A DNA stretch of 64,000 nt, from the NCBI GenBank assembly GCA_047946875.1, contig CP181398.1, positions 1,233,329-1,297,328 on the forward strand. The letters run 5' to 3'. Positions 1 through 64,000 of the stretch are shown here, piece by piece. The number at the start of each line of letters is the position of its first letter. The stretch's first letter is position 1. A program made the translations under genes and the position numbers. Below the pieces are notes generated by a model. It made no database searches. It was not told the origin of the DNA and was given only the letters and a program-made list of their open reading frames with translations. The DNA is from Candidatus Kerfeldbacteria bacterium (GTDB lineage Bacteria > Patescibacteriota > Patescibacteriia > UBA10025 > JAHIVO01).

Positions 1-135
1 CACTCATATTTTTTTATGTATTTTATGTATATCTATTATAAATTAAATTACCTAAGTTGACAAGCATCTTAGAGTAATAGTATGATAGGCGAAAGTGATA
101 AAAATAGCAAATTTATAACATGGAGAAATAGTTAA

Positions 136-423
136 ATGACTGAAAAAGGAAATAATTTAACAATTAAGGATATAAAACCTTTATTGTTAGATAAGTCAGT
201 AAGAGATGCATTAATATTCGCAGCTGAGTCGAAAAATGCCAAACTTTATTCAGAAGTTACGTGCTCTGCTATAGGCCAGAAACATCCTGTTTTAAGACCT
301 AGTGGTGGAGATAATAATACTTACGAGTTTAGAGGTATGACATTGCAGATTTGTGAATGTACTACCTGCGGATGTAGTTTATCAGTACCAATAGAACCTC
401 ATAAATTTGAGCAGTTGATATAA
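136..423 (+). CDS. Small hypothetical protein (95 aa) with C-terminal Cys cluster C-E-C-T-T-C-G-C
   Basis: Complete ORF. GGAGA Shine-Dalgarno about 9 nt upstream of ATG. Followed by a hairpin plus T-run terminator. No family recognised. Confidence 0.45.
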   Translation: MTEKGNNLTIKDIKPLLLDKSVRDALIFAAESKNAKLYSEVTCSAIGQKHPVLRPSGGDNNTYEFRGMTLQICECTTCGCSLSVPIEPHKFEQLI

Positions 424-430
424 AAAACAA

Positions 431-460
431 AAGGATAGATGAATAATCTATCCTTTTTTA
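431..460 (+). terminator. Rho-independent terminator
   Basis: Hairpin ggatagat-gaataa-atctatcc followed by TTTTTTA. Confidence 0.6.
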
Positions 461-731
461 TTAAGAGAATGTTTGTCATTAAGGTAATTTATTATTATTT
501 TAATGGAATCGCATGTTAAAGCATGCTCTTAGAAATAATATAATATCTTTTATACCTCAGACCGAGAGCACCTTTTCTAAGGTGCTCTTGGTTAAATAAA
601 TGAGTAAAAATGATAAACGGTTTTTTTGGTAGGTAATTGACAAATATTAGTAATTATTATATTTTTAAATACTATGTTCTTTCCCAATAAAAGATAACGC
701 ATAATTTTTACAAAAATAAAAGGAGTTGGTT

Positions 732-1064
732 ATGAAAAAATTAATTTTGTGGCCAGTAATAGCTGCAATTCTGGCTGTAATTATTATACAGGGGACTCAT
801 TTGCTGACATTTTTTCAGTTAGGTAGTCATAAAGCCGCCGTGGATAACACTGTTATAATGTTGTTCTTTGCACCTATGGTTGCTTTTTTGATTATTATTC
901 CTGTTGGTTTTTTTGTATCTTTGTTTAAAAAGAATATTGATATGAATAAATTTGGGGAAACTGGAGTTATTTCCTGTACAACCTTTTTTGTTATGGCTTG
1001 TATTACGTTTTTCGTCTCACCCTTTATTCAATTATCTTTTCAATTGACCACAAGACATTTATGA
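732..1064 (+). CDS. Hypothetical small integral membrane protein (3-4 TM)
   Basis: ORF with AGGAG RBS at 721-725, 6 nt before ATG at 732. Strongly hydrophobic helices. Confidence 0.5.
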   Translation: MKKLILWPVIAAILAVIIIQGTHLLTFFQLGSHKAAVDNTVIMLFFAPMVAFLIIIPVGFFVSLFKKNIDMNKFGETGVISCTTFFVMACITFFVSPFIQLSFQLTTRHL

Positions 1065-1074
1065 GTTTCACAAA

Positions 1075-1107
1075 AGATCGTAGATAAGTTTCGACGGTCT
1101 TTTTTTA
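1075..1107 (+). terminator. Putative intrinsic terminator
   Basis: Stem gatcgt/acggtc (with one G.U pair) followed by T7 run. Confidence 0.35.
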
Positions 1108-1130
1108 TTATGCGTAGGATTGATTACAAT

Positions 1131-1161
1131 CAAAAACCCAGGCGCAGAGGCCTGGGTTTGG
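1131..1161. terminator. Bidirectional hairpin terminator (serves gyrA on - strand)
   Basis: cccaggc-gcagag-gcctggg perfect 7-bp GC-rich stem flanked by A-run and T-run. Lies just 3' of the gyrA stop on the minus strand. Confidence 0.6.
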
Positions 1162-1180
1162 AGATTAATTTAAAGTTTAT

Positions 1181-3709
1181 TTAGACAAATGTTACGGAAG
1201 AAACCTGGTCATTGTCTTCTGAAAAACGCATTAGTCTCACCCCTTGGGTTGCTCTACCAGAAACGGATACAGATTTTAATGGCATTCGTATTACTTGTCC
1301 TTTGTTTGAGATTACTACTAAGTCTTCTTGTTCTAATTTTGCATTAACTATGAATCCAGAACTTATTTTACCAGTCTTCGGAGTAATTTTTGCTGTTTTT
1401 ATTCCAGTGCCTCCACGTCCTTGGATTCTATAGTTGGTTAGAGCAGTACGTTTGCCAAAGCCTTTCTCCATTACTACTAGTAGTTGTTCATTTTGATCTA
1501 CTTTACCATCATTGATTATGTCCATGCCAGCGATTTCATCATCCATTTTTAATTTGATAGCTCGAACACCCGAGGCACTTCTGCCCATTGCTCTTACATT
1601 CTTTTCTTTGAATCGAATAGCTTGACCATTTGACGTAATGATTATAATATCGTCTTTTCCGGTTGATGGTTTTACCCATTCTAAAATATCATCTCCTTTT
1701 AGTTTCACAGCGATTAATCCTGAGCGTCTAACAGATTCAAAATCTTTTATGTCTACTTTTTTAATAATACCTTTTTTGGTTACCATCATTAAAAATTTAC
1801 ATTCACCTAATTCTTCTAGAGACATAACTGCAGAAACTTTTTCGGTTTGATCAAGCTGGAGGAAATTAACGATCGCCTGACCTTTAGAAGTACGAGAGGC
1901 AGTAGGAATATCATAACCTTTTAGCTGAAAGACTCTACCCTTGCTGGTAAAGAATAATAAATCAGCATGGGTGGTGGTGCTAAACAATTGTTCAACAGTA
2001 TCTTGTTCTTTCGTTGATAATCCGATGACACCACGGCCACCTCTTTTTTGGGATTTGAATGTTTCTGGGGATACTCTTTTGATATAACCATCTCGAGTCA
2101 GCATAATAACAGTTGCTTCATTTGGAATAAGATCTTCTTGACTAAATTGGCCAACAGCTCCTACTTGAACTTTTGTTTTTCTTTCATCACCGTATTTTTC
2201 TTTGATATCTTCCAGATCATCTTTGATAATACTAAGAATTTTCTTTTTGGAACCAAGGATTGCTTTGAGTTCTTTTATTAATTTTATTTTATCTTTAAGT
2301 TCAGCTTCAATCTTTAATCTTTCAAGGTTGGCAAGTTGAGACAATTTCATTTCTAAGATAGCAAGTGACTGGCGTTCAGTAAATTTAAACTTCTTCATCA
2401 AGTTTACTTTGGCTTCTTCTTTATCTTTAGATTTTTTAATAACTTTAATAACAGCATCGATACTATCAACAGCCTTCTTCAAACCTATGAGAATATGGGC
2501 TCTATCCTCTGCTTTAGTTAAGTCATATTGAGTTCTACGTTTAATAACTATTTGTCGATGCTTAACGTATTCTTCAAGAACCATTTTTAGGTTAAGTACT
2601 CTTGGTTGTAAACCGTCTACTAATGCAAGCATATTTACATGAAAAGATGTTTGCAAAGCTGTCAAAGTATATAGTCTGTTTAATACTTTTTTTGGATAAG
2701 CTTCTCTTTTTAGCTCAACAACTATTCTTACTCCATCCTTATCAGATTCATCTCGTAAGTCTTTGATACCATCTATTTTTTTATTTGTTACTAAATTTGC
2801 AATGTTTTCTATTAAAGTAGATTTATTTACTTGGAATGGAATTTCAGTAACAATTATTCTGAATTGTCCCGATTTTTCTTCTATAATCTCAGCTTTACCA
2901 CGCATAACGATAGAGCCTTTTCCTGTTCCATAGGCTTGGGCAATATCTTTTTTATTATAAATGACACCACCAGTAGGAAAATCAGGTCCGGTAATATGTT
3001 CCATTAATTCAGTAATGCTGATTGTTGGATTATCAATTAAAGCTTTTATACCATTAATAATTTCTGTTAGATTGTGGGGAGGAATAGAAGTAGCCATACC
3101 AACAGCAATACCCATAGTACCATTTAATAATAAGTTTGGTAATTTTGCTGGGAAAACTTTTGGTTCTTGATGTGAACCATCGTAGTTAGGAATAAAATCA
3201 ACTGTATCTTTTTCTATGTCTTGTAACAATTCTTCGGAGATTCTTTCTAACTTTGCTTCTGTATAACGCATAGCAGCTGCACGATCTCCATCCATAGAAC
3301 CAAAGTTACCTTGGCCATTAACTAACATATACCTCATAGAAAAATATTGAGCCATTCTTACCATGGATTCATAAACAGCAGCGTCGCCGTGTGGATGATA
3401 CTTACCTAATACTTCACCAACTACAGTTGCTGATTTTCTAAATTTGGCACTTGCTTTTAGACCGATGCTCCACATAGCGTATAATATTCTTCTGTGTACT
3501 GGTTTCATTCCATCTCTTACGTCAGGTAGAGCACGAGAAATAATGACTGACATAGCATAATCCAAATATGATTCTTGCATTTCATCTATAATTGGGCGTT
3601 GTGTGAGGGCGCCAATAGGATTTTCGTTTTCGTCTTTTTTAATATCTTCAGCAGACATTTCATTTATTATTTTTGTACTTTTTTTTATAATTTTTTTTCT
3701 TTTTGGCAT
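1181..3709 (-). CDS. gyrA: DNA gyrase subunit A
   Basis: 842 aa. Motifs [16 protein letters not shown], active-site Tyr region and C-terminal beta-pinwheel repeats are typical of GyrA. Confidence 0.95.
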
Positions 3710-3718
3710 ATATAATTT

Positions 3719-4135
3719 CTAATTTGATTCTATAAATTCAGGAAAAACTTTTTCTTCTAAATCTTTGAGCTGTTGCTCTGCTTCATTGATATTACTTGTC
3801 TCTGTTTTAGTTTCAGTATTAATTTTTAAAATATCTTCTTTGAGTGATTCCCATATAGTATCAAAATTATTTGAAATTCTGGTTAAAAATGAATCATCAT
3901 TAGAAGATGATAGTTCTGATCCTTGGAATATTGATAGCCAGCCAATAAACAATAAGACAACTATACCTATCGATATAAACCAAACTAATCTATGTTTATG
4001 TTCGTCGTTAGTTTGATATGATGGTTTTCTTATTTCGGTAGATTTTTTTTCAGGAATTGATTCCCCCTTATTTTCGATATAAGTTGGTTTTCTTTTTTTG
4101 GATTTTGGTGGGCCAATGCCATCAACTGGAGTCAT
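3719..4135 (-). CDS. Hypothetical membrane-anchored protein with Lys-rich N-terminus and single TM
   Basis: ORF immediately upstream of gyrA on the same strand. One hydrophobic helix. No family recognised. Confidence 0.45.
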   Translation of the reverse strand: MTPVDGIGPPKSKKRKPTYIENKGESIPEKKSTEIRKPSYQTNDEHKHRLVWFISIGIVVLLFIGWLSIFQGSELSSSNDDSFLTRISNNFDTIWESLKEDILKINTETKTETSNINEAEQQLKDLEEKVFPEFIESN

Positions 4136-4146
4136 ATTTAATTAAT

Positions 4147-4785
4147 TTATGGTTTTAATACTATTATTTGTATTTTATCTGCTGGCAATTCTTTTTTGGA
4201 AATTTTTAGCTTGTCTTCAGTTCCATTTTTTTTGATTCCCATTTCATTGCAAAATTTATCAACCGGATCAAGTTTAAATTTAAGGCCAGGTATTTTATAA
4301 TGCATTGGTATAACAATCCTTGGTTCTAATTGGTTTACTACTTCTGATGCTTTTTTAGCATCAATAGTATATACGCCACCGACAGGGATCATTAATATAT
4401 CTACACTTTCTAATTTTTCTAGCTGTTGCTCATTAAGAGAATTACCTAAATCACCGAGGTGAGCAATTTTTATATCTTCGATTTGAAAAATAAAGATTGT
4501 ATTGTTTCCTCGTTCAGCTCCTTCTTGATTATCATGCCATGATTGTATTCCCCAGATGAATACATTTTTTGTTTCATATTCTCCAGGATTAGTTATTATA
4601 AAAGGATCACCATTTACAGCTTTGGTATTATTATGATCATCATGATCGTGGCTAACAGATACTATGTCTGCATTTAGTCTAGGAAGTTTTAAGCCTGTGT
4701 ATTTATTATCGTATGGGTCGGTTACGATAGTTGCATTTTTGCCTTGTATTTTAAAACAAGCCTGCCCAAACCAAGTAATTTGCAT
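4147..4785 (-). CDS. Metallo-beta-lactamase-fold metal-dependent hydrolase (UPF0173/YtkL-like)
   Basis: N-terminus MQITWFGQACFKIQ...TDPY and HDHDDH metal-binding motif, characteristic of UPF0173 MBL-fold hydrolases. Confidence 0.7.
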   Translation of the reverse strand: MQITWFGQACFKIQGKNATIVTDPYDNKYTGLKLPRLNADIVSVSHDHDDHNNTKAVNGDPFIITNPGEYETKNVFIWGIQSWHDNQEGAERGNNTIFIFQIEDIKIAHLGDLGNSLNEQQLEKLESVDILMIPVGGVYTIDAKKASEVVNQLEPRIVIPMHYKIPGLKFKLDPVDKFCNEMGIKKNGTEDKLKISKKELPADKIQIIVLKP

Positions 4786-4853
4786 AAGTTTTTTTAATTA
4801 AGGTAGAATAATATTAACATAAATTAGGTATAGAGTAAAGCAAAATAAGGGTG

Positions 4854-5963
4854 TTATATAGGTAAATCAATTGCTTTATTTTCACTAATTTGGTTATTTA
4901 TATTACTACTTTTTTCGTTTTGTAAGGAGTTGTTTATTTCCCAGGTAAGTTTTTTTTCTAATTCAAAATAATCTAAAGATTTTTGCTCTAGTACTGCTAA
5001 ATGTATTGCTTGGTCAGTTTCTGCATTGATAATATCAATTTTTATCTTTAGTAATGGTCCTTGTTTTTGAATTATTCCATAAATGAATAGTTGCGCTCCA
5101 GTTTCAATAGATATTTTTTTGAGAATATCTTTATTAGCAGGATTTGGGATATTATTAAATCCTATATCTAGAGCTGCTTTACTACTTACTTCATCAGTTA
5201 TTATATTAAAAGATTTTAAATAATGAAAAATTTGTTTAAGAGATATCTCAATTTTTTTAGCAATTGGTTTGATATTATCTATATGTAAAGAAAGATTATT
5301 CAGAGGGGGAATAAATAATTTTGGTAATTCGGGTGTATTATTTATTTTTGGTGATGTATGACTTACGCTATCACTTAAACTTGGAGCGGTAGAGGTTTTT
5401 TGAGAAAATGATGCACCGCTAGAACCCGTTTGTCTCATGGGAGCTGTATTAGATGTAGATTTTTCATCTTTTTTTGATGGTTTTTTTCCTTCTTCTTTAT
5501 CATTTTCTGCATTTTCTCTTGCTCGATCTTGTTGATGTAATTTTTTTATTGATTTTTCATGTCGCTTTTGTTTTCTAATTTCTTGGGGGGTAGGCCCGGT
5601 ATCTTTGGCTTGTGAGAGCTCATCTTTTGTTGCTGATTCATATAATTTATTAATACCAATAGTACTAGCTTTACCTTGTTTATTGATACGAAGACCAAGT
5701 TTCTTAGCTGCAATTTTATTTATTTTAAATTGATCACTTCCTTGGGATGATTCAACGACTGAATTAAAAAATTTCTTAGCTTGGTGTTTAGCTATTGTTG
5801 AGGTCTTACCAAGATAAGCAAACTTTTTTAAATTTTTATCTTTTTTCATTAGTGTTTTGAATTTTGTGTCACTAATTTTCTTTCCTGTTTTAGAAGAAAT
5901 TATGCTCTGAGCCATGCCTTTGGCTGTAGTCGCTTTTATTTTTGCTAGATAATCTTTAGCCAT
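4854..5963 (-). CDS. Hypothetical Lys/Ser-rich protein (histone-H1-like low-complexity N-half, globular C-half)
   Basis: 369-aa ORF. N-terminal half is very basic and low-complexity. No family recognised. Confidence 0.45.
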   Translation of the reverse strand: MAKDYLAKIKATTAKGMAQSIISSKTGKKISDTKFKTLMKKDKNLKKFAYLGKTSTIAKHQAKKFFNSVVESSQGSDQFKINKIAAKKLGLRINKQGKASTIGINKLYESATKDELSQAKDTGPTPQEIRKQKRHEKSIKKLHQQDRARENAENDKEEGKKPSKKDEKSTSNTAPMRQTGSSGASFSQKTSTAPSLSDSVSHTSPKINNTPELPKLFIPPLNNLSLHIDNIKPIAKKIEISLKQIFHYLKSFNIITDEVSSKAALDIGFNNIPNPANKDILKKISIETGAQLFIYGIIQKQGPLLKIKIDIINAETDQAIHLAVLEQKSLDYFELEKKLTWEINNSLQNEKSSNINNQISENKAIDLPI

Positions 5964-6178
5964 AGTACTATATTTGTAATTTATTTATAATCATAGTATA
6001 TCATTTTTATTGCCTTATTCAATCACAGTGTCTCTTGCCAAATATCAATAAACATAGTAGGATAAATAATGAAAATATAGAATATTTATTAATTACCTTT
6101 TTTTGGCTAATATTTGCTAATAAAGGACTCACTGTTCAAATATATTTTGAAGAATGGGTTAAGAGCATTTTTTTATTT

Positions 6179-7375
6179 ATGGAAGATACAAAAGTATCAA
6201 AAATGGATGAGCTATTAGCAAATCCAGATCAGCCTATTATACCAAAAGTAGGTGAAGTTATTGATGGTACTGTCATTAATGTTTCAACTAATGAAGTTCA
6301 TGTTGATATTGATGGATTAACAACTGGTGTAGTTAGAGGTAAAGAATTAATTGATGAATCAGGTGAATATAGTGATTTAAAAGTAGGTGACGAAGTTAAA
6401 GCTACGGTTTTTGATTTAGAAAATGAATCAGGACATATGGAGCTTTCATTTAGACAAGCAGGTCATCAGAAAGCTTGGGATGATTTAGATGATCTAAAGA
6501 GTGACGGCACTGTAATAGGAGTAGTAGTTGTAGAAGCCAATAGAGGTGGACTAATGATTCAACTTGGGAAGATAGATGGTTTTTTACCTGTTTCACAATT
6601 AACTGTTGAACATTATCCTCGCGTCGATGGTGGTGATAAAGGTAGAATTTTGGAATTATTAAATAAATTCATTGGCGAAGAACTAAAAGTTAAGATTATT
6701 GATGTAAATGAAGCTGATGGTAAATTGATTGTTTCAGAAAAATCAGCTTGGGAAGAAAAACAACAAAAAGTTATTTCAAAATATAAATTAGGTGATGAAA
6801 TTGATGGTAATGTTACTGGAGTTGTAGACTTCGGTGCATTTATTGAATTTGGTGATAATTTAGAAGGACTGGTTCATATATCTGAGTTAGCTTGGCAACG
6901 CATAGATAAGCCAAGTGATTATATTAAAGTTGGTGATAGTGTAAAAGCTAAGATTATCAGTATTGATGGATCAAGGTTATCTTTATCAATGAAGGCATTA
7001 ATGAAAGATCCTTGGCAAGAGGCCAGTGAGAAGTATAATGTCGGAGATAAAGTAGAGGGATTAGTTTTGAAAGTTAATCCATTTGGTGCTTTTGTAGAAC
7101 TAGATAAGGACATTCATGGATTAGCTCATATTTCAGAATTATCTAATGAAAGAATTAGTGATCCTACGGAGGTGGTTAAAGTTGGGGAATCTTATAAGTT
7201 TAAGATATTATCAATTGAGCCAAAAAATCATCGATTAGGATTATCTCTTAAAGCTGTTCAAAGTACAGCAAAAAAGGAAGAAGAAACTAAAGAAAAGGAT
7301 ATTGTGAAAGAGTCAGTAAAAAAAGATGAAGAAGAGGTAAAAGAAACTAAAGATAAGGTTGAGACTGAAGCATAG
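6179..7375 (+). CDS. rpsA: 30S ribosomal protein S1
   Basis: Four to five consecutive S1 domains (GxV...G.V..I..FGAFV.. / GLVHISE motifs). The ORF track starts at 6035 but the first 48 codons are hydrophobic and non-S1. A start at ATG 6179 (MEDTKV) or 6203 is more likely. No clear SD at either. Confidence 0.8.
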   Translation: MEDTKVSKMDELLANPDQPIIPKVGEVIDGTVINVSTNEVHVDIDGLTTGVVRGKELIDESGEYSDLKVGDEVKATVFDLENESGHMELSFRQAGHQKAWDDLDDLKSDGTVIGVVVVEANRGGLMIQLGKIDGFLPVSQLTVEHYPRVDGGDKGRILELLNKFIGEELKVKIIDVNEADGKLIVSEKSAWEEKQQKVISKYKLGDEIDGNVTGVVDFGAFIEFGDNLEGLVHISELAWQRIDKPSDYIKVGDSVKAKIISIDGSRLSLSMKALMKDPWQEASEKYNVGDKVEGLVLKVNPFGAFVELDKDIHGLAHISELSNERISDPTEVVKVGESYKFKILSIEPKNHRLGLSLKAVQSTAKKEEETKEKDIVKESVKKDEEEVKETKDKVETEA

Positions 7376-7442
7376 AAATATTATAAATTTATAAAGTCAG
7401 GGCATAAAAAATTTCAAGCCCTGATTTTATGATTTGCATTAT

Positions 7443-7471
7443 TTGCAAAATAGCGTATTTTGGGGTATAAT
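7443..7471 (+). promoter_or_regulatory. Sigma70-like promoter upstream of ftsH
   Basis: TTGCAA - 17 nt - TATAAT. Confidence 0.45.
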
Positions 7472-7526
7472 TTAAATCGAATTAATTTTATAAATTATTA
7501 ATTTTTGTAAAAAACTCAAATAAAAT

Positions 7527-9365
7527 ATGAACAAAAAAATTTTTAAAAACATTATTATATTTTCTGTAATTTTTATATTAGTCATGGGGGCTTTTAGTAT
7601 GGTTAACAGTTCTTTTAATGAACCGACTATTATAGGTATTAGTGAAGTAGCTGACAAAATTGATCAAGGCGAGGTAAAGCAAATAGATGTTAATGGTAAT
7701 CAGTTGGTTATTATTTATAACGATGATACAGAAGTTGAGTCTCGTAAGGAAGGAATTGCTTCTTTAACCTCAGTTTTAAGTGATTATAACGTCAATCCAA
7801 ATCAGCTAAAAAAAGTTGAAATTAATATTAAAGAAGATTCAGGTTTTGGATTTTGGATGGGAGCTATATTACCATTTTTATTACCATTTATTCTAATAGT
7901 TTTATTTTTTTGGTTGATGATGAGAAATGTACAAGGTGCTAATAACAAAGCTATGTCTTTTGGTCAAAGTAAGGTTAAGGATGAGGCACCAAAAGATAAA
8001 AAGGATAAAACAACCTTTAAAGATGTAGCTGGTGTGGTAGAAGCAAAAGAAGAATTAGCTGAGATAATAGAATTTTTGAAAACCCCAAGTAAGTTTTTGG
8101 CGTTAGGGGCCAAAATTCCTAAAGGAGTTTTATTGGTTGGTGCTCCTGGGACTGGCAAAACTTTATTAGCAAGAGCTGTGGCCGGTGAAGCCGATGTTCC
8201 GTTTTTTCATATGTCTGGTTCTGAATTTGTCGAAATGTTTGTAGGTGTTGGCGCTTCTAGAGTTCGTGATTTATTTAAAAAAGCAAAAAAAGCTTCCCCG
8301 TGCATTGTGTTTGTTGATGAGATTGATGCGGTTGGACGCCAAAGAGGTACAGGGATGGGCGGTTCACATGATGAACGTGAACAAACATTAAATCAAATAT
8401 TAGTTGAGATGGATGGTTTTGATACTAATACAAACGTTATTGTTATAGCAGCTACAAATCGTCCTGACGTTTTAGACCCTGCTTTACTAAGACCAGGAAG
8501 ATTTGATCGAAGAGTAGTTTTGGACGATCCGGATATTAAAGATAGAGAAGCAATATTAAAAGTGCATTCAGTTAAAAAACCATTTGATAGTGATGTTAAT
8601 TTACGTGAGGTAGCTGAAAGAACTCCTGGATTTTCTGGAGCAGATTTAGCTAATATTTTGAATGAAGCAGCTTTATTAGCAGCAAAGAGAAATAAGAAAA
8701 AAATCAGCCAAGCGGAATGTCTTGAGAGTATTGAGAAGGTAATGTTAGGACCTGAAAGAAAGAGTAGAATTATTAGCGATCACGAAAAGAAGGTCACAGC
8801 TTACCATGAAGCTGGACATGCTTTAGTAGCGCATGTTTTGCCAAATGCAGATCCTGTTCATAAGGTGTCAATAATTTCACGGGGCATGGCCGGTGGTTAT
8901 ACTTTGAAAGTGCCTAGTGAAGATAGAAGGTTAAATACTACAGCTGATTTTGAAGATGAGTTAGCAGTGCTATTGGGTGGACAAGTTGCTGAAAAATTAA
9001 TTTTTAAGGATGTTTCAACCGGTCCAAGTAGCGATTTGAAGAGAGCTACTCAATTAGCTAAGCAAATAGTTACTCAGTTTGGGATGAGTGAAAAATTAGG
9101 ATCTAGAACTTATGGTCAGAGAGAAGAAATGATTTTCTTAGGTAAAGAAATACACGAAAGACGTGATTATAGTGAAAGAACAGCTCAGACAATTGATGAA
9201 GAAATACTTAAATTGATTAATACTGCTTATGATACAGCTGAAAAAGTCATCAAAAAGTATAAAAAGTATTTAGATGATATTGCTAATCATTTAATCAAAA
9301 ATGAGACTTTAGAACGAAAAGAGTTTGAATTAATCCTAAAAAGTATTAAAATAAAGACAGTATAA
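7527..9365 (+). CDS. ftsH: ATP-dependent zinc metalloprotease FtsH
   Basis: N-terminal TM. AAA Walker A GAPGTGKT, Walker B DEID, SRH. Zinc motif HEAGHA. Confidence 0.95.
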
Positions 9366-9401
9366 TATAATCAATTATTTAATCTATAAGGAGGACCAAA
9401 T

Positions 9402-10406
9402 ATGCCAGTTGTAAAAAATAAATTCTATTACAGAGGAATCTTAAAAAAAGCTTATCAAATTGTAAAAGGTAACAAATTCCTATGGGTTTTTGGTTTTTTT
9501 GCAGCCGCATTAGGTGGTGTAGGAGAGCTTGAATCAGTATTTAAAAACTATTCTGACATTGGAGCTTCTTCAGATAATATATTTGGATTACAAACACTTT
9601 ATCAGGGAGGTGTAATTTGGACGATATTTGATAATATTCAAGATTTTTTTGCTAGTTTTCCTTGGCAGGCATTTTTCTTATTATTAATTACAGCAGTAGT
9701 ATTTATTGTAGTTATTTGGTTAGCAATAATATCTCAAATTGCTTTATTTGATGCTTCTAATAAATTATCTAAGAATAAAAAGACTGGCTATGCTGAGAGT
9801 TATAGAGTAGGTAATAAAAAATTTGGATCAGTTTTATTAATTAATGTTGTAGCAAAGATTGTTTTGTGGGGAGTATTCGTTGTTATCGCTGCACCGTTAC
9901 TTGGTTGGTTTTTGATACGAGATAATGTTTGGGGAGCAATATTATTTGTTGTGTTATTATTCTTTGTATTTATTCCAATTTCAATTATTGTTTCATTTAT
10001 TATTAAATATGCTATCGCCTTTATTGTTATCAAAGGCCAAAAAACTTGGGAGGCTGTTAAATCTTCTTGGGTGTTATTCAAAAAATATTGGCTCGTTAGT
10101 ATTGAGATGGCATTAATAATATTAGTTATCGGATTGGGAGTAGGTTTATTTATATTATTGTTAATTGGCTTAGTATCAGTTCCATTCGTCTTAATTGGTA
10201 TAGCTGCATTATTCTTTGGTTCAAGTACTGGATTAGCTGTAGCAGTTATATTGGGTACTGTCGCTTGGTTTGTAGTAATTGCTATAGTTGGTTCTGCTTT
10301 TGCTTCTTTTCAATATACAACTTGGACTTTATTATTTTTAGATTTAGTTGGTGATAAAGCAGAAAGTAAGATTAAGCGATTTATTGATCGTTTTATTAAA
10401 AAGTAA
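9402..10406 (+). CDS. Polytopic integral membrane protein, function unknown
   Basis: AAGGAGGA RBS 6 nt upstream. Six to seven hydrophobic helices. Confidence 0.55.
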   Translation: MPVVKNKFYYRGILKKAYQIVKGNKFLWVFGFFAAALGGVGELESVFKNYSDIGASSDNIFGLQTLYQGGVIWTIFDNIQDFFASFPWQAFFLLLITAVVFIVVIWLAIISQIALFDASNKLSKNKKTGYAESYRVGNKKFGSVLLINVVAKIVLWGVFVVIAAPLLGWFLIRDNVWGAILFVVLLFFVFIPISIIVSFIIKYAIAFIVIKGQKTWEAVKSSWVLFKKYWLVSIEMALIILVIGLGVGLFILLLIGLVSVPFVLIGIAALFFGSSTGLAVAVILGTVAWFVVIAIVGSAFASFQYTTWTLLFLDLVGDKAESKIKRFIDRFIKK

Positions 10407-10583
10407 ATTTTAATAATTAGCAGTCTTAGTTACTCTTGAATTATATTCTGAAAGGTGTAAAGTATATTTTTAAGAGTATGTAATTTGGTTAGTAATAGTA
10501 ATACGTTTATTCATTTGCCAAAGTACTTATTTATTATAAGAAGTGCTTTTTCAAATTATATTAATAGTTTATTTCTTAATGAT

Positions 10584-10680
10584 GCTCGTATAGCCTGCCT
10601 GCCGGCAGGCAGGCTCAGTTGGTTACCCGCCCGAACGACTGGTGTCGTCCAGTCGGGCGGGGAGCACCACCACACTTATC
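10584..10680 (+). pseudogene. Partial copy of tRNA-Ile 5' half (acceptor, D-arm, anticodon-stem start) interrupted by two GC-rich palindromes
   Basis: gctcgtatagc | cctgcctgccggcaggcagg (perfect 20-nt palindrome) | ctcagttggtta | cccgcccgaacgactgg..ccagtcgggcggg (imperfect GC hairpin) | gagcaccacca. The flanking about 27 nt (ttatttcYtaatgatgctcgtatagc) is duplicated at the intact tRNA 140 nt downstream. Confidence 0.5.
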
Positions 10681-10727
10681 TGTTTAAATTTATAGCAAAT
10701 AGTTTAACATTTTTATTTCCTAATGAT

Positions 10728-10804
10728 GCTCGTATAGCTCAGTTGGTTAGAGCACCACGCTTATAACGTGGGGGTCGATGGTTCAAGTCCATCTACGAGC
10801 ACCA
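10728..10804 (+). tRNA. tRNA-Ile (anticodon UAU), CCA encoded
   Basis: Hand-folded cloverleaf. 7-bp acceptor gctcgta/tacgagc. D-arm gctc-agttggtta-gagc. Anticodon stem ccacg/cgtgg with loop cTTATAa. T-arm gatgg-ttcaagt-ccatc. Discriminator A plus CCA. Confidence 0.8.
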
Positions 10805-10877
10805 TTAGTAAATAAATATCTCCTATCAGTTTTGATGTGTTTTTTGTTAAAAAAATCCCCTACACGTATAAACATAT

Positions 10878-10914
10878 AGGGGAAAGGTGGCAGGAAGTTT
10901 TTAGACTTCCTGCC
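10878..10914 (-). repeat. Hairpin repeat copy 1 (GGRAAAGGTGGCAG...CTGCC), probable terminator for the 100-aa gene
   Basis: 10-bp stem ggcaggaagt/acttcctgcc. Shares a conserved 5' flank with the copy at 11298. Confidence 0.45.
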
Positions 10915-10924
10915 GATATTGTTT

Positions 10925-11227
10925 TCAAACGATGGATACGGTACCGATCTGTAGCTCTGGATCGTATATAATATCTACCATGAAGCGTTCATCTACATCG
11001 TCGGAAAATAATCCTCCACCGGTATATACAGCATGTATGACGAACTGTGAAGAATCGGGATGGATAAGCGAGGATGAAATTGAACCTATTGTAAACTGTT
11101 CCCAAATAAATTTGCGGGAACGACCATCATCCTCCGCTTTGCAATTTAGAGGATATCCATTCCACAGCGCTATGCCTAAAGAAATTAAATCAGGACCCTC
11201 GAATATATTGATTGTAGGAATAGTCAT
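10925..11227 (-). CDS. Hypothetical protein (100 aa) in higher-GC islet
   Basis: Minus-strand ORF with GAAAGGA SD 6 nt upstream of ATG. Same orientation as the neighbouring islet gene. The overlapping plus-strand ORF 10932-11249 lacks an SD. Confidence 0.5.
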   Translation of the reverse strand: MTIPTINIFEGPDLISLGIALWNGYPLNCKAEDDGRSRKFIWEQFTIGSISSSLIHPDSSQFVIHAVYTGGGLFSDDVDERFMVDIIYDPELQIGTVSIV

Positions 11228-11297
11228 GATGTATCCTTTCGTTTTATAAAAGTTCTATGTTTTACTTTTTCTCTATTGTCCATAACTATGAACCTCA

Positions 11298-11334
11298 GGG
11301 AAAAGGTGGCAGAGAGGTTTCAAGTCTCTCTGCC
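11298..11334 (-). repeat. Hairpin repeat copy 2 (GGGAAAAGGTGGCAG...CTGCC), probable terminator for the OMP-like gene
   Basis: Stem ggcagagag/ctctctgcc. Conserved flank as copy 1. Confidence 0.45.
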
Positions 11335-11342
11335 GTGAAGAT

Positions 11343-11966
11343 TTAGAAGTTGATCAGTCCGCGGAGCGAGATTTGGTTGTAAGCACCGGGCTGATAATGA
11401 CGCTGACAGGCGGCCATCATTACGAATTTGCCATTCTTGAATGGCACTTTGATGTGTCCACCAATACTCAGGTTGTCCGGAGCGTCGAGAATATGGTCAT
11501 TCTCAATTTCCGCACCGACCACCAACGGTATAGGTAAGCTGTAATCAGCTTCCAGATACAAATAGAAGTAATCGTTGTCCGGTACGTACTCCACATTACC
11601 CCACAAGCAGAACTGCTTAGTGATGTTTAGTGAAGCACGGATGTCAGCGATGAAATGACCCTTTTTTTCGATTAGAGTGTCATTTACCGGTTCATTGACT
11701 ACCAACAGGCCGCCCATGGCTTCGACCGACCATCTTTTTGCATCGTAGCGAGGTCCGACAACTGCCAGATAGGTGCTTGATCCGGGATTCGGCAGGACGG
11801 TCCAACCAGCGATACTCACGTTTGAGTTGTCGTTGATTTTTGTCACACTATGCATAAGAAGCTTGGTAGTGTACTTAGGGCTGGCTGCAAATCCATTAGC
11901 GGTCCACAGCAGGGCGACGATCAGAATTAAGATCATCATTACGATGGTTTGACGTTGTTGATGCAT
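11343..11966 (-). CDS. Exported beta-barrel (OMP-like) protein with C-terminal aromatic residue
   Basis: AAGGAG SD. Signal peptide (ILILIVALLWTANGFAA). Alternating amphipathic beta-strand pattern. C-terminus ...LRGLINF with terminal Phe, as in outer-membrane beta-barrels. GC content visibly higher (about 45%) than surrounding genes. Confidence 0.5.
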   Translation of the reverse strand: MHQQRQTIVMMILILIVALLWTANGFAASPKYTTKLLMHSVTKINDNSNVSIAGWTVLPNPGSSTYLAVVGPRYDAKRWSVEAMGGLLVVNEPVNDTLIEKKGHFIADIRASLNITKQFCLWGNVEYVPDNDYFYLYLEADYSLPIPLVVGAEIENDHILDAPDNLSIGGHIKVPFKNGKFVMMAACQRHYQPGAYNQISLRGLINF

Positions 11967-12270
11967 GTTTCAACTCCTTGGTTTAGTTTTAAAGAACGTT
12001 TAGTTGTTTTTTTAGAGAAATTACTGTTATATCTTATTGCAATTACTAAAATGCCTAATTTCTATTATTAGGAGAGAATTTGGTAATAAGTAGCAAATTA
12101 TCCAATATTACTAGATAAATTACTGTTTAATTACTCTCTCCTCAAAAAGTAACTGTATGGTGAAATAGTAAGTGCTTGACTATAACAATCAATCATATAT
12201 CATTATAGATGAGTGGCAAATATCACCACATGGTGATAAATACCACCACATACTATCCCCTTTTGATTTT

Positions 12271-13035
12271 ATGTATACAGATGTTCTCCAGCAGATAGGT
12301 TTGTCAAAAAACGAAGCAAAAATTTATGAAGCTTTGCTTTCTTTGGGACCTTCAAATATTTCCTCAATATCAAGCGTAGGAAAAGTTAATAGGAGAAATG
12401 TTTATGACTCAATGAATAATTTGTTGAAGCGTAATCTTGTTATTGTATTGAGAGATACGAAGGGAAAATTATATAAAGCTGCAGAACCGAAAAGGTTGAA
12501 CGAAATGTTGCAATCACAGAAACAAAAAATATCAAAAATACTTCCTACTATAAAAAGTTTATACAATACAAAACTTCCCGCGGAGCAGGCATACATAACA
12601 AGAGGTGTGGAAGGAACAAAAAATTTTTGGAATTTTGTAATGTCCCAAGATGGACCTGTGTTATTTATTGGAGGGAAGGGAGCTTGGCACGATAAGGATC
12701 TTGAAGATGAAAGAAAAAATTATTTTAAAACTTGTAAAATAAAAGGAATAGAAATAAAAGGATTGTTTGACCATATAGTTTATCAAAATCAGAAGGAAGT
12801 TTATTCGGAATACAATCCGGAACATATAAGGTTTTTCCCGAAGGATTACTCAACTAGCGCTTCAATAGATATTTGTGCGGATAGGGTTATAATGTTTCCA
12901 ATGCCAAAGGAAAAAACCGTTCAAAATACGACCATATTTAACATAGTCAGTCAGCCATTAGCAGACTCATACAGAAAATGGTTTGATCATTTATGGGAAA
13001 ATGCAATACCAACTAATGAAATGAAGAATGGATAA
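12271..13035 (+). CDS. TrmB-like HTH transcriptional regulator, paralog 1
   Basis: N-terminal winged helix (LSKNEAKIYEALLSLGPSNISSIS...VNRRNVYDSMNNLLKRNLV) matches the TrmB family. The ORF-track start at 12172 adds 33 non-conserved residues, so ATG 12271 is chosen by analogy with paralog 2. Confidence 0.55.
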   Translation: MYTDVLQQIGLSKNEAKIYEALLSLGPSNISSISSVGKVNRRNVYDSMNNLLKRNLVIVLRDTKGKLYKAAEPKRLNEMLQSQKQKISKILPTIKSLYNTKLPAEQAYITRGVEGTKNFWNFVMSQDGPVLFIGGKGAWHDKDLEDERKNYFKTCKIKGIEIKGLFDHIVYQNQKEVYSEYNPEHIRFFPKDYSTSASIDICADRVIMFPMPKEKTVQNTTIFNIVSQPLADSYRKWFDHLWENAIPTNEMKNG

Positions 13036-13783
13036 ACAAATAGTACAAATATTAGACGACGTTGGATTGACAAGCAGTGAAGCTAGGGTGTATTTAGCAA
13101 TTTTGGAGCTTGGAAAAACAAACGTATCCAATGTTGCAAAAAAAACTTTGATAAACAGAAGGAATGTTTATGATACTTTAAGTACTCTATTGGATAAGGG
13201 TTTAATTTTCCAAATTGTTGGGGATAAAGAAGGGGTATACGCAGGAGTTGATCCTGATAAATTGATAGAATTAATACAATCAAAAGAAGTATCCTTGGAA
13301 TCAGTAATGACATCCATGGAAAGGGATTATGAAACAAAGAAGGAAAGTGAACGAGCAGTAATTTATAAAGGGATTGAAGGTTTTAAAAGTTATATGGAGG
13401 ATATTTTGGAAACCAGAGAAGATATTTATTGTCTTGGGGCAAAAGGTGGTTGGGCATACGAAGGACTTGGTGAATTTAAAGATTGGTTTGAAAAAGAAAG
13501 AATAAAGCGAAAAATAAAGGTATATAACTTATACGATAGTGAAATGAAAAAGTATTTAAAGGGCAAAAAGCCAATGTATGATATTTTTTCAGAACATAAG
13601 TTTTTACCCGAGAAGTACTCAACAGATTCAGCAATGGATGTTTTTGGGAGCAGTGTGGTTACGTTTACAGGACTTGCCCCGGAGATAGTAAATGATGATG
13701 TTACGTTGTTTGTTTTAGTAAGCAAGGAAGTATCGGAGTCTTGGAAAACATGGTTTAAATTTCTTTGGGATAACAGTAAATAA
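13028..13783 (+). CDS. TrmB-like HTH transcriptional regulator, paralog 2
   Basis: LTSSEARVYLAILELGKTNVSNVAKK..INRRNVYDTLSTLLDKGLI. The C-terminal domain is co-linear with paralog 1. Overlaps paralog 1 by 8 nt. Confidence 0.55.
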   Translation: MDKQIVQILDDVGLTSSEARVYLAILELGKTNVSNVAKKTLINRRNVYDTLSTLLDKGLIFQIVGDKEGVYAGVDPDKLIELIQSKEVSLESVMTSMERDYETKKESERAVIYKGIEGFKSYMEDILETREDIYCLGAKGGWAYEGLGEFKDWFEKERIKRKIKVYNLYDSEMKKYLKGKKPMYDIFSEHKFLPEKYSTDSAMDVFGSSVVTFTGLAPEIVNDDVTLFVLVSKEVSESWKTWFKFLWDNSK

Positions 13784-13784
13784 A

Positions 13785-13812
13785 AACCCCGTATATAATA
13801 CGAGGTTTTTTA
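13785..13812. terminator. Hairpin plus T-run terminator between the TrmB-like pair and hup
   Basis: ccccgtata-taa-tacgagg followed by TTTTTT. Confidence 0.4.
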
Positions 13813-13829
13813 TATAAAATGTAATAATT

Positions 13830-14111
13830 TTATTTATTCTTTAAAGCGTCTTTGAGTGATTTACCAGCTTTGAATTTTGGTACAGTAACTGCGGGTATTT
13901 GAATTCTTTCGGAAGGTTTTTGTGGGTTGACACCAGCTCTTGCAGATCGCTCTTTAGCACTAAAAGTACCAAATCCAGTCAAAGTAACTTCTTGACCTTC
14001 TTTTAAGCTATTGGTAATAATTTCAAGCATTGATTCTAGCATATCTTCTGATTGCTTTTTAGAAATACCAATTTTCTCTGCGATATTATTTATTAATTCT
14101 GCTTTGTTCAT
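13830..14111 (-). CDS. hup: DNA-binding protein HU
   Basis: 93 aa. MNKAELI...GFGTF..R.AR.GRNP.T...I.IPA...P.FK.GK is the HU/IHF signature. Confidence 0.9.
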   Translation of the reverse strand: MNKAELINNIAEKIGISKKQSEDMLESMLEIITNSLKEGQEVTLTGFGTFSAKERSARAGVNPQKPSERIQIPAVTVPKFKAGKSLKDALKNK

Positions 14112-14153
14112 TGTGTCACCCCCTCTCTTAAATTAGTTAAGTTAGTTAATATA

Positions 14154-14966
14154 TTATACATTAATTTCTTTGTAAATTCTAGTGATATTGGTAGATTTTC
14201 TGGTGGTCGAATCTATAGTAATAAGTGTTGCGTTAATAGCACATAAGCCTGTATCAGAGATGTCATGAGCCTTGGTTTCTGGAGCAGTAAAATTATGTAG
14301 AATAATGTCTTTATCAATACCGATTATAGAATCTCTTAATCCATTCATACCGACGTCTGATTGGTAAGCAGTGCCATTGGGCAAGATTTTGCTATCAGCA
14401 GTCGTGACATGTGTATGTGTTCCAAGTACAGCTGAAACTCGTCCATCTAGATGCCAACCAAAGGCTACCTTTTCAGATGTAGCTTCAGCATGGAAGTCTA
14501 CAAAAATTCCAGCCAATTCATCAACATTTACATCAGCCAATATCTGATCAATTTTTTTGAAAGGATTAGATAGGTCATCTTCAATAAATACTTGTCCATG
14601 CATGTTGATGATCATAAAAGATTTGGTACCCACTAAAATAGTTTTATATCCTTTGCCTGGTGAATCATCAGGATAATTTGCCGGTCTGATAATTGGCATG
14701 TCTGGATTATCTAATATTTCATAAGCTGCAGGTTTACCCCAAATATGATTACCAGAAGTAAAGAAATCAATTTCTGCTTCTAGCATTTGGTCGATTGTTT
14801 TTTGAGTTATACCAATCCCATGTGCTAAGTTTTCAACATTAGCAATTATTAAGTCAGGTTTTAATTCTTTTTTTAATTCAGGGATAATTTTAGTTACAGC
14901 TTTGCGACCTGGCTTACCAACAATATCCCCAAAAAATAGAATTTTAATTTCTTTATTATCTGGCAT
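14154..14966 (-). CDS. ymdB: YmdB-family metallophosphoesterase (2',3'-cyclic-nucleotide phosphodiesterase)
   Basis: ILFFGDIVGKPGR...GNHIWGK..NMHGQ motifs. Lies immediately downstream of rny, as in Bacillus. Confidence 0.8.
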   Translation of the reverse strand: MPDNKEIKILFFGDIVGKPGRKAVTKIIPELKKELKPDLIIANVENLAHGIGITQKTIDQMLEAEIDFFTSGNHIWGKPAAYEILDNPDMPIIRPANYPDDSPGKGYKTILVGTKSFMIINMHGQVFIEDDLSNPFKKIDQILADVNVDELAGIFVDFHAEATSEKVAFGWHLDGRVSAVLGTHTHVTTADSKILPNGTAYQSDVGMNGLRDSIIGIDKDIILHNFTAPETKAHDISDTGLCAINATLITIDSTTRKSTNITRIYKEINV

Positions 14967-16485
14967 ATTCTATTACTCTTTTTTCTCTAATAACGTTAAC
15001 TTTAATTTCACCAGGATATTTGAGCTCTTCTTCAATCTTCCTAGCAATATTTTTTGCAAGGTTAATAGCACCTAGATCATCAATTTTTTCTGGTATAACA
15101 AATACTCTTACCTCGCGTCCAGCTTGAATAGCATATGTTTTTTCAACACCTTCGAAACCTTTTGCTAGGTCTTCTAGCTCGTTTAATCTTTGTAAATATT
15201 GCTCATAGGTATCTTTACGGGCGCCAGGTCTAGCACCAGAGATGGCATCAGCTACTTTAACAATTAAAGTTTCGATACTTGGCACTTCATCATCATGATG
15301 ATAAGCAATACAGTTAATAACATTCTCAGAAAGTTTAAACTTCTTACCAATATCATGACCAATCTCAGGGTGAGTTCCTTGGATTTCATGATCTACTGCT
15401 TTACCAATGTCATGTAAGAAACCACCTTTTTTTGCTTCTGCCACATTTGCACCAAGCTCTTGGGCAAGTAAGGCTGACAAGTGAGCAACCTCGATTGAGT
15501 GACGTAATATGTTTTGACCATAGCTGGTACGATATTTTAAACGTCCAATTATTTGAACTAATTTTGGGTCCAGACCAGCAATACCAACTTCATAAGAAGC
15601 TTCTTCACCAGCTTTTTTCATATCTAGGGCCAGGTCTTTTTTGGCGTCTTCAATAGTTTCTTCTATTCTGCCTGGATGAATTCTCCCATCCTGGATAAGT
15701 TTTTCTAACGCTCTTTTCGCTAAATGACGTCTGATGGGGCTGAAGCCTGAGATAACAATAGCTTCTGGTGTGTCATCAACGATAATTTCTACACCAGTTA
15801 GATGTTCTAATGTTTTGATATTTCTACCTTCTCTACCAATAATTCTACCTTTCATTTCATCTGATGGCAGAGTAACAACAGTGGTAGTTGTTTCTGCAGT
15901 ATGAGAACTTACACATCGTTGTATTACCCGAGAAAGCATGTTCTTTGATTCTTTTTCAAGTTCTTCATTTGATGTATTTTGTAATTTTTTAATTCTATCG
16001 ACTAATTCATCTTTAATAGTTCTTTCTGTGTTGTCCAGTAGAACTTTTTTAGCTTCTTCTTGAGTTAGAGCGGCTACTTTTTCTAGTTTTGCCATTTGTT
16101 CTTCTTTTATTTTGAGAATTTCTTGCTTAGCTTGTTCTAAGCGATCATTTTTTTCTTGTAATTTTTGTTGCCCGTCCTCTAGATTCAATAATTTTTGATC
16201 AAAAAGATTTTCTCTTTTTTCTAACCTTGATTGTATATGACGTAGCTCTTGTCTTTCTTTTTCCGCTTCACCTTTCGCTTTGTCAATAACATTCATTGCC
16301 TTATCTTTTGCTTCAATCAAAAGATCTTTTTGTTTGTTCTTAGTTTCTACTATTAGCTGTTGAAGTTTTGATTCAGCGGTGTCCATTTGTTGACTGGCCC
16401 ACATTTTTCTTCCCTGCCAACCAACAAGCATTCCTCCCCCAGTTCCTACTACTGCTATTAGTATCCAAATTGTTGATGCATCCAT
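14956..16485 (-). CDS. rny: Ribonuclease Y
   Basis: N-terminal TM. Long coiled coil. KH domain (GREGRNIKTLEHLTGVEII). HD domain (H..HDIGK...H). Confidence 0.9.
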   Translation of the reverse strand: MDASTIWILIAVVGTGGGMLVGWQGRKMWASQQMDTAESKLQQLIVETKNKQKDLLIEAKDKAMNVIDKAKGEAEKERQELRHIQSRLEKRENLFDQKLLNLEDGQQKLQEKNDRLEQAKQEILKIKEEQMAKLEKVAALTQEEAKKVLLDNTERTIKDELVDRIKKLQNTSNEELEKESKNMLSRVIQRCVSSHTAETTTTVVTLPSDEMKGRIIGREGRNIKTLEHLTGVEIIVDDTPEAIVISGFSPIRRHLAKRALEKLIQDGRIHPGRIEETIEDAKKDLALDMKKAGEEASYEVGIAGLDPKLVQIIGRLKYRTSYGQNILRHSIEVAHLSALLAQELGANVAEAKKGGFLHDIGKAVDHEIQGTHPEIGHDIGKKFKLSENVINCIAYHHDDEVPSIETLIVKVADAISGARPGARKDTYEQYLQRLNELEDLAKGFEGVEKTYAIQAGREVRVFVIPEKIDDLGAINLAKNIARKIEEELKYPGEIKVNVIREKRVIEYAR

Positions 16486-16582
16486 ATGTTTTTATATTTA
16501 TTTATAATTATTAGTACATAAAGTTCGAGTGATCCACATGAGTGGACCCTCGGTAACTTAAGGAATGGTTTGTATTGGGTAG

Positions 16583-17158
16583 TTAGCTGATTATTTTATC
16601 AACAACACCGTATTTTTTTGATTGCTCTGCAGACATAAAGAAGTCTCTGTCAGTATCTTTTCCAATTTTATCAACAGACTGTTTTGTATGTTTGGAGAGA
16701 ATTGCGTTAATACGATCTCTGATTTTAATAATGTGTTCAGCTCTAATTTTGATATCAACTGCCTGTCCCTCTGCGCCACCCATAACTTGATGTAAAAGTA
16801 TTTCTGAATTTGGCAGAGAAAAGCGTTTACCCTTAGCACCTGATGCCAAAAGTACTGCGCCCATTGAGGCTGCTAAACCAACACAAATAGTAGCTACGTC
16901 TGGTTTGATATATTGCATTGTATCGTAAATTGCCAAACCGGCTGAGACGGAGCCACCAGGGGAATTAATATAAATTTTTATATCTTTAGTTTTGTCTTCA
17001 GATTCCAAAAATAAAAGTTGGGCGATAATAGTATTAGCGACCACATCATTTATGGGACTGCCTAAAAATATAATCCTTTCCTTAAGTAACCGAGAATATA
17101 TATCGTAGGCTCGTTCACCGTAGTTTGTTTTTTCTATAACGGTTGGTACGAGTTGCAT
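16583..17158 (-). CDS. clpP: ATP-dependent Clp protease proteolytic subunit
   Basis: [19 protein letters not shown]...[11 protein letters not shown]: Ser-His-Asp catalytic-triad context of ClpP. Confidence 0.92.
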
Positions 17159-17384
17159 ACGTCGATTGTTAATTAATTCGTAGTATGCATTATATAACCA
17201 AGTACTATATTTGTCAACTTAGACAAAAAAACGTGTTTTTTGAGCAAAAAAAGGACTAAAGAAAGTTTGTCACCTCGATCTACGGGTGTAAATGCACTAT
17301 GGCCGATATTGCTTTCTTTGGCCCATATTATTATAGGAACTATATTGTATGTCAAAATATACATGGTTATTTTATTTAACATAA

Positions 17385-17417
17385 ATAAAAAACTAACTTC
17401 TGTGAAGTTAGTTTTTG
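17385..17417. terminator. Bidirectional intrinsic terminator
   Basis: Perfect 10-bp stem aactaacttc-tgtg-aagttagtt flanked by A-run and T-run. Confidence 0.6.
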
Positions 17418-17424
17418 TGAATGA

Positions 17425-18363
17425 TCAGTATATGAAATGTTGGAGCGGTCCAAGATGTCGGACAACGCCATGTCCATAAAAGTCTGCTATATTTTCATCC
17501 GGATTGTATCCGAGCTGTAATTCCATCTCTTTTTTATCAAAACTGACATAGGGGATTAAGGAATAATGTCCGCTATTTTGCATTCGGGAACGAAATCCAG
17601 ACAGTAACATATTAGGGACACGGACCGTATTCATGAAGCAGGCATAATAAGGCATATAACCAAGGAGTTGTAATCCTTCCCACGACATAAGTTTCCAGCC
17701 ATCTTTGAGCTGACTTTTTACTTCACTAGAAGTAACTCCTTTGTAAGAGGCGCCAACACCATGATGCCAATCTTTTTCCGGTAGCTCAATGACGTTATAT
17801 CCTATAGGCATATCAAGAGCCATCTTGTCGGTACGGAGAAGTTCTTTTTGAAAAAACTTGTCTGTTGCGATTGCACCTTGGTACATCCAACTAATTGTGA
17901 TCCACGCAAGTTGTGCGTTAAGATGAGCGTCTCCAAAATTAAAGATAACAAGAGCGTTTTTTGGCCAACGACCAGATTTTACAGATTTCTTAATTGACTT
18001 TTTGAGCTCGTCCTTCTCTTCGGTTTTGGGCATACTTTTTGTTTTGAGAATCAAATCGACCGCTGTCATACATTTCATGCACATAAGTCCAGCAAATCGA
18101 TTAAATCCCCACATTTGAGTTTGTGGATCAAAGAAAGGGGTGTCTTTTTTACCACTGTAATAGTCAGCGATTTGAGTGATGTAGTACATCTCTTCCAGTA
18201 TTCCCCAAAACATTGCACCACGTAGCAAAAACCTGTCTTTGAATTCATCGAACTCATCTGGATGCATGATCGGTACTTCAACACCAGCTTGAATCCCTAA
18301 ATCCGAAACACTCTTCATCAACAGAGCTCCTAAAGGATCTCCACCTTTGAGTAACTTATTCAT
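17425..18363 (-). CDS. Hypothetical Trp-rich protein (312 aa)
   Basis: Complete ORF. No motif I can assign. GC appears somewhat elevated. Confidence 0.5.
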   Translation of the reverse strand: MNKLLKGGDPLGALLMKSVSDLGIQAGVEVPIMHPDEFDEFKDRFLLRGAMFWGILEEMYYITQIADYYSGKKDTPFFDPQTQMWGFNRFAGLMCMKCMTAVDLILKTKSMPKTEEKDELKKSIKKSVKSGRWPKNALVIFNFGDAHLNAQLAWITISWMYQGAIATDKFFQKELLRTDKMALDMPIGYNVIELPEKDWHHGVGASYKGVTSSEVKSQLKDGWKLMSWEGLQLLGYMPYYACFMNTVRVPNMLLSGFRSRMQNSGHYSLIPYVSFDKKEMELQLGYNPDENIADFYGHGVVRHLGPLQHFIY

Positions 18364-18611
18364 ATTACCTCCAAAATTATAGTATTTATTAAAGTTCTAT
18401 GTTAATTAGTTTATCTTATATTAATAATTGTTAGTGTCAAGTAAAAAGAATCGAGAAGCTTCTTCCTTATAAAGGAGCTTCTCTATCACGAATGTATTCT
18501 ACTTACAAGAATACACCCAAATGCATTTATAATTTATATAGATTATTTATTATTGTTAAGGGTTAATAAAAAACCCATCTGTATAAATGGAGTTAATTAT
18601 TTTTTGGTAGA

Positions 18612-19592
18612 TTATTTAGCAGGAATTACTTTCCAACTATTTTCTTTTTCTTCTAGTTTTCCTTTGATAGTAAATCCAGCGGCTTTTTTATGGCCACCAC
18701 CTCCAAAGAATTTTGCAATTTTTGATACATCTACATTTGACATAGTTGTTCGTAAACTTCCTTTGATAGTTCCGTCTGCTTTTTCACGTAGTACCATAAT
18801 TGCTTTTGCTTTTTCAACACTATTCAAGAAATTTGCAATTCCTTCACTACTTTCATCACTCATTTTTAATTCATCAAAATCTTTCTGAGTTAATACAGTG
18901 GTTATAATACCAGTTTTACTATCTTCTTTGAGTCTTGATAAGGCTCTCCCCCACAATTGTAATTGTGATAGAGATTTATTCTGAAATGCTTTTTGGGTAA
19001 TTTCTTTTACTCTAGCACCATGAGCCATTAACTTTGACGAAACTTCCATTGAAGATGGAGTAGTACTAAGGTTAGAAAAACTACCAGTATCTGTTAAGAT
19101 CCCGGTCAATAGTTGAGTAGCCACATCTTTGTTGAAAGGAATTCTCAAATAATCAATAAAATGAAATATAATTTCGGAAGTTGAAGATGCTTTTGGATGA
19201 ACTAAATTAATGTGTCCATAATTTTGATTTGTTGGATGATGGTCAATATTTATTACTATTGGTAATCCTTTTAATTTTCTAAAGTGAATATCAACTCCAG
19301 CATATTGTAAATCACCTGAATCTAATAATATAACCAAATCATGTTTTCCATCTATGAGAATTTTTTCTTCGTCGGAAATACTATCTACATAAGGAAGAAA
19401 ATCTAAATACTCAGGAATTGGAGACACACAAAATAAATTGTGTTTAATATTGTGATGTTTCAAATAATGGCGCATACCAAGCATAGAACCCAAAGCATCA
19501 CCATCAGGATTTTGGTGAGAAATTACAATTACTTTGTCTGCTTTTTTAATAGTTTCGTCTATCTTATTGAAAAGCTGATAATATTCCATCAT
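18612..19592 (-). CDS. nrnA: DHH/DHHA1 phosphoesterase (NrnA-like oligoribonuclease / pAp phosphatase)
   Basis: HQNPDGDALGS, DHH (NIDHHPTN) and GGGH (GGGGHKKAAG) motifs. Confidence 0.8.
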   Translation of the reverse strand: MMEYYQLFNKIDETIKKADKVIVISHQNPDGDALGSMLGMRHYLKHHNIKHNLFCVSPIPEYLDFLPYVDSISDEEKILIDGKHDLVILLDSGDLQYAGVDIHFRKLKGLPIVINIDHHPTNQNYGHINLVHPKASSTSEIIFHFIDYLRIPFNKDVATQLLTGILTDTGSFSNLSTTPSSMEVSSKLMAHGARVKEITQKAFQNKSLSQLQLWGRALSRLKEDSKTGIITTVLTQKDFDELKMSDESSEGIANFLNSVEKAKAIMVLREKADGTIKGSLRTTMSNVDVSKIAKFFGGGGHKKAAGFTIKGKLEEKENSWKVIPAK

Positions 19593-19637
19593 ATGTTACT
19601 TTTTGTCTTTTATTGTTTATATCAATAACAATATAGA

Positions 19638-19982
19638 CTACTCTTCTCTATGTATCTTGTCAATAAGCCCATCTATGTGAGATATTTTTTGTTGGTCAAT
19701 ATCTATAGAAAATGCTAATTTGGGTGTTTTTCTTAATATTACTACTTGATTGAACTCATTTTGAATACTTTTGATGTTTTTATTTAGTATTGCCAAAATA
19801 GAGGCACGTTTGTTTGCCGGCATTATACTAACAAGAACTCTAGCCTGACTAAGGTCAGAGCTAGTTTTTACTCTAGTTATGGTTACCAAGCTATCCGGTG
19901 GTAATCCAATTTCTTTTGATAAAATTTTACCTAATTCGTGCTGAATTAATTCATTTACTTGTTTTATACGATGAGAAGGCAT
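19638..19982 (-). CDS. rbfA: Ribosome-binding factor A
   Basis: 114 aa, KH-like RbfA pattern (R..QV.E.I..EL..I...). Confidence 0.8.
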   Translation of the reverse strand: MPSHRIKQVNELIQHELGKILSKEIGLPPDSLVTITRVKTSSDLSQARVLVSIMPANKRASILAILNKNIKSIQNEFNQVVILRKTPKLAFSIDIDQQKISHIDGLIDKIHREE

Positions 19983-20011
19983 TATTATATATTAGGCTAT
20001 TAATTAAATTA

Positions 20012-21994
20012 TTATTGAATAATTTCTTCTTTATAGGTTTCTATTATATCCCCTTCTTTAAGTTCTGAAACATTTGTTATTTGAATCCCACATTCTGTAC
20101 CGGATGGTATAGATTTAGTTTCTTGTTTTGATTGTTGAAGTTTTGTGATTTCACCTTCATCAATTTTTTTATCATCTCTTATTATTCTTGCTTTTGTGTT
20201 AAGTTCAATTTTACCCTTAGTAACAAGCGCACCAACAATTTGAACTTTTTTCTCTGAACGAAAAATTGCCAATACTTTTGCTTTACCAGATTCCACAATT
20301 TCTGTTTTATATTCAACCATTCCATCAATTACTTTTTTAACGTGATCAGTTAGATCGTATATTATTGAGTATAAATTTATTGTTAAATCTTTTTCTTTGG
20401 CAATTTCTTGAGCAAGATTTTCAGCTTTAACATTAAAACCAAATATTAATGCTTTTGTTTTTTCAGCAGCTATAATATCATTATCATTTATAGTGCCTAA
20501 ACCTTGTTTAATAAATTTGATTTTAATATCATCAGTTTGTAGAACTTCTAATGATTGAATAATTGCTTCTAGTGAACCAAAGGCATCAGCTTTCAAAATA
20601 ATATTTAATACTTTATTACTTCCATTGCCTTCTTTTTTTTGTATAGATTGCCAGTTTTGTTTATCTTGGTAAACTTTTTTTTGATGACTAATTTTTTTCA
20701 TCATTTTTTTTAGTGATTGGTCACTATTAATAACTTGTAAAATATCTCCAACTTCTGGAATATTCTTTAGACCTAATATTTTTACCGGTGTAGATGGAGT
20801 AGCATTATCTATAATTTCTCCATTATAATCTTTCATAAATTTTATTTTACCTACTACTTCTCCGACTTGAATATTGTCTCCTTTTTTTAGTGTGCCCGCT
20901 AGAACTATTGATGTAGCTGATGGACCCTCACCTTTATCGATATGTGATTCGATGATAGTTCCAATTGCTAATTGTTTTGGATCGGATAGTATATTATCTT
21001 TTTCGACATCAGCTAAAAGTAAAAGATGTTCTAATAGGTCATCAATACCTTCGCCTGTTTTTGCTGATACAGGAACGCAGATAACTTTGCCTCCCCAATC
21101 TTCTGGTAATAAATCTTTTTGTGCTAATTGATTTTTAACTTTTTCGACATCAGCTTCTGGTTTGTCAGTTTTATTTAAGGCAACCAAGAAGGGTAATTTT
21201 GCACTTTTAATTATTTTAATAACTTCTTCAGTCTGTGGTTTAATTCCATCATCGGCAGCAATTATAAGAATGGCAATATCAGCCACCCTAGCACCACGAG
21301 AACGCATAGCAGTAAAAGCTTCATGTCCCGGAGTGTCTATAAATGTTATTTTCCTTTTGTTTTTTGTTACTTGATATGCACCGATATGCTGCGTAATTCC
21401 ACCTGATTCTTTTGCTATCACATTAGTTTTTCTTATAGTATCTAATAGTTGAGTTTTGCCATGATCCACATGTCCCATTACTACTACTATTGGTGGTCGA
21501 GATTTTAGTATCTTAGAATCTTTTTCAATTAGATCGTCGATAGTTGATTCATCTTCGGATTCTTTTGATTCATCTTCATCTTTAATAAGTGGCGTGAAAC
21601 CAAAGTCTTCTGCAATGATACTGGCTGTTTCATAGTCTATTTGTTCATTAAGATTAGCCAAAATTCCATTTTTCATAAGCTCCTGAATGATAGTGGCTAC
21701 TGGTTTTTTTAATAAATCTGCAAAGTCACGAACAGTAATTACACTAGGGATAATGATATTTTCTTTTTCTTTTTCATCTACTTCTTCTGGAATTTCAGTT
21801 TCTTCAGGAAGTTGTTCACGTCTATAATCTTCTATTATATCGGGGTTATTTCTAATTTTATCAATAATCATAAAAGCAGATTTGTCATCAACTTTTATTG
21901 CTTTTCGTCCAATATCAAAACCGATCTTAGGTAGTAAGTCTTTTAATTCATTGGTAGTTATTTTTAACTTTCTGGCTAGTTCGGTTACATTCAT
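20012..21994 (-). CDS. infB: Translation initiation factor IF-2
   Basis: G-domain GHVDHGKT, DTPGH, NKTD/SAK. C-terminal beta-barrel domains. Confidence 0.95.
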   Translation of the reverse strand: MNVTELARKLKITTNELKDLLPKIGFDIGRKAIKVDDKSAFMIIDKIRNNPDIIEDYRREQLPEETEIPEEVDEKEKENIIIPSVITVRDFADLLKKPVATIIQELMKNGILANLNEQIDYETASIIAEDFGFTPLIKDEDESKESEDESTIDDLIEKDSKILKSRPPIVVVMGHVDHGKTQLLDTIRKTNVIAKESGGITQHIGAYQVTKNKRKITFIDTPGHEAFTAMRSRGARVADIAILIIAADDGIKPQTEEVIKIIKSAKLPFLVALNKTDKPEADVEKVKNQLAQKDLLPEDWGGKVICVPVSAKTGEGIDDLLEHLLLLADVEKDNILSDPKQLAIGTIIESHIDKGEGPSATSIVLAGTLKKGDNIQVGEVVGKIKFMKDYNGEIIDNATPSTPVKILGLKNIPEVGDILQVINSDQSLKKMMKKISHQKKVYQDKQNWQSIQKKEGNGSNKVLNIILKADAFGSLEAIIQSLEVLQTDDIKIKFIKQGLGTINDNDIIAAEKTKALIFGFNVKAENLAQEIAKEKDLTINLYSIIYDLTDHVKKVIDGMVEYKTEIVESGKAKVLAIFRSEKKVQIVGALVTKGKIELNTKARIIRDDKKIDEGEITKLQQSKQETKSIPSGTECGIQITNVSELKEGDIIETYKEEIIQ

Positions 21995-22020
21995 ATTAGA
22001 ATTATATTTTAGTTAGATTT

Positions 22021-22056
22021 ATAAAAAACGATCCTATATTTTTGGATCGTTTGCTT
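22021..22056 (-). terminator. Intrinsic terminator downstream of the lipid-kinase-like gene
   Basis: aacgatcc-aaaaatata-ggatcgtt followed by TTTTTT on the minus strand. Confidence 0.55.
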
Positions 22057-22079
22057 TATGTAGTCAAATTGATTACTAC

Positions 22080-22859
22080 TTAAAACATACGATTTTTTCC
22101 AACAATAATTTTTAGTTTTTTTGGTAATACTTCTACAGCGATAGGAGTTTTGATTGTAGTGTGCCCATCTATTATGGCTGGTAAGCACTCTTTATTGCAT
22201 TTAATTTTAACTTTTTTGAAAGGAAATATGCTACTTTCTGAAAAATCATTATTAAAAACATTAAAAAAAGATTTCGGTTTCTCTGCTTGCGTAAACACTG
22301 CTTCTAGTAGTCCGTCTTTTGGGTTGCAGTGATGTCTTTTTTCTTTTGATGAACTGTTATTAATTTCTAAATCGAAATTACAGATACTTATCTGACTATC
22401 ATCAGTGATCGGTCTAATATTATAACTACCATAATCTAAAAATACTTCTTTGTTGATTGGTAGTTTAAGATTAGATATAAAATAATAATTATTTGCTTTA
22501 CCAAGGTCTATTTTTTCTACTAGGCGTGCAGATAAAATATCACATGCTGCCTCCCCTTCTGGTATTCCAAGTTTTTTTGCAATTTCGTTATTAGGTCCGA
22601 TAGGAATTATACCAAGAGTAATATTTAATTTTGGTAAGAGGCTAATCACTTTACTTATAGTTCTATCATTACCGACAGCTATTATTGTATCAGCGCCTCG
22701 CTTTACTATTTCACTCACAGATTCTGAAAAACTTTTTAGTATTGTTAATTTTTCTATTCTTCCATTGATACCCAAATCAGTAAGTCTTGACTCAATTTTA
22801 TCTAATATAGTTTGGTATTTTTTTTCTGAAAGATACTGATCAAATATATAGTTATGCAT
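22080..22859 (-). CDS. Diacylglycerol-kinase catalytic-domain (YegS/BmrU-like) lipid kinase
   Basis: DAGK_cat-like GADTIIAVGNDRT and IIPIGPNNEIAK motifs. Confidence 0.7.
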   Translation of the reverse strand: MHNYIFDQYLSEKKYQTILDKIESRLTDLGINGRIEKLTILKSFSESVSEIVKRGADTIIAVGNDRTISKVISLLPKLNITLGIIPIGPNNEIAKKLGIPEGEAACDILSARLVEKIDLGKANNYYFISNLKLPINKEVFLDYGSYNIRPITDDSQISICNFDLEINNSSSKEKRHHCNPKDGLLEAVFTQAEKPKSFFNVFNNDFSESSIFPFKKVKIKCNKECLPAIIDGHTTIKTPIAVEVLPKKLKIIVGKNRMF

Positions 22860-22873
22860 ACAAACAGTATTAA

Positions 22874-23278
22874 CTATTTATCCTGAGCTACTTTTTTATT
22901 ATCTTTGTTATCAACAGTAACATTTTCTTCAGTACCCATAGTACATTTACCATTAATTAATGCACCTTCTTCTACAGTTAATATTTTGGTTTCCAAGTTT
23001 CCTATAATTTTTGCTGAGCTTTTTAATTCTGCTTTTTCATTAACTTTTACGTTTCCTCGAATCTCTCCAGAAAGATAAAGATTATTTGCTGTTACTTCTG
23101 CTTTAATCTTTGCAGTGGATCCGATAGTTAAATTACTTTTAGTTTTTAAACTACCTTGGACAATACCATCAACAATAATATTACCGTCACTTTTAAAGTT
23201 TCCGTCTACTTTTACTGAAGATCCAATAATAGTTTCCGAATTACCGTCTTGTGGTGCCTCGTCATTAAAAATTGCCAT
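22874..23278 (-). CDS. Bactofilin-family cytoskeletal protein
   Basis: Repetitive beta-helix pattern (VDG.F.SDGNIIVDG.VQG...) typical of the bactofilin DUF583 core. Confidence 0.8.
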   Translation of the reverse strand: MAIFNDEAPQDGNSETIIGSSVKVDGNFKSDGNIIVDGIVQGSLKTKSNLTIGSTAKIKAEVTANNLYLSGEIRGNVKVNEKAELKSSAKIIGNLETKILTVEEGALINGKCTMGTEENVTVDNKDNKKVAQDK

Positions 23279-23419
23279 AAGTTGAATAGTTAAAAATTAA
23301 TTGATAGTATTCTGATTCTAGTATTTTTAATGGTTAAAGTCAAATTTTCAATTAATATAATTGTAATTTTATTCACATTAAGATAAACTAAAAATTAGTA
23401 TAAACATTTAAACAATAAT

Positions 23420-23698
23420 ATGGGTAATAAAAAGAATAAACAAAATTTACATGGAATTGAGCATTTATATCAAGAACTTGATAATAAAATCGAAACACCA
23501 GAAATTAAGAATGTTGAGCAGAAGGATAATACTAATATAAAGCCAGTCATAAAAGAAAAAAGTCACCTTAAAAAAGAGCTAGTAATTATTATTGTTATTA
23601 TGATCGTTTTATTTGGTGTTTTGGGAGTTATTTTATATTTTGACAATTCTAATGATTTTTTGCTAACGTTAGCTGAAAAACTCTCTAATCTATACTAA
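23420..23698 (+). CDS. Hypothetical small membrane protein (92 aa), weak call
   Basis: ORF with C-terminal TM. No SD. Its 3' end contains the palindrome TTTTTGCTAACGTTAGC that recurs in the intergenic region, so the coding status is uncertain. Confidence 0.3.
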   Translation: MGNKKNKQNLHGIEHLYQELDNKIETPEIKNVEQKDNTNIKPVIKEKSHLKKELVIIIVIMIVLFGVLGVILYFDNSNDFLLTLAEKLSNLY

Positions 23699-23791
23699 TT
23701 ATTTTACGACACAAAGTTTAAGCTAAATTTAGTAATATTCTGTAGAATACTCAAATATACTCTCTTTTTTGCTAACATTAGCAAAAAATGT

Positions 23792-23809
23792 ATGTTCCAC
23801 GTGGAACAT
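23792..23809. promoter_or_regulatory. 18-nt perfect palindrome ATGTTCCACGTGGAACAT, copy 1 (11 nt upstream of tRNA-Arg)
   Basis: Perfect inverted repeat with CACGTG core. Identical copy at 24528-24545. Confidence 0.5.
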
Positions 23810-23820
23810 ATAAATATTAT

Positions 23821-23892
23821 GCCCTCGTAGTTCAATGGATAGAACAAGGGACTCCTAAGCCTTAGATCTAGGTTCGATTCCTGGCGAGGGCA
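23821..23892 (+). tRNA. tRNA-Arg (anticodon CCU), no encoded CCA
   Basis: Hand fold. Acceptor gccctcg/cgagggc. D-arm gttc..gaac. Anticodon loop CU-CCU-AA. T-arm ctagg-ttcgatt-cctgg. The 31:39 pair is an A/G mismatch. Confidence 0.7.
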
Positions 23893-23966
23893 ATTTAACT
23901 TCATTTATTATAATAATGAATAATACATGTAGTTGAGAAAGTATTTAATATATTAATTTAATTTAT

Positions 23967-24521
23967 ATGAAGAAAGTAATATTGATTCATGGGTCATATG
24001 GAAATCCTGAAGAAAATTGGTTTCCTTGGTTAATAAAAAAACTAGTCGATAATGATTTTAAAGTATTTGCTCCAAAGTTTCCTACCCCGCTGAATCAGTC
24101 ATTTGAGGCATGGGAGGAAGTGTTAAGTAAACATATTAAAGAAATAGACGAAAATACTAAGATTGTTGCTCACAGTATAGGGGTACCGTTCGTATTAAAG
24201 ATAATTGAAAAATATGATCTAAATGTAAGTAATCTCTTTTTTGTATCTGGTTTTTTAAATAAGTTAAATGACAAAAGATTTGATGTAATTAATGAAACAT
24301 TTTTTAAGGATATTAATTGCGATAAATGTAATGACCTTTCTAATCAAGTATATATTTATCATTCAGATAATGACCCTTATGTTGCAATTAAACATGCTAT
24401 TGACCTGAGTAAGCAACTTAATGGTTCTAGACTTACAGTAATTAAAAACGGAGGTCATTTCAATAATGATTCCGGTTATACAAAATTTCCACAGTTATTA
24501 GAAGATATACTTAGTTCATAA
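23967..24521 (+). CDS. Alpha/beta-hydrolase, YdeN/RBBP9-like serine hydrolase
   Basis: ILIHGSYGNPEENWFPWL N-terminus. Nucleophile elbow AHSIG. C-terminal GGHF. Confidence 0.7.
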   Translation: MKKVILIHGSYGNPEENWFPWLIKKLVDNDFKVFAPKFPTPLNQSFEAWEEVLSKHIKEIDENTKIVAHSIGVPFVLKIIEKYDLNVSNLFFVSGFLNKLNDKRFDVINETFFKDINCDKCNDLSNQVYIYHSDNDPYVAIKHAIDLSKQLNGSRLTVIKNGGHFNNDSGYTKFPQLLEDILSS

Positions 24522-24527
24522 ATACAA

Positions 24528-24545
24528 ATGTTCCACGTGGAACAT
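24528..24545. promoter_or_regulatory. 18-nt perfect palindrome ATGTTCCACGTGGAACAT, copy 2 (47 nt upstream of tRNA-Ala)
   Basis: Identical to copy 1. Confidence 0.5.
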
Positions 24546-24592
24546 TGTAGATAGTAGATATAATTGTTATGATTTTGCGTAAATATATGTAA

Positions 24593-24669
24593 GGGCCTGT
24601 GGCGCAATTGGCTAGCGTGCTTCCATGGCATGGAAGAGGTTGTGGGTTCGAGTCCCATCAGGTCCACCA
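24593..24669 (+). tRNA. tRNA-Ala (anticodon GGC), CCA encoded
   Basis: Acceptor gggcctg/caggtcc with G3:U70 wobble (Ala identity element). Anticodon stem cttcc/ggaag with loop aU-GGC-At. T-arm gtggg-ttcgagt-cccat. Discriminator A plus CCA. Confidence 0.8.
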
Positions 24670-25029
24670 AATAGTTCACTTGTGTTGAATACTAACTAAT
24701 TGGTTTGTAGTATGTATTAGATAGGTAAAAATATACTATTAATTGTAAAAAGAAGGGAGTAAAGTAGTATTTAGATATTAATTATGTTAATGTTTCTAAT
24801 TGATGTATATTTTTGGTTATTTATGACTTTTGTAACTTATAATTTATTCAGAAGTGAAATGGTAAATATATTCCATATCCGATTTATTATTTATTGAATT
24901 TTGATTTTAACTGAATATTCCCAATTTATGATTCCTAAATTATTAATTTGTATGATATAATATATGATCAAAGTATTATAATTTTGTAAATATATTTTCG
25001 TATAAATAATAAGGTGGGGGGTGATAAAT

Positions 25030-25707
25030 ATGAATTCAGTATCCCAAATAGTAGAAAATTCATTTGCTGATTTTTGGTCGCAATTTACCAGTTTTATTCC
25101 TACATTACTACTAGCACTCGCATTACTTTTTGCGGGTTTTATTTTGGCTTGGTTATTAGAAATAGTATCTAGGAGAATAATGAAATTTGTAATGCTTGAT
25201 AAAATAGTAGAAAAAATTGGTTTAAAAGGATTATTTGATAAGGCAGGACTAAAAGTTAGTTTTACAAGATTGTTGTCAGGCATTGTTTATTGGTTTGTTC
25301 TAATTGTATTCCTGACATCAGTTATCGATGTGTTAGGACTAACTCAATTATCGAGTTTTATGGATGGGTTAGTTGCGTATTTGCCTAACGTGATTGCTGC
25401 GGTTGCTATATTAGTTATAGGAATTTTAGTTGCTAACTTATTATTTAATGTAGTTAAACATGCGAGTGAATCAGCAAATTTACAGTCTGCAAGTTTTCTC
25501 GCATCATTGACCAAATGGTCAATTTTTGTTTTTTCTTTTATTGCAGCATTAGTACAACTAAAAATAGCTCCGGATTTATTGACAGTATTATTTACTGGAA
25601 TTATTGTGATGATCTCGTTAGCGGGCGGTCTTGCATTTGGATTAGGTGGTAAAGATGCTGCTAAAGAAATTATTGAAAAGTTTAGAGGTAATATCAGAAG
25701 CAATTAG
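25030..25707 (+). CDS. Membrane protein with repeated 'conserved TM helix' units (MscS-associated TM_helix-like)
   Basis: AAGGTGGGGGG RBS. Two internally similar hydrophobic modules. A GTG at 25021 is an alternative start. Confidence 0.5.
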   Translation: MNSVSQIVENSFADFWSQFTSFIPTLLLALALLFAGFILAWLLEIVSRRIMKFVMLDKIVEKIGLKGLFDKAGLKVSFTRLLSGIVYWFVLIVFLTSVIDVLGLTQLSSFMDGLVAYLPNVIAAVAILVIGILVANLLFNVVKHASESANLQSASFLASLTKWSIFVFSFIAALVQLKIAPDLLTVLFTGIIVMISLAGGLAFGLGGKDAAKEIIEKFRGNIRSN

Positions 25708-25714
25708 TATATAG

Positions 25715-25748
25715 AAACAATCTTGAAAAATTCAAGGTTGTTTTTATA
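25715..25748 (+). terminator. Intrinsic terminator
   Basis: acaatcttga-aaaat-tcaaggttgt (9/10 bp) followed by TTTTTAT. Confidence 0.5.
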
Positions 25749-25804
25749 TACTGAAAAATAATTTATAGTTAATTTGTATTTACATATCGTTTATGAAAGA
25801 GGGG

Positions 25805-25833
25805 TTGACAAAAAAATCATAAAGGAATATACT
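25805..25833 (+). promoter_or_regulatory. Consensus sigma70 promoter for the csoR-like/trxA/trxB/gdhA cluster
   Basis: TTGACA - 17 nt - TATACT. Confidence 0.55.
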
Positions 25834-25855
25834 GGGGGGGAGTATACATAATTTT

Positions 25856-26134
25856 ATGAATAAACAAGAAGACAACAATAAATGTGACTTGAAATCAATA
25901 TGTAATAGATTGCATAGAATTAATGGACAAGTCACTGCGGTCGAAAGGATGTTAAATGAAAAAAGTGATTTTACGGCAATACTTCAACAGTTAGTAGCAG
26001 CTAGAACAGCCATGGATAAGGTTGCGGGTTTAGTGTTAGAAAGTGAAGCAAGAGGATGTTTAAGTAATAAGAATTCTAATTTAGCAACGAAAGAATTAAG
26101 TAAAATCGTTGCAACTTTTTTTAAAGTAACATAA
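25856..26134 (+). CDS. CsoR/RcnR/FrmR-family metal-sensing transcriptional repressor
   Basis: NRLHRINGQVTAVERMLNE...ILQQLVAARTAMDKV matches the DUF156 (CsoR) helix bundle. Cys16 and Cys68 lie in ligand positions. Confidence 0.65.
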   Translation: MNKQEDNNKCDLKSICNRLHRINGQVTAVERMLNEKSDFTAILQQLVAARTAMDKVAGLVLESEARGCLSNKNSNLATKELSKIVATFFKVT

Positions 26135-26207
26135 TAATGTTTACAATTAACAATAAGAAAGCTAAAATAAATAAGTAACTAATATATTAATTAAAATAAG
26201 AAAAAAT

Positions 26208-26531
26208 ATGTCAGAAGTAACTTTAACAGACAAAAATTTTGAGGAAGAAGTATTAAAATCTGAAATACCAGTTTTAGTTGATTTTTGGGCAGAGTGGTGC
26301 GGACCATGTAAAATGCAAGGACCAATCGTTGAAGAAGTCGCAAAAGACTTTGAAGGAAAAGCAAAAGTAGGAAAATTAGAAGTAGATCAGAATCCAACAA
26401 TGGCACAGAAATATGGAATTATGAGTATTCCTACTGTAGCAATATTTAAAGCTGGTGAAATTGTTTGGCAAGGAGTAGGGATGCAGCCTAAAGAAGGGTT
26501 AACATCCGAACTTGATAAAGTTTTAAAATAA
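26208..26531 (+). CDS. trxA: Thioredoxin
   Basis: WAEWCGPCK active site, 107 aa. Confidence 0.9.
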   Translation: MSEVTLTDKNFEEEVLKSEIPVLVDFWAEWCGPCKMQGPIVEEVAKDFEGKAKVGKLEVDQNPTMAQKYGIMSIPTVAIFKAGEIVWQGVGMQPKEGLTSELDKVLK

Positions 26532-26548
26532 ACTAAAAGAATATAGAC

Positions 26549-27511
26549 ATGAAATATGACGTAATTATAGTTGGTGGAGCGCCTGCCGGTATTACGGCAG
26601 CAATTTATGCTTCTCGTCGAGCAATGAAAACTTTAGTAGTAACTCAAGATATAGGTGGACAAGCAGCCACTACTCCAGATATTGAAAACTATCCAGGCTA
26701 TGCAAGTATTAATGGAATGGAGTTAATGGATAATTTCAAAAAGCAGGCTGAGAAAACCGGTACTGAATTTGTTTTTGAAGAAGTAAAAGAGGTAGTAAAA
26801 AAAGATGATAAATTTGTTGTTAAAACAAATACGAAAGAATTTGAAACAAAATCTGTTATTCTTGCATTTGGTTTAACTCATCGTCACTTAGGAATTCCTG
26901 GTGAAGAGGAGTATGGGGGAAAAGGTGTATCATATTGCGCAACATGTGACGCGCCATTATTTAAGCAAAAAGACGTAGCAGTGGTTGGTGGAGGTAATTC
27001 TGCTTTAGATGCAACTTTATTATTATCTAAATTAGCTAAGAAGGTATATTTGATTCACCGCCGTGATAAATTTAATGGAGAACAAATTTTAATTGATCGA
27101 GTTTTGGCAGCTGATAATGTTGAGATTGTTTATAATAGTAAGGCTATAGAAGTAAAAGGTGAGATGGTGGTAAAGAGTTTAATTGTTACAGATATAGAAG
27201 ATGAAACTAAAACTAGAGAAATTGAATTACAAGGTATCTTTGTAGAAATTGGTTTTCAAGTAAAAGGAGATTTAGTTGAAGGGTTAGTTGAGCTAGATGA
27301 GCGAAAACAAATAATTGTTAATAAGAATTGTGAAACTTCAACACCTGGAATATTTGCTGCTGGTGATGTGACTGATATTGAGTTTAAGCAGATTGTTATA
27401 TCTGCTGGAGAAGGTGCTAAGGCAGCTTTATCTGCAAATAAATTTATTAATTCAGGGAAGATTACGGGCGTCGATTGGGGTTCTCAAAAAGTAAATAGCA
27501 ATAATAAATAA
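26549..27511 (+). CDS. trxB: Thioredoxin-disulfide reductase
   Basis: FAD GGAPAG. Redox-active CATCDA. NADPH-binding GGGNSAL. Confidence 0.9.
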   Translation: MKYDVIIVGGAPAGITAAIYASRRAMKTLVVTQDIGGQAATTPDIENYPGYASINGMELMDNFKKQAEKTGTEFVFEEVKEVVKKDDKFVVKTNTKEFETKSVILAFGLTHRHLGIPGEEEYGGKGVSYCATCDAPLFKQKDVAVVGGGNSALDATLLLSKLAKKVYLIHRRDKFNGEQILIDRVLAADNVEIVYNSKAIEVKGEMVVKSLIVTDIEDETKTREIELQGIFVEIGFQVKGDLVEGLVELDERKQIIVNKNCETSTPGIFAAGDVTDIEFKQIVISAGEGAKAALSANKFINSGKITGVDWGSQKVNSNNK

Positions 27512-27519
27512 ATAATTTT

Positions 27520-28794
27520 ATGGACAATCAAACAATAAATCCTTTTGTTAATGCACTAAAAAAATTAAAAGAGTCTATTAATTATTTAGATATTGATGAT
27601 AAGTATTACGATATTCTAAGCAAGCCGGAAGCAGTACTTGAAAAAGATATAAAAATTGAGATGGATGATGGTACTAAAAAAATATTTCCAGGATATCGTG
27701 TACAGTTTAATAGTACTCGTGGACCATATAAAGGTGGAATAAGATTTCATCAAGAAGTTGATTTAGATGAAGTTAAAACTTTAGCTTTCCTGATGAGTAT
27801 AAAATGTGCAGTAGCGAATATACCTATGGGTGGAGGTAAGGGAGGTATTCAAGTTAATCCAAAAGAATTATCAAAGATAGAAGTTGAAAAAATATCTAGA
27901 GCATGGGTACAAGCTTTTTTTGATAAGATTGGACCAGAGAAGGATATTCCTGCCCCAGATGTAAATACAAATCCTCAGATTATGACTTGGATGGTAGATG
28001 AATATTCTAAGATAGCTGGTGAAAAATCTCCAGCTGCATTTACAGGTAAACCAATAGAAGAAGGTGGTTCGGCTGGTAGAGAATTTTCTACATCACAAGG
28101 AGGCCATTATGTGTTGACTGAGTTAGCAAAAAAATTAAAATTAATTCCAAATCAGTCTAAAGTGGTTGTGCAGGGTTTTGGTAATGCCGGTTTTCATATG
28201 GCCAGAATATTACATCAAGATGGATATAAGATTATTGGTGTAGCGGATTCGAGAGGTGGAGTTGTATCACGTGATGATAGTTTAAATCCAAATCATTTAA
28301 TAAGAGAGAAAAAAAATAATGGGAAGCTTGAAGGAGTTTATTGTTTAGGAGATGAATGTTTTAAGGTCGAGCATGACCATATAGAGAATAAAGATTTATT
28401 AGAATTGGAAACTGATATATTAGTTCCTGCTGCTTTAGGAAATCAAATTACCGAAGAGAACGCAGGTCGTATTAAAGCTAAAATTATTATTGAACTAGCT
28501 AATGGACCGATTACCCCTGAAGCTGATAAAATTTTGTATGAAAAAGGAATTATCGTTATACCTGATATTCTTGCCAATGCTGGTGGAGTGATAGTTAGTT
28601 ATTTTGAATGGTTGCAAAATTTAAAAAATGAAAAGTGGTCAGAGGAAGAAGTCTTAAAAAAACTTTCTGATATTATGATTAAAGAATTTGATAATGTCTG
28701 GACAATCGCCCAAGATAAAAAAGTAGATTTAAGAACCGCAGCTTATATTTTAGCAATCGGCAGAATAGTAGAGGCCATCAAAAGTAAAAAATAA
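27520..28794 (+). CDS. gdhA: Glutamate dehydrogenase (Glu/Leu/Phe/Val dehydrogenase family)
   Basis: GGGKGG catalytic-Lys region and Rossmann GFGNAG. Confidence 0.88.
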   Translation: MDNQTINPFVNALKKLKESINYLDIDDKYYDILSKPEAVLEKDIKIEMDDGTKKIFPGYRVQFNSTRGPYKGGIRFHQEVDLDEVKTLAFLMSIKCAVANIPMGGGKGGIQVNPKELSKIEVEKISRAWVQAFFDKIGPEKDIPAPDVNTNPQIMTWMVDEYSKIAGEKSPAAFTGKPIEEGGSAGREFSTSQGGHYVLTELAKKLKLIPNQSKVVVQGFGNAGFHMARILHQDGYKIIGVADSRGGVVSRDDSLNPNHLIREKKNNGKLEGVYCLGDECFKVEHDHIENKDLLELETDILVPAALGNQITEENAGRIKAKIIIELANGPITPEADKILYEKGIIVIPDILANAGGVIVSYFEWLQNLKNEKWSEEEVLKKLSDIMIKEFDNVWTIAQDKKVDLRTAAYILAIGRIVEAIKSKK

Positions 28795-28807
28795 ATAATG
28801 ACAAAAA

Positions 28808-28868
28808 GATTTTTTAGGCAGTGGAGTCAATGTTAGGTTTATCGAGGGAGAGTCAATTTAGAATTTAA
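28808..28868 (+). pseudogene. Remnant 3' end of a paralog of the downstream FG-GAP protein gene
   Basis: Translates ..LGSGVNVRFIEGESI*, against the C-terminus ..GGGANVRVIEGELI* of the 893-aa protein. Part of the 61-nt direct repeat. Confidence 0.5.
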
Positions 28869-28881
28869 TAAAATTATAGAT
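28821..28881 (+). repeat. Direct repeat copy A (61 nt, about 90% identical to 31523-31583)
   Basis: gtggagtcaatgttaggtttatcgagggagagtcaatttagaatttaataaaattatagat. Confidence 0.8.
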
Positions 28882-31563
28882 ATGCGGATTATTATATTAA
28901 TAATACTATTGGCAGTAACGATGTTTTTTTCTGTCAGTAAACCGGTAGATGCTATAATTAATGTTAGTAGTTGTGGTGTTCTTGCCGTGGCAGATGAAAC
29001 TTATTTGCTGACACAGGACGTTTCCTCTGTGGGAACTTGTTTTACGATCGGCGCAGATGATATTATACTTGATCTTAATAATCACACCATAACTTATGGT
29101 ACTGGTACTGGAGAATATCGTTATGGCGTTGCATTGCCGCCGCACTACATTCGCCGTGACTTTTTCCCAGATAGTGCTATTCCGGACAGCTCTTTCAATG
29201 AGACTAAAGAGCGTATTCGTATACAAAATGGTTCAATCGTTCAAGGAGGTGGTGATGGTGAAAATAGTCATGCGATTTTTGGCTATGCTAGTCATTATAT
29301 TTATATTCACAACCTAACCATAACGGTACACGGACCTGACACACAGAATATTGGTTTTACCTATTCAGAAAATATTAATGTCTATGATAATCTACTTAAT
29401 AATAATTCTACTGTGGTAACAAATCGGCATCAAGGTCGCAGTGTTGTTCAAGTGACAGAAACTTACGGTGGCAATAATTTTTATAGAAATACTATAACTG
29501 GTGGTCCGCAGTTCGGGTTACGCATTAATGGATATGATACGGTAGATTACGATACAGATTATATTTACGACAATGTGATTCGCCATAATGCCACAGTGGC
29601 AAATCCATATGGAATTTCGGCAGGTGCAAAAAATATGAAAGTATACAGCAATATGATTGAAGCGCAGAATGGACGAGGCATTCATGTATTAGGGGATAAT
29701 CAGGAGATTTACAATAATACGATTACTGTCAAGGAAGGAAGTAATAGCGAGTATTCCACTGGATGGTCTCATGGTATAAAAATTGAAGAAGCGACGAATG
29801 CAAAAGTACACAATAATACTGTTACCGCTATTGCTGAAGATGGCTTTGGTCATGCTTATGCTTTGGATATGACTATTAACGAAGGAGCTAATAATGAGGT
29901 GTATGAAAATATTTTTACTGCCACCACTACCACATCTGGTTTACATGCCGCCGCCGCTCATATTACTGTAGTAAATGAAAACAGTGGCACTGATATTCAT
30001 CATAATATATTTCGTACTAATAATCGCCATATCAGTACATCGTGGGAAAGCCCAGCATATGTTTTGTTTCGTTCAAATACTTTTGAAATTCAGGGAACGC
30101 CAATAAATTATAATACGTTGTGGTTTGAGACAGGTGATAATCCGTCTCATGGTCTGGAATTATTGGATAATACTGCTGCTACTGGCGTTTCATTTGCTGA
30201 TGTGGGCTACCGTCCCGCAGGATCAGAATATAGTTATGAAACACAGCAATATTTAAATTTAGTGGTACAAGATGCTCAGGGTCAGGTTATTCCCGATGCC
30301 GTCATTTCGATTAGCGATGTTGGTGCAAACACGGTAGCTAATGGTACTACAAATACAAACGGTACAGCGCTTTTTGCTTTACGAACACATTACTTTACTG
30401 GTAAACCAGTCGTTGACACAGGATATATACCTCATCAGGTCACAATATCACTTACCGGGTATAAAGCTTCAACAACCTTAGTAACACTGGATAGTTCCAA
30501 ACAACTTGTCGTTACTTTGACTGCTACTAACTCAAGTACTAATTCTAATACAAATGAATCAATCTATATTGCACCGACACCAGAATCAACTCCAGGAGTA
30601 GTCAGGGAAGTCGATGAAACACCTATTGCGTTAGCAAGTTCATTTTTTGTATATAATAGGAATTTACGTGGGGGCTATCATATTGCCGTTGGGAATGTCA
30701 TTGGTGATAGTAAGTATGAAATTATTACTGGTACAGGGGGTGGCATGGGTCCACATGTTCGGATATTTAATAACCAAGGAACGCTCAAAGCTCAATTTTT
30801 TGCATATAGCTCAGAGCTAAGAAATGGCGTTACTGTAACAGCATGCGACATTGATGGAGATGGATATGATGAAATAATTACTGCCCAGGGTCCTGGCGGC
30901 TGGCCATTAGTAAAAATATTTGATGGAGATGGTAATATAATTAATAATGGATTTCGTGTTCTTGATGGAGAGTTTTTAGGTGGAGTAAATCTTTCCTGTG
31001 GTGATACGAACGGTGATGGAATTAGTGAAATAGTGGTTGCTGCGATGAAGGGCGGAGGTCCACATGTTTTGGTATATAATTCAGAAGGCACTATTCTAAC
31101 TAATTTTATGGCATATGATCAAAATTTCAGGGGAGGCATTAATATCTCTACTATTGATATGGATGGTGACGGCAGGGATGAAATTGTAACTGGTCCTCAA
31201 TTTGGCGCTCCTCATGTTCAAATATTCCAAATACGCCCAAATGAACTAAAAAGGTTGTCGCCAGGGTTCTATGCTTTTTCTCCCGAATACAGAGGAGGAG
31301 TCTCAGTTGCAGGAGTTGATACGGATGGAGATGGAGAAAAAGAACTTTTGGTCGGAGTTGGGGAAGATGCTCAATCTTTGATTAAGAAATACAACATTAG
31401 AGAAGAGCTGGAAGGATCATTTTATGCTTATGGAGAAAATTTTCTTGGAGGAGTAAATTTAGGTGGAGGAGATGTGGATGGTGATGGTTTAGATGAAATT
31501 ATTATTATCCCAAGAAGTGGCGGTGGAGCTAATGTTAGGGTTATTGAGGGAGAGTTAATTTAG
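28882..31563 (+). CDS. Exported protein: signal peptide, right-handed parallel beta-helix repeats, prealbumin-like domain, C-terminal about 8x FG-GAP/VCBS-like repeats (beta-propeller)
   Basis: N-terminal signal peptide. Repeated NNTIT/HNNTVT beta-helix turns. Eight about 50-aa repeats F.AY...FRGGV.V..GD.DGDG.DEI...P..GG.PHV.IF. Confidence 0.75.
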   Translation: MRIIILIILLAVTMFFSVSKPVDAIINVSSCGVLAVADETYLLTQDVSSVGTCFTIGADDIILDLNNHTITYGTGTGEYRYGVALPPHYIRRDFFPDSAIPDSSFNETKERIRIQNGSIVQGGGDGENSHAIFGYASHYIYIHNLTITVHGPDTQNIGFTYSENINVYDNLLNNNSTVVTNRHQGRSVVQVTETYGGNNFYRNTITGGPQFGLRINGYDTVDYDTDYIYDNVIRHNATVANPYGISAGAKNMKVYSNMIEAQNGRGIHVLGDNQEIYNNTITVKEGSNSEYSTGWSHGIKIEEATNAKVHNNTVTAIAEDGFGHAYALDMTINEGANNEVYENIFTATTTTSGLHAAAAHITVVNENSGTDIHHNIFRTNNRHISTSWESPAYVLFRSNTFEIQGTPINYNTLWFETGDNPSHGLELLDNTAATGVSFADVGYRPAGSEYSYETQQYLNLVVQDAQGQVIPDAVISISDVGANTVANGTTNTNGTALFALRTHYFTGKPVVDTGYIPHQVTISLTGYKASTTLVTLDSSKQLVVTLTATNSSTNSNTNESIYIAPTPESTPGVVREVDETPIALASSFFVYNRNLRGGYHIAVGNVIGDSKYEIITGTGGGMGPHVRIFNNQGTLKAQFFAYSSELRNGVTVTACDIDGDGYDEIITAQGPGGWPLVKIFDGDGNIINNGFRVLDGEFLGGVNLSCGDTNGDGISEIVVAAMKGGGPHVLVYNSEGTILTNFMAYDQNFRGGINISTIDMDGDGRDEIVTGPQFGAPHVQIFQIRPNELKRLSPGFYAFSPEYRGGVSVAGVDTDGDGEKELLVGVGEDAQSLIKKYNIREELEGSFYAYGENFLGGVNLGGGDVDGDGLDEIIIIPRSGGGANVRVIEGELI

Positions 31564-31583
31564 AATTTGATAAAATTATAGAT
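31523..31583 (+). repeat. Direct repeat copy B (61 nt)
   Basis: gtggagctaatgttagggttattgagggagagttaatttagaatttgataaaattatagat, overlapping the stop of the 893-aa gene. Confidence 0.8.
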
Positions 31584-31632
31584 TATAGAAATTTAGGTAA
31601 ATAATTAAGGGATTAAAAGTTAAAAATAAATA

Positions 31633-31661
31633 TTGACAAAAAGTCAAAAATAAGCTATACT
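31633..31661 (+). promoter_or_regulatory. Consensus sigma70 promoter about 220 nt upstream of the 1307-aa gene
   Basis: TTGACA - 17 nt - TATACT. Confidence 0.55.
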
Positions 31662-31880
31662 AGATAATGAATTTAGCTTATTTTAGCTACAAATTTAGTT
31701 TATACGTAATTACTTTGTAATAATGATTACCATTACTTGTCAGGTACCATTAACAAAAAGTAGCGTCAATAATAGGGAGGAATAAATCCACATTTTTTGT
31801 GGTTTTTTTAATATAAATAATTTCCGCCAGAGGCGGATCAGGCTCTGCCTGAAACTTAATTAATAAATAGATAAAAAAGT

Positions 31881-34800
31881 ATGTCAAGAAAAAAAATCTT
31901 GAAATCCATTCTACACTTTGTGAAAGTAAGTGTTTATATGGTGGTCATGTTTACTATGACTTTTTCTTATTCATTCATTGGAGCTCCGCAAGCTGATGCT
32001 GTCACTACTGGAACAATTACCGGTAGGATAATGGCCGGAGGAAGTCCGGTAGATATTGGAGATGTTGGTTTGAATTTAGTAAATGCTCCAGGGGTAGACC
32101 CAGTAGGTACAAATCCTGATGGAACGTTTACATTTATTGATGTCCCTGTAAGCTATTATCAGTTAGATACTCATATTAATGACACGGTTGCATTAGCTGG
32201 TTATATGAATATTTCAGTATCAAATATTGAAGTAACGGCTGGTCAAACAACAGACGTTGGAGATATAGCATTAACACAAGCCACCAAGACAATTACAGGT
32301 ACGGTTACCAGACAAGGCACAGGAACAGCTGTTGTAGATGCTCAGATTAGTGCGTTTCCTTTTGAAGGAATGGGATCTGGCGTGAACGCTACAACTGATA
32401 GTAATGGTGATTACACATTATATTTAACAGGTGGAAAATGGGGCTTAAATGTGTCTGGTGGTTATGATGAGGAACATAATCCAATTCCAGTTGATTGGAT
32501 TTATTCTGGCATGCCACAAGATCAAAATTTTGCCGATGATAATACAGTAGAATCAAGAGTTGCAAATTTTGAAGTAGTTACCGCGAATTCTTTTGTGAAT
32601 GGTAAAATTGTATATCCAAATGGCACACCAAAAAATGATTTAAATATTGATCTGTTTAGTTTTTCCGGTGGTGGTGCTTTTGGAAGGACAGATTCTAGTG
32701 GTAATTTTACAATAAGGACTGCAGCTGGAAATTTTGAATTAAGCGCTTGGTTCCCACATGATGAGCAGCAATATTCATTACCAAGACAGCAAATATCTGT
32801 TGTGGCCAATCAAACGTTAAATCTTGGCACTATATATATTGTAGAAAAGACATCTCAAATAAAAGGTGTTGTTAAAACCTCAACTGGAATACCAGTAGAA
32901 AATGTGAATGTAAGTGCATTTAGTATGATGGGATCCGGACCTGGTGATAATGCATGGACACAGACAGCCGCCGATGGTTCTTATTCATTGTATGTAACTT
33001 CAGGAATGTGGGGAGTTGATGTCCAAACAAATCCGGAATCAGTTTGGGTGCCGGATGGAACCCAAAAACAATATCAGGTAGCGGAAAATCAGATAATTTC
33101 TAATGCAAATTTTACACTAATAAAAGCTGACGTTACTATTAATGGTAGGATTGTAAATACACAAGGCGTGTTACAATCGGATTTTTTCGGTTATGCTAAT
33201 GTAATGGATCAAGATATGCAGTTTGGTCCGGGACCGGGCAAGTTTTTCGGTGGGCAGATTGGTGGAGGAACTTTTCAGATTAAAATACCTTCTCAAGTCA
33301 TGACAAAAATAATGGTTACCACATTTGTTGAGCCTGGTAGTCCATACTCAATTCAAGAGGATATAACATTAACAGTTGCACCAAATGGTACGTATGATGT
33401 TGAATTAGTATTAGTCCCTAATGATGCAGTATTAACGGGAACGGTTAAAGATCAAAAAGGTAATGTCATATCTGGGTTTGAATTTGGTGATGTGTTTGTG
33501 ATGGGCGAAAAGGGACAATGGAATAATGCTTTTATTAACCCAGATGGTACTTATACTATGTCTCTAAGAAGTGGTACTTACGATGGTCGCGGTGCATTTA
33601 TTCGTGGTGGTGGATATATTGACAAGCCTCCACAATTTGAAGATGGTGGGGTTGTCATAAAACCCGGCACAACAATTTGGAATCCGGTGGTATATAAAGC
33701 TGATGCAAAAATTAATGTTACTATAAAAGATCCGGATGGAAATTTACTGGGTGGATTTGGATTTGCTTTTGCCCATGAAGATTTTGAGGGGGATCCAGGA
33801 ATCGGATTTAAAGATTCCATGGAGGCTGGGGGAGAGATTTTAGGAGGTAAAGGATCAATAAATGTTGTTGGAGGAAAAACTTATTTGGTTGGAGCTCCAC
33901 CTCCACCAAAATATGATTCAGAGAACTGGATGTCCCCTGAGGAACAAGAAGTGTTTGTAGCTGCAAACGGAACAGCAAGCGTAGTATTGCAATACAAGAA
34001 AGCTGATGGTGTTATTAAGGGCACCGTGACATTTGAAGATGGCTCACCAATACCTTTTGGATTCATTAGTGGATGGTCAGAAAATGGTGCGAATTCTGGT
34101 ACTCCAAATTTTGGCTCAACATTCAGCCTTCCAGTAACAAAGAATGGTATCTGGCACATAAATGCGGATACTTTCAGTGGCTCAGAATATTTTACCAGCG
34201 GAGAGACAGTTATAAAAACTCCTGATTCAACAGGATTTGTAGTGGAAAGAAATTTTGTTTTGAGTAAGTCAGATTTTCTTTTTCCTGAACCAAAATGTGC
34301 AACTTGGGATTCTACCCAACCAAAAGTTATAAATTTATCTGATGGTACATCTTTGACATTTCCTGCTAGGTCATTGGCAACAAGCGGTAATGTAACTGTT
34401 TGTGCGCAGCCAACAGTCAATCTGAAGCCGGAAAAAACTAAAAAACCAGCAAAAGGATTTGGTTATACTTTGACAGCTACTGATTCCAGCAATCAGACAA
34501 TATCTACTTTTAATTCGGCAGTTACTATAAGCATGAAAGTAGAAGCGGATAAATTGGCTGAATTGGGAATAACTACAGATGATTTATTGCCAGCCTTTTT
34601 TAATACCACAACTAATAAATGGGACACAGTAAATAATGCTACTTATGATGCAGTAAACGATTTACTTTCGTTTACTACTACTCACTTTACTGATTATGCG
34701 ATTGTAACAGGTGTGACTATTACTGGTAGTGGTCCTGTAGCTTCTGATATTATTGCCAGTCCAGCAAATAATGGAGGTCCACATGTAACGGTATGGGACT

Positions 34801-35804
34801 ATGAAGGAAATATTAAAACAAATTTCTTTGCTTATCCTTCAAATTTACGAATGAGTATTCAGACTGGCGTGGGTGATTTTGATGGAGATGGTATAAATGA
34901 GATTGTCACTATTCCTGGTGAAGGTTTTGCTCCACAAGTAAGAGTATTTAATCTAGAGGGTCAGCTTGTAGATCAGTTTTTTGCATATCAAACTCATTTA
35001 AGATCTGGTTATAATATGGTAGTTGCAGATATTGATGGTGATGGTAGTGATGAAATTATTACGGCACCTATGGCCGGTGAAGCTCCTCATGTTAGGATCT
35101 TTAATGGTAAAGGAGAAGTAGAAAATCAATTTTTTGCCTACGACGAAATGTTTAAAGGAGGGGTTAATTTGACAACTGGTGATGTAGATGGAGATGGTAA
35201 TATTGAAATAATTACTGCGCCTGCTTCAGGTGGCTCACCTGATATTAGAATCTTTAATAGTGATGGTTCTCAGGTAACTGGCTTTTGGGCATATTCTTCT
35301 GCTTTACGTGGTGGCTTTGATGTTTCTACTGGTGACTTAAATGGAGATTCGGTTGTTGATATATTAGTAACTCCTGGTGAAGGATTTGGTCCACAAATTG
35401 CTATGTTCACAGGAGATGGAACATTGATTGGAAGATTCATGGCATTTGCTGATACATTTAAGGGTGGCATTAATGCGGTCGTAGGGGATGTTACTGGCGA
35501 TTCGCAAAGTAATATAATTGTTACTCCGTTAAGTAATGGTGGTCCACAAGTTAGAGTATTTGATTACCAAGGTAATCATGTGTCACAGTTCTGGGCCTAT
35601 GCATCAACTTTAAGAGGTTCATTTGTTCCTTTAATATCTGACATTGATCAAGATGGAACAAACGAAATTGTAATAGCACCAGGTAATGGTTTTGGACCTC
35701 ACTTACGTGCATTTGAGTATGATGGAACTATTACTAGTAGTTTCTTTACTCATAATGAAGGTTATCGAGGAGGTATAAATCTAATGAGTATACCCACTTT
35801 TTAA
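31881..35804 (+). CDS. Large exported protein: N-terminal signal/anchor, multiple prealbumin/CarboxypepD_reg-like domains, C-terminal about 9x FG-GAP/VCBS-like repeats
   Basis: 1307 aa. Hydrophobic N-terminus, AQA cleavage-like site. Repeated about 90-aa Ig-like modules (TGxV.D..G.PI..A.V). C-terminal repeats paralogous to those of the 893-aa protein. Confidence 0.75.
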   Translation: MSRKKILKSILHFVKVSVYMVVMFTMTFSYSFIGAPQADAVTTGTITGRIMAGGSPVDIGDVGLNLVNAPGVDPVGTNPDGTFTFIDVPVSYYQLDTHINDTVALAGYMNISVSNIEVTAGQTTDVGDIALTQATKTITGTVTRQGTGTAVVDAQISAFPFEGMGSGVNATTDSNGDYTLYLTGGKWGLNVSGGYDEEHNPIPVDWIYSGMPQDQNFADDNTVESRVANFEVVTANSFVNGKIVYPNGTPKNDLNIDLFSFSGGGAFGRTDSSGNFTIRTAAGNFELSAWFPHDEQQYSLPRQQISVVANQTLNLGTIYIVEKTSQIKGVVKTSTGIPVENVNVSAFSMMGSGPGDNAWTQTAADGSYSLYVTSGMWGVDVQTNPESVWVPDGTQKQYQVAENQIISNANFTLIKADVTINGRIVNTQGVLQSDFFGYANVMDQDMQFGPGPGKFFGGQIGGGTFQIKIPSQVMTKIMVTTFVEPGSPYSIQEDITLTVAPNGTYDVELVLVPNDAVLTGTVKDQKGNVISGFEFGDVFVMGEKGQWNNAFINPDGTYTMSLRSGTYDGRGAFIRGGGYIDKPPQFEDGGVVIKPGTTIWNPVVYKADAKINVTIKDPDGNLLGGFGFAFAHEDFEGDPGIGFKDSMEAGGEILGGKGSINVVGGKTYLVGAPPPPKYDSENWMSPEEQEVFVAANGTASVVLQYKKADGVIKGTVTFEDGSPIPFGFISGWSENGANSGTPNFGSTFSLPVTKNGIWHINADTFSGSEYFTSGETVIKTPDSTGFVVERNFVLSKSDFLFPEPKCATWDSTQPKVINLSDGTSLTFPARSLATSGNVTVCAQPTVNLKPEKTKKPAKGFGYTLTATDSSNQTISTFNSAVTISMKVEADKLAELGITTDDLLPAFFNTTTNKWDTVNNATYDAVNDLLSFTTTHFTDYAIVTGVTITGSGPVASDIIASPANNGGPHVTVWDYEGNIKTNFFAYPSNLRMSIQTGVGDFDGDGINEIVTIPGEGFAPQVRVFNLEGQLVDQFFAYQTHLRSGYNMVVADIDGDGSDEIITAPMAGEAPHVRIFNGKGEVENQFFAYDEMFKGGVNLTTGDVDGDGNIEIITAPASGGSPDIRIFNSDGSQVTGFWAYSSALRGGFDVSTGDLNGDSVVDILVTPGEGFGPQIAMFTGDGTLIGRFMAFADTFKGGINAVVGDVTGDSQSNIIVTPLSNGGPQVRVFDYQGNHVSQFWAYASTLRGSFVPLISDIDQDGTNEIVIAPGNGFGPHLRAFEYDGTITSSFFTHNEGYRGGINLMSIPTF

Positions 35805-35839
35805 CCTTAAAAAGTTAAAAATAATTAATCGTATATAAT

Positions 35840-35880
35840 AAACCCCCATTAATAAAAAATGGGGGTTTGCAGTTTTTTTA
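35840..35880 (+). terminator. Strong intrinsic terminator
   Basis: aaacccccat-taataaaaa-atgggggttt followed by a T-run. Confidence 0.65.
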
Positions 35881-35934
35881 GCTTATGATATAATGCTGGG
35901 GTTAGATTAATTAAGTCATAAAAAACCTAAAAAT

Positions 35935-36300
35935 ATGGACAAAACACTCCAAAATCAATTGGGAGAGAAGTTAGGAAATGAAAAAATTAAAATAGTTGGT
36001 TTATTAGAAAAGATGACGAATCAAAAAACTTTTAACAAAGATAAAATACAGGTTAAGCTTGACAGTGTTGGAGATAAAGATGAGGACAATGCTATGGAGG
36101 TTGCAAATTTTCAAGATAATATTTCATTAGAACGAGAATTAGAAGTGTCATTGGAAAAAATAGACGCGGCTTTAGCAAAGATTGAAAAAGGTGAGTATGG
36201 TAAATGTGAAAAGTGTCAGTCAGATATCAAGGATGAGAGACTTGTGGCATATCCTTCAGCTAAAATTTGTTTAAAATGCGCGGCTGGTCCGAAATTATAA
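35935..36300 (+). CDS. DksA/TraR-family C4 zinc-finger protein
   Basis: C-terminal CEKCQ...(17)...CLKCA four-Cys finger preceded by a coiled coil. Confidence 0.7.
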   Translation: MDKTLQNQLGEKLGNEKIKIVGLLEKMTNQKTFNKDKIQVKLDSVGDKDEDNAMEVANFQDNISLERELEVSLEKIDAALAKIEKGEYGKCEKCQSDIKDERLVAYPSAKICLKCAAGPKL

Positions 36301-36752
36301 AAAATATTTATATCAATAAGATATTTTGGCCATTTTTTGGTATCTTAATATTATTTTTTATTGATAGATTAAGTAAAATATTATCCATTAAATACTTATC
36401 TGATGAGGGATTTTTTTTAATCCCAAATACTACTGGATTTGTTTTAGAATGGAATCAGGGTATTGCTTATTCTATTCCGTTGTCAGGAATATATTTAATT
36501 TTTATTTTAATATTAATAATACTTATTTTAGGAGCTCTGGCAGTAAAGGCTTATCGTCAGCATAAAAATAATATTGTATTATCGATTGGATTAATTATCG
36601 CCGGTGCAACTTCTAATCTTATTGATCGTTTTATGTATGATAATGTGATTGATATATTGGTATTAACAAAATGGCCAGTTTTTAATATTGCTGATCTAAT
36701 GATATTGGCAGGAGGAATTTGGTTAGTAACTATTTATTTAAAGAAGAAATAA
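36267..36752 (+). CDS. lspA: Lipoprotein signal peptidase (signal peptidase II)
   Basis: Conserved NQGIAYS and FNIADLMI motifs, four TM helices. Overlaps the dksA-like gene by 34 nt. Confidence 0.8.
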   Translation: MFKMRGWSEIIKNIYINKIFWPFFGILILFFIDRLSKILSIKYLSDEGFFLIPNTTGFVLEWNQGIAYSIPLSGIYLIFILILIILILGALAVKAYRQHKNNIVLSIGLIIAGATSNLIDRFMYDNVIDILVLTKWPVFNIADLMILAGGIWLVTIYLKKK

Positions 36753-36825
36753 ATCTTGACTGATGGATGAATGATTGCTAAGGTTATCTAATTGTTCATT
36801 CACACTATTTATAGAGGAGTTTGTT

Positions 36826-37587
36826 GTGACAAAATATATAACACTTATTAGTCTCACGTTGGTACTAATATGCTGTGGTGATTTTGTCAAAGCAGGCGAA
36901 TCACCAAGTTTTTTATTGCTACATGAAGATGCGAAGTATAGATTAGATTCTTTGAATCGGATAGAGTCTGATAGTAATTTAGTGGAACGTATTATTCTGA
37001 TGCATAATCTAGGATTTAATGGTGACAAGAAACTTCGAGAGAAGGCAGAAAAGTTAGTTAAAGATAAATTCAAGAAGGGTAAGCGTGCTCCATTAGTTGA
37101 GGCGTATGATGGTTCTCTAAGAATGATCAAGGTAAAACATAAAAATACCGCTAGCAAGATTTTTGGGAGTTTTTTTGGAAATTCTCCATACAAAGAAGCT
37201 AGAAATGGTTTTAATATTATATCTGAGGCATTGGAAAGAGATCCTAATAATATTAACATTAGGTTTGTGAGAGCGTCTGCGGCGGTGGAGTCAGCAGAGC
37301 ATTTACCTGAGTTGTTAGTTCATGCAGATATAGATATTCTATGGCTTGAAAGTAACATTGATCGTACAGATGCAGCTTCAGTTTTTTTCTTTTATTTGAC
37401 TAAGGCAAAATTTTATTATAAAAGTGCCTTGGAAGAAAAAAAGATATTAATCAAAGTAGTGATTATCGAAAAAGCAATAGAATTAATTGATCAAGCTGGT
37501 GAATTTGTTTGTTCGGAAGTATTTTGTCGGGAGCACTTGCTATGGCAAAAGAAAATTGAAATCCTTTATCAAACAGGAAGTAAGTAG
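36826..37587 (+). CDS. Hypothetical (lipo)protein with helical repeats
   Basis: GTG start with AGAGGAG RBS 5 nt upstream. Signal peptide ending LVLICCG (lipobox-like). The ORF-track start at 36775 lacks an RBS. The antisense ORF 36738-37259 is rejected. Confidence 0.45.
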   Translation: MTKYITLISLTLVLICCGDFVKAGESPSFLLLHEDAKYRLDSLNRIESDSNLVERIILMHNLGFNGDKKLREKAEKLVKDKFKKGKRAPLVEAYDGSLRMIKVKHKNTASKIFGSFFGNSPYKEARNGFNIISEALERDPNNINIRFVRASAAVESAEHLPELLVHADIDILWLESNIDRTDAASVFFFYLTKAKFYYKSALEEKKILIKVVIIEKAIELIDQAGEFVCSEVFCREHLLWQKKIEILYQTGSK

Positions 37588-37651
37588 GTTAATAATATTA
37601 TTGACCTACTTTTTTATTTGTTATAAAATAATAATTTGTTATACTAAATTC

Positions 37652-38422
37652 ATGGAAAAATTATACAAACAAATTATTAAGGAAATATTTATTAGTGGTA
37701 AGAGAATCAAGTCTATGGCTGGTAGCATTAAAGATGTTGGGATTAAGAAAAAGTATTTAACTGAAGAAGATATTAAGATTGAGAGAAATTTAAAATCAAT
37801 TATTAATAAGAATGAATCGAGTCATTTATTTTGTGCAGAAGAGGAAAATGAAAAATTTGTTTCTGGTAAAGATGTTTGGGTGGTAGACCCAATCAGTGGT
37901 ACCAAGTCGTTTATTAAAGGAGATGGTCATTATGCAGTAGTAGTATCCCATGTTCATAAAGGGGTAAGTGTTTTTGGGGCAGTATATGATGTTGTCCGAG
38001 ATGAATTATACGTAGCCAAAAAAGGGAGTGGTGCTTTTCTGAATGATAAGATAATTAAGGTTAATGAAACAAAAAAAGATATACCAAAAATAATTTTACG
38101 AATTTCATATGATTGGGCTGATGATGAAAAAGCTAAACAAATAACCAGTGAATTAAAGTATAATTATGATATCAATATAATTGATGGTTCGATGGCAATT
38201 ACTGATTGTCAAATTGCATCTGGAAAATATGACGGTATTATTACTTTTGCTAAAGACAGCTTTCCGGAGTTTGCCAGTAGTCTTATTGTAAAAGAAGCTG
38301 GAGGAATTTATCAGAGTATTAATGGTAGTAATGAAGTTGAATTTTCAGATAGAATATTTGTGGCAGGGAACAAAAATATACAACCGCATTTATTTAAAAT
38401 TGCGCAAAAATATTATAAATGA
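37652..38422 (+). CDS. Inositol monophosphatase family protein
   Basis: WVVDPISGT metal-binding motif and EE..E upstream. The start is taken at MEKLYKQ. The first 55 codons of the track ORF overlap the previous gene. Confidence 0.75.
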   Translation: MEKLYKQIIKEIFISGKRIKSMAGSIKDVGIKKKYLTEEDIKIERNLKSIINKNESSHLFCAEEENEKFVSGKDVWVVDPISGTKSFIKGDGHYAVVVSHVHKGVSVFGAVYDVVRDELYVAKKGSGAFLNDKIIKVNETKKDIPKIILRISYDWADDEKAKQITSELKYNYDINIIDGSMAITDCQIASGKYDGIITFAKDSFPEFASSLIVKEAGGIYQSINGSNEVEFSDRIFVAGNKNIQPHLFKIAQKYYK

Positions 38423-39111
38423 ATAATTTTATGAGGCTTAATAAATATATAGCTAGTTGTGGGATTACCTCTAGGCGAAAAGCTGATGATTTGATAGTGA
38501 CTGGTAAAGTTGTTATTAATAATGAAGTGGTTTGTGAATTAGGAACTCAAATTGACCCAAAAAAAGATAAAGTTGTTGTTGATGGTCAGTTATGCAGTTT
38601 AAGTAGTAATTATGTATATATTGCTCTAAATAAGCCAGTTGGTTATGTTTGCACGCATGCAAGGTTCCACGAAGAACAATCAATATTCGAGTTATTGCCT
38701 AATGAGTATAGGCATCTAAAATTTGCCGGGCGTCTTGATAAAGATTCGGAAGGCTTGTTAATATTATCTGATGATGGTGATTTTATTTATAAATTGACAC
38801 ACCCAAGTTATAGGCACGAGAAAGAGTATGAGGTGAAGTTAGATAATCCATTGTCTGAAGATTCATTAACAAAATTAGAAAGAGGTATAAGATTAACAGA
38901 AGGAATAGCAAAAATGGACCGTGTTAGTATAAGTAGTAAGACGGTTTATAATTTAGTAATTCACCAGGGTTGGAAAAGGCAGATCAGGAGAATGTTGGGA
39001 GAAGTAAGAAGTGGAATTCAATATCTAAAAAGAGTACGAGTTGGGAAATATAAAATGGGCAAACTGCCCGTTGGGAAATATAAAGATATCGATAAGGAAG
39101 AAGTGGTTTAG
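38419..39111 (+). CDS. Pseudouridine synthase, RsuA/RluB family
   Basis: N-terminal S4 domain (RLNKYIASCGITSRRKAD). Catalytic GRLDKDSEGLLILS. Confidence 0.8.
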   Translation: MNNFMRLNKYIASCGITSRRKADDLIVTGKVVINNEVVCELGTQIDPKKDKVVVDGQLCSLSSNYVYIALNKPVGYVCTHARFHEEQSIFELLPNEYRHLKFAGRLDKDSEGLLILSDDGDFIYKLTHPSYRHEKEYEVKLDNPLSEDSLTKLERGIRLTEGIAKMDRVSISSKTVYNLVIHQGWKRQIRRMLGEVRSGIQYLKRVRVGKYKMGKLPVGKYKDIDKEEVV

Positions 39112-39124
39112 TAATTTTTAGGAA

Positions 39125-39158
39125 ATAAAAAAAACTTGGTGGGGGAAACCACCAAGCT
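39125..39158. terminator. Bidirectional intrinsic terminator
   Basis: cttggtgg-gggaaa-ccaccaag flanked by A-run and T-run. Confidence 0.6.
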
Positions 39159-39175
39159 AGGTAATAGTTATATTG

Positions 39176-39583
39176 TTAGTTGCATCTATTCATGATCATG
39201 GGAACTAGTCGACCAAGTATTTGACTGGGTTTGTTAATATTTCCATTTGGGGAAAAGACGGTCTGTTCTTGTTCACGAAGAACGAGATAAGGACCATTAC
39301 CTCCGTTAAGGGAAGCGTGAATTGTGCAGCGATAAGTACCCTGACCAAACTGTGGTTTTTCATGGCGCCACATCATGCAGTGTTCTAGATTTACTGATTC
39401 AAGATATTCGCTGTCGACGTTTTTTAAGATGTTAAACGCTTGATTGGTGTCCCATAACTCGAATAAATTTTGGCCAGTTGCATCGATGAAAATAAATAAA
39501 ATGTGCTGTTTCGGTTTGTTTGGCAGCTTTATTATCATTCGCCAAAACGTTTTTATCGGTTTTTTGTTTTGTTCTTTTGCCAT
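39176..39583 (-). CDS. Hypothetical protein (135 aa)
   Basis: Strong GAGGAGGAG SD upstream of ATG. No family recognised. Confidence 0.55.
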   Translation of the reverse strand: MAKEQNKKPIKTFWRMIIKLPNKPKQHILFIFIDATGQNLFELWDTNQAFNILKNVDSEYLESVNLEHCMMWRHEKPQFGQGTYRCTIHASLNGGNGPYLVLREQEQTVFSPNGNINKPSQILGRLVPMIMNRCN

Positions 39584-39679
39584 AGCTCAACTCCTCCTCA
39601 TGTATGGCGTTTTTGGTAAATATAAATGAATAGGATTATACCTTAGCAGTTTGATTCAGTTTTTGTCAACAAATAAGCC

Positions 39680-39713
39680 TAAATAAAAAAGCCGCATTAA
39701 TTACTATAGCGGC
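39680..39713 (-). terminator. Intrinsic terminator for the zinc-ribbon gene
   Basis: gccgc-tatagtaattaat-gcggc followed by TTTTTTATTT on the minus strand. Confidence 0.55.
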
Positions 39714-39725
39714 CTAGAAATTTTT

Positions 39726-39923
39726 TTATGAAGGTGGGCTTGCACCTAGGTGGTGGTCATTGTTTCTCTGACTTTTTTTGTGTATTCGATGACACGTTTT
39801 ACATCTCTTTGGATCATCTTTATATCCACGTTCAGCAAAGTATTCTTGAGCAGTGACTGTAAAACAGAATTCTTGTTTACAGTTTATGCAAAAAAGAAAT
39901 TTGTTATTTAATTTCTTTGTCAT
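39726..39923 (-). CDS. Small zinc-ribbon protein (CxxC...CxxC)
   Basis: 65 aa. CINC...(26)...CKTC. GAGGGGGA SD. Confidence 0.5.
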   Translation of the reverse strand: MTKKLNNKFLFCINCKQEFCFTVTAQEYFAERGYKDDPKRCKTCHRIHKKSQRNNDHHLGASPPS

Positions 39924-40097
39924 AGAATCCCCCTCTTTTTTGTAAGAACAGTTTTATATAATGTTATTACACACTAATATATCTTTTTGGTCAATAAGCT
40001 TGACATAAATTATTTTTTTTGATAATATATTTATAGAGAAAAATTTAAAAACCTTCCCCAAAATAGGTGGAAAGTTTTTTTATTATTAAATATATAT

Positions 40098-41606
40098 ATG
40101 GCAGTAAAAATATTCTCAGCAGCAATTAATGGCCTAGATGCATATAGGGTTGAGGTTGAGGCTGATATTTCTAGGGGTTTACCAAAGATATTTATTGTTG
40201 GTTTACCTGACGTTGCAGTTCAAGAAGCGAAAGAACGTGTTAAATCCGGAATTAAAAATTCTGGTTTTGACTTCCCTCCTAGTGTTATAACTATTAATTT
40301 AGCACCAGCAAATCTGAAGAAAGCAGGTCCTCATTATGATTTACCAATTGCTATTGCGATTTTATTAGCACGAGGGGAAATAAAATATAAGAATTATGAA
40401 GAAAAAATATTTGCTGGTGAATTATCATTGGATGGTAGCTTACGTCCAGTAGCTGGAATATTATCAATGACGATAATGGCCAAATCTAAAAAAATTAAAG
40501 AAATATATATTCCTGAAGCTAATGCCCAGGAAGCATCATTAGTAAAAGGGGTTAAAATTTTTCCAATAAATAATCTTTCCCAGTTGACTCGTCATTTGAT
40601 TGGACAAGAGTTAATAAAACCATACATACGAAAAATAAAAAAAGAAAATAAAAAGGTTCATCAAAATGACATGATGTTTATTAGGGGCCAAGAACAAGCT
40701 AAGCGGGCATTAGAAATAGCTGCAGCAGGTGGACATAATGTTTTGATGACTGGACCACCTGGATCTGGAAAAACCTTACTAGCAAAGACGATGGCTAGTA
40801 TATTACCACCAATGAATTTTGAAGAATCTTTAGAAGTTACTAAAATATATTCTGTAGCAGGTGTGTTGTCAGAAGTGTCATCTGTAGTTCATAGTAGACC
40901 TTTTCGTTCCCCACATCACACGACTTCATCAGTAGCTTTGGTTGGAGGTGGAAGTATCCCTCGTCCTGGGGAGATCTCACTATCTCATCGAGGAGTTTTG
41001 TTTTTAGATGAGTTAGGAGAGTATGATCGAGCAGTTTTAGAAAGTTTGAGACAACCTCTGGAAGACGGAGTTATTACAGTTGCTAGAGCAGCAGGGTCTG
41101 CTGAGTTTCCTGCTAGGTTTATATTAATTGCTGCTCGAAATCCATGTCCATGTGGCTATCTTAACGATCCGAAACAAGAATGTACTTGTTCACCACAGCA
41201 GATTATTAGATACCAAAAGAAAATATCTGGGCCATTGTTAGATAGGATGGATATGCATATTACAGTCCCCCGTCTTGAATTCAAAAAAATATCAGAAAAG
41301 AATAATGTAGAAAGTTCAGAAGATATTATTAAGCGAGTAGTGAATGCAAGAAATATTCAAAATACTAGATATAAAAATCTAACTAGTAGTATTAATGCAG
41401 AATTAAGTGGGAGGTATATTGATGAATATTGTCAGATAGACAATGATGCTAAGGAAATTTTGAAAAAAGCAGTGGATCAATTTTATTTATCGGCCAGGTC
41501 TTATCATCGGATATTAAAGGTGGCAAGAACTATTGCCGATTTAGAAAATAGTGTAGCTATGGGTTCTAGTCACATCGCAGAAGCTATTCAATTCAGATCT
41601 TCATAG
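40098..41606 (+). CDS. comM: YifB/ComM-family Mg-chelatase-like AAA+ ATPase
   Basis: Lon-like N-domain. Walker A GPPGSGKT. Mg-chelatase ChlI-like sensor regions. About 500 aa. Confidence 0.88.
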   Translation: MAVKIFSAAINGLDAYRVEVEADISRGLPKIFIVGLPDVAVQEAKERVKSGIKNSGFDFPPSVITINLAPANLKKAGPHYDLPIAIAILLARGEIKYKNYEEKIFAGELSLDGSLRPVAGILSMTIMAKSKKIKEIYIPEANAQEASLVKGVKIFPINNLSQLTRHLIGQELIKPYIRKIKKENKKVHQNDMMFIRGQEQAKRALEIAAAGGHNVLMTGPPGSGKTLLAKTMASILPPMNFEESLEVTKIYSVAGVLSEVSSVVHSRPFRSPHHTTSSVALVGGGSIPRPGEISLSHRGVLFLDELGEYDRAVLESLRQPLEDGVITVARAAGSAEFPARFILIAARNPCPCGYLNDPKQECTCSPQQIIRYQKKISGPLLDRMDMHITVPRLEFKKISEKNNVESSEDIIKRVVNARNIQNTRYKNLTSSINAELSGRYIDEYCQIDNDAKEILKKAVDQFYLSARSYHRILKVARTIADLENSVAMGSSHIAEAIQFRSS

Positions 41607-41674
41607 TAATAAAACATTGACTTTTTGCTAAAAATGTGCTAAAATAAAGGTAATAATAAACATTTGTTATAATA

Positions 41675-43147
41675 ATGACAGAAAAAATTGTATCAAAAAT
41701 TCCTGAAGAAGCGAAAAATGTTGATGTCTCGGATAAAGAAAATGAATTAGTTGACGAGGTATCGAAATTAGGTGAAGGAGAAAAATTAAAAAGATTGCGT
41801 TGGTCAGTAGCTGTACGTTATCTTATGATATCAGTAGTTGCTATTCTAACTATTGTTTGTTATGAGTTGGGATTACAATTTGATTTAATAGGAGTGTTGA
41901 TAGCCACTATTATTGCTTTTGTATTTAATCTAACTTCAAATTTAGTTTATCGTGATATAAAATATCCAAAATTCTGGCCCTACATCGGTGTTTTTCTGGA
42001 TATGATTGTTATTAGTTTGATAGTTCACGCCACTGGTGGAATAGAAAGTATTTTCCTACCACTTTATTTATTACAACTTGTGGGGACTAATGTACATTTT
42101 AGTAAGATGGCAGCACCAATGAATTTGATTTTTGGTGGAGGTATGTTTGTCTCAATGGTTATCTTAGAATATCAAGGAGTATTGCCTCATAATGATCCAG
42201 GAATTTTTCAAGAGCATTTATATTTAAATGAATTATATTTTTTTAGTGTAGCTCTTACTATGATCTCGATGATGGGAATAAGTTCTTATCGTAGTGGTTA
42301 TGTAGTATCAAGTCTAAAAACTGTAGAAAGCGAGTTATTGAAAGCTAATAGAGAATTATTAAAATTAAATGTTGTATATTCAAAAGTTAATCGCCGCTTA
42401 AAAGAGATAGACCAAATGAAAACGGAATTTATTTCTGTCGCTTCTCATCAAATGAGAACTCCCTTATCTGCTGTAAAGTGGGTAATGCGTATGGTATTGG
42501 ATGAAGATCTAGGACCATTGAATAGTCAACAGAAGGAAATGTTATCAAAAGGATATCAAACTAATGAAAGAATGATATCACTAATTAATGATTTGTTAAA
42601 TGTTTCAAGAATTGAAGAAGGACGTTTTCAATATAGATTTGTTCATATGTCTATCGAAGAAGTTATTGAAAGTGTCTCTCAGGAATTATACAATTTAATT
42701 AAAGAAAGAAACATTAAGTTCAAGTTTAAAAAACTAAAGAATGATATACCAAAGGTAAATATTGATCCACAAAAAATCCGTTTAGTAATTCAAAATTTGA
42801 TAGATAATGCAATTAAGTTTACTACTTCTGGTGGGAAGGTTACAGTTACATTGGACTATGACAAAGATAATCTTTATTTTTCAGTAATAGATAGCGGGGT
42901 AGGTATTCCTACAGCACAACAAAATAGAATTTTTTCAAAATTCTTTAGAGCAGATAATGTTGTTCGAATGCAAACTGATGGATCAGGTTTAGGATTATTT
43001 ATTGTTAGGAATGTTATTAAACAACACCAGGGAAGAGTTTGGTTTGAAAGTATTGAAGGAAAAGGTACTACTTTTAAATTCTCTTTACCTATGCAACAAG
43101 CCAAGGTAAAAGAAACTCAATTTGATAAAGTAATGAGAAGTATTTAG
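41675..43147 (+). CDS. Sensor histidine kinase (multi-TM N-terminal domain, HisKA plus HATPase_c)
   Basis: H-box SHQMRTPL. N-box NLIDNAIKFT. G1 DSGVGI. G2 GSGLGL. Confidence 0.85.
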   Translation: MTEKIVSKIPEEAKNVDVSDKENELVDEVSKLGEGEKLKRLRWSVAVRYLMISVVAILTIVCYELGLQFDLIGVLIATIIAFVFNLTSNLVYRDIKYPKFWPYIGVFLDMIVISLIVHATGGIESIFLPLYLLQLVGTNVHFSKMAAPMNLIFGGGMFVSMVILEYQGVLPHNDPGIFQEHLYLNELYFFSVALTMISMMGISSYRSGYVVSSLKTVESELLKANRELLKLNVVYSKVNRRLKEIDQMKTEFISVASHQMRTPLSAVKWVMRMVLDEDLGPLNSQQKEMLSKGYQTNERMISLINDLLNVSRIEEGRFQYRFVHMSIEEVIESVSQELYNLIKERNIKFKFKKLKNDIPKVNIDPQKIRLVIQNLIDNAIKFTTSGGKVTVTLDYDKDNLYFSVIDSGVGIPTAQQNRIFSKFFRADNVVRMQTDGSGLGLFIVRNVIKQHQGRVWFESIEGKGTTFKFSLPMQQAKVKETQFDKVMRSI

Positions 43148-43150
43148 TTT

Positions 43151-43864
43151 ATGAACTTACCATTAGCACCTCTAATAGATTTATTAATAAGTGTAATTTG
43201 TTTTTTTTGTAGTTGGCAATTGTATAGATCTTATAAAAGAGATAATAGTCATATAGTTTTATTTTATTTTTTTCAAGCCTATGCTGTGATAATGTTATCA
43301 TATTTATTTTTCGCTATACCTAGATTAACATTTCCAGAAAATTCTTTATATATTGGTATAGGTTTTGTAGTCGCTCAAGCATTTTTGTATATTGGAATGG
43401 CTTTTTTTGCAAAAGTGACTACTTTTTTTGTAAAAGTATATTGGTCTAAGAGAGTGTTTTGGTTAGTAATTTTTGCTTCGGTAATGGCAATAATTATTAA
43501 TATAGCATTTTTTACTTACCCAATATATAATTCTGTTACAGGACTAACAGATTGGAATATTCATCCTTGGGTAGGAATTTCAAGTACAATAGTTTTGGTT
43601 GGTATTTTAGCTCCAAGTAGTTTATTTTTCTTTTGGCAAGGATTTAAATCAAGAGATAATGTGGTTAAAATTCGCTCTATTTCCCTAGCTATTGGCCTTG
43701 TTTCATTAATGATAACTGCATATATATATTATTCAGCTACAACAGTAACTGTTACTTTAATATCTGATTTATTGTCATTACTCTCTTTCCTAATTGTCTT
43801 TTTTGGTGTTATATATAAGAGAGGGAATAATGTAAATAACATATCGGATAAATCTAAAATATAA
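43151..43864 (+). CDS. Polytopic membrane protein (about 7 TM), function unknown, translationally coupled to the kinase
   Basis: Starts 4 nt after the kinase stop. Highly hydrophobic. Confidence 0.5.
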   Translation: MNLPLAPLIDLLISVICFFCSWQLYRSYKRDNSHIVLFYFFQAYAVIMLSYLFFAIPRLTFPENSLYIGIGFVVAQAFLYIGMAFFAKVTTFFVKVYWSKRVFWLVIFASVMAIIINIAFFTYPIYNSVTGLTDWNIHPWVGISSTIVLVGILAPSSLFFFWQGFKSRDNVVKIRSISLAIGLVSLMITAYIYYSATTVTVTLISDLLSLLSFLIVFFGVIYKRGNNVNNISDKSKI

Positions 43865-43888
43865 TATAATATTTAAAGACTAAATAAT

Positions 43889-44734
43889 ATGACAAATTTA
43901 AAAGGAAAAATAGTAATAATTGAAGATGAGGTAATTTTAATTGATGTACTAAGTAAAAAGCTTGAAAATGAAGGCTATGAGGTTCAATCAGCTGAGGATG
44001 GGTTACAAGGGCTAGAGGTGATTGAATCATTTAATCCTGATTTAGTCTTATTAGATATTGCAATGCCGAAAATGAATGGTTATGAAGTATTAGCATCATT
44101 GAATGAAAAATTTGGTTTAAATAATATGCCGCCAGTAATAATTATTTCAAATTCAGGTCAGCCGGTTGAAATAGATAAAGCGAGAGATCTTGGAGCAAAA
44201 GATTTTATTATTAAGGCCCAATTTACTCCTGCAGAAGTTTTAGAAAAAGTTAATAAAGTTTTAGGCATGACTAAATCATTAAACGATGATATTGATAAAA
44301 AAACATTGGGGATAGTAGAAGAGAATTCATCAGCTTCATCTGGCAAAGATCCGGAAGCAAGAATATTGGTAGTTGAGGATGATCAGTTTTTAAGAGATTT
44401 ATTAAAAACAAAATTAGAAAAAGAAAATTTTGAAGTGAGTACCGCTATTGATGGACCGGGTGGCATAGAAAAAATCGGAACAGTATTACCAGATATTATG
44501 TTATTAGATATTATTTTACCTGGAATGGACGGTTTCGAAGTATTAAAAAGAGTTAGAACAAATTCAAATGTACAAGTAGCTGGTACGCCTATAATTTTGT
44601 TATCAAATTTGGGTCAAGAAGCAGATATTGAAAAAGGCCGTGCATTAGGAGCTGATGATTATCTTATAAAATCAAATTTTACTATTGATGAAATTATAGA
44701 AAAACTTAGAAGTTTGCTTGCCGCCAAAAAATAA
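43889..44734 (+). CDS. Response regulator with two tandem receiver (REC) domains and no output domain
   Basis: Two CheY-like modules: IIEDE...LLDIAMPKMNGYEVL and VVEDD...LLDIILPGMDGFEVL...K. Confidence 0.8.
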   Translation: MTNLKGKIVIIEDEVILIDVLSKKLENEGYEVQSAEDGLQGLEVIESFNPDLVLLDIAMPKMNGYEVLASLNEKFGLNNMPPVIIISNSGQPVEIDKARDLGAKDFIIKAQFTPAEVLEKVNKVLGMTKSLNDDIDKKTLGIVEENSSASSGKDPEARILVVEDDQFLRDLLKTKLEKENFEVSTAIDGPGGIEKIGTVLPDIMLLDIILPGMDGFEVLKRVRTNSNVQVAGTPIILLSNLGQEADIEKGRALGADDYLIKSNFTIDEIIEKLRSLLAAKK

Positions 44735-44740
44735 ATAATT

Positions 44741-44780
44741 AAAAAAATACCCAGTCACTTATTAAGAGGGTATTTTTTTA
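44741..44780. terminator. Bidirectional terminator
   Basis: ataccc-(15 nt loop)-gggtat flanked by A7 and T7. Confidence 0.45.
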
Positions 44781-44794
44781 TTTAAATTTTATTT

Positions 44795-45952
44795 TTATAA
44801 ATATGTAAGCGGATTTACTTTACTACCGTTAACAATAACTTCAAAGTGGACATGAGGGCCAGTGCTCCAACCAGTACTACCTACCATACCTATAGTTTGT
44901 CCACGAGATACAGAATCGCCGGTTTTTACAAATAGTTTTGACTCATGACCATATAAAGTTTTTATACCATTACCATGGTTAATAATAATATGATTACCAT
45001 AGCCACTTGCCCATCCAGCTTTTTCCACTACTCCATCATCAGAAGCATAGACGGGTTGACTACGATTACCAGTTATATCTATAGCTAAGTGACGCCACTT
45101 ATAATATTGACTGATACGGTGTCCAGTGGTTGGCCATAATAATTTTGTGCCACTCGTGTTTGTAGCTGAGGCTGGAATATTAGTGTAAGTATATGCATTA
45201 CTAGTAGTTGTTCTGGTTGTTGGTGCAGGTGGTGCAGGCATGGCTCCACCAGGTATAATTAATATCTGATCTTTTTCAATAGCAGAAGCGTCAGCGAGTT
45301 GATTGAACTCAATTATATCATCTGCTGTGGCTGAATATTTTTTGGCAATAGAATCAATTGTGTCACCACTTTTTATTTGGTGTGACACTCCAGATTGTGG
45401 CAAGATTGTTAGTCTCTGACCAGGTTTAATAGTATCTCTTGTACCAAGTTTATTTTCCCATAAGATAGTACTTGTAGAAACATTAAATTTTTCTGCAATA
45501 ACACCGACAGTATCACCACCTTCTACAATGTAATAAATAACATCATCGCGGAATTGCCCGATGATTGATTCGCCGCCCGCTACTAAAGCAGGTCGAACTA
45601 ATGCTGCGCTTGTTTCAGAAGTTATTATTCCATCGTTACTGTTGCCAGAGTTATTCCTAATTGCATCGGCTGTTGTTAATAATCCTGATCTTTGGTAATA
45701 ATTTGCTAAAATAATAGTAGTGGAGTCAGCAGTTTCAGTAATATCAAGATCTTGAATTCCTGTTACTAAAGTACCTAGAATGGTAGCTTTGCCAAATTCT
45801 TCAGCTTTTGTCTCTTTGATAGCAAAGTTATTAGCAATCACTGCTAATGCAATTAAAATTATTACAAAATGAATTGTTGATTTATTAAGCAGTGGGTATA
45901 TTATCTTATTTCTAGCAGGTGCAAAAATTTTTAAAAATGATTTTTTCCCCAT
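44795..45952 (-). CDS. LysM-domain M23-family metallopeptidase (murein endopeptidase)
   Basis: N-terminal TM. Two LysM repeats (GDT...IA.KY...I...N). M23 motifs HLAIDITGN and NHGNG..TLYGH. Confidence 0.85.
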   Translation of the reverse strand: MGKKSFLKIFAPARNKIIYPLLNKSTIHFVIILIALAVIANNFAIKETKAEEFGKATILGTLVTGIQDLDITETADSTTIILANYYQRSGLLTTADAIRNNSGNSNDGIITSETSAALVRPALVAGGESIIGQFRDDVIYYIVEGGDTVGVIAEKFNVSTSTILWENKLGTRDTIKPGQRLTILPQSGVSHQIKSGDTIDSIAKKYSATADDIIEFNQLADASAIEKDQILIIPGGAMPAPPAPTTRTTTSNAYTYTNIPASATNTSGTKLLWPTTGHRISQYYKWRHLAIDITGNRSQPVYASDDGVVEKAGWASGYGNHIIINHGNGIKTLYGHESKLFVKTGDSVSRGQTIGMVGSTGWSTGPHVHFEVIVNGSKVNPLTYL

Positions 45953-46292
45953 TCTATAGTACCTATATAAAGGAACAAAAAACTTACGAAAAATAAAAAA
46001 AGCTACTATTTTTGTAGGCTTGATAAAAGCTATTGAGGCAAAAGTACTCAGTCCATTACCGATGAAAATTGTAAACTTCAGTATGGCTAAAAATATGGTT
46101 ATTAAGTTTTTTCTGATTCTGAAGTTAATAGTATTAGGGTTAATAATTATGGTGCTAACGTTAGCGATTGACGTATTCCATAAGTTTCAATTTCTAATAC
46201 TATCATAATGAATTTCTTGCGTCAATGAGTACAATAATGACGGTTTAACCTGCTTGAAATCAGGTAATTAAAATGTTACATTTAACCTACTT

Positions 46293-49250
46293 ATGATGAA
46301 AAAGTACAACCATAAAGCCATTGAAAAAAAATGGCAAAAATATTGGGAAGACAATAAAATTTGGCAGGCTGACGATAAGGGGTCTGGTGAAAAATATTAT
46401 ATTTTGGATATGTTCCCTTATCCATCAGCTGAAGGGTTGCACGTAGGTCATCCTGAAGGATATACAGCTTCTGATATTGTCACAAGATATCAGAGAATGA
46501 ATGGAAAGAATGTTCTACATCCTATGGGTTTTGATTCTTTTGGCTTACCAGCTGAGAATTATGCTATTAAGACAGGTACTCATCCAGTCAAAACAACAGC
46601 TAAAAATATTAATAACATGCGGAAGCAGATTAAATCTCTTGGCTTTTCTTATGATTGGGATAGAGAAGTGATTACTTCTGATCCAAGTTATTACAAATGG
46701 ACCCAGTGGATATTCATTCAGCTATTCAAACATGGTCTTGCTTATGAAGCTGATGCTCCAATTAATTGGTGTCCGTCTTGTAAAACTGGACTAGCAAATG
46801 AAGAAGTAGTGAATGGTAAATGTGAGAGATGCGGTTCTGAAGTAACTAAGAAACAAATTAAACAATGGTTGGTAAAAATTACTGACGATAAATATATTGA
46901 AAGACTGGAAAAAGATTTAGACGATTTGGATTGGCCCGAAAGTATTAAACACCTCCAGCGAAATTGGATTGGTAGGTCAGAAGGAGCGGAAGTAGATTTT
47001 CGTGTCATTGCGAGCGATAGCGAAGCAATCTCACTTAATAGTAATAAAGACGCTGAGATTGCCATGTCGTCTTCGACTCCTCGCAATGACATTATTAAAG
47101 TTTTTACTACTCGTCCTGATACATTGTTTGGAGCGACTTATATGGTGCTGTCTCCTGAGCATGAGTTGGTTAATAAAATTACTACAGATAAACAACAAAA
47201 AGATGTTCATAATTATCAAATAAAAGCGTCAGGTAAATCCGATCTTGAGAGAACAGATCTTGCTAAAGATAAGACAGGTGTATTTACGGGTGCCTATGCT
47301 ATCAATTCTGTTAATAAAGAAAAAATTCCAATTTGGATTGCAGACTATGTGTTAAGTTCTTATGGTACTGGAGCGATTATGGCTGTACCCGCGCATGATG
47401 AACGTGATCATGAATTCGCTAAGAAATTTAAACTACCGATTGTTGAAGTGATTAAACCATCACGGGTTATGCCAAAAACACATCCTCCTATGGGTAGTGC
47501 GGCTGCGTGGGGAATTCAAGATTCTGATTTAGAATATACATGCTGGATTGGTGACGGTGAAATGATAAATTCAGGTAAGTATGACAGCATGAATTCAGTC
47601 GATTTTAAAAAAGAAATCACGACATGGTTAGAACAAAAAAAAGTAGGAAAAAAGGCAGTTAATTATAAACTTCGTGATTGGTTGTTTTCTAGACAAAGAT
47701 ATTGGGGAGAACCTATTCCTATTGTGCATTGTGATGATTGTAAAAATAGGATTGAATCAGGGGCAACTGAAATACATTTTTACAATCAATCTTTTTGGGA
47801 TGATATTTTAAACGGTAAGAAAACAGTTGAAACAAGGGCATTAAACCCAGATGAGCCTGAAAGATATTTTGGTGATATTAAAGCGGGACAGTACTTAAAA
47901 TTAAAAAACATGACGACGGGAGCTATTCAGTATGCAGAAGTTATGGCAGATAAAATCTATTCTGATATAGATAAGTTTTATTCTGACAAAAAAATGTTTG
48001 TAGGGATGGGGACTGGCAATACGTATAAGTCGGGAGAAGATTTATTGCAGGCGTATGCTTTTACTTCTGATTATATAGAACGAATAAAAAAGAATGGTTT
48101 AGTCGCTTGGAAAATAAAATTAGTTTCACCTGGAAATGTAGCAGTACTTGAAAAAGATCTTCCATTAGAATTACCTGACATCAAAAAATATGAACCAACT
48201 GGTACAGGTGAGTCGCCGTTAGCAACTATAGATAAGTGGGTAAATACTAAATGCCCGGAGTGTGGAGGTAAAGCTAAGCGGGAAACAAATACCATGCCAC
48301 AGTGGGCTGGATCAAATTGGTACTTTCTGCGTTATTGCGATCCAAAGAATGATAAGATGTTAGCTGACCCAGAGAAGTTAAAAAAGTGGTTGCCAGTAGA
48401 TTTATACATAGGTGGTGCTGAACATGCGGTCCTACATTTACTCTATGCAAGATTTATTTATAAATTTTTGTTTGATATTGGTGTTGTGCCTAAGGAGATT
48501 GGTGACGAGCCATTTGCAAAATTAAAAAATCAAGGATTGATCATGGGAGAGGATGGAGTGAAGATGTCTAAGTCGCGTGGTAATGTTATTAATCCAGATG
48601 ACGTGATCAAAGAGTACGGAGCAGATACGCTACGTATGTATGAGATGTTTATGGGACCATTCGAAGATAGTAAACCATGGGATACTAAAGGGATAGTTGG
48701 TATCAAAAGATTTTTGGATAGGGTTTATAATGCGCATACTAATGTAGTTGATAGAGATTTGGAAAAAGCAGAGGATAGACTTTTACATACACTGATAAAA
48801 TTTGTTACGAATGATATTGAAGATTTTAAATTTAATACATGCGTTAGTCATTTTATGGGGCATAGTAATTATTGGTCTTCAGATAAATCATTATCATTCA
48901 AAGAATATGAAATTTTTTTAATAATACTATCCCCTTTTGCTCCACATATGTGTGAAGAGCTTTGGGAGGATCTAGGTCATAAAAAGAGTATTTCAAAAGA
49001 GTCATGGCCTGAATTTAGTGAGGAGATTATTAAAAGAGAGAAGGTTACTATCGTTGTGCAAGTAAATGGGAAAGTGCGTGATAATATAACTGTTAGTAGA
49101 GGAGCTGATGAAGAAGATGTTATTCTTGAAGCTTGTGCTAGTATTAAAGTACAAAAATACATTCCTACTGAAAAAAAGAATGGAAAGATAATCTTTAAAG
49201 GTAAGGGTAAACATTTTGTGAAAGATCGAATAATTAATTTTGTAGTTTAA
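46293..49250 (+). CDS. leuS: Leucine--tRNA ligase carrying an inserted ASCH domain
   Basis: HIGH (HVGHPEGY). CP1 editing ([12 protein letters not shown]). KMSKS (VKMSKSRGN). An extra about 135 aa lie between the catalytic-core zinc knuckle (HCDDCK) and the LPLELP segment. Confidence 0.95.
47745..48153 (+). other. ASCH (YqfB-like) domain inserted within leuS
   Basis: [42 protein letters not shown]. Compare E. coli YqfB [34 protein letters not shown]: the G-K-T-x-E/T-x-R motif and following GD are conserved. Confidence 0.7.
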
Positions 49251-49255
49251 ATAAT

Positions 49256-49726
49256 ATGATACCAAAAGTAGAATTAATGTATAATTATGATTATGCAAAG
49301 AAGCTATATAGAGGTGCTGGTAATTATGAAGATATTTGGCGGAGAGTAGTAGGCCTTGGCGCTGATTTTGAAAAAATATATAATGAATATATAGAATATA
49401 TCTTGGTTAATATTGAAAAATATTCTGGCTTTGCCTGGCAGGAACATGCAGAAGTTACTTTTCCAGTATATTTAGCAGATGTTGATGTGTCATTTGCGCA
49501 TCCACTCACTTTGAAAGTAGATGATGATCCTGAAGTGATGTTGACCGACCTGATTGTTCAGCTGTCCAATAGAAATATGTTTTTCGGTTTTACTGACGAT
49601 GATGGAAAAATAAAATGTTTTAGATCTATAACTAACAAAATTTTGAATGATTTAAAAATTGTAGAGATTGAAGCAGATGATTTTGATTTGGCTAAAAAAA
49701 CAATTAAAGAATATATAAAAAAATAG
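49256..49726 (+). CDS. Hypothetical protein (156 aa)
   Basis: Complete ORF 5 nt after the leuS stop. No family recognised. Confidence 0.5.
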   Translation: MIPKVELMYNYDYAKKLYRGAGNYEDIWRRVVGLGADFEKIYNEYIEYILVNIEKYSGFAWQEHAEVTFPVYLADVDVSFAHPLTLKVDDDPEVMLTDLIVQLSNRNMFFGFTDDDGKIKCFRSITNKILNDLKIVEIEADDFDLAKKTIKEYIKK

Positions 49727-49738
49727 TAAATAAATAAT

Positions 49739-50350
49739 ATGGAAATAATAAAAATAAATCCTAATTCTCCAGAGTCAACAAAAATTAAAGAAGCTGCTAA
49801 AGTTATTAAAGAAGGAGGAGTGGTAGTCTACCCCACTGATACAGCTTATGGGTTAGCTGCTGATGCTCTTAATGCAGATGCAATTGGCAAATTGTTTATT
49901 ATTAAACAAAGAATCCAAAAGCCGTTGCCAGTAATAGTAGATTCAGAAAAAATGTTAGAAAAAATAGCAGAAGTTACAACGGAAGAACAAAAGATTATTA
50001 AAAAATATTGGCCGGGGGCTTTAACTCTAATTTTCAAGAAAAAAGATATTATTCAACCTTTTTTGACTTTAGGGTTACCAACGGTAGGTGTAAGAATGCC
50101 TGACTATAAAATTGCTATACAGTTAGTTAAGGAGGCGGGTACTCCTCTGACTTCAACAAGCGCAAATATCAGTGGCAAGGGTAATTGCTATACACCGGAG
50201 TGTGTACAGAGAATGTTTCAGGGAGCTGATAGTCAGCCAGATTTAATTATGGATGCGGGAGAATTGGATGAGGTTCCTGTTTCAACAGTTGCTCAAGTAG
50301 AAGGAAAAAAAGTTAATACATTAAGAGAAGGGCCAGTTAAAATAAAATAG
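49739..50350 (+). CDS. tsaC: L-threonylcarbamoyladenylate synthase (Sua5/YrdC/YwlC family)
   Basis: VVVYPTDTAYGLAADA and SANISG motifs of the YrdC fold. Confidence 0.85.
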   Translation: MEIIKINPNSPESTKIKEAAKVIKEGGVVVYPTDTAYGLAADALNADAIGKLFIIKQRIQKPLPVIVDSEKMLEKIAEVTTEEQKIIKKYWPGALTLIFKKKDIIQPFLTLGLPTVGVRMPDYKIAIQLVKEAGTPLTSTSANISGKGNCYTPECVQRMFQGADSQPDLIMDAGELDEVPVSTVAQVEGKKVNTLREGPVKIK

Positions 50351-51541
50351 ATGGAAAAAAAATCAATTCATAAACATTTACATTATTTTTCCAAACATCC
50401 TTCACGTGGTTTAAAAGAATTATATTGGTCAGTTGGATTGATGGACCTTGGCGTAGCAGCGGTAACAATATTTGAGCCAATTTTTTTATTTACTTTAGGA
50501 TATTCCCTGAAAGAAATAATGTTTTTTTATTTGCTGGTGTATCTTGTTTATACATTAATTCTTCCTTTGTTTGGTAAAGTTGTTGCACATTTTGGTTACG
50601 AACATTCAATATTATATAGTCAATTTTTCTTGATTGCTTTTTATGTTTCGTTATTTGCTATTTCATCAATACCTGTTTTCTTTTATATAGCACCATTATT
50701 TTTGGCAATACAAAAAGCACTATATTGGCCTTCATATCATGCTGATTTTACTATCTTTTCTAATGATGAACAGAGAGGAAGGGAGTTGAGTGGCATAGAG
50801 ACTTTAAGTATGATTGTTTATGTAATTGGGCCATTGGCTGGCGGTTTTATATTGGTATGGTCAAATTTTAGCACTTTATTTATTATTGCTTCTGCTCTAT
50901 TTTTACTGTCTGCAATTCCTTTGTTACGTATTAAAGAAATTCATAGTAAACAAAAATTTCAATATAAAGATGTTTTTAAGCATTTGATTGATAAAGATCA
51001 CCGACGCAATTTTATTGCTTTTTTAGGTTTTGGGGAAGAATTAATAGTGCTAACTGTTTGGCCGATATTTATTTATACTCTTATTCAAAACTATGCAAGT
51101 ATTGGTGAAATAGTTGCAGGTGCAACATTGATTACTGGTGGCGTTGTCTTGTTGATTGGGAAAATTTCTGATAAGTATGGACAAATGAAATTATTAAGAT
51201 TAGGTAGTGCCATATATTTTATAAGTTGGATTTTTCGTGCGTTCGCTTCTAAGGGATGGCACATACTAAGTTTAGATACTACATCACGTTTTTCAAAAGA
51301 AATGGTTTTTTTACCGATAGAGTCTATGACTTATAGTGCTGCAAAGAAACTCGGCCCACTATCGCATGGAATTTTTTATGAACAATCTACGGCTATTGCA
51401 AAAGTGTTTGCTGCATCTTTAGCAATAATTGTAATATATTATTTCGTTGATCCGTGGATGCCAATATTTTGTTTAGCTGCTGGATTCTCGTTGTTATATT
51501 TATTTTATAAAAAAAGTAATCCAAAAAATGGACCTAACTGA
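50351..51541 (+). CDS. MFS-type transporter (about 12 TM)
   Basis: ATG directly follows the tsaC stop. Repeated 6+6 hydrophobic helices. Confidence 0.65.
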   Translation: MEKKSIHKHLHYFSKHPSRGLKELYWSVGLMDLGVAAVTIFEPIFLFTLGYSLKEIMFFYLLVYLVYTLILPLFGKVVAHFGYEHSILYSQFFLIAFYVSLFAISSIPVFFYIAPLFLAIQKALYWPSYHADFTIFSNDEQRGRELSGIETLSMIVYVIGPLAGGFILVWSNFSTLFIIASALFLLSAIPLLRIKEIHSKQKFQYKDVFKHLIDKDHRRNFIAFLGFGEELIVLTVWPIFIYTLIQNYASIGEIVAGATLITGGVVLLIGKISDKYGQMKLLRLGSAIYFISWIFRAFASKGWHILSLDTTSRFSKEMVFLPIESMTYSAAKKLGPLSHGIFYEQSTAIAKVFAASLAIIVIYYFVDPWMPIFCLAAGFSLLYLFYKKSNPKNGPN

Positions 51542-52379
51542 ACTTAATACAATCAAATCTTTAGTAAAGCAAAATGATATAAGGCCGACTCGTCAGTCAG
51601 GCCAAAATTTTTTGATATGTAAAGATGTACTAGATAAAATCATTAGAACTTCTGAAATATATCCACAAGAAAAAGTTTTAGAAATAGGTCCAGGCTTTGG
51701 AACATTAACTAACCGATTATTAGAGGCACAAGCATCTGTAACCTCAGTGGAGCTAGATAGAAATTTGGCAAAGTTTTTAAGTAATAATAAATTATTCAAA
51801 AATTTGAATTTAATTAGAGGCGATATTATACATGAGTGGCTAGGTTTGAAAAAAGATTTTAAAAATTTGGATTATAAACTTATTGCAAATTTACCTTATA
51901 GTCTTACATCTTTGATTTTTAGAATGTTTTTGAGTGAGAGACCTAGACCAAAAAAAATAGTAGTGCTAATTCAAAAGGAAGTTGCAGAGAGGATTGTAGC
52001 AGTTCCAGGTAAGATGAGTATGTTATCAATAGCAGTTCAATTTTATGGAGAACCAAAGATAATTGATATAGTGAAACCAGAATGCTTTTGGCCATCACCT
52101 GAAGTGCAATCTGCTATCCTTGAAGTGGATAACATTGGATTGGATACAAAAAAATATAAAAAAATGTTAGGTAATGTAAAAGATGAACAATTCTTTAAAA
52201 TAGCGAAAATCGGTTTTTCAGCAAAACGTAAACAATTACATAATAATCTAGCAAATGGTTTACATAAAAAAAGTGAAGAAATTAAGGCTTTTTTAACCAA
52301 TTTAAACATAAACCCGGCAATCAGGGCTCAAGATCTTACTATAAAACAGTGGATAGATATATCTAAAAATATACAGTAG
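51528..52379 (+). CDS. rsmA: 16S rRNA (adenine1518/1519-N6)-dimethyltransferase
   Basis: GQNFL and SAM-binding LEIGPGFGTLT motifs (KsgA). Confidence 0.9.
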   Translation: MDLTELNTIKSLVKQNDIRPTRQSGQNFLICKDVLDKIIRTSEIYPQEKVLEIGPGFGTLTNRLLEAQASVTSVELDRNLAKFLSNNKLFKNLNLIRGDIIHEWLGLKKDFKNLDYKLIANLPYSLTSLIFRMFLSERPRPKKIVVLIQKEVAERIVAVPGKMSMLSIAVQFYGEPKIIDIVKPECFWPSPEVQSAILEVDNIGLDTKKYKKMLGNVKDEQFFKIAKIGFSAKRKQLHNNLANGLHKKSEEIKAFLTNLNINPAIRAQDLTIKQWIDISKNIQ

Positions 52380-52445
52380 TTTAAGATTTAATATATTTGA
52401 CATTATGGTCTGATTATGATATAATGGTTTAGTAAATTAGGATAC

Positions 52446-53318
52446 ATGGATCAAAAAAAAATAAATAATACATCTCAAGAAAAAGACCTTTCTAATTCAT
52501 TTTCTTCAACTAGCCGTATCAAAAATTTGATGGCTAATAAAGGAGGATCTGAAAAAAGGCTATTTATTTTATTAATAGCAATTGTAGTTATTGGTGTGCC
52601 ACTTAGTATATGGCAAATTAATAGTCAAATTAATAGTCCATTTGCCCCAAAAAAAATCATTGAAGTTGAAAATATAAATTTCTCTATAGCCGTTGATTAT
52701 CAGTTACCTGTTATGGAAAATTTACGTGATTTAGATACAGATAATGATGGTATTACTGATTATGATGAGCTTTATCGTCATAAGACAAGCCCATATATTG
52801 CTGATAGTGATAGCGATTCGATCTTAGACAAGATAGAGATTGATCAAGGTACTGATCCAAACTGTCCAGAAGGAGCTGTATGTAGTAGAGAGGAAGTACC
52901 AGCGCTAGTTGAAATTAACGATGAATTGGCTGATCAATTAGAAAATATGTCAGTAGATCAGCTAAGGCAGTTAATGATTGATTCAGGTGCACCAGAAGAG
53001 CAAGTTAATAAGATATCTGACGAAGATTTATTGAAAACTTTCCAAGATATATTAGCTGAAGAAGGAGGTACTACTAATACTCAAGAGAACATATTAAATT
53101 TAAATTTAGAAGAAGATAATACAAATACCGCAATAAATCTCGAGACGATAGATTATGAAACACTTTTTAACCTTAATGATAGCGAAATAAGAGCTCTGTT
53201 AATTGAGGGAGGAGTGCCACAAGAGACACTGGAACAGATTGATGATGAATTACTTCGAGAAATATATTTAGAGAGTCTTGGACAAAATTTTGAAGAATTA
53301 TCTCAGCAACAACAATAA
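52446..53318 (+). CDS. Hypothetical acidic membrane-anchored protein with DxDxDG (thrombospondin-type-3-like) Ca-binding motif and internal repeat
   Basis: Single TM (LFILLIAIVVIGVPL). DTDNDGITDYDE. Two repeats of the form ..GAPEEQVNKISDEDLL.. / ..GVPQETLEQIDDELL.. Confidence 0.5.
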   Translation: MDQKKINNTSQEKDLSNSFSSTSRIKNLMANKGGSEKRLFILLIAIVVIGVPLSIWQINSQINSPFAPKKIIEVENINFSIAVDYQLPVMENLRDLDTDNDGITDYDELYRHKTSPYIADSDSDSILDKIEIDQGTDPNCPEGAVCSREEVPALVEINDELADQLENMSVDQLRQLMIDSGAPEEQVNKISDEDLLKTFQDILAEEGGTTNTQENILNLNLEEDNTNTAINLETIDYETLFNLNDSEIRALLIEGGVPQETLEQIDDELLREIYLESLGQNFEELSQQQQ

Positions 53319-53360
53319 ATTAAGCATAGAAATAATATAAATTATATTTGCTACTAGCTT

Positions 53361-56300
53361 ATGTCAAAAGGAAAAAATAAAATAAGTAGCTTTAAAAAGA
53401 AATGGATTTTAGTAGGGGTTCTTGTTTTTTTTGCTATACAACTTTTGATGCCTATTATAGTCATGCCAAAACAAGCTAATGCTGTTTTGGGTGTTGGTGA
53501 TACTACAATTACTTTGGGTGATATTCCTAGATTAATTTGGGATAGTATTTCTAGTGCTATAAAAAAAGCTGGTGCAGTGGCATTTAAAAACGCTGTAAAA
53601 ACTTTTGCAAACAATTTAGCTTATAATGCAGCTACCGGACTAGCAACAGGAGAAAAAGGGGAAAAGCCATTATTTACCACAGAGCCACTAAAAATATTAG
53701 AACAGGCGGCAGATATAGCTGCTGGAGATTTTTTGGATTCTGTGGCTGGGGATTGGTTAGGCAAAGCAAAATGTGCCGGATATTATGGTGAAGATGTTTC
53801 TTGTAAGGATGATCAAGGTTGTCCAACACCAGTTTTAGATTGTACTGCTATAGAAAATTTTACATCATTACAAAAATCAATTTGTTCTGAAGGGGTAGAA
53901 TTTATGGAAGTATGTTTGGCTCAAGGATGTGTAATTGAAGAAATTGAAAATAGAGAAATGTTTAATTTTCTAATGGACATTGGAGTTGTTGGCGTAAATA
54001 ATGAGCCGTATATTGAAGGATCTCCAAAATGTACAAATGATTTTTCTCTTTGTGATCAATCAGATTTATTTAAAGTTAACATTAATATAAAGACTAGAGC
54101 CTCATTAGATCCGGCAACAAAAGATACTATAAGTGGTAAATGTCAGGTAACTGATATTATAGATATAATGGAGCAAAATGTAGATGATGCAAATAATCTT
54201 TGGGAGGATCTAACCAATAAAGAAAAAAATAATTTATATTTACAACAAATAGCTAAAGGATTTAATCCAGAGGTGAGTGAGTTAGGGGCATATATTACTA
54301 TTAGTAATCGAACTAAAGATGAGGCAGCAAAGGCTCAAAAAAACACAGAATTTTCTGAACAGCTAAGTGGTGGTCTGAGTAGTGTTACCTCTAAAATTTC
54401 TGGTGCGGTTAAGACGCCCGGTCCATTGCTCGAGAGTGCGATAAATTCTACATTTAAAACTAGTTTAGATCTACAAAACACTTTTACTGGAGAAATTATT
54501 GCTGATGCTATTGGAACTTTTACAAGTACTTTAGCAAATAAGATGATGGATAAGTACTTTGAAGGTTTAGTAGAGCCAGAGCTTAATAGTGGAGGTGGTA
54601 GTAGTAGTCTTTTAGGAGGTTTACTTGGTGGAGTTAGGTCTGGTATTACTGCAGCAAAATTACTTTTTGCTGATTTGAAACAAGTAAATTATTCAGTTGG
54701 CGGTAATTTGGATATTTTATCGAGTTTAGCAAGTTGTCCTGATACAGAGGATCCTACCCAAGATACATGTGTTATTGATTCTAGATTTTATACTGCTATA
54801 GAACAGCAGTTGACTGTACGCGAGGCTCTTGATGCTGGTCTATTAGATGGTAATAAATTATTTGGCTATGATATCAATGGTAATCAACCAGAATATTATA
54901 ATGGTTATCCTTATAGAAGCTTGGTTATTTTAAGGAAATATAGAGTACTTCCAGTTGGTTGGGAATTAGCTGCTAACTACATGAGAGAGTATGCTCGTGG
55001 TTTTTATAGTTTGAATATTTTAATTGATGAATACGATAATATTGATTCACCATTTTATCATTTAGTTGATCCAAACTGGGTTCTGAAAGCTCCGTCAGTT
55101 TATTGTGAAAGACAGGGTGCTGGAGATAAAATAGAGTATTCTGATGCAATAAGGTCTGAAGATACTAATAAACTTCCAGACAGTGGCATTGATAGTAAAG
55201 ACGCTGCTATCCCAATTGTAACGAGAAATTCTAATTATTGTGCTGATGAACAATTATGTTTAATAGAAAATGACGATGGTTCGTGTAAAAAATATGGTTA
55301 TTGTATAGAAGAAGAACCTATTTGGAAATTTGCTGGGGCAGCTTGTCAAGAAGAATATAGTTCTTGCCAAAGTTTTGGTGAAAATGAAAATTATTTAACC
55401 AACAGTTTAGATTATGGTACTTGTAATTCTGAGAATGCTGGTTGTCAGTGGTATTGTCAGGATTATGATCTTGTATCTGGAGAGTGGCAATGTACCAATC
55501 AAGATCCTCCAGCTGGTGGTAATAAAATAAGTTTTAATGATAACGCAGAAAGTTGTAGTGCGAATGGTGAAGGTTGTAGTGAATATATACCAATAACAAA
55601 TAGCGGAGCAAACTTAGTAAAAAATTCTAATTTTGAGGATTTTGATACAACTGCAGATGTAGCACTAGCTACAGATGGCCTAAGAGATTTAGCTTTACCA
55701 ATCCCTCCGCCATTTGGAGGTACTAGTCTGCCTGACGATTTTGCTGATTGGTCTCATAATTATGTTAATGGTGTTGATCCATGTCAGCAAAGAAGTTTAG
55801 CTTCTTCAGATTCTTTTGGGGGATTAACTGCAGCTAGAATTCATCAATATCCAGCTTGCCCCTCAGGTGATGGTCAATATATGACTCAGCGTTTAGATAC
55901 AGGATATCTCACAGATAATAGAACATTTACTGTTTCATTTTATGCTAAGCGCGCTGAAGGTGGAACTTGTAATGCAACTAATGATAATGTATTAATAGAT
56001 TTTACCAGAAATTTTGCCCCAGCTTCTCCCGGCCCACCACCAATACTAGCAGATGTTCAATATGTTGGTGGTCAGACAGCAAATGTATCCGCTGATTGGA
56101 CCAGATATGCTCTAACATTTAACTTTGATAGTCAGCCTGCTTCACGATGGAATTGGGGAACAACAGCTCTAAATAATCACTATAAGCGTACCTTCATATT
56201 ATTTGTAAGACATAATAGCACAGATTGTGATATTCTTATTGATAATATTCAAGTAGAAGAGGGAGGATTGACCAATTATAAGGCTTATGAAGATTCAAGT

Positions 56301-59300
56301 AAGACATATCTTAAGAAGGCTCCTGAGTACTTAAATTGTACAGGCGGTCCTTTTGATGATCCGTTATGTTTAAATTTTGCTCTTAACTGTTCTGCTGATG
56401 AAGTTGGCTGTCAGAAATTTACATCTACTACTTCAGGTCAGAGTGTTACGGGGACAATCACAAATATAGGTATTTGTAATCCGAATGATCCATCTTCTTG
56501 TGACCAATGTCCTCTTGAGTTTGTCGGCTGTCAGGCTTATCGTGAATTAGCTACCGAGAATGTACCATATAGACCTGCTGTGGATCCAGTATCATTTGTT
56601 CAGGAGACTGGTTTGAGTTGTCCTGCTTCTGCTGTCGGATGTGAAGAATATACAAATTTAGAAGAAATTGCCGCCGGTGGTGAAGGTAGAGAATATTATA
56701 GTTGGATCAAGCAATGTGTTGAAGAAAGTGATCCGAATGTATCTACATACTATACTTGGGAAGGTTCGGAAGAATTTGGATATCAATTAAAAGATTATCA
56801 GTTGAAGACAAGTAATGTAGCAGATCCAGATATTTTAGGACCACCACTGAACACTACTAAATATGGTCCGTGTACTAATATGGCACCAGAAGATCCTTAT
56901 TTAGATACACTTGGACTAGGTTGGAATACATGTATTGATGATGAAGTCGTTGATAGGAATGGTGATGGAATTATTGATGAGACTTATGATATGCAGGTAT
57001 GTACTTTAGCTGAGGTAGGTGTTGACCCTGATTGTGCAGAATTTATTGATGAGGAAGGATATAGATTCTATCGTCTTAAATCAAAAGTTATTTATACTTC
57101 ATCAAATTGCAAAGTTTATCGTAATAGTTTAGATAGTGGAGCTACATGTCAGGCAGGTTTTTGTACAAATAATAATTCTATTTGTGCTACTGATTCGACA
57201 TGTACTGATATTTTATATCACATGATTCCTAATCAGGGTAATTCATGTTCAGCGCAATACGCAGGATGTCGGGCGTATAAAGGTAATGCTGGGGATAATA
57301 GCCATGTCATTTATAGTTATAATTTTGAATCTGGCGATTTGGATACTTGGAATTCTGGAGTACCAGCAAATCCTACGTTACTGAGTAATGAGTCAGTTAA
57401 TTTTGGTGGACATTCAATGTTATTTTTTGACGCTGCATATTATCGATGGTTAACTGCAGCAAATGAGTTGTTACCGATCAAAGGAAATTCTTATAATTTA
57501 TCTTTTTGGGCCAAGGCAGGCACGAGTGATTCTATAATAGAGGCTTCTTTCGGACAGATGGGATTTACTAAGAAATTTGAAGGGTCAGCGGTGGCTAGGG
57601 TCGGTGAGTGGAATCAATACGAGGTAGGACCATTATATGTTGATTGGGATGTTCTGCCAAATTCTATATCCATGTTTTTCGAAACCACAGGTTCGGTTTA
57701 TATTGATAATATACAACTTTCAGAAATTGTAGATAATATTTATAAGGTCAAAGATTCATACACCAGATGTGATGGATATGAAAATTGTGATCAGTATACT
57801 GACATACCGGGTGCTACTCATTATCTAAAATCATTTTCATCCCTCTGTGGTGAAGATAAGATTGGTTGTGAAGCAATGATTGATACAAAAAATAGTTCTA
57901 CTCCAGGAGAATTAGAATATGAGGTGGCAGCTGGAGTGCTAAAATATATACCAAAAGATACCACAATAACATTAGTTAATGATCCAAATAAGAGATGCTC
58001 GGCCGGTGAAAAAGGCTGTGAATGGTTGGGAGTGCCAACTATTAATTCTGTTGGGAATGTTAGCTCTTTTGATGATGCATATATAAAAAACGATCCAGAT
58101 AAATATGATACGGATTTATGTTTATTTGAAGAGAGTGGGTGTAAAGAATATATAACTCCAGAAGGATCTAAATATTATTTCAAAGATCCAACTTCAAATA
58201 TTTGTGAATATAAGAGAGTTGCTGGTCAATCAAAATCTGGTTGGTATCAAAATGAAACAAATGTTGGTGAGCCTGATTGTCCTGTGACTGTGGGTGTATG
58301 TAAAAATAGTCCAATAAGTGATGAAGGCAAAGCTTGTGGTACTGATTTGGATTGTGATGATGGAGCTGGTTTTTGTGCAATAGGTTATTGTGAAGATAAT
58401 ACTACGTTGTGTTCTGACAACGGAATGTGTGTTGGTGATTGTATTCCTTCGTTTAATGTTGTCCCACAACCAAATGGAGAATGGGCTGGTGTTTGTCCAA
58501 TAACAGCTTCTACATGTACAGAATATCGTGATCCAGAAAAACCATTTTTTTATGACTCAGCTACTCCAGGTGATATTACTTATTGTGATGTTACTTTAGC
58601 AGATGGTGGTAGCGATGGAGATAATACATATGACTGTGATTCATACTATTATTTATCAAATGAAATTGATGAGGCTTCATGTAATGGCTTGGTAGACAGA
58701 GAAGAAGGATGTTTGTTGTTTAATAACACGGCAGCAGAAAATCTAATATTCTATGCAGATGACACAAAGAACGGTACAGCTCCAGAAGTTTGCGATATAA
58801 CCACCGTACCACCGGAAGAATGTGACTCTAATATTATTATAAAAGTAAATAAAGATAGAGTGTGTGGCCGTTGGATCGACTGTGAAACTTCTATTCCACC
58901 TACTGATGGGTCTAGTAATAGTTTGTGTACTGAAATTAATATTTGTGAGAAAATGGATAGTCTATCAACAAATTGTATTAAATGGGATGGAAAAGCTTCC
59001 GATATTAATCAAACTTACGATACACCAGCCTTTGTAGATAAAATTAAAAATTATTCTGGATTAGTGTTGGCTGGTCTTGATTGGGATAAGCGATGTACTA
59101 ATGATACAAATAAGGTTTGTTTAGTTGACACTGATTGTGGTACTTTGCCAGCACATAAATGTTCGGATCCTCAAATTTACGAAGGAAGCTTGCCAACAGC
59201 GTTGATGTCTCAGGTTGGTTCAGCTGCGTTTAATGGTAACTTGATACCAGATGGAGATTTTGGTGATAGTAATTATAAACTTAACCAAAAATTAAGCTGT

Positions 59301-62261
59301 CCATTATCAGGGGGTGATGCAGAATGTGAAGAAATTAAGGGGGAACCTAACGAACTTGAACTAGATCTTAATCAATTTTTTACAACAAAATGGTATCCAA
59401 GAGAGATTGACCCTCCAGCACCATCAACAATATATTGGACGGAGGAAACTGACAAGGGTATAGTCCCCTCTCCGAATGGTAATTTGGATGAAAATAATAT
59501 TGCTAAGATTGTTACACCGGGTGATGTGAATAAAACTGGTATTTCCTATAACCTTGGTGATACTATAATAAAGGATTATGAATATGCGATGTCTTTCAAA
59601 TTAAGATGGTCAAGTGTCCCATCAGAGTTTGATAAGATAAGAGTGGAGCTAGAATATAGAGACCCAGATGGAGTTCTTGTGAATTGGAATCAACGTTTTG
59701 CTGAAGATATTACGCCAAGTGAAAATTGGACAGAATATGCTCTTGGGCCGATACCGGCTGGATTTGATGAAGGGCTTACTACAATTACTAATTATGGAGA
59801 TGTTTCTCTAAATATTATTCATGTATATGATCCAGCTGGTGGGGCGGTACCTTCAGTAACATTTTATATCGACGATGTATCTATGGATCCAGTTTTGACT
59901 ACAAAGAATGGTACTTGCCAAACAGTTAGTGATGATCTAGCTGTCCAAACTGCTTATGAAGTGACTGGGTTTGCTGATAAACAATGTAATTCAATTGGTG
60001 ATTGTGCGACGGCTGGATTTAATGACTTGGCAGTAAAATGCGAAGGTATGGAGAATATTGCAAGATCTTGTAGATTATATCCAAAAGACGATTCTAGATA
60101 TTGTACTTATGTTGATCAAAATAATACAACCTTCCAAGGTTGGTATGGATATTGTCTTGAGCAGGATCCAAATAATTCAGAATATTGTTTGAACTGGTGG
60201 CCAGTTGATTTGCTTAGTGGTGAATCAGATGTATTTGGAACCTTACCTCCGTTTAATTTGAAAATACGTCAGCCTCTATATATGTGTCTGGAAGCGGAAG
60301 GTAATTATAATAATGGATTATTTATTGGAAATATTGATGTAAATGATAATAATTGGAATTCGTGCCACGACGATGATAACGGCAATAGTAGTAAAGATCT
60401 TCCAGAAGTAGCATCTCCTCTAGTTGGTATTACAAAGGGTTATCAACAGACTATGGTAACCCCTCATGATAGAACTCCTAATTGGCATGGTGATAGCTGT
60501 AATCAACAAGGAGAAGTTTATAATTTGATTCCTAATAGAGATTCAGGCACACACCCCGGAGTTTTATTTTCTTGTGATGATGGTGATGGTGGTTGTGGTT
60601 CACCTTCTGCTCCCGCAACACCTCTCTTACCAGAAGATCAATATTATATGTGGGAAATTGAAAGGATAGTTGTAGTTGGTCAATTATGGAGTCATGAAGA
60701 TTGGGATCCTAAAAATGCATCAAAATATCGACAATATAATGATGCAGGGAATGAATCTATGGATTTTAGTAACTCTGCTGTTTATGGGGATGACCCTAAT
60801 ATTAATGGATTTCCGTATTTTATTTTTCCAACGGATTATATTAATATTAATAATCTAAAAGCCTCTTGGTCTTCTCCCGGTAGTACAGTATGGAGCGCTT
60901 CTTATGGAAGTTTTAATATAGATGTAGGTGGTAATGATGGTAATTGGGACCCTGCAAATGTTCATAAATCAAATATTTTTACTTTTAGCCTTATTTTTGA
61001 TGCTAATGATAAATTAACTACAATTGGTACGTATATTCATGATTATGATAATGGAGGGGCATTTTGGGCAACTCCAATCTTTTATCTAAAAGATCAGTGT
61101 ACAAGAATTGTGGGAGTGAATAAAGCTGATAATACAAATAAAGCTTGGGCTAGTAAATTAAATAGTAATAGTTCTTATCGAGTTCCAGATCTTGATTATA
61201 CTTATAATCAATTTTCTAGTCCTTATGGCGGTATTATTCAGCCTAGCCCGATTACTTCTGAACCCGTAAATTGGAATGCTTCTAATGGGGCTGGACCGCT
61301 ATTTCTACAAAGTCCTACCAATCATGCTCATGCTGGAAGTGCCTATAGTTTTGTATCTCCAAATGATTCAGCTGGTCGCTTGTGTAGTGTGATTGTTGCA
61401 GGAGCTAATTACTCAACACAAAATGTATGTCTAGATATGGAGGATGTAGAAGAATGTAATCTTGCTGGTGGTACTTGTATTGGTACAGGACAAGGTTTTT
61501 GTGAACAAGATCCAACTATATTCTGTCGTCCAACACTACCAGTAGCTGATCCAATATTTGATACAGATTGTGAGGATTCTAGTTTCGATTATTACGGTCC
61601 ATGTATTATGGGTACTGGTGGTGCTGCAGGTATAATAAATTATACTGACGGAATGGATATAATAAGACTATTATTTGCCAATACTTTTCAAGTTTGGGAT
61701 TGGAATGATACAGGTGGTTTGTATGAAGTATCTAGTTCAGTAGTTTCTACTGATTTAGTAGATCAGGATGCAAATACCTCAATTTATAATGGTATGCCTT
61801 TGTGTCTACCTGTTGGTTCTCAATTCCGTACACCAAATACTTATTGTGGAATACCTCCAGTCTTAGATGTTACGTTAAGCAATTCACCTGGTCAGACTGT
61901 TGATTTGAGTCATGCAGGTGGAAGAGTTTCATTTACTGTTAATGTCAAAGCAGATCCTGAGCAATTACCTATTACGCAGATAGAGATTGATTGGAACGCT
62001 TTGGACGGGGATAGTGTGGATCAAACACTGTTTGGACCTTTTGATTCTGGTACCTTTATAATTAATCATGTTTATACTACTTCAGGTTCTGGAGGACAAA
62101 CTTTTCAGCCACAATTTAAAGTTATAGATAATTGGGATTGGTGTGGAGCATCTTCTGATGAACCATGTACTAATAATACTAATTGTCGTAATACAGGTGA
62201 ACCTGGTTATACTTGTGATTGGGTAAATCCTGGAATTTTTGTTAATGTTAGTGCAATATAG
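53361..62261 (+). CDS. Giant (2966 aa) cysteine-rich, Asn/Gly/Asp/Thr-rich exported surface protein
   Basis: Uninterrupted 8.9-kb ORF. N-terminal TM/signal (WILVGVLVFFAIQLLMPIIVMPKQANA). More than 100 Cys, often in C-x(2-8)-C pairs. No recognisable enzymatic motif. The antisense ORF 53354-53614 is rejected. Confidence 0.85.
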   Translation: MSKGKNKISSFKKKWILVGVLVFFAIQLLMPIIVMPKQANAVLGVGDTTITLGDIPRLIWDSISSAIKKAGAVAFKNAVKTFANNLAYNAATGLATGEKGEKPLFTTEPLKILEQAADIAAGDFLDSVAGDWLGKAKCAGYYGEDVSCKDDQGCPTPVLDCTAIENFTSLQKSICSEGVEFMEVCLAQGCVIEEIENREMFNFLMDIGVVGVNNEPYIEGSPKCTNDFSLCDQSDLFKVNINIKTRASLDPATKDTISGKCQVTDIIDIMEQNVDDANNLWEDLTNKEKNNLYLQQIAKGFNPEVSELGAYITISNRTKDEAAKAQKNTEFSEQLSGGLSSVTSKISGAVKTPGPLLESAINSTFKTSLDLQNTFTGEIIADAIGTFTSTLANKMMDKYFEGLVEPELNSGGGSSSLLGGLLGGVRSGITAAKLLFADLKQVNYSVGGNLDILSSLASCPDTEDPTQDTCVIDSRFYTAIEQQLTVREALDAGLLDGNKLFGYDINGNQPEYYNGYPYRSLVILRKYRVLPVGWELAANYMREYARGFYSLNILIDEYDNIDSPFYHLVDPNWVLKAPSVYCERQGAGDKIEYSDAIRSEDTNKLPDSGIDSKDAAIPIVTRNSNYCADEQLCLIENDDGSCKKYGYCIEEEPIWKFAGAACQEEYSSCQSFGENENYLTNSLDYGTCNSENAGCQWYCQDYDLVSGEWQCTNQDPPAGGNKISFNDNAESCSANGEGCSEYIPITNSGANLVKNSNFEDFDTTADVALATDGLRDLALPIPPPFGGTSLPDDFADWSHNYVNGVDPCQQRSLASSDSFGGLTAARIHQYPACPSGDGQYMTQRLDTGYLTDNRTFTVSFYAKRAEGGTCNATNDNVLIDFTRNFAPASPGPPPILADVQYVGGQTANVSADWTRYALTFNFDSQPASRWNWGTTALNNHYKRTFILFVRHNSTDCDILIDNIQVEEGGLTNYKAYEDSSKTYLKKAPEYLNCTGGPFDDPLCLNFALNCSADEVGCQKFTSTTSGQSVTGTITNIGICNPNDPSSCDQCPLEFVGCQAYRELATENVPYRPAVDPVSFVQETGLSCPASAVGCEEYTNLEEIAAGGEGREYYSWIKQCVEESDPNVSTYYTWEGSEEFGYQLKDYQLKTSNVADPDILGPPLNTTKYGPCTNMAPEDPYLDTLGLGWNTCIDDEVVDRNGDGIIDETYDMQVCTLAEVGVDPDCAEFIDEEGYRFYRLKSKVIYTSSNCKVYRNSLDSGATCQAGFCTNNNSICATDSTCTDILYHMIPNQGNSCSAQYAGCRAYKGNAGDNSHVIYSYNFESGDLDTWNSGVPANPTLLSNESVNFGGHSMLFFDAAYYRWLTAANELLPIKGNSYNLSFWAKAGTSDSIIEASFGQMGFTKKFEGSAVARVGEWNQYEVGPLYVDWDVLPNSISMFFETTGSVYIDNIQLSEIVDNIYKVKDSYTRCDGYENCDQYTDIPGATHYLKSFSSLCGEDKIGCEAMIDTKNSSTPGELEYEVAAGVLKYIPKDTTITLVNDPNKRCSAGEKGCEWLGVPTINSVGNVSSFDDAYIKNDPDKYDTDLCLFEESGCKEYITPEGSKYYFKDPTSNICEYKRVAGQSKSGWYQNETNVGEPDCPVTVGVCKNSPISDEGKACGTDLDCDDGAGFCAIGYCEDNTTLCSDNGMCVGDCIPSFNVVPQPNGEWAGVCPITASTCTEYRDPEKPFFYDSATPGDITYCDVTLADGGSDGDNTYDCDSYYYLSNEIDEASCNGLVDREEGCLLFNNTAAENLIFYADDTKNGTAPEVCDITTVPPEECDSNIIIKVNKDRVCGRWIDCETSIPPTDGSSNSLCTEINICEKMDSLSTNCIKWDGKASDINQTYDTPAFVDKIKNYSGLVLAGLDWDKRCTNDTNKVCLVDTDCGTLPAHKCSDPQIYEGSLPTALMSQVGSAAFNGNLIPDGDFGDSNYKLNQKLSCPLSGGDAECEEIKGEPNELELDLNQFFTTKWYPREIDPPAPSTIYWTEETDKGIVPSPNGNLDENNIAKIVTPGDVNKTGISYNLGDTIIKDYEYAMSFKLRWSSVPSEFDKIRVELEYRDPDGVLVNWNQRFAEDITPSENWTEYALGPIPAGFDEGLTTITNYGDVSLNIIHVYDPAGGAVPSVTFYIDDVSMDPVLTTKNGTCQTVSDDLAVQTAYEVTGFADKQCNSIGDCATAGFNDLAVKCEGMENIARSCRLYPKDDSRYCTYVDQNNTTFQGWYGYCLEQDPNNSEYCLNWWPVDLLSGESDVFGTLPPFNLKIRQPLYMCLEAEGNYNNGLFIGNIDVNDNNWNSCHDDDNGNSSKDLPEVASPLVGITKGYQQTMVTPHDRTPNWHGDSCNQQGEVYNLIPNRDSGTHPGVLFSCDDGDGGCGSPSAPATPLLPEDQYYMWEIERIVVVGQLWSHEDWDPKNASKYRQYNDAGNESMDFSNSAVYGDDPNINGFPYFIFPTDYININNLKASWSSPGSTVWSASYGSFNIDVGGNDGNWDPANVHKSNIFTFSLIFDANDKLTTIGTYIHDYDNGGAFWATPIFYLKDQCTRIVGVNKADNTNKAWASKLNSNSSYRVPDLDYTYNQFSSPYGGIIQPSPITSEPVNWNASNGAGPLFLQSPTNHAHAGSAYSFVSPNDSAGRLCSVIVAGANYSTQNVCLDMEDVEECNLAGGTCIGTGQGFCEQDPTIFCRPTLPVADPIFDTDCEDSSFDYYGPCIMGTGGAAGIINYTDGMDIIRLLFANTFQVWDWNDTGGLYEVSSSVVSTDLVDQDANTSIYNGMPLCLPVGSQFRTPNTYCGIPPVLDVTLSNSPGQTVDLSHAGGRVSFTVNVKADPEQLPITQIEIDWNALDGDSVDQTLFGPFDSGTFIINHVYTTSGSGGQTFQPQFKVIDNWDWCGASSDEPCTNNTNCRNTGEPGYTCDWVNPGIFVNVSAI

Positions 62262-62277
62262 TAGTTAATATAATATT

Positions 62278-64000
62278 ATGTTTTCTTATTTTTTGAGAAA
62301 AATTAAAGATTTTTTTATTATTAAACCTCGATTGGCTAAATTTTCCGTGGTTGTTTTAGTGTTGGTAGTAGCTGTAGGAATATTTTCTTTTGCATCACCG
62401 GCAAGTGCTGCTGGGGTAGGAGATTATTTAGCTGATGGTATATCTTGGTTACTATTAGCTTTAGCTGCATTTATTGGTAAATTATTAGTTTTAGTAATTG
62501 GTGTATTATTGGAGATTGTATCTTATAATGATTTTACAAACTCTCCTGCGGTAGAAAAGGGTTGGATAGTACTTCGTGATCTGTGTAATTTATTTTTTAT
62601 ATTAATATTATTAGTCATTGCTTTCGGCTCTATATTAAGATTAGAAAATTATAAATATAATAAACTTCTTGGTAAGTTAGTGATCATGATTATTCTGGTT
62701 AATTTCTCTAGAATGATTGCGGGATTTTTTATTGACGTTAGTCAAGTTGTATTATTAACATTTACAAATGCTTTTTCTGGTGCTGCAGCAGCAAATTTTA
62801 CGACAGGTTTGAAGCTTAAAGAAATGTTAAATATTTCTGGTGTAAATGCTAGGTCAGGAGGTATTACGGCAACTGATCTATTAAGTTTATCATTATTACC
62901 AGTTATTTTATTAACTGTAGCTCTGTTTACCATGGTTGCTATGGTGGCAGTATTCTTGGTACGTATTATAATGTTATGGGTACTGATAATATTATCACCA
63001 CTGGCATATTTGTTAGCAGTATTACCTACCACTCAAAAATACAGTCAACAGTGGTGGTCAAATTTTGTGAAATGGACAGTAACTGGACCAATTCTAGCCT
63101 TTTTTATCTGGTTTGGGTTGACTTTGATATCTGGGGGAGATTTAGTTGATATTAATAATTCAGGTACTCAGCTGGTAAATTCTGGTGGTTCTGCGACGGC
63201 AGTAAATATATCTAATGTATCTGATTCTCAAAGTCTATTATCTTTTGTAATGGCTATTGGTATGTTTATTATATCTTTGATAACCGCTCAGAGTTTAGGT
63301 GGAATGGCTGGTAGCATGGCTGGGAAAGCACTAGGCGGTTTGAAAACTATGGGAGCAAAGGCTTTGAAATATACTTCACCTGCCCTTGGTGTAGCCAAAG
63401 GAGCTGGTGAATTAGCTAAAATGGGTGGCAGAAAACTTCGTCGTGAATACCGTGATAGCACGCTTGGAAAATATACAAATATCGGTGCGACGATTGCCGG
63501 GGCTAAAAAACGTGGTGAAGAGGTAGAGTCTTTTTCTAAGGAAAGAGCAACTGCTCAAGGTAAAGAAATGTGGGATAAAAGACCTGGATTTACTGGTGGA
63601 GGAGCTGATGTAGTTCCGGAAGTTCAGATGGTTGAGCGTAGATACGAAAGGAAAGTTGCTGGTGAAGTATCTACTCTACAAAAAGAACAAAAATCAGCTT
63701 TACTTAAAAAAGTTTGGGACAAAAAAGGAAAGCAAGCTGAAATTACCAGAAAAGCCTTATTACAAAGTTTGGGTGCTGAAGGTCATATTGATGATGCCTT
63801 GGATACAGATTTCTTTAAAAATGAGGCAAAGTGGACGGATGCAAGTGGTAAATCTCAAAATGGTTTTAAAGATAAAAATGGTAATTTTGATTCTAATATG
63901 GCTAGAAGTAATTTTATGAGAGCTACTGTTTCTAGCGGTGGTCAGAGAAGTGCTCGGGTTAAAGATATAGATCCAAATTCTCTTGGTACATTATATGACA
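62278..64000 (+). CDS. VirB6/TrbL-like polytopic membrane protein (partial, continues beyond window end)
   Basis: Open frame from ATG 62278 to the window edge (hand-translated, no stop). Signal peptide (SFASPASAAG), at least 6 TM helices, then Gly/Ala/Lys-rich hydrophilic tail. This architecture is typical of T4SS VirB6/TrbL. Starts 16 nt after the giant gene's stop. Confidence 0.45.
   Translation, partial: MFSYFLRKIKDFFIIKPRLAKFSVVVLVLVVAVGIFSFASPASAAGVGDYLADGISWLLLALAAFIGKLLVLVIGVLLEIVSYNDFTNSPAVEKGWIVLRDLCNLFFILILLVIAFGSILRLENYKYNKLLGKLVIMIILVNFSRMIAGFFIDVSQVVLLTFTNAFSGAAAANFTTGLKLKEMLNISGVNARSGGITATDLLSLSLLPVILLTVALFTMVAMVAVFLVRIIMLWVLIILSPLAYLLAVLPTTQKYSQQWWSNFVKWTVTGPILAFFIWFGLTLISGGDLVDINNSGTQLVNSGGSATAVNISNVSDSQSLLSFVMAIGMFIISLITAQSLGGMAGSMAGKALGGLKTMGAKALKYTSPALGVAKGAGELAKMGGRKLRREYRDSTLGKYTNIGATIAGAKKRGEEVESFSKERATAQGKEMWDKRPGFTGGGADVVPEVQMVERRYERKVAGEVSTLQKEQKSALLKKVWDKKGKQAEITRKALLQSLGAEGHIDDALDTDFFKNEAKWTDASGKSQNGFKDKNGNFDSNMARSNFMRATVSSGGQRSARVKDIDPNSLGTLYD

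Follow-up and report, generated by a model that had tools for sequence, protein, structure and literature searches.

A GC-rich islet beside tRNA-Ile in Candidatus Kerfeldbacteria is probably the variable end of a conserved operon for a predicted beta-barrel envelope protein

Much of bacterial diversity belongs to the CPR/Patescibacteria, most of which are thought to live attached to other cells and to possess one membrane; to our knowledge, little is understood of their nutrient uptake and host contact. A first-pass annotation of the 64-kb stretch of DNA analyzed here (the window) flagged a gene for a beta-barrel resembling those of outer membrane proteins (OMPs), remarked that this would be unexpected if the host were a monoderm, CPR-like organism, and proposed either horizontal acquisition from a diderm or a novel use of such a barrel. 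The oddity is real, since the window comes from a member of the CPR, Candidatus Kerfeldbacteria. In the CPR cells imaged so far a single membrane is present (PMC8080830, PMC8871954), which leaves an OMP-type barrel without a known membrane to insert into. Is the gene, then, a foreign passenger or part of the cell's own equipment? It lies in a short islet next to a tRNA gene:

10728..10804, plus strand: tRNA-Ile(UAU) (TAT), found by ARAGORN and scoring 75.8 bits with the Rfam tRNA model
10925..11227, minus strand: 100-aa orphan open reading frame (ORF; ACNFW9_06140), preceded by a weak AAAGGA Shine-Dalgarno sequence at 11234-11239
11343..11966, minus strand: barrel gene, 207 aa, from the ORF list (ACNFW9_06145; "hypothetical protein" at NCBI)
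11974..11979, minus strand: Shine-Dalgarno sequence AAGGAG of the barrel gene, read from the sequence, with a 7-nt spacer to the ATG

Both genes had been described as clearly higher in GC than their surroundings, and they are: 47.6% for the barrel gene and 40.6% for the 100-aa ORF, against 33.5% for the window as a whole. The 600-nt stretch with the highest GC content in the entire window starts at 11351. Third-position GC (GC3) of the barrel gene is 55.8%, compared with a mean of 22% in its neighbors; when its amino acid sequence was recoded with the codon usage of the window, the expected GC3 was 0.227 (standard deviation, 0.025), and the observed value of 0.558 corresponds to a z score of 13. 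For the 100-aa ORF (GC3 of 0.347), the corresponding z score is 3.8. Strong AAGGAG-type Shine-Dalgarno sequences had been claimed for both ORFs; this holds for the barrel gene, while that of the 100-aa ORF is weaker.

The barrel gene occupies the same position in another Patescibacteria genome. This genome (loci L007/L025) shares with the window the order ClpP-RNaseY-YmdB-HU-TrmB-TrmB-barrel, followed after a variable stretch by tRNA-Ile(TAT)-membrane protein-FtsH-S1. The tRNA-Ile gene, whose orthologue has the same place in L007/L025, forms the conserved far boundary of that variable stretch. In the comparison with L007, flanking orthologues were 56 to 85% identical and the barrel 35%. On the near side, the barrel gene is bordered by the following features:

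12192..12219, minus strand: putative sigma-70-like promoter of the barrel gene, with -35 TTGCCA (12219-12214) and -10 TATGAT (12197-12192)
12213..12251, no strand: palindromic candidate operator, with core TATCAC-N6-GTGATA (12221-12238) and flanks GTGG...CCAC, overlapping the -35 box
12271..13035, plus strand: TrmB-family regulator 1 (Pfam TrmB, E = 1e-15), divergent from the barrel gene
13028..13783, plus strand: TrmB-family regulator 2, a paralogue (Pfam TrmB, E = 2e-14) with its start inside the 3' end of regulator 1

The true start of regulator 1 is the ATG at 12271, the listed GTG at 12172 being over-extended, as orthologues begin at the equivalent methionine. The two regulators are 59% and 63% identical to their L007 orthologues, and the pair is also found beside the barrel gene in L002/L006, L005, and L007. 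The promoter scan matched 10 of 12 positions and implies a 5' leader of ∼220 nt; the layout TTGCCA-N16-TAnnnT is kept in L002, L005, L007, and L015. In five lineages, a conserved operator lies between the barrel gene and the TrmB regulator genes opposite it, and ∼60 nt of the operator region are conserved in five genomes whose barrels are just ∼35% identical (alignment A5). A winged-helix regulator and a palindromic candidate operator at the promoter, the hallmarks of a TrmB regulon, are thus both predicted at this locus, and we presume the operator to be the binding site of the two regulators. A similar archaeal motif, TGM (TATCAC-N5-GTGATA), is bound by TrmBL1/Tgr (PMC4158304). With archaeal TrmB/TrmBL1 (Tgr) regulons the locus shares the TrmB winged-helix domain, the hexamer half-sites, and the placement of the operator over the promoter; it differs in its spacer (6 nt rather than the 5 nt of TGM), its bacterial host, and its sigma-70-type promoter. 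Archaeal sugar-sensing TrmB proteins are longer than ∼250 aa, the approximate length of the two paralogous regulators here, in which Pfam recognized no sugar-binding domain. The divergent arrangement of regulator and barrel genes suggests autoregulation, and the locus would be a clean bacterial example of a TGM-type TrmB operator.

We consider that the islet is, with a probability of about 0.6, the variable portion, distal to the promoter, of a conserved Patescibacteria operon and not an integrated island. By analogy with archaeal TrmB-family proteins, the two regulators (12271-13783), divergent from a promoter whose predicted -35 box lies inside the operator TATCAC-N6-GTGATA, would repress the barrel promoter until a ligand releases them. 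The first cistron would then give rise to a Sec-exported protein of ∼180 mature residues, which is predicted to form a small antiparallel barrel of ∼11 to 12 strands with a variable hydrophobic outside and a conserved polar or charged interior. This protein would most likely act as a small solute channel or as another membrane-embedded envelope protein. Each cistron ends in an ∼80-nt two-hairpin module that probably terminates or stabilizes the upstream transcript and probably damps expression of the downstream lineage-specific orphan, here the 100-aa ORF; the last copy has the form of a canonical terminator. In this scheme, we infer that the barrel is a channel, that the TrmB proteins bind the operator, and what the module does.

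The two copies of the module in the islet are as follows:

11259..11338, minus strand: two-hairpin module, internal copy, with hairpin 1 (HP1) formed by GGCAGAGAG/loop/CUCUCUGCC at plus-strand positions 11308-11334
10845..10918, minus strand: two-hairpin module, terminal copy, with HP1 at plus-strand positions 10889-10914

The first-pass annotation had reported a related hairpin after each ORF, and a covariance model recovered both copies with E values of ∼1e-13 to 1e-15. The 14-mer GGRAAAGGTGGCAG has two exact occurrences, at 10880 and 11299; with two mismatches allowed it is not significant by itself (9 of 100 shuffles reach two matches), but both copies adjoin a 9- to 10-bp stem with compensating changes. 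The terminal copy folds at -36.8 kcal/mol (z = -9.5) and scores E = 6e-15 with model R1 and E = 3e-5 with model R2; the internal copy scores E = 3e-16 with R2. In two other genomes the covariance model found the same element, giving six copies of the ∼80-nt module in three genomes, where they separate unrelated orphan ORFs. The consensus structure has 26 pairs, 8 of them with double (compensatory) changes, 95% of cells are paired compared with 47 to 60% in slid controls, and the observed score was attained by none of 500 shuffles, statistics that rest on few sequences (four full-length and two terminal copies). A loop, yUAAAAAC, is conserved.

In hairpin 2 (HP2), a U-tract pairs with a downstream, Shine-Dalgarno-like GGAGAAAAAG, and the pairing covaries. 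In the internal copy here, the pyrimidine tail CCUUUUCCC is predicted to pair with the more downstream AGAGAAAAAG, and a small inner stem lies between the two; more generally, internal copies carry U4 to U5 embedded in C residues, a tract predicted to pair in HP2. HP2 of the terminal copy, CCCCUAUAUG...UACGUGUAGGGG (10856-10883), is followed by U7 and was identified as a canonical intrinsic terminator in a terminator scan. The third copy in L007, also terminal, likewise consists of a stem followed by U6, as expected of a terminator. Covariation supports the structure of the module, from which we infer its possible role in the transcript. With intercistronic REP-type and other stem-loop mRNA stabilizers, and with intrinsic terminators, it shares a GC-rich stem and, behind it, a U-rich tail where each cistron ends, and a sequence nearly identical to HP1 serves as an ordinary terminator in unrelated bacteria. 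Unlike these elements, it has a conserved loop and a second, covarying hairpin, and it is confined to this locus rather than being genome-wide. A genome-wide or widespread repeat was rejected as an explanation, since a hairpin scan of GTDB genomes and metagenomes returned ordinary terminators in unrelated bacteria, with the exception of the L007 genome. Over 233 kb of related loci, models R1 and R2 detected no additional copy, and a weak match 3' of the barrel gene in L009 was discarded as an unrelated terminator. Rfam, run on 10300-12300, recognized only the tRNA and no family for the module, a new candidate structured RNA.

The 100-aa ORF is probably the second cistron of the barrel operon. 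A search among 5.8 billion proteins returned only the ORF itself, and comparison with Pfam, NCBIfam, PHROG, and PADLOC gave nothing meaningful. ORFs at the equivalent place in other genomes show no homology to it, and we rejected the idea of a conserved partner protein after an all-against-all BLASTP comparison of small neighboring ORFs revealed no relationships. By codon usage its frame is the best among the stop-free frames, although barely above an antisense ORF.

Why the islet is so rich in GC bears directly on its origin. In all 10 loci compared, including those in genomes of 40 to 73% GC, the GC3 of the barrel gene exceeds the mean of its neighbors, so that the excess is a property of the family and not the mark of one transfer. 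At 2-fold codons that end in a pyrimidine, the C/(C+T) ratio is elevated in all 8 CPR-like loci. In the window, both G- and C-ending codons of the barrel gene are raised relative to same-strand genes, and the HU gene lacks such bias (z = -0.2); codon selection alone is therefore insufficient for an anomaly of this size, and we rejected translational selection as its sole cause here. The excess, mostly in C-ending codons, may reflect selection at synonymous sites or repeated replacement of alleles from relatives of higher GC, and some lateral replacement of the barrel gene in the window is likely. It is no evidence of import from a diderm. That an extreme local GC anomaly can belong to a gene family, without recent foreign origin, calls for caution in GC-based island calling.

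A stronger version of allele replacement holds that the operon is native but that its promoter-distal part, comprising the barrel allele and the orphan ORFs, is repeatedly swapped among related Patescibacteria under diversifying selection on an exposed protein, with the conserved flanks, the modules, or both acting as cassette junctions; the GC excess here would then stem from recent import from a relative of 45 to 50% GC. The steep drop in identity between the flanking genes and the barrel noted above is as expected under such exchange, but 35% identity could also result from fast divergence of an exposed protein. One type of module separates mutually unrelated ORFs, and their order is permuted in L062 (orphan-module-barrel); however, module copies occur in three genomes only and lack the core sites of integron attC elements, and no recombinase is linked to the locus. 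Low-GC genomes (the window and L062) carry an islet of 46 to 48% GC, which is the GC content of L007-type genomes, and the rise in both G- and C-ending codons in the window fits an import of this kind. Against this, transfer that is random with respect to GC predicts that some barrel genes should fall below the GC content of their own genome, and 0 of 10 do. On balance, we regard such swapping as a rather unlikely account of the islet. The locus also invites comparison with integrons, with which it shares a series of short ORFs, mostly orphans and atypical in GC, that each precede a conserved folded element, as well as ORF content and order that vary between genomes. It differs in having its own regulated promoter and conserved flanks, and an integron cassette array was rejected since neither IntI nor another recombinase lies within ∼10 kb on either side and inspection of the module alignment by eye revealed no RYYYAAC...GTTRRRY boundaries.

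The preferred reading of a native operon gains content from its first product. The signal peptide, beta periodicity, and C-terminal LINF attributed to the 207-aa protein are all present. The predicted signal peptide spans approximately residues 1 to 27, with a plausible cleavage site at ...GFA/AS; as in a Sec signal peptide, the n-region of MHQQRQTIVMMILILIVALLWTANGFA/AS is basic, its h-region spans 17 residues, and the residues at -1 and -3 are small, and there is no lipobox. In 46 of 52 family members, a hydrophobic stretch of 10 or more residues falls within the N-terminal 45 positions. Hydrophobic and polar residues alternate along the strands, and the C terminus, ...QISLRGLINF (family consensus QxWxRxVxNF), has the terminal Phe and the hydrophobic residues at -3/-5/-7/-9 of a beta-signal. 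Of the 52 members, 32 end in F and 12 in L.

A full HMMER scan with the protein detected 63 relatives at E ≤ 0.001 among 1.84 billion representatives, nearly all of them 180 to 210 aa long. The nearest, at 39% identity, has a low-GC, CPR-like context and the two-hairpin module, and all members for which an organism is named are from metagenome-assembled genomes (MAGs) of Patescibacteria. The family alignment (A1) contains the motifs GPRY, GxETEN, AYQFH, and W.R.V.NF; E152 and E154 are invariant, and H38, E81, D107, R109, Q187, and R201 are nearly so. A word-index search with the protein matched only itself, and with the family profile only three proteins. The protein had no meaningful match in Pfam, NCBIfam, PHROGs, or PADLOC, the family profile matched no PDB sequence at E ≤ 10, and Pfam applied to 52 members gave a single weak match (Porin_4, 7.8e-5). 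The OMP type proposed in the first-pass annotation is supported by predicted structure (see below) and not by membership of a curated OMP family. The protein belongs to an undescribed family of outer-membrane-protein-like barrels, whose members, having no Pfam match, are annotated merely as hypothetical and are small enough for expression and testing.

Modeling with AF2 and the family alignment yielded a pLDDT of 93.6 and a pTM of 0.81 (a single-sequence run, at pLDDT 39.6, was useless). The model is all-beta, with turns of 3 to 7 residues joining the 11 strand segments counted by DSSP; an odd strand number is unusual among OMPs. Foldseek top matches in the PDB and BFVD were outer membrane barrels without exception, those in the PDB having 10 to 18 strands. 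The best PDB match is the porin KdgM, with a TM score of 0.48 (query normalized) or 0.56 (target normalized); resemblance of the model to any solved barrel is therefore moderate only (TM of ∼0.5). One face of the predicted strands is hydrophobic and variable (mean Kyte-Doolittle [KD] value of +1.73, 3.7% charged, high entropy) and the other polar and conserved (KD of -0.77, 21% charged, lower entropy), as in the hydrophobic belt and polar lumen of OMPs. The fold and its membrane-type surface are thus predicted with high confidence, and the claim of an OMP-like rather than a soluble, lipocalin-like barrel is upheld.

In a host with a single membrane and no obvious target membrane, a soluble barrel, secreted or wall associated and similar to lipocalins, avidin, or YceI, might be considered; its hydrophobic face would line a ligand cavity, and hydrophobic/polar alternation also occurs in the strands of soluble barrels. 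However, the variable face is here the hydrophobic one (3.7% charged) and the conserved face is polar with invariant Glu/Asp/Arg/His, the reverse of what one would expect of a soluble barrel, and a barrel modeled with 11 to 12 strands of 10 to 17 residues would be too wide for a packed hydrophobic core. No soluble barrel appeared among the 50 PDB and 50 viral Foldseek matches listed, and the C-terminal pattern fits the OMP signal. We consider a soluble barrel very unlikely.

Scarcely probable at all is the original proposal of an island recently acquired from a diderm and inserted beside tRNA-Ile, with the OMP gene as a nonfunctional or repurposed passenger: the strongly atypical composition (GC3 z of 13, the highest-GC stretch of the window), the adjoining tRNA gene, decayed tRNA-Ile duplicates nearby and in L007 that suggest past rearrangement at the tRNA, and a few family members on probably non-CPR contigs (L011 and L013, the latter of 72.6% GC) speak for it, but it is contradicted by the shared syntenic position in L007/L025, which largely refutes it, by the TrmB linkage and conserved operator in five lineages, by named members that are all Patescibacteria, by a nearest relative that is just 39% identical and itself lies, together with the same hairpin module, in low-GC surroundings of CPR type, and by the GC3 excess in 10/10 loci. 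Neither an integrase nor another recombinase was found among the flanking genes within ∼10 kb on each side, and the distal boundary (11967-12270) contains no convincing repeat of the tRNA 3' end. A tRNA-integrated island, which only the atypical GC would fit, was rejected on these grounds and because the barrel gene is present at the orthologous place in L007/L025. An ancient diderm origin of the barrel family is still conceivable.

The novel use of a beta-barrel, offered as the alternative in the first-pass annotation, is a more interesting reading than import from a diderm, and it raises the question of where the barrel would insert in a group thought to be single-membraned. No outer membrane biogenesis genes lie within the 64-kb window, which is part of a contig of 1.31 Mb. 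We put forward tentatively, as a possibility we still doubt, that a Patescibacteria lineage (Kerfeldbacteria and relatives) described as single-membraned has kept, under tight regulation, a genuine OMP-type transmembrane barrel, and that the module is a new structured RNA marking the junctions of exchangeable orphan-gene cassettes. If so, these cells might have an unrecognized outer lipid layer or assemble barrels independently of BAM; the barrel might be exported into the outer membrane of the attached host cell, as a parasite-supplied porin tapping host metabolites; or it might enter the cell's own membrane from outside. The location of the barrel would accordingly tell apart an outer lipid barrier in some CPR lineages, BAM-free assembly, and an episymbiont porin in the host.

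With generic BAM-dependent OMPs (OmpX, OmpW, PagP, and OmpA type), the barrel protein shares a Sec signal, an antiparallel meander, an aromatic hydrophobic belt, hydrophobic residues at -3/-5/-7/-9, and a final Phe; it differs in belonging to no curated OMP family and in its occurrence in CPR bacteria, described as single-membraned. The closest structural parallels to the model are the 12-stranded monomeric outer membrane porins KdgM and NanC (PDB 4fqe and 4pr7), which resemble it in mature chain length (∼180 to 215 residues), in having very short loops and a charged lumen, and in ending with an aromatic residue. There is no detectable sequence likeness to them (no Pfam match, and none in a PDB profile search at E ≤ 10), and the model has 11 strand segments by DSSP rather than the 12 strands of KdgM. 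KdgM is controlled by a sugar-responsive repressor. The barrel protein, unlike KdgM, occurs in a CPR host without a known outer membrane and is linked to TrmB-type regulators rather than KdgR. Three observations point to a role as a solute channel: the best structural match is KdgM, a 12-stranded sugar-acid porin; the family to which the regulators belong controls sugar uptake in archaea; and in the probably non-CPR relative L013 the barrel gene lies in an operon with an SSF solute symporter and an asparaginase.

The 207-aa product encoded beside tRNA-Ile(TAT) is a predicted OMP-like barrel and represents a new protein family, one of known fold but not expected in this host, apparently under conserved TrmB control and accompanied by a new locus-specific structured RNA module. 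The genes of the locus are as follows.

10728-10804: tRNA-Ile(TAT)
10925-11227, minus strand: 100-aa orphan ORF, next after the tRNA
11343-11966, minus strand: 207-aa ORF (barrel gene), next after the 100-aa ORF
12271-13035, plus strand: TrmB1, a TrmB-family regulator gene divergent from the barrel gene
13028-13783, plus strand: TrmB2, its paralog

A protein search matched the product to an entry annotated as hypothetical, carried on a 1.31-Mb contig of a MAG from Candidatus Kerfeldbacteria, a CPR/Patescibacteria lineage. It had no match in Pfam or NCBIfam, and a word-index protein search returned nothing beyond the query itself. When 1.84 billion cluster representatives were scanned exhaustively with HMMER, 63 proteins reached E<=1e-3, 31 of them E<=1e-10; nearly all have 180-210 aa and align end to end. 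The family alignment (A1; 52 sequences) displays a signal peptide, the motifs GPRY, GxETEN, and AYQFH, and W.R.V.NF at the C terminus. Phe ends 32 of the 52 sequences, and positions -3, -5, -7, and -9 are hydrophobic, which is the classical OMP C-terminal signal.

The first-pass annotation had proposed an OMP-like barrel and named a soluble lipocalin-like protein as the finding that would count against it. AlphaFold2 gave no useful model from the single sequence; supplied with A1, it predicted an all-beta meander, with short turns between its 11 strand segments (pLDDT 93.6, pTM 0.81). Foldseek matches in the PDB were outer membrane barrels only, headed by KdgM (TM 0.48/0.56), ahead of general porins, AlgE, FadL, OmpG, and a designed transmembrane barrel with 10 strands; a viral library likewise returned porin- and OMP-type proteins. 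Across the family, the hydrophobic face of the strands (mean KD +1.73, 3.7% charged) is highly variable, whereas the polar face (mean KD -0.77, 21% charged) is less variable and conserved, holding the invariant or near-invariant residues H38, E81, D107, R109, E152, E154, Q187, and R201. Such a pairing, in which the hydrophobic side varies and the polar side is kept, marks a barrel embedded in a membrane around a polar lumen; soluble lipocalin-type barrels show the opposite. The strand faces and the OMP-type C terminus thus argue against a lipocalin-like protein, and the barrel reading therefore stands, supported by the signal peptide, the predicted structure and its outer membrane matches, the face pattern, and the terminal Phe.

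In imaged CPR cells, which have only one membrane (PMC8080830; PMC8871954), no destination is known for an OMP-type barrel that Sec releases. Possibilities are an unrecognized outer layer or BAM-independent assembly, the outer membrane of a host cell, or the cell's own membrane, entered from outside.

Acquisition from a diderm, as a tRNA-adjacent islet, had also been suggested; a recent acquisition of this kind is not supported. The decisive evidence is synteny with another Patescibacteria genome (isolate SO_2017_GW1_267; L007/L025), in which the order ClpP-RNaseY-YmdB-HU-TrmB-TrmB-barrel-(two orphan ORFs)-AIRS-tRNA-Ile(TAT)-membrane protein-FtsH-S1 is that of the window, with the same tRNA at the same syntenic place. 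Between the window and L007, flanking orthologs are 56-85% identical and the TrmB genes 59-63%, the barrel only 35%. The barrel gene has a divergent TrmB gene or gene pair upstream of it in each of five lineages (the window, L002/L006, L005, L007, and L015), no integrase was found near the locus and no tRNA 3'-end repeat at its far boundary, and the named family members are all Patescibacteria MAGs or "bacterium"-only MAGs with gene order matching the window. The family is not strictly confined to CPR, since a few members, L011 and L013 among them, sit in probably non-CPR surroundings, and the family may have arisen in diderms long ago. On the L013 contig (72.6% GC), the homolog shares its operon with genes for an SSF symporter and an asparaginase, which suggests a function in solute uptake; there (6680-9871) it overlaps the start of the sodium:solute symporter gene, the asparaginase gene follows, and a HisKA_3/GerE two-component pair lies upstream. 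Two other syntenic hypothetical proteins diverge from L007 as much as the barrel, beside neighbors at 56-85%: window 4854-5963 versus L007 18066-19253 (only 36% identical) and window 3719-4135 versus L007 19988-20452 (only 27%). These may be further fast-evolving envelope proteins.

The higher-GC islet itself was borne out. In an AT-rich window (33.5% GC), the barrel gene has 47.6% GC and contains the highest-GC 600-nt stretch; its third-position GC (GC3) is 0.558 against a mean of 0.218 (sd 0.052) for the 41 other ORFs (z=6.5), and recoding the protein with window codon usage gives an expected 0.227 (sd 0.025; z=13). The 100-aa ORF is intermediate (40.6% GC, GC3 0.347, z=3.8). Both genes had been credited with strong AAGGAG-type SDs: the barrel gene has the textbook AAGGAG, the 100-aa ORF only AAAGGA. 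The excess is a family trait, because barrel-gene GC3 exceeds the neighbors' mean in 10 of 10 loci (z 0.55-6.55, rank 1-4 per locus) on host contigs of 33%-73% GC. At the eight CPR-like loci it is mainly C over T in two-fold pyrimidine-ending codons (0.54-0.79 versus 0.16-0.43), and there is no consistent excess of G over A; in the window, G- and C-ending codons are both raised relative to same-strand genes. In L062, a second low-GC genome, the barrel gene and an orphan ORF have 46-47% GC beside a gene of 28%. The HU gene in the window has no codon bias of this kind. Possible causes are synonymous-site selection acting on expression or mRNA stability and recurrent replacement of the allele by that of higher-GC relatives, alone or together.

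Two other minus-strand ORFs without a Pfam match have raised GC3 against host codon usage, at 17425-18363 (GC3 0.377, z=5.8) and 39176-39583 (GC3 0.390, z=4.5); the former marks another variable spot, because L007 has different genes there (a 194-aa ORF and a gene of the radical-SAM type). Third positions across the window differ by strand, with G/(A+G) of ~0.25-0.33 and C/(C+T) of ~0.06-0.20 in plus-strand genes versus ~0.07-0.18 and ~0.25-0.35 in minus-strand genes, consistent with a GC skew that stays positive throughout and with one replichore.

The TrmB-barrel intergenic regions of all five genomes share ~60 nt (alignment A5). TrmB1 in fact starts with the ATG at 12271. The control elements are as follows.

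minus strand: sigma-70-like barrel-gene promoter, -35 TTGCCA, 16-nt spacer, -10 TATGAT
12221-12238: palindrome core TATCAC-N6-GTGATA, overlapping the -35 box of the barrel-gene promoter
within 12176-12219, plus strand: TrmB promoter, TTGACT-16-TATCAT

Archaeal TrmBL1/Tgr binds the TGM motif TATCAC-N5-GTGATA (PMC4158304), which has the same half-sites as the window palindrome but N5 rather than N6 between them. By analogy, we infer that the TrmB paralogs would bind the palindrome and repress the barrel promoter, and they may also regulate their own synthesis. The sequences suggest that TrmB control of the barrel gene is conserved. At 12176-12219 the two sigma-70-like promoters point apart with overlapping -10 boxes, so one operator could control both.

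Related hairpin repeats had been noticed after each minus-strand gene, and two GGRAAAGGTGGCAG-plus-stem elements are indeed there. The element proved larger, a two-hairpin module with six copies in three genomes.

window, 2 copies: 3' of the barrel gene and 3' of the 100-aa ORF
L007, 3 copies: 3' of the barrel gene, of a 169-aa orphan ORF, and of a 142-aa orphan ORF
L062 (closest relative, 39% identical), 1 copy: between an upstream orphan ORF and the barrel gene

Covariance models found exactly these six in 233 kb of related loci. We rejected a widespread repeat family because pattern scans of GTDB genomes and metagenomes added only the L007 genome and ordinary terminators of unrelated bacteria. 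Every copy folds as two hairpins side by side: HP1 has the arms GGCAGAGAG and CUCUCUGCC and the loop yUAAAAAC, and HP2 forms when the pyrimidine tail CCUUUUCCC pairs with GGAGAAAAAG downstream, enclosing an inner stem that varies in sequence among copies but keeps its pairing. In the four full-length copies, 95% of cells are paired versus 47-60% in slid controls, both sides change at 9 pairs versus 1-3 in those controls, and none of 500 shuffles reached the observed score. Terminal copies end in canonical terminators. The best reading is that an intercistronic module would terminate or stabilize the upstream transcript and damp expression of the downstream cistron. The separated ORFs are mutually unrelated orphans whose order differs in L062, and the module is possibly a cassette junction.

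The anticodon of the tRNA-Ile is UAU, an uncommon way to read AUA. A decayed duplicate of its 5' flank and 5' half, up to the anticodon loop, lies at 10568-10680 (57.5% GC in a 20% GC spacer), broken by two GC-rich palindromic insertions, AGCCTGCCTGCC|GGCAGGCAGGCT and CCCGCCCGAACGACTGG...CCAGTCGGGCGGG; L007 (13130-13420) has a decayed copy with many GC-rich hairpins beside the intact tRNA. These remnants suggest that small GC-rich palindromic elements insert here and that the tRNA-Ile site has been rearranged repeatedly. Elsewhere, 28882-35804 and 53361-62261 encode very large predicted proteins, including a 2966-aa ORF and two (893 and 1307 aa) with FG-GAP repeats, one also with CarboxypepD_reg domains; these are candidate cell-surface or host-contact proteins.

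Follow-up and report, generated by a model that had tools for sequence, protein, structure and literature searches.

In this study, two neighbouring genes were examined in a 64,000-nucleotide stretch of DNA (the window) from Candidatus Kerfeldbacteria (Patescibacteria/CPR), a tiny uncultured bacterium. As the sequence-only reading had listed, the open reading frames encode products of 893 and 1307 aa (hereafter P1 and P2) on the same strand (Table 1). Both are 100% identical to Kerfeldbacteria MAG proteins in NCBI, P1 to an entry named 'MAG: FG-GAP-like repeat-containing protein [Candidatus Kerfeldbacteria bacterium]', and both are predicted from their sequences to be secreted multi-domain proteins of the cell envelope. 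Six-frame translation of the whole window yielded no FG-GAP repeat beyond these two genes.

Table 1. Features of the P1-P2 locus, numbered from the first letter of the window (arrow, predicted cleavage site)
Feature	Position	Strand	Description or basis
Direct repeat flanking P1, left copy	28862..28881	+	20 nt, AATTTAATAAAATTATAGAT
P1 gene	28882..31563	+	ORF, 893 aa; parts listed in the five rows below
P1 predicted Sec signal peptide, aa 1-24	28882..28953	+	MRIIILIILLAVTMFFSVSKPVDA↓IINV; heuristic, n-h-c layout, V-D-A at -3..-1
P1 right-handed parallel beta-helix head, aa ~25-445	28954..30216	+	AlphaFold2 model, Foldseek, Pfam matches of homologs
P1 prealbumin/CarboxypepD_reg-like beta-sandwich, aa 450-561	30229..30564	+	AlphaFold2 model, pLDDT > 90
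P1 disordered linker, aa 562-587	30565..30642	+	Pro/Thr/Glu-rich; pLDDT < 50 at residues 568-585
P1 C-terminal FG-GAP propeller	30643..31560	+	six 51-aa units, flush with C-terminus; five canonical Ca-type loops
Direct repeat flanking P1, right copy	31564..31583	+	20 nt, AATTTGATAAAATTATAGAT, 19/20 identical
Promoter match upstream of P2	31633..31661	+	TTGACA-17-TATACT; best sigma-70-like match of the region, consensus match only
P2 gene	31881..35804	+	ORF, 1307 aa; parts listed in the five rows below
P2 predicted signal peptide, aa 1-40	31881..32000	+	...FSYSFIGAPQADA↓VTTG; heuristic, n-h-c layout
P2 array of CarboxypepD_reg/transthyretin-like Ig modules, aa 41-792	32001..34256	+	Pfam recognises five or more
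P2 MAIN/GAIN_B-like beta-sandwich, aa 793-953	34257..34739	+	directly before propeller; AlphaFold2 model
P2 H935-F936-T937, predicted self-cleavage site F↓T	34683..34691	+	conservation, alignment to GPS
P2 C-terminal FG-GAP propeller	34743..35801	+	7 blades; five canonical Ca-type loops
Intrinsic-terminator-like hairpin 3' of P2	35839..35869	+	12 bp, with T-run

Both proteins had been proposed to be exported behind signal peptides, and our heuristic prediction agreed: n-h-c layouts with candidate cleavage sites of the A-x-A type were recognized in P1 (VDA↓I) and P2 (ADA↓V). The N-termini of P2 orthologs and of their LPXTG-type relatives are also signal peptide-like, with A-x-A sites. In the AlphaFold2 model of P1 (pLDDT 85.9), residues 2-17 form an isolated helix followed by a low-pLDDT stretch (17-22). 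On the other hand, the long hydrophobic N-terminal segment of P2 could be an uncleaved signal anchor, in which case the topology would be inverted and the propeller would be distal.

The C-terminal regions of P1 and P2 (37% identity, E = 1.6e-55) consist of FG-GAP repeats. Both proteins scored above the Pfam gathering thresholds for FG-GAP (PF01839) and FG-GAP_3 (PF13517, formerly VCBS), and each contains five D-x-[DN]-x-D-[GS]-x-x-[DEN] loops, in accordance with the FG-GAP/VCBS pattern and Ca-binding loops noticed previously. The repeat consensus and its length of about 50 aa were also correct (period 51 aa), but the count of eight to nine was not: P1 and all of its orthologs have six units, and unit dissection of P2 gave six complete units and, at the N- and C-terminal ends, two half-units that make the closing blade. 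Structure prediction had been suggested as a check on the propeller fold, and AlphaFold2 indeed modelled a C-terminal propeller in both proteins, with six blades (24 strands) in P1 and seven (28 strands) in P2. The best Foldseek match of the P2 propeller was the GlcNAc lectin AAL-2 (4tqm; E = 7e-10, TMt 0.60), with Bap1, integrin alpha and CRTAC1 among the further matches, and the P1 propeller matched the 6-bladed lectin UmbA4 (second-best match, 19% identity) and 6-bladed NHL domains, with TMt 0.64-0.69 for these matches. The closest solved folds are glycan-binding propellers, namely the AAL-2/PVL GlcNAc lectins and UmbA4.

The N-terminal parts are different in the two proteins. The beta-helix assigned to P1 was recovered by the AlphaFold2 model as a long series of short strands, for which Foldseek found the beta-helix of the HK620 tailspike. 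P1 itself did not reach the Pfam threshold for Beta_helix (PF13229), which matches 9 of its 14 homologs, and five of the 14 are matched by NosD. Numerous polar residues of this head are invariant in the homolog alignment, and its activity would probably be the binding or cleavage of polysaccharides. A prealbumin-like sandwich is also present once in P1 and is not confined to P2; CarboxypepD_reg matches it below the cutoff (E = 0.003, 18.2 vs 32.3 bits) and is matched by six of the 14 homologs. For P2, the proposed CarboxypepD_reg/prealbumin-like modules were verified by Pfam (PF13620, 5.4e-28, five stretches above the gathering threshold) and by the AlphaFold2 model of aa 691-1307 (pLDDT 86), in which the last of them is visible. 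The P2 profile also matched the Ig array of NOMO2 at 1e-21 in the PDB search. This part of P2 may serve as a spacer or an adhesive stalk.

Before the P2 propeller lies a further beta-sandwich of 11 strands and one helix, with H-F-T in the last beta-turn of the model. The sequence-only reading had overlooked this domain and its H935-F-T937 motif. No Pfam match was found for the sandwich. All 15 aligned homologs share H and T, and F is conserved in at least 90% of them; the family profile retrieved 5,994 representatives, and H-x-[ST] is kept in 143 of the best 144. The only PDB sequence matches of the profile were the GPS regions of the adhesion GPCRs ADGRF1 and ADGRB2, whose E-value changed from 0.36 to 0.005 once the profile was broadened, and the HFT of the P2 family was aligned on HL↓T of ADGRF1. 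A GAIN_B-like domain named MAIN (Microbial Autoproteolysis INducing) has been described, for example in YfkN of B. subtilis (bioRxiv 10.64898/2026.05.12.724683). By analogy, its published definition, architecture and cleavage chemistry match the P2 sandwich, which, judging from sequence and model, is probably a member of this autoproteolytic family.

In such a case, P2 would cleave itself between F936 and T937 via an N-to-O acyl shift, with His935 as the base and Thr937 as the nucleophile. The stalk would then be held non-covalently, because the last beta-strand (TDYAIVTG), which belongs to the propeller fragment, would remain in the sandwich, and it might be released by shear or by the pull of a ligand. 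P2 likely carries a joint that cleaves itself, similar to those known from animal adhesion receptors. The MAIN domain is absent from P1, so this release mechanism would apply to P2 only.

The two genes had previously been considered a diversifying family of paralogous adhesins. Paralogy was observed for the propellers, at the identity given above, but not for the rest of the proteins, and the two propellers represent different subfamilies. The 6-blade propeller of P1 shares 57-69% identity with its counterparts in beta-helix and NAGPA fusions of other genomes, compared with only 37-38% for the 7-blade propellers of the P2 type, and identities across genomes are 57-77% within each subfamily. 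The adjacency is also peculiar to this genome: on three related contigs the order is GDH-P2-DksA without P1, P1 orthologs are located in a different cluster, and P1 is flanked on both sides by a 20-nt direct repeat. Only in this genome does P1 appear to have been inserted beside P2. Full-length identities of P2 orthologs amount to 72-80%, and such values do not point to rapid diversification. Together with the presence of the propeller on many enzymes, these data lend little support to a diversifying family. Several genomes contain two to three or more propeller loci with differing partners, and no conserved partner gene was found beside the propeller genes in the gene contexts examined. One neighbour in one of these contexts (L002) had a dockerin match.

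A genome scan confirmed 182 relatives, and 79 loci were kept. In most of them the propeller is C-terminal and located downstream of a signal peptide. The heads found among 53 ORFs include Peptidase_S8 (15), NHL (13), M23 (7), YkuD (4), NAGPA (3), phosphatases and glycosidases; in Patescibacteria, the propeller is joined to subtilases, M23 peptidases, YkuD transpeptidases, NAGPA and phosphatases. In that position, M23 and YkuD enzymes usually have LysM, SH3b or PG-binding modules, and their relatives observed here carry the propeller where such a wall-binding module is expected. However, the propeller is N-terminal in the YkuD fusions, so a role as C-terminal anchor is not universal, and the occurrence of LysM-M23 proteins in Patescibacteria indicates that it is not the sole wall-binding option.

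Among the best 144 of the 5,994 representatives of the HFT family, the slot after the HFT domain is occupied by an FG-GAP propeller in 29, and others have a canonical LPXTG sorting signal or a TM anchor at the C-terminus there; in this set, no propeller was found N-terminal to the HFT domain. Close relatives share the CarboxypepD_reg stalk but end in fn3 and LPXTG, and no LPXTG, TM or lipobox anchor was found in P1 or P2. Its presence on many enzymes and its alternation with LPXTG/TM anchors suggest that the propeller is a common attachment or targeting module. The N-terminal parts would thus be functional heads, and not the 'passengers' of the sequence-only reading.

Considering these data, we slightly favor an explanation that combines MAIN-type self-cleavage of P2 with a propeller that attaches proteins by binding envelope glycans. 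By analogy, we infer that the propeller is a shared envelope-glycan-binding module and not the head of a diversifying adhesin. It would be lectin-like, with a cell-envelope glycan (peptidoglycan or wall glycopolymer) as ligand, and its target would most likely be the producer's own wall. In this way it could keep otherwise soluble exported proteins at the surface, a role played elsewhere by LPXTG/sortase, TM anchors, LysM and SH3b, and the specific activity would be supplied by the heads.

On structure alone, a host-directed role fits equally well, since Bap1, integrins, UmbA4 and fungal lectins bind on other surfaces. The propellers may then be the adhesive heads of an integrin/Bap1-like family that bind a host cell or substrate and diversify after host surfaces, with the N-terminal domains as stalks or 'passengers'. 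That the closest solved relatives (Bap1, integrin alpha, PVL/AAL-2 and UmbA4) are adhesins and lectins is in favor of this possibility, as are the multiple propeller loci with different partners and the lifestyle of cultivated Patescibacteria, which are episymbionts. If the P2 N-terminus were a signal anchor, the propeller would form the distal end of the protein, with the MAIN joint as a break-away host link. However, we consider it rather unlikely: the N-termini resemble cleavable signal peptides, housekeeping enzymes of the wall, for example the YkuD L,D-transpeptidase, carry the propeller, which replaces LPXTG/TM anchors in homologous architectures, and the identities among P2 orthologs and subfamily propellers show no sign of hypervariability. 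It is even less probable that the propeller mediates protein-protein contacts (in oligomers, or with envelope proteins such as those of an S-layer or pilus) instead of glycan binding. Beta-propellers are frequent platforms for protein interaction, as in the pairing of integrin alpha propellers with beta subunits; docking systems of the dockerin or SLH kind typically have such a modular C-terminal position, and the dockerin match mentioned above would also be consistent. Nevertheless, the best structural matches are lectins, the replacement of LysM/SH3b-type modules on M23 and YkuD enzymes points to a wall polymer, and a conserved partner gene is lacking from the contexts examined. Finally, catalysis by the propeller itself, as in the 8-bladed FG-GAP propellers of the PL11 rhamnogalacturonan lyases YesW and YesX, is very improbable despite the appearance of both among the sequence-profile and Foldseek matches, as the blades number six or seven, the likeness is confined to the generic Ca-loop repeat, and very regular blades added to many unrelated catalytic domains behave like a binding module.

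Compared with known systems, the propellers share FG-GAP repeats and D-x-D-x-D-G-x-x-D Ca loops with integrin alpha and PVL/AAL-2 (2bwm, 4tqm), P2 having seven blades as well, whereas here the repeat is shorter and more regular (51 aa), P1 is 6-bladed and the propellers are C-terminal on modular bacterial exoproteins. Bap1/RbmC (6mlt), a biofilm matrix adhesin of V. cholerae, is likewise a secreted surface or matrix protein with an FG-GAP/VCBS Ca-binding propeller, and Bap1 was the best PDB sequence match of P1 alone (E = 4e-4) and the second of the P2-family profile (5e-14). The propeller of Bap1 is 8-bladed and interrupted by a beta-prism lectin, and the protein is not known to have a modular head or a MAIN domain. 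LysM, SH3b, SLH and choline-binding repeats resemble the propeller in proposed role and in position on M23 peptidases, L,D-transpeptidases and subtilases, although their folds are unrelated and binding by the propeller is deduced indirectly. UmbA4 (9oee) of the Streptomyces umbrella toxins is a 6-bladed Ca-loop beta-propeller lectin that binds cell-wall teichuronic acid (PMC13274773). Like the P1 propeller, it is attached C-terminally to another domain, but UmbA targets competitor cells within a toxin particle, identity is low as noted, and nothing here points to a toxin complex.

For the P2 sandwich, the last three strands align with adhesion-GPCR GAIN/GPS (ADGRF1, ADGRB2, latrophilin), and the predicted chemistry and non-covalent retention of the last strand would be alike. 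In contrast, P2 has no GAIN_A helical subdomain, GPS cysteines or 7TM, a soluble propeller lies downstream, and the match reaches only the E-value given above. The MAIN survey was based on RefSeq Select and does not mention Patescibacteria; its Table S1 lists CarboxypepD_reg among the co-occurring domains (Brogan & Rudner, bioRxiv 10.64898/2026.05.12.724683). As in P2, MAIN proteins such as YfkN are large and contain, in this order, a signal peptide, an adhesion or enzyme ectodomain, a beta-sandwich whose last beta-turn has H-x-(S/T), and a surface-attachment element. The predicted nucleophile of P2 is Thr (HFT) instead of Ser (HFS), and an FG-GAP propeller stands where MAIN proteins have a known wall-binding domain, SLH or a sortase signal.

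The best-supported reading of the two adjacent proteins, P1 (beta-helix head) and P2 (CarboxypepD_reg array), is that of two modular exoproteins sharing a lectin-like FG-GAP propeller tag widespread in Patescibacteria, with P2 probably carrying a self-cleaving joint of the MAIN/GAIN type in addition (MAIN, microbial GAIN_B-like autoproteolytic domain). Their domain architecture is practically certain. The GC content of the window is about 33%, and the positions, sizes and strand of both ORFs (see the table) are exactly those claimed for them in the sequence-only reading. Each protein is 100% identical to an NCBI entry named 'MAG: FG-GAP-like repeat-containing protein [Candidatus Kerfeldbacteria bacterium]', which places the source organism in Patescibacteria/CPR.

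The FG-GAP/VCBS pattern proposed for their C-terminal parts was confirmed by Pfam: FG-GAP (PF01839) and FG-GAP_3 (PF13517, formerly VCBS) scored 53.1 and 55.8 bits in P1 and 40.9 and 45.4 bits in P2, above the gathering cutoffs of 22.1 and 26.9, respectively. Each protein also contains five canonical D-x-[DN]-x-D-[GS]-x-x-[DEN] loops, in agreement with the putative DxDGDG Ca-type loops noticed previously. On the other hand, the 8-9 tandem repeats reported for both proteins were an overcount. With the aromatic motif F-[FWY]-A-[YF] taken as the start of each unit, six units of 47-54 aa are counted in P1 (aa 588-893). In P2 there are also six (aa 982-1287), each exactly 51 aa long, preceded by half a unit on the N-terminal side (aa ~955-981, '...GGPHVTVWDYEGN') and followed by another half on the C-terminal side ('FFTHNEGYRGGINLMSIPTF'). 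Every P1 ortholog carries six units that run flush to the C-terminus, and the half + six + half layout recurs in every P2 ortholog. A repeat-unit HMM run against the six-frame translation of the window detected no FG-GAP repeat copies beyond P1 and P2.

AlphaFold2 models built from homolog alignments (mean pLDDT 85.9 for P1 and 86.0 for P2) contain 24 and 28 propeller strands, respectively, at pLDDT ~90. These would correspond to six and seven four-stranded blades forming a closed ring in each protein, the closing blade of P2 being modelled from both terminal half-units. A C-terminal propeller of seven or eight blades had been anticipated, which fits the model of P2 but not that of P1. Foldseek matched propellers at probability 1.0 for both proteins. 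The best solved match of P2 was the GlcNAc lectin AAL-2 (4tqm, E = 7e-10, TMt 0.60); P1 matched the 6-bladed UmbA4 lectin (9oee) and 6-bladed NHL domains (TMt 0.64-0.69), and integrin alpha, CRTAC1, Bap1 and YesW/YesX were common to both.

The N-terminal 750 residues of P2 form an array of transthyretin-like modules, whose profile matches the Ig array of NOMO2 at 1e-21. The CarboxypepD_reg/prealbumin-like modules claimed for this protein were recovered in five stretches (PF13620, 97.6 bits, 5e-28; cutoff 32.3), and the same family reached 18.2 bits in P1, under the cutoff. For P1, the proposed beta-helix holds by fold and homology but stays below Pfam thresholds: neither Beta_helix (PF13229) nor NosD (PF05048) matched P1 itself at E <= 0.1, whereas 9 and 5 of its 14 homologs matched them, respectively. 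In the P1 model, about aa 25-445 form a long parallel beta-helix with the HK620 tailspike as Foldseek match; a prealbumin-like sandwich (aa 450-561) and then a disordered linker of Pro, Thr and Glu separate it from the propeller. A search of PDB with the P1-homolog profile returned no structure related to the helix in sequence. Many polar residues of the helix are invariant among homologs, which suggests that it has a specific groove, for catalysis or for glycan binding. Apart from the number of repeats and how firmly Beta_helix could be called, the previous observations were largely correct, and their interpretation is supported in part.

By heuristic inspection, the N-termini of P1 (VDA↓I) and P2 (ADA↓V), with their A-x-A-type sites, look like Sec signal peptides. 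Because the hydrophobic h-region of P2 is long, a signal anchor is possible for this protein. No LPXTG sorting signal (LPXTG, hydrophobic stretch and basic tail) was found in P1, P2 or the whole window; both proteins lack a C-terminal TM segment and a lipobox, and the NCBIfam search gave nothing meaningful for either of them. The idea that P1 is a lipoprotein (V-S-S-C31) was rejected, as Cys31 lies 15 residues beyond the h-region, within the folded domain, and is co-conserved with Cys53. This cysteine pair, at the start of the beta-helix, is kept in at least 90% of homologs.

Coordinates of features in the window and in related loci from the propeller genome scan
Feature	Sequence	Position	Strand	Remark
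P1 ORF	window	28882..31563	+	893 aa
P2 ORF	window	31881..35804	+	1307 aa
20-nt direct repeat, left copy	window	28862-28881		AATTTAATAAAATTATAGAT; ends just before the P1 ATG
20-nt direct repeat, right copy	window	31564-31583		AATTTGATAAAATTATAGAT; starts just after the P1 stop
P2 Cys806	window	34296-34298		
P2 Cys841	window	34401-34403		
270-aa ORF	window	36775-37587	+	downstream of lspA
173-aa ORF	window	36738-37259	-	antisense; overlaps the 270-aa ORF
2966-aa ORF	window	53361-62261	+	
Conserved P1-ortholog cluster	L001	8274-14919		
Conserved P1-ortholog cluster	L002	8204-14954		
Reversed YkuD fusion	L054	1323-2708		
Reversed YkuD fusion	L062	4908-6314		
Reversed YkuD fusion	L078	4791-6266		
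Reversed YkuD fusion	L084	4455-5864		

In P2, the stretch that separates the propeller from the last Ig module (aa ~793-953), which ends '...LLSFTTTHFTDYAIVTG', is blank in Pfam: no credible family was found, and ZU5 and GPS (the cleavage site of the adhesion-GPCR GAIN domain) were not matched. Among 15 homologs down to 22% identity, His935 and Thr937 are invariant and Phe936 is nearly so, one homolog having HLT instead of HFT. In the model, this HFT domain is a beta-sandwich, and the tripeptide occupies a tight turn joining the last two strands (238-245 and 248-253, flanking H245-F246-T247 in model numbering). A profile of the domain retrieved 5,994 representative proteins at E <= 1e-3 among 1.84 billion, and H-x-[ST] is kept in 143 of the best 144 of them (HFT 90, HLT 30, HFS 20, HLS 2 and HAT 1). 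When PDB sequences were compared with the profile, the only matches were GPS regions of adhesion GPCRs, with HFT aligned on HL↓T. For the top match, ADGRF1, E was 0.36 when the profile comprised 12 sequences and improved to 0.005 when it was broadened to 32 diverse ones; with the broader profile, ADGRB2 joined weakly (E = 2.1). The verified MAIN sequences (preprint Table S8), which comprise the first ~93 codons and stop short of the conserved half, scored at most 8 bits.

A May 2026 preprint describes MAIN domains as beta-sandwiches whose last beta-turn contains the H-x-(S/T) at which they cleave themselves, and which superpose on GAIN_B with a TM of about 0.6; in the B. subtilis YfkN MAIN, cleavage occurs at F↓S and the fragments remain associated (Brogan & Rudner, 10.64898/2026.05.12.724683). 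The proteins carrying them are ordered as signal peptide, adhesion or enzyme domains, MAIN and surface anchor (Brogan & Rudner, 10.64898/2026.05.12.724683). That survey was based on RefSeq Select, reported FG-GAP as a rare co-occurring domain only, and did not mention Patescibacteria in its text and tables (10.64898/2026.05.12.724683). In motif, motif position and architecture, P2 agrees with MAIN proteins. We consider it highly probable that the P2 sandwich is a MAIN/GAIN-like domain, and likely that it cleaves itself. The sole cysteines of P2, Cys806 and Cys841, are both inside this domain; because they are conserved in close P2 orthologs only, they may form a lineage-specific disulfide.

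To what follows the HFT domain, its relatives give several answers. In 29 of the best 144 of the 5,994 representatives, the domain is followed by an FG-GAP propeller with four or more units, and in none of these 144 is a propeller located N-terminal to the domain. Other proteins continue with a canonical sortase signal (e.g. '...LPDTGSPFLPPLAALVVGVAGLAIVKKSR') or with a TM anchor at the C-terminus that has a basic tail. In the nearest relatives, the same CarboxypepD_reg stalk is present but the protein ends in fn3 and LPXTG.

With the propeller alignment, we scanned 185,579 species genomes, confirmed 182 relatives and kept 79 loci, and several genomes had 2-3 propeller loci each. According to the taxon labels of the records, most relatives belong to Patescibacteria (Kerfeld-, Parcu-, Uhr-, Komeili-, Doudna- and Falkowbacteria, Saccharimonadia and Microgenomates), along with a few Planctomycetota, Verrucomicrobiota and Actinomycetota and ~20 TPA MAG records of 'uncultured Gammaproteobacteria'. 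Many loci with propellers 60-77% identical to that of P1 bear the latter label (L006-L008, L014, L017, L026, L029 and others), and an 80%-identical P2 ortholog (P0041/L038) is labelled Zixibacteria. Since these sequences are so similar to those of Kerfeldbacteria, the Gammaproteobacteria and Zixibacteria labels are doubtful and probably wrong, due to a binning or default-taxonomy artefact.

In most kept loci, the propeller comes last in the protein, at the very C-terminus, behind signal peptides. The heads identified in 53 ORFs include Peptidase_S8 (15), NHL (13), Peptidase_M23 (7), YkuD L,D-transpeptidase (4), NAGPA (3) and Beta_helix (2), as well as purple-acid/PhoD phosphatases and glycosidases. 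In well-studied bacteria, M23 peptidases and YkuD transpeptidases carry LysM, SH3b or PG-binding modules, and it is the slot of these modules that the propeller occupies in the M23 and YkuD fusions. The YkuD fusions are reversed (signal peptide, propeller, C-terminal YkuD; L054, L062, L078 and L084); therefore, the propeller is not strictly a C-terminal module.

The nearest solved folds are those of glycan-binding propellers, among them UmbA4, a 6-bladed propeller that binds a wall teichuronic acid (PMC13274773). The slot swaps in the HFT family, the enzyme-fusion pattern and these folds are independent lines that point to a shared attachment or targeting module, and away from an adhesin head with passengers. 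The propeller would hold an envelope glycan and thereby retain or target its protein. Such glycan binding is slightly more likely than not. That the ligand is the producer's own wall, which would give the propeller an anchor role, is a more tentative proposal, not quite reaching even chances, although the own wall is more likely than a host wall. At least as speculative is the combined view that the 51-aa propeller is a hitherto unrecognised general wall-glycan module of Patescibacteria and that, together with the MAIN-like joint, it makes a force-releasable tether on the surface of these ultrasmall episymbionts, as in P2. Such a module would stand in for LPXTG/sortase, SLH, LysM and SH3b, and the tether could serve either to let go of the stalk at the wall of the symbiont itself or as a break-away link to the host. 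The earlier proposal of a diversifying adhesin family retains its modular part; the slot swaps and enzyme fusions argue against adhesin heads with passengers, and, because P2 orthologs are 72-80% identical, their sequences give no hint of rapid diversification.

P1 and P2 had also been considered paralogous. Their C-terminal parts do align (37% identity, E = 1.6e-55), but subfamily identity and synteny speak against an origin by tandem duplication. The P1 propeller shares 57-69% identity with the six-blade propellers fused to beta-helix and to NAGPA heads in two other Patescibacteria genomes of ~1.1 Mb, and just 37-38% with P2-type propellers. Three related contigs share the order thioredoxin - TrxB - GDH - P2 - DksA/TraR - LspA, with no gene between GDH and P2; P2 is the resident gene at this locus. 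P1 orthologs are placed elsewhere, flanked by a NAGPA-propeller gene and a FecR/Glucodextran_B/fn3 gene. P2 also has its own strong promoter-like site and terminator-like element, and therefore the pair is not a tandem duplication. Two copies of a 20-nt direct repeat (19/20 identical) bracket the P1 ORF exactly and no transposase was found in the vicinity of P1; the repeat is consistent with P1 having been inserted, as a gene-sized piece, into the spacer between GDH and P2.

A conserved three-gene surface cluster in L001 and L002, from two Patescibacteria genomes of ~1.1 Mb, consists in this order of NAGPA (phosphodiester glycosidase) with a 6-blade propeller, the P1 ortholog (beta-helix with a 6-blade propeller), and a FecR + Glucodextran_B + fn3 protein. 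In these loci, the two adjacent propellers closely resemble one another, and neighbouring genes may therefore have exchanged or duplicated the module. Within the window, the 270-aa ORF has no Pfam match, and a similar-sized unannotated gene is present at the equivalent position in L003 and L005; the antisense ORF overlapping it is probably spurious. For the 2966-aa ORF, which has a hydrophobic segment at its N-terminus, the sole match was a weak one to CBM_4_9; it contains no FG-GAP unit, MAIN-like domain or LPXTG, and probably encodes another giant surface protein.

Patescibacteria represent a large share of bacterial diversity and are mostly uncultured and often episymbiotic. Little is understood about the way these bacteria present enzymes and adhesins on their envelope, or about how they bind to hosts and let go of them. 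If the propeller is truly a wall-glycan module, it would provide a sequence tag for the Patescibacteria surface proteome, already marking subtilases, M23 peptidases, L,D-transpeptidases, phosphatases and glycosidases, and a handle for affinity reagents. The architecture of P2 would carry MAIN into CPR with a non-canonical, lectin-type anchor. If this inference is wrong, P1 and P2 would be ordinary FG-GAP-repeat exoproteins, as annotated by NCBI. Their interest lies chiefly in offering a concrete and testable lead into CPR surface biology.

Compared with known systems, P1 and P2 are of known kinds, FG-GAP exoproteins and MAIN-domain proteins, in altered form. A catalytic PL11-like propeller was rejected on the fusion pattern and on blade number, the propeller of PL11 rhamnogalacturonan lyases having eight blades against six in P1 and seven in P2. 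The integrin-alpha-type propeller has seven blades, the same number as P2, but differs from P1, which has six across all orthologs. In MAIN proteins, the MAIN domain is followed by a surface anchor, whereas in P2 this slot is taken by the propeller.

What the first reader, a model, noticed from the sequence alone, without database searches (positions are those of the whole stretch)
47745..48153. ASCH (YqfB-like) domain inserted into leucyl-tRNA synthetase
About 135 aa are inserted where canonical bacterial LeuRS has the short ...C..CG.VPVPE.LPV.LP segment. The insert matches the ASCH fold signature ([20 protein letters not shown]...[10 protein letters not shown], against E. coli YqfB [19 protein letters not shown]...FKTGDVLRV). 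ASCH domains are RNA-binding or N4-acetylcytidine-related. An aaRS-embedded ASCH could add tRNA-modification sensing or editing-related activity. It is not an intein, since there is no Cys/Ser at the N-junction and no HN at the C-junction.
Basis: partly seen in the sequence, partly recalled or inferred. Interest (0 to 1): 0.6.

Follow-up and report, generated by a model that had tools for sequence, protein, structure and literature searches.

The report
ASCH hydrolase domain nested inside LeuRS
A complete leucyl-tRNA synthetase of a Candidatus Kerfeldbacteria (Patescibacteria) genome carries a 130-residue ASCH-fold domain, from a family reported to remove N4-acetylcytidine from tRNA, spliced in frame into a zinc hairpin; the same domain recurs in many Patescibacteria synthetases, and I found no paper describing this.

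Summary
The LeuRS ORF (46293-49250, 985 aa) aligns with T. thermophilus LeuRS except for 130 residues (aa 484-613, nt 47742-48131). These sit exactly between Tth C442 and G443, just after the first CxxC knuckle of the ZN-2 module.

The ASCH reading is supported. The direct Pfam hit is sub-threshold (14.2 bits). However, a 45-sequence family profile hits the solved proteins PH0355, PF0469 and PF0455 full-length (E 8e-9 to 3e-7). The AlphaFold model has pLDDT 92.5. Its best Foldseek matches are PH0355, PF0455, E. coli ac4C amidohydrolase YqfB (TM 0.77) and named ASCH domains. The GxKxxExR octapeptide is intact, and K, E and R are invariant in 80 LeuRS-embedded copies.

It is not an intein or an artefact. 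The same insert occupies the same site in 23 of 120 close LeuRS clusters and in at least 58 GTDB loci. The domain also sits in ValRS, ThrRS and probably AspRS, and occurs free-standing. Patescibacterial LeuRS has several insertion hot spots that hold NUDIX, α/β-hydrolase, Ham1 or DUF559 domains.

The function is inferred: an accessory amidohydrolase tethered to LeuRS that acts on tRNA or nucleosides. No paper describing this was found.

The parts
46293..49250 (+). Host gene: bacterial-type leucyl-tRNA synthetase, 985 aa (the deposited protein starts one codon later, 984 aa)
   Evidence: TIGR00396 1017.6 bits. Pfam tRNA-synt_1, LeuRS editing domain and Anticodon_1. 3.6e-211 to T. thermophilus LeuRS 1h3n. 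Identical to P0048, Candidatus Kerfeldbacteria.
47742..48131 (+). Inserted ASCH-fold domain, aa 484-613. The core matched by the family HMM is aa 493-609 (nt 47769-48119).
   Evidence: No counterpart in Tth LeuRS. Family profile against PDB sequences 7.8e-9. AF2 pLDDT 92.5. Foldseek top hits are PH0355, PF0455, YqfB and named ASCH domains.
47814..47837 (+). ASCH octapeptide G508-K-K510-T-V-E513-T-R515 (GxKxxExR, 'GKER' type)
   Evidence: K510, E513 and R515 are 100% invariant and G508 is 90% conserved in 80 distinct LeuRS-embedded copies. It aligns with GKKKIEGR of PH0355. The Lys and Glu are reported as essential in TthASCH, EOLA1 and TRIP4 (bioRxiv 10.64898/2026.02.27.708502).
47838..47873 (+). 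Subfamily-specific loop [12 protein letters not shown] (aa 516-527) directly after the octapeptide
   Evidence: P519 is 100% conserved; N518 and F526 99%; E521 97%; L517 95%; G527 and A516 94%. The alignment to PH0355 has gaps at several of these positions.
47730..47741 (+). First Zn knuckle of the ZN-2 module (C480-D-D-C483), immediately upstream of the insert
   Evidence: Aligns with Tth C439/C442; located.
48252..48263 (+). Second Zn knuckle of ZN-2 (C654-P-E-C657), retained downstream of the insert
   Evidence: Aligns with Tth CPKC; located. ZN-2 Cys mutants abolish aminoacylation in another bacterial-type LeuRS (PMC4005665).
46440..46451 (+). HIGH motif (HVGH, aa 50-53)
48561..48575 (+). 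KMSKS motif (aa 757-761)
46959..47633 (+). CP1 editing domain (aa 223-447) with TTRPDT and AHDERD motifs
   Evidence: PF13603 199.4 bits; motifs located.
47010..47090 (+). 27-residue low-complexity loop ([27 protein letters not shown]). It lies at the start of the editing domain, where relatives carry whole inserted domains.
   Evidence: About 23 of these residues face a gap in the Tth LeuRS alignment. Relatives hold Ser_hydrolase, Ham1, canonical ASCH or DUF559 at this site.
47948..47989 (+). Internal 21-nt tandem duplication (DKIYSDI / DKFYSDK) in the variable helical part of the insert
   Evidence: the repeat finder family D1, 76% identity.

Best explanation
Shown: the segment is a genuine, vertically maintained, in-frame insertion of a small ASCH-fold (PUA-like beta-barrel) domain. 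It sits in the hairpin between the two zinc knuckles of the ZN-2 module of an otherwise complete LeuRS. HIGH, KMSKS, the CP1 editing motifs and all four ZN-2 cysteines are intact. The insert keeps the ASCH catalytic octapeptide GxKxxExR. Its Lys, Glu and Arg are invariant across 80 embedded copies, while the rest of the domain drifts to about 40% identity.

Inferred: it is an active accessory hydrolase rather than filler. LeuRS 68-80% identical to this one have the same site empty, or filled by an alpha/beta-hydrolase. So the domain is probably not needed for leucylation itself.

Most likely mechanism (inferred from family biochemistry): an N4-acyl-cytidine-type amidohydrolase tethered to the synthetase by two short linkers. 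It would deacylate modified cytidine in tRNA that visits the enzyme, or in free nucleosides. This window shows one instance of a wider Patescibacteria habit of nesting small hydrolases (NUDIX, Ser hydrolase, Ham1, His phosphatase, ASCH) in surface loops of aaRS.
For: - Boundaries.
- Fold and homology.
- Motif invariance.
- Recurrence at the same site: 23 of 120 LeuRS clusters and at least 58 of 76 analysed GTDB loci.
- The same subfamily occurs in ValRS at two sites and N-terminally, in ThrRS, and in an AspRS fragment.
- An independent canonical ASCH (PF04266 28.7 bits) is inserted at a different LeuRS site in another Kerfeldbacteria (P0107).
- A free-standing homologue lies between cysS and dus.
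- All 19 tested ASCH proteins removed ac4C from tRNA, and the octapeptide Lys and Glu were essential (bioRxiv 10.64898/2026.02.27.708502).
- The site's state is patchy among close relatives.
Against: - No activity, substrate or tRNA contact was tested.
- The position of the ASCH cleft relative to bound tRNA could not be examined. No coordinates are returned, and the full-length single-sequence model failed (pLDDT 31.6).
- To my knowledge, ac4C in bacteria is known only at C34 of elongator tRNA-Met. No ac4C writer could be looked for outside the 64-kb window.
- The domain sits at topologically different places in four synthetases. This argues against a fixed geometry toward one tRNA site.
- Net charge of the embedded copies is near zero, so there is no sign of a strongly RNA-binding surface.
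- More distant free-standing relatives sit beside NUDIX, Fpg and AddA-like genes rather than tRNA genes.
Confidence: 0.5

Rival explanations
1. Hitch-hiking housekeeping hydrolase. The ASCH domain works on small molecules (salvage or sanitation of modified cytidine nucleosides or nucleotides) and has no functional link to tRNA-Leu. LeuRS only offers a permissive surface loop in an essential, constitutively expressed protein.
For: - The same ZN-2 site holds an unrelated ~200-aa Ser_hydrolase in 10 of 120 relatives.
- Other LeuRS loops hold NUDIX, Ham1, Ser_hydrolase and DUF559.
- ValRS holds His_Phos_1.
- Free-standing relatives are fused to NUDIX or Ser_hydrolase (P0019, P0027, P0026), or are adjacent to NUDIX+DUF3850 or Fpg genes.
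- YqfB's proposed primary substrate is the free nucleoside.
- Net charge is near neutral.
Against: - Most large hosts that could be classified are aminoacyl-tRNA synthetases (LeuRS, ValRS, ThrRS, AspRS). A purely permissive-loop model does not predict this.
- A second ASCH subfamily independently landed in LeuRS.
- P0001 lies between cysS and dus.
Confidence: 0.3
2. Non-catalytic tRNA-binding or modified-base 'reader' module. It would increase affinity or discrimination for tRNA, as PUA-like domains often do.
For: - PUA-like fold. More distant Foldseek hits are YTH and EVE reader domains.
- Association with aaRS hosts.
Against: - The catalytic Lys/Glu/Arg are strictly invariant.
- There is no basic surface bias.
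- In the preprint, tRNA binding was not detected for an isolated archaeal ASCH catalytic domain and depended on a separate HTH domain.
- Close relatives function without the insert.
Confidence: 0.1
3. Deacylase for N-acylated aminoacyl-tRNA or another acetyl-amide product at the synthetase. One example would be reversal of GNAT-type acetylation of aa-tRNA.
For: - A ThrRS carries GNAT-ASCH-GNAT inserted in tandem (L074).
- NCBIfam has an 'ileS_w_GNAT' model.
- ASCH chemistry is acetamide hydrolysis.
Against: - No GNAT is present in this LeuRS.
- No ASCH protein is known to act on alpha-N-acetyl amino acids.
- The idea is purely inferential.
Confidence: 0.05
4. Not an ASCH domain at all: a lineage-specific elaboration of the LeuRS zinc or leucine-specific region, an intein, or an assembly chimera.
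For: The direct Pfam hit is below threshold.
Against: - Profile and fold evidence.
- Free-standing full-length homologues of 103-132 aa.
- No Hint fold and no intein junction residues.
- The same in-frame architecture appears in dozens of independent assemblies.
- No flanking direct repeats.
Confidence: 0.02

Closest known systems
PH0355 / PF0455 / PF0469-PF0470 small Pyrococcus proteins (PDB 2z0t, 1s04, 1xne)
   Same: - Best sequence-profile matches (E 7.8e-9 to 2.9e-7, full length) and best structural matches (E 3.5e-7, TM 0.76).
- Same G-K-K-x-I-E-x-R octapeptide.
- Same size class.
   Different: - They are free-standing archaeal proteins.
- Their alignment to the family profile has gaps across the ALNPEEPERYFG loop.
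- They are only 16-24% identical to the insert.
- They are deposited as hypothetical proteins, and their own function is not established.
E. coli YqfB, N4-acetylcytidine amidohydrolase (PDB 9kyf/9kyh; NCBIfam PRK04980)
   Same: - Same fold (Foldseek E 1.2e-5, TM 0.77 normalised to YqfB).
   Different: - YqfB is of the GKTR type (Thr24), while the insert is GKER (Glu513).
- NCBIfam score is 12.2 bits against a cut-off of 93.
- YqfB is free-standing.
GKER-type ASCH proteins reported as tRNA ac4C 'erasers' (TthASCH 2DP9, EOLA1, TRIP4-ASCH, Pku/Afu ASCH; bioRxiv 10.64898/2026.02.27.708502)
   Same: Same octapeptide class, with a Lys/Glu dyad reported as essential for tRNA deacetylation.
   Different: - None of those proteins is embedded in a synthetase.
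- Some use a separate HTH domain for tRNA binding. Here the tRNA-binding partner would be LeuRS itself.
- That last point is untested.
Bacterial LeuRS with a canonical ZN-2 module (T. thermophilus 1h3n/2byt)
   Same: Same overall architecture, catalytic motifs, CP1 editing domain and four ZN-2 cysteines.
   Different: - 130 extra residues lie between Tth C442 and G443.
- The Tth leucine-specific domain region (about 583-636) is absent here, as in many related LeuRS.
Synthetases with nested or appended enzymatic domains (e.g. NCBIfam NF040702 'isoleucine--tRNA ligase, N-acetyltransferase domain-containing')
   Same: An accessory enzyme domain is carried by a class Ia synthetase.
   Different: - Different guest domain and host.
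- Here the guest sits inside a zinc hairpin.
- It belongs to a combinatorial set of guests at several sites.

Membership tests
ASCH superfamily (Pfam PF04266, PUA-like beta-barrel) | Sequence match to the PF04266 HMM at or above the gathering score (21.2 bits) | tested here: inconclusive
   The insert alone scores 14.2 bits, E 0.073. Homologues pass or approach the threshold: P0002 27.6 bits, P0001 19.7 bits. 10 of 45 family members hit at E<=0.01, best 1.2e-6.
ASCH superfamily (Pfam PF04266, PUA-like beta-barrel) | Profile-level homology to solved proteins of the ASCH fold over the full domain | tested here: met
   hmmsearch with A2: 2z0t 7.8e-9 (profile 11-124, chain 9-108 of 109), 1xne 2.5e-7, 1s04 2.9e-7. 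Their ASCH classification is from my own knowledge; one search places them beside YqfB and a named ASCH domain.
ASCH superfamily (Pfam PF04266, PUA-like beta-barrel) | Beta-barrel plus helices fold | tested here: met
   AF2 pLDDT 92.5, pTM 0.84. All nine Foldseek hits at E<=1e-3 belong to this group: PH0355, PF0455, YqfB, PF0470, 3s9x (named ASCH domain) and 1t62 (Pfam DUF984).
ASCH superfamily (Pfam PF04266, PUA-like beta-barrel) | Octapeptide GxKxx[E/T/S]xR | tested here: met
   G508-K-K510-T-V-E513-T-R515. K, E and R are 100% invariant in 80 LeuRS-embedded copies.
ASCH superfamily (Pfam PF04266, PUA-like beta-barrel) | N4-acylcytidine amidohydrolase / tRNA ac4C deacetylase activity | not testable with these tools
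   Biochemical assay needed. The activity is reported for 19 other ASCH proteins.
YqfB-type N4-acetylcytidine amidohydrolase (NCBIfam NF003443 / PRK04980) | Score above the equivalog cut-off (93 bits) | tested here: not met
   12.2 bits, E 0.17.
YqfB-type N4-acetylcytidine amidohydrolase (NCBIfam NF003443 / PRK04980) | Thr at the sixth octapeptide position (GKTR type, Thr24) | tested here: not met
   Glu513 occupies this position, which makes it GKER type.
Bacterial-type leucyl-tRNA synthetase (TIGR00396) | Equivalog score; HIGH and KMSKS motifs; CP1 editing motifs; ZN-2 cysteines | tested here: met
   1017.6 bits against 548.4. HVGH 50-53, KMSKS 757-761, TTRPDT 272-277, AHDERD 367-372, CDDC 480-483 and CPEC 654-657.
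Intein | Hint fold; Cys/Ser at the N-terminus; His-Asn followed by Cys/Ser/Thr at the C-junction | tested here: not met
   The insert begins K484 and ends ...LVSP|G614. The fold is ASCH. The only intein-like Foldseek hit has E 0.45 and prob 0.16.

The most novel reading that the evidence does not exclude
The LeuRS-tethered ASCH domain is a cis-acting tRNA deacylase. It would erase N4-acetylcytidine (or a related acyl mark) on tRNAs while they are held by the synthetase, or remove N-acetyl groups from aminoacyl-tRNA. Either way, removal of an RNA modification or detoxification would be physically coupled to aminoacylation. It would be one module of an undescribed Patescibacteria/DPANN system in which LeuRS, ValRS, ThrRS and AspRS act as scaffolds for exchangeable hydrolase cassettes.
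Probability: 0.2. Interest if true: 0.85.

Novelty: new variant of a known kind. Interest (0 to 1): 0.62.

Why it matters
ASCH proteins have only recently been proposed as tRNA ac4C 'erasers'. What targets them to tRNA is unclear. A natural fusion that plants an ASCH domain with an intact catalytic motif inside tRNA-charging enzymes gives a testable link between removal of a tRNA modification and aminoacylation. The domain was found in at least 76 species-level genomes across many Patescibacteria classes, in at least 58 of them inside LeuRS.

The survey also shows that Patescibacterial class Ia synthetases have defined insertion hot spots. Different lineages fill these with NUDIX, alpha/beta-hydrolase, Ham1, His-phosphatase, endonuclease-like or ASCH domains. 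The state of a site is patchy even among LeuRS about 70-80% identical.

This bears on three questions. How do reduced genomes package accessory enzymes? How do aaRS acquire new domains? Which loops of LeuRS tolerate large insertions, which matters for engineering?

Tried and rejected
- Full-length single-sequence AF2 model of the LeuRS: pLDDT 31.6, unusable. The docking of the insert relative to tRNA could therefore not be assessed, and the tools return no coordinates anyway.
- Exact-sequence look-up of the window protein found nothing, because the deposited protein starts at the second Met.
- The T. thermophilus LeuRS structure paper (PMC384370) is not held. The spatial position of ZN-2 rests on general knowledge only.
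- Searched for signs of mobility at the DNA level. There are no flanking direct repeats. A 13-nt perfect inverted repeat at the 5' junction folds with z = -2.6 but is not conserved in the closest homologue, so I treat it as chance.
- Net-charge comparison of embedded and free-standing copies was uninformative.
- Intein, assembly chimera and 'ordinary LeuRS zinc or leucine-specific elaboration' were considered and rejected.
- Eight literature searches found no description of ASCH, NUDIX or hydrolase insertions in Patescibacteria synthetases.
Full report
**Observation.**

The finding lies in a 985-aa ORF (46293-49250, + strand). This ORF is a bacterial-type leucyl-tRNA synthetase:
- TIGR00396 scores 1017.6 bits against a cut-off of 548.4.
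- Pfam finds tRNA-synt_1, the LeuRS editing domain and Anticodon_1.

phmmer against PDB sequences aligns aa 2-483 with T. thermophilus LeuRS 1-442, and aa 614-755 with Tth 443-582. So 130 residues (aa 484-613, nt 47742-48131) are an insertion exactly between the first CxxC knuckle (C480/C483) and the G-VPVPE..LP..LP segment of the ZN-2 module.

The rest of the enzyme is intact:
- second knuckle CPEC 654-657
- HIGH (HVGH 50-53)
- KMSKS (757-761)
- CP1 editing motifs TTRPDT and AHDERD

ZN-2 is specific to bacterial and mitochondrial LeuRS, and its cysteines are needed for activity in another bacterial-type LeuRS (PMC4005665). G+C content of the insert is close to that of the rest of the gene.

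**What the insert is.**

Direct HMM evidence is weak. PF04266 scores 14.2 bits (GA 21.2) and the YqfB model PRK04980 scores 12.2 bits. phmmer of the insert against PDB sequences gives nothing meaningful. Four deeper lines of evidence settle the question.

1. A word-seeded search found free-standing proteins of 103-132 aa that align end to end with the insert and share KT[VI]ETRALNP[DE]EPERYFG. One of them passes the ASCH gathering score (27.6 bits).
2. A 45-sequence family alignment (A2) used as a profile hits the solved proteins PH0355 (2z0t, 7.8e-9), PF0469 (1xne, 2.5e-7) and PF0455 (1s04, 2.9e-7) over their full length. GKKKIEGR in PH0355 aligns with GKKTIETR in the family.
3. AlphaFold2 with A2 gives pLDDT 92.5 and pTM 0.84. 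All nine significant Foldseek hits in the PDB belong to the same group: PH0355, PF0455, E. coli ac4C amidohydrolase YqfB (9kyf/9kyh, E 1.2e-5, TM 0.77), PF0470, the L. crispatus ASCH domain 3s9x and EF3133 (1t62, Pfam DUF984). Other PUA-like folds (YTH, EVE, ATP-sulfurylase N-domain) follow at non-significant scores.
4. The ASCH octapeptide GxKxxExR is present (aa 508-515).

The insert is therefore an ASCH-fold domain of the 'GKER' type. It is not a YqfB equivalog, because it has Glu rather than Thr and its NCBIfam score is far below the cut-off. It is not an intein: the fold is not Hint, residue +1 is Lys, and the C-junction is VSP|G.

**Distribution.**

The window protein is identical to P0048, 'leucine--tRNA ligase [Candidatus Kerfeldbacteria bacterium]', on a 1.31-Mb contig.

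- *Close LeuRS relatives.* Among the 120 best LeuRS clusters, 23 carry the same domain (HMM 115-146 bits). In these the 'P.P'-to-'LPxxLP' gap is 144-147 aa instead of the canonical 16.
- *Exhaustive search.* A phmmer search of 1.84 billion representatives found 44 hits. Many of them are LeuRS or ValRS.
- *GTDB species genomes.* A pattern scan found 86 loci. Of the 76 analysed, at least 58 are LeuRS with the domain at the ZN-2 site. Five are ValRS at the homologous site (after ...WFGHRIPVW). At least two, and on reading the unclassified flanks about five, are ValRS at the start of the editing domain.
- *Lineages.* By record title these span Kerfeld-, Buchanan-, Uhr-, Lipton-, Moran-, Nomura- and Taylorbacteria, Paceibacterota, Saccharibacteria, Gracilibacteria, Absconditabacteria, Peribacteria and Dojkabacteria/WS6.
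- *DPANN-labelled contigs.* Five loci are labelled Nano-, Pace- or Woesearchaeota. The two tested carry a bacterial-type LeuRS (918 and 857 bits).
- *Other hosts.* The domain also occurs in a ValRS N-terminal fusion (P0025), in a ThrRS with GNAT-ASCH-GNAT (L074), and in an AspRS fragment (P0199).
- *Non-synthetase forms.* It occurs free-standing or fused to NUDIX or Ser_hydrolase (P0019, P0027, P0026).
- *Independent event.* A different, canonical ASCH domain (PF04266 28.7 bits) is inserted at another LeuRS site in another Kerfeldbacteria (P0107).

**Wider pattern.**

Patescibacterial LeuRS has at least four insertion hot spots:
- the start of the editing domain
- between the AHD motif and SRQRYWG
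- the ZN-2 hairpin
- after KMSKS

Different lineages fill these with Ser_hydrolase (PF06821), NUDIX, Ham1, DUF559 endonuclease-like domains, ASCH, or unassigned segments. One protein can hold up to three guests. L024 has DUF559 + NUDIX + ASCH, L055 has Ham1 + NUDIX + ASCH, and P0014 has NUDIX + ASCH + Ham1. ValRS combines ASCH with His_Phos_1.

The window's LeuRS has only the ASCH guest. It also has a 27-aa low-complexity loop at the first hot spot.

**Constraint and dynamics.**

In 80 distinct LeuRS-embedded copies, K510, E513, R515 and P519 are invariant. F496, N518 and F526 are 99% conserved. Overall the insert diverges faster than the host. It is about 40% identical where the host is 60-77% identical.

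Insert and host identities track each other at close range: host identity of 0.8 or more goes with insert identity of 0.60-0.87. One clear outlier involves the window. Against P0050, the host is 73-77% identical and the insert 38-40%.

Among LeuRS 68-80% identical to the window's, measured on host sequence only, the ZN-2 site is filled by ASCH, filled by an alpha/beta-hydrolase, or empty. Only 13 of 23 ASCH-bearing LeuRS have an ASCH-bearing nearest neighbour.

Together this indicates three things:
- the motif is under purifying selection
- the module is dispensable for leucylation
- the module has been repeatedly gained, lost or replaced

**Mechanism.**

*Shown:* fold, motif, position, recurrence and host range.

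*From the literature:* YqfB hydrolyses ac4C. Nineteen ASCH proteins of both octapeptide types lowered tRNA ac4C, including ac4C12 in a D-stem. The octapeptide Lys and Glu/Thr were essential. For at least one archaeal enzyme, tRNA binding was not detected for the isolated ASCH catalytic domain and depended on a separate HTH domain (bioRxiv 10.64898/2026.02.27.708502).

*Inferred:* the insert is an active amidohydrolase. LeuRS supplies tRNA proximity in place of a dedicated RNA-binding domain.

*For a tRNA link:*
- Most large hosts that could be classified are synthetases.
- A second ASCH subfamily independently entered LeuRS.
- P0001 lies between cysS and dus.

*Against a tRNA link, and for a 'hitch-hiking housekeeping hydrolase' reading:*
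- Unrelated hydrolases occupy the same site in other lineages.
- The ASCH domain sits at different topological positions in different hosts.
- Net charge is near zero.
- More distant free-standing relatives neighbour NUDIX+DUF3850, Fpg, AddA-like and FemAB genes.

I rate ASCH identity at about 0.95, catalytic competence at about 0.6, and tRNA as the substrate at about 0.35.

**Novelty.**

The proteins are in public databases, annotated simply as leucine--tRNA ligase. Eight full-text searches found no description of ASCH or other hydrolase domains nested in Patescibacteria synthetases. The closest precedent in annotation resources is NCBIfam's 'ileS_w_GNAT' model. I classify the finding as a new variant of known kinds: a known domain in a known host, in an architecture and combinatorial pattern that I could not find described.

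**Limits.**

- No coordinates or PAE values are available, so docking relative to tRNA is unknown.
- Only 64 kb of the genome could be inspected. It holds one copy of the domain and no other synthetase among the ORFs scanned.
- The GTDB scan depends on one peptide pattern, so its counts are lower bounds.
- ORFs from code-25 lineages are fragmented under translation table 11.
- Several MAG taxonomic labels are probably unreliable.

Noticed in passing
P0051-P0108, L024, L048, L055 (relatives of window 46293-49250): Patescibacterial LeuRS has at least four insertion hot spots. Different lineages fill them with Ser_hydrolase PF06821, NUDIX, Ham1, DUF559 endonuclease-like domains, canonical ASCH or unassigned ~245-aa segments, with up to three guests per protein. 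The ZN-2 site alternates between ASCH, an alpha/beta-hydrolase and empty among LeuRS 68-80% identical.
   Followed up: partly
L074:3044-6442 (MAG labelled Limisphaerales): A threonyl-tRNA synthetase (TIGR00418 545 bits) carries GNAT - ASCH-like - GNAT domains inserted in tandem ahead of its catalytic core. This pairs acetyltransferase and ASCH domains in one synthetase.
   Followed up: partly
L063, L066, L078, L081, P0018, P0025, P0032, P0034: ValRS of Patescibacteria carries the same ASCH subfamily at three positions: the site homologous to LeuRS ZN-2, the start of the editing domain, and the N-terminus. It often comes with an inserted histidine-phosphatase (His_Phos_1) domain.
   Followed up: partly
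L011, L012, L013, L017, L018: Contigs labelled Nanoarchaeota, Pacearchaeota or Woesearchaeota (DPANN) carry a LeuRS with the ASCH insert at the same site. The two tested (L011, L017) score as bacterial-type LeuRS (TIGR00396 918 and 857 bits). This reflects either inter-domain transfer or mis-binning.
   Followed up: partly
window 47742-48131 compared with P0050: The window LeuRS and P0050 are 73-77% identical outside the insert but only 38-40% identical inside it. The window and P0049 are ~79-80% identical in both parts. This suggests cassette replacement or a burst of divergence.
   Followed up: partly
window 47735-47747 / 47776-47788: A 13-nt perfect inverted repeat straddles the 5' junction of the insert. 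The RNA fold is -17.3 kcal/mol with z = -2.6. It is not conserved in the closest homologue L083, so it is probably chance.
   Followed up: yes
window 47948-47989: A 21-nt tandem duplication inside the insert encodes [14 protein letters not shown] in the variable helical region.
   Followed up: no
window 49256-53318: Downstream of leuS on the same strand lie five ORFs:
- a 156-aa ORF with no Pfam match (49256-49726)
- a Sua5/YrdC/TsaC-family protein (49739-50350)
- an MFS transporter
- a KsgA/RsmA-type rRNA adenine dimethylase (51528-52379)
- a 290-aa ORF with a bacterial TSP3 repeat (52446-53318)
Together they form a partly translation-related cluster.
   Followed up: partly
window 10728-10804: A tRNA-Ile has a UAU anticodon (ARAGORN). 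To my knowledge, most bacteria instead read AUA with a lysidine-modified CAU tRNA, so this may say something about AUA decoding in this lineage.
   Followed up: no
window 53361-62261, also 28882-31563 and 31881-35804: A giant 2966-aa ORF was not analysed. Two large FG-GAP/CarboxypepD_reg repeat proteins (893 and 1307 aa) are probably surface proteins.
   Followed up: no
L067, L080, P0012 (Absconditabacterales / Peribacteria): The ASCH-like domain follows the sequence ...YLDLIKLDPSYRIWFKD..., which does not look like a synthetase. The host is unidentified; the ORFs are broken under table 11, possibly because these lineages use genetic code 25.
   Followed up: no
L088:3612-4651; L089:4001-5231: Free-standing 127/128-aa relatives lie in tight gene strings. 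One string is NUDIX - ASCH-like - DUF3850. In another the gene sits directly upstream of an Fpg-type DNA glycosylase. Several are beside an AddA-like helicase-nuclease and a FemAB-family gene.
   Followed up: partly
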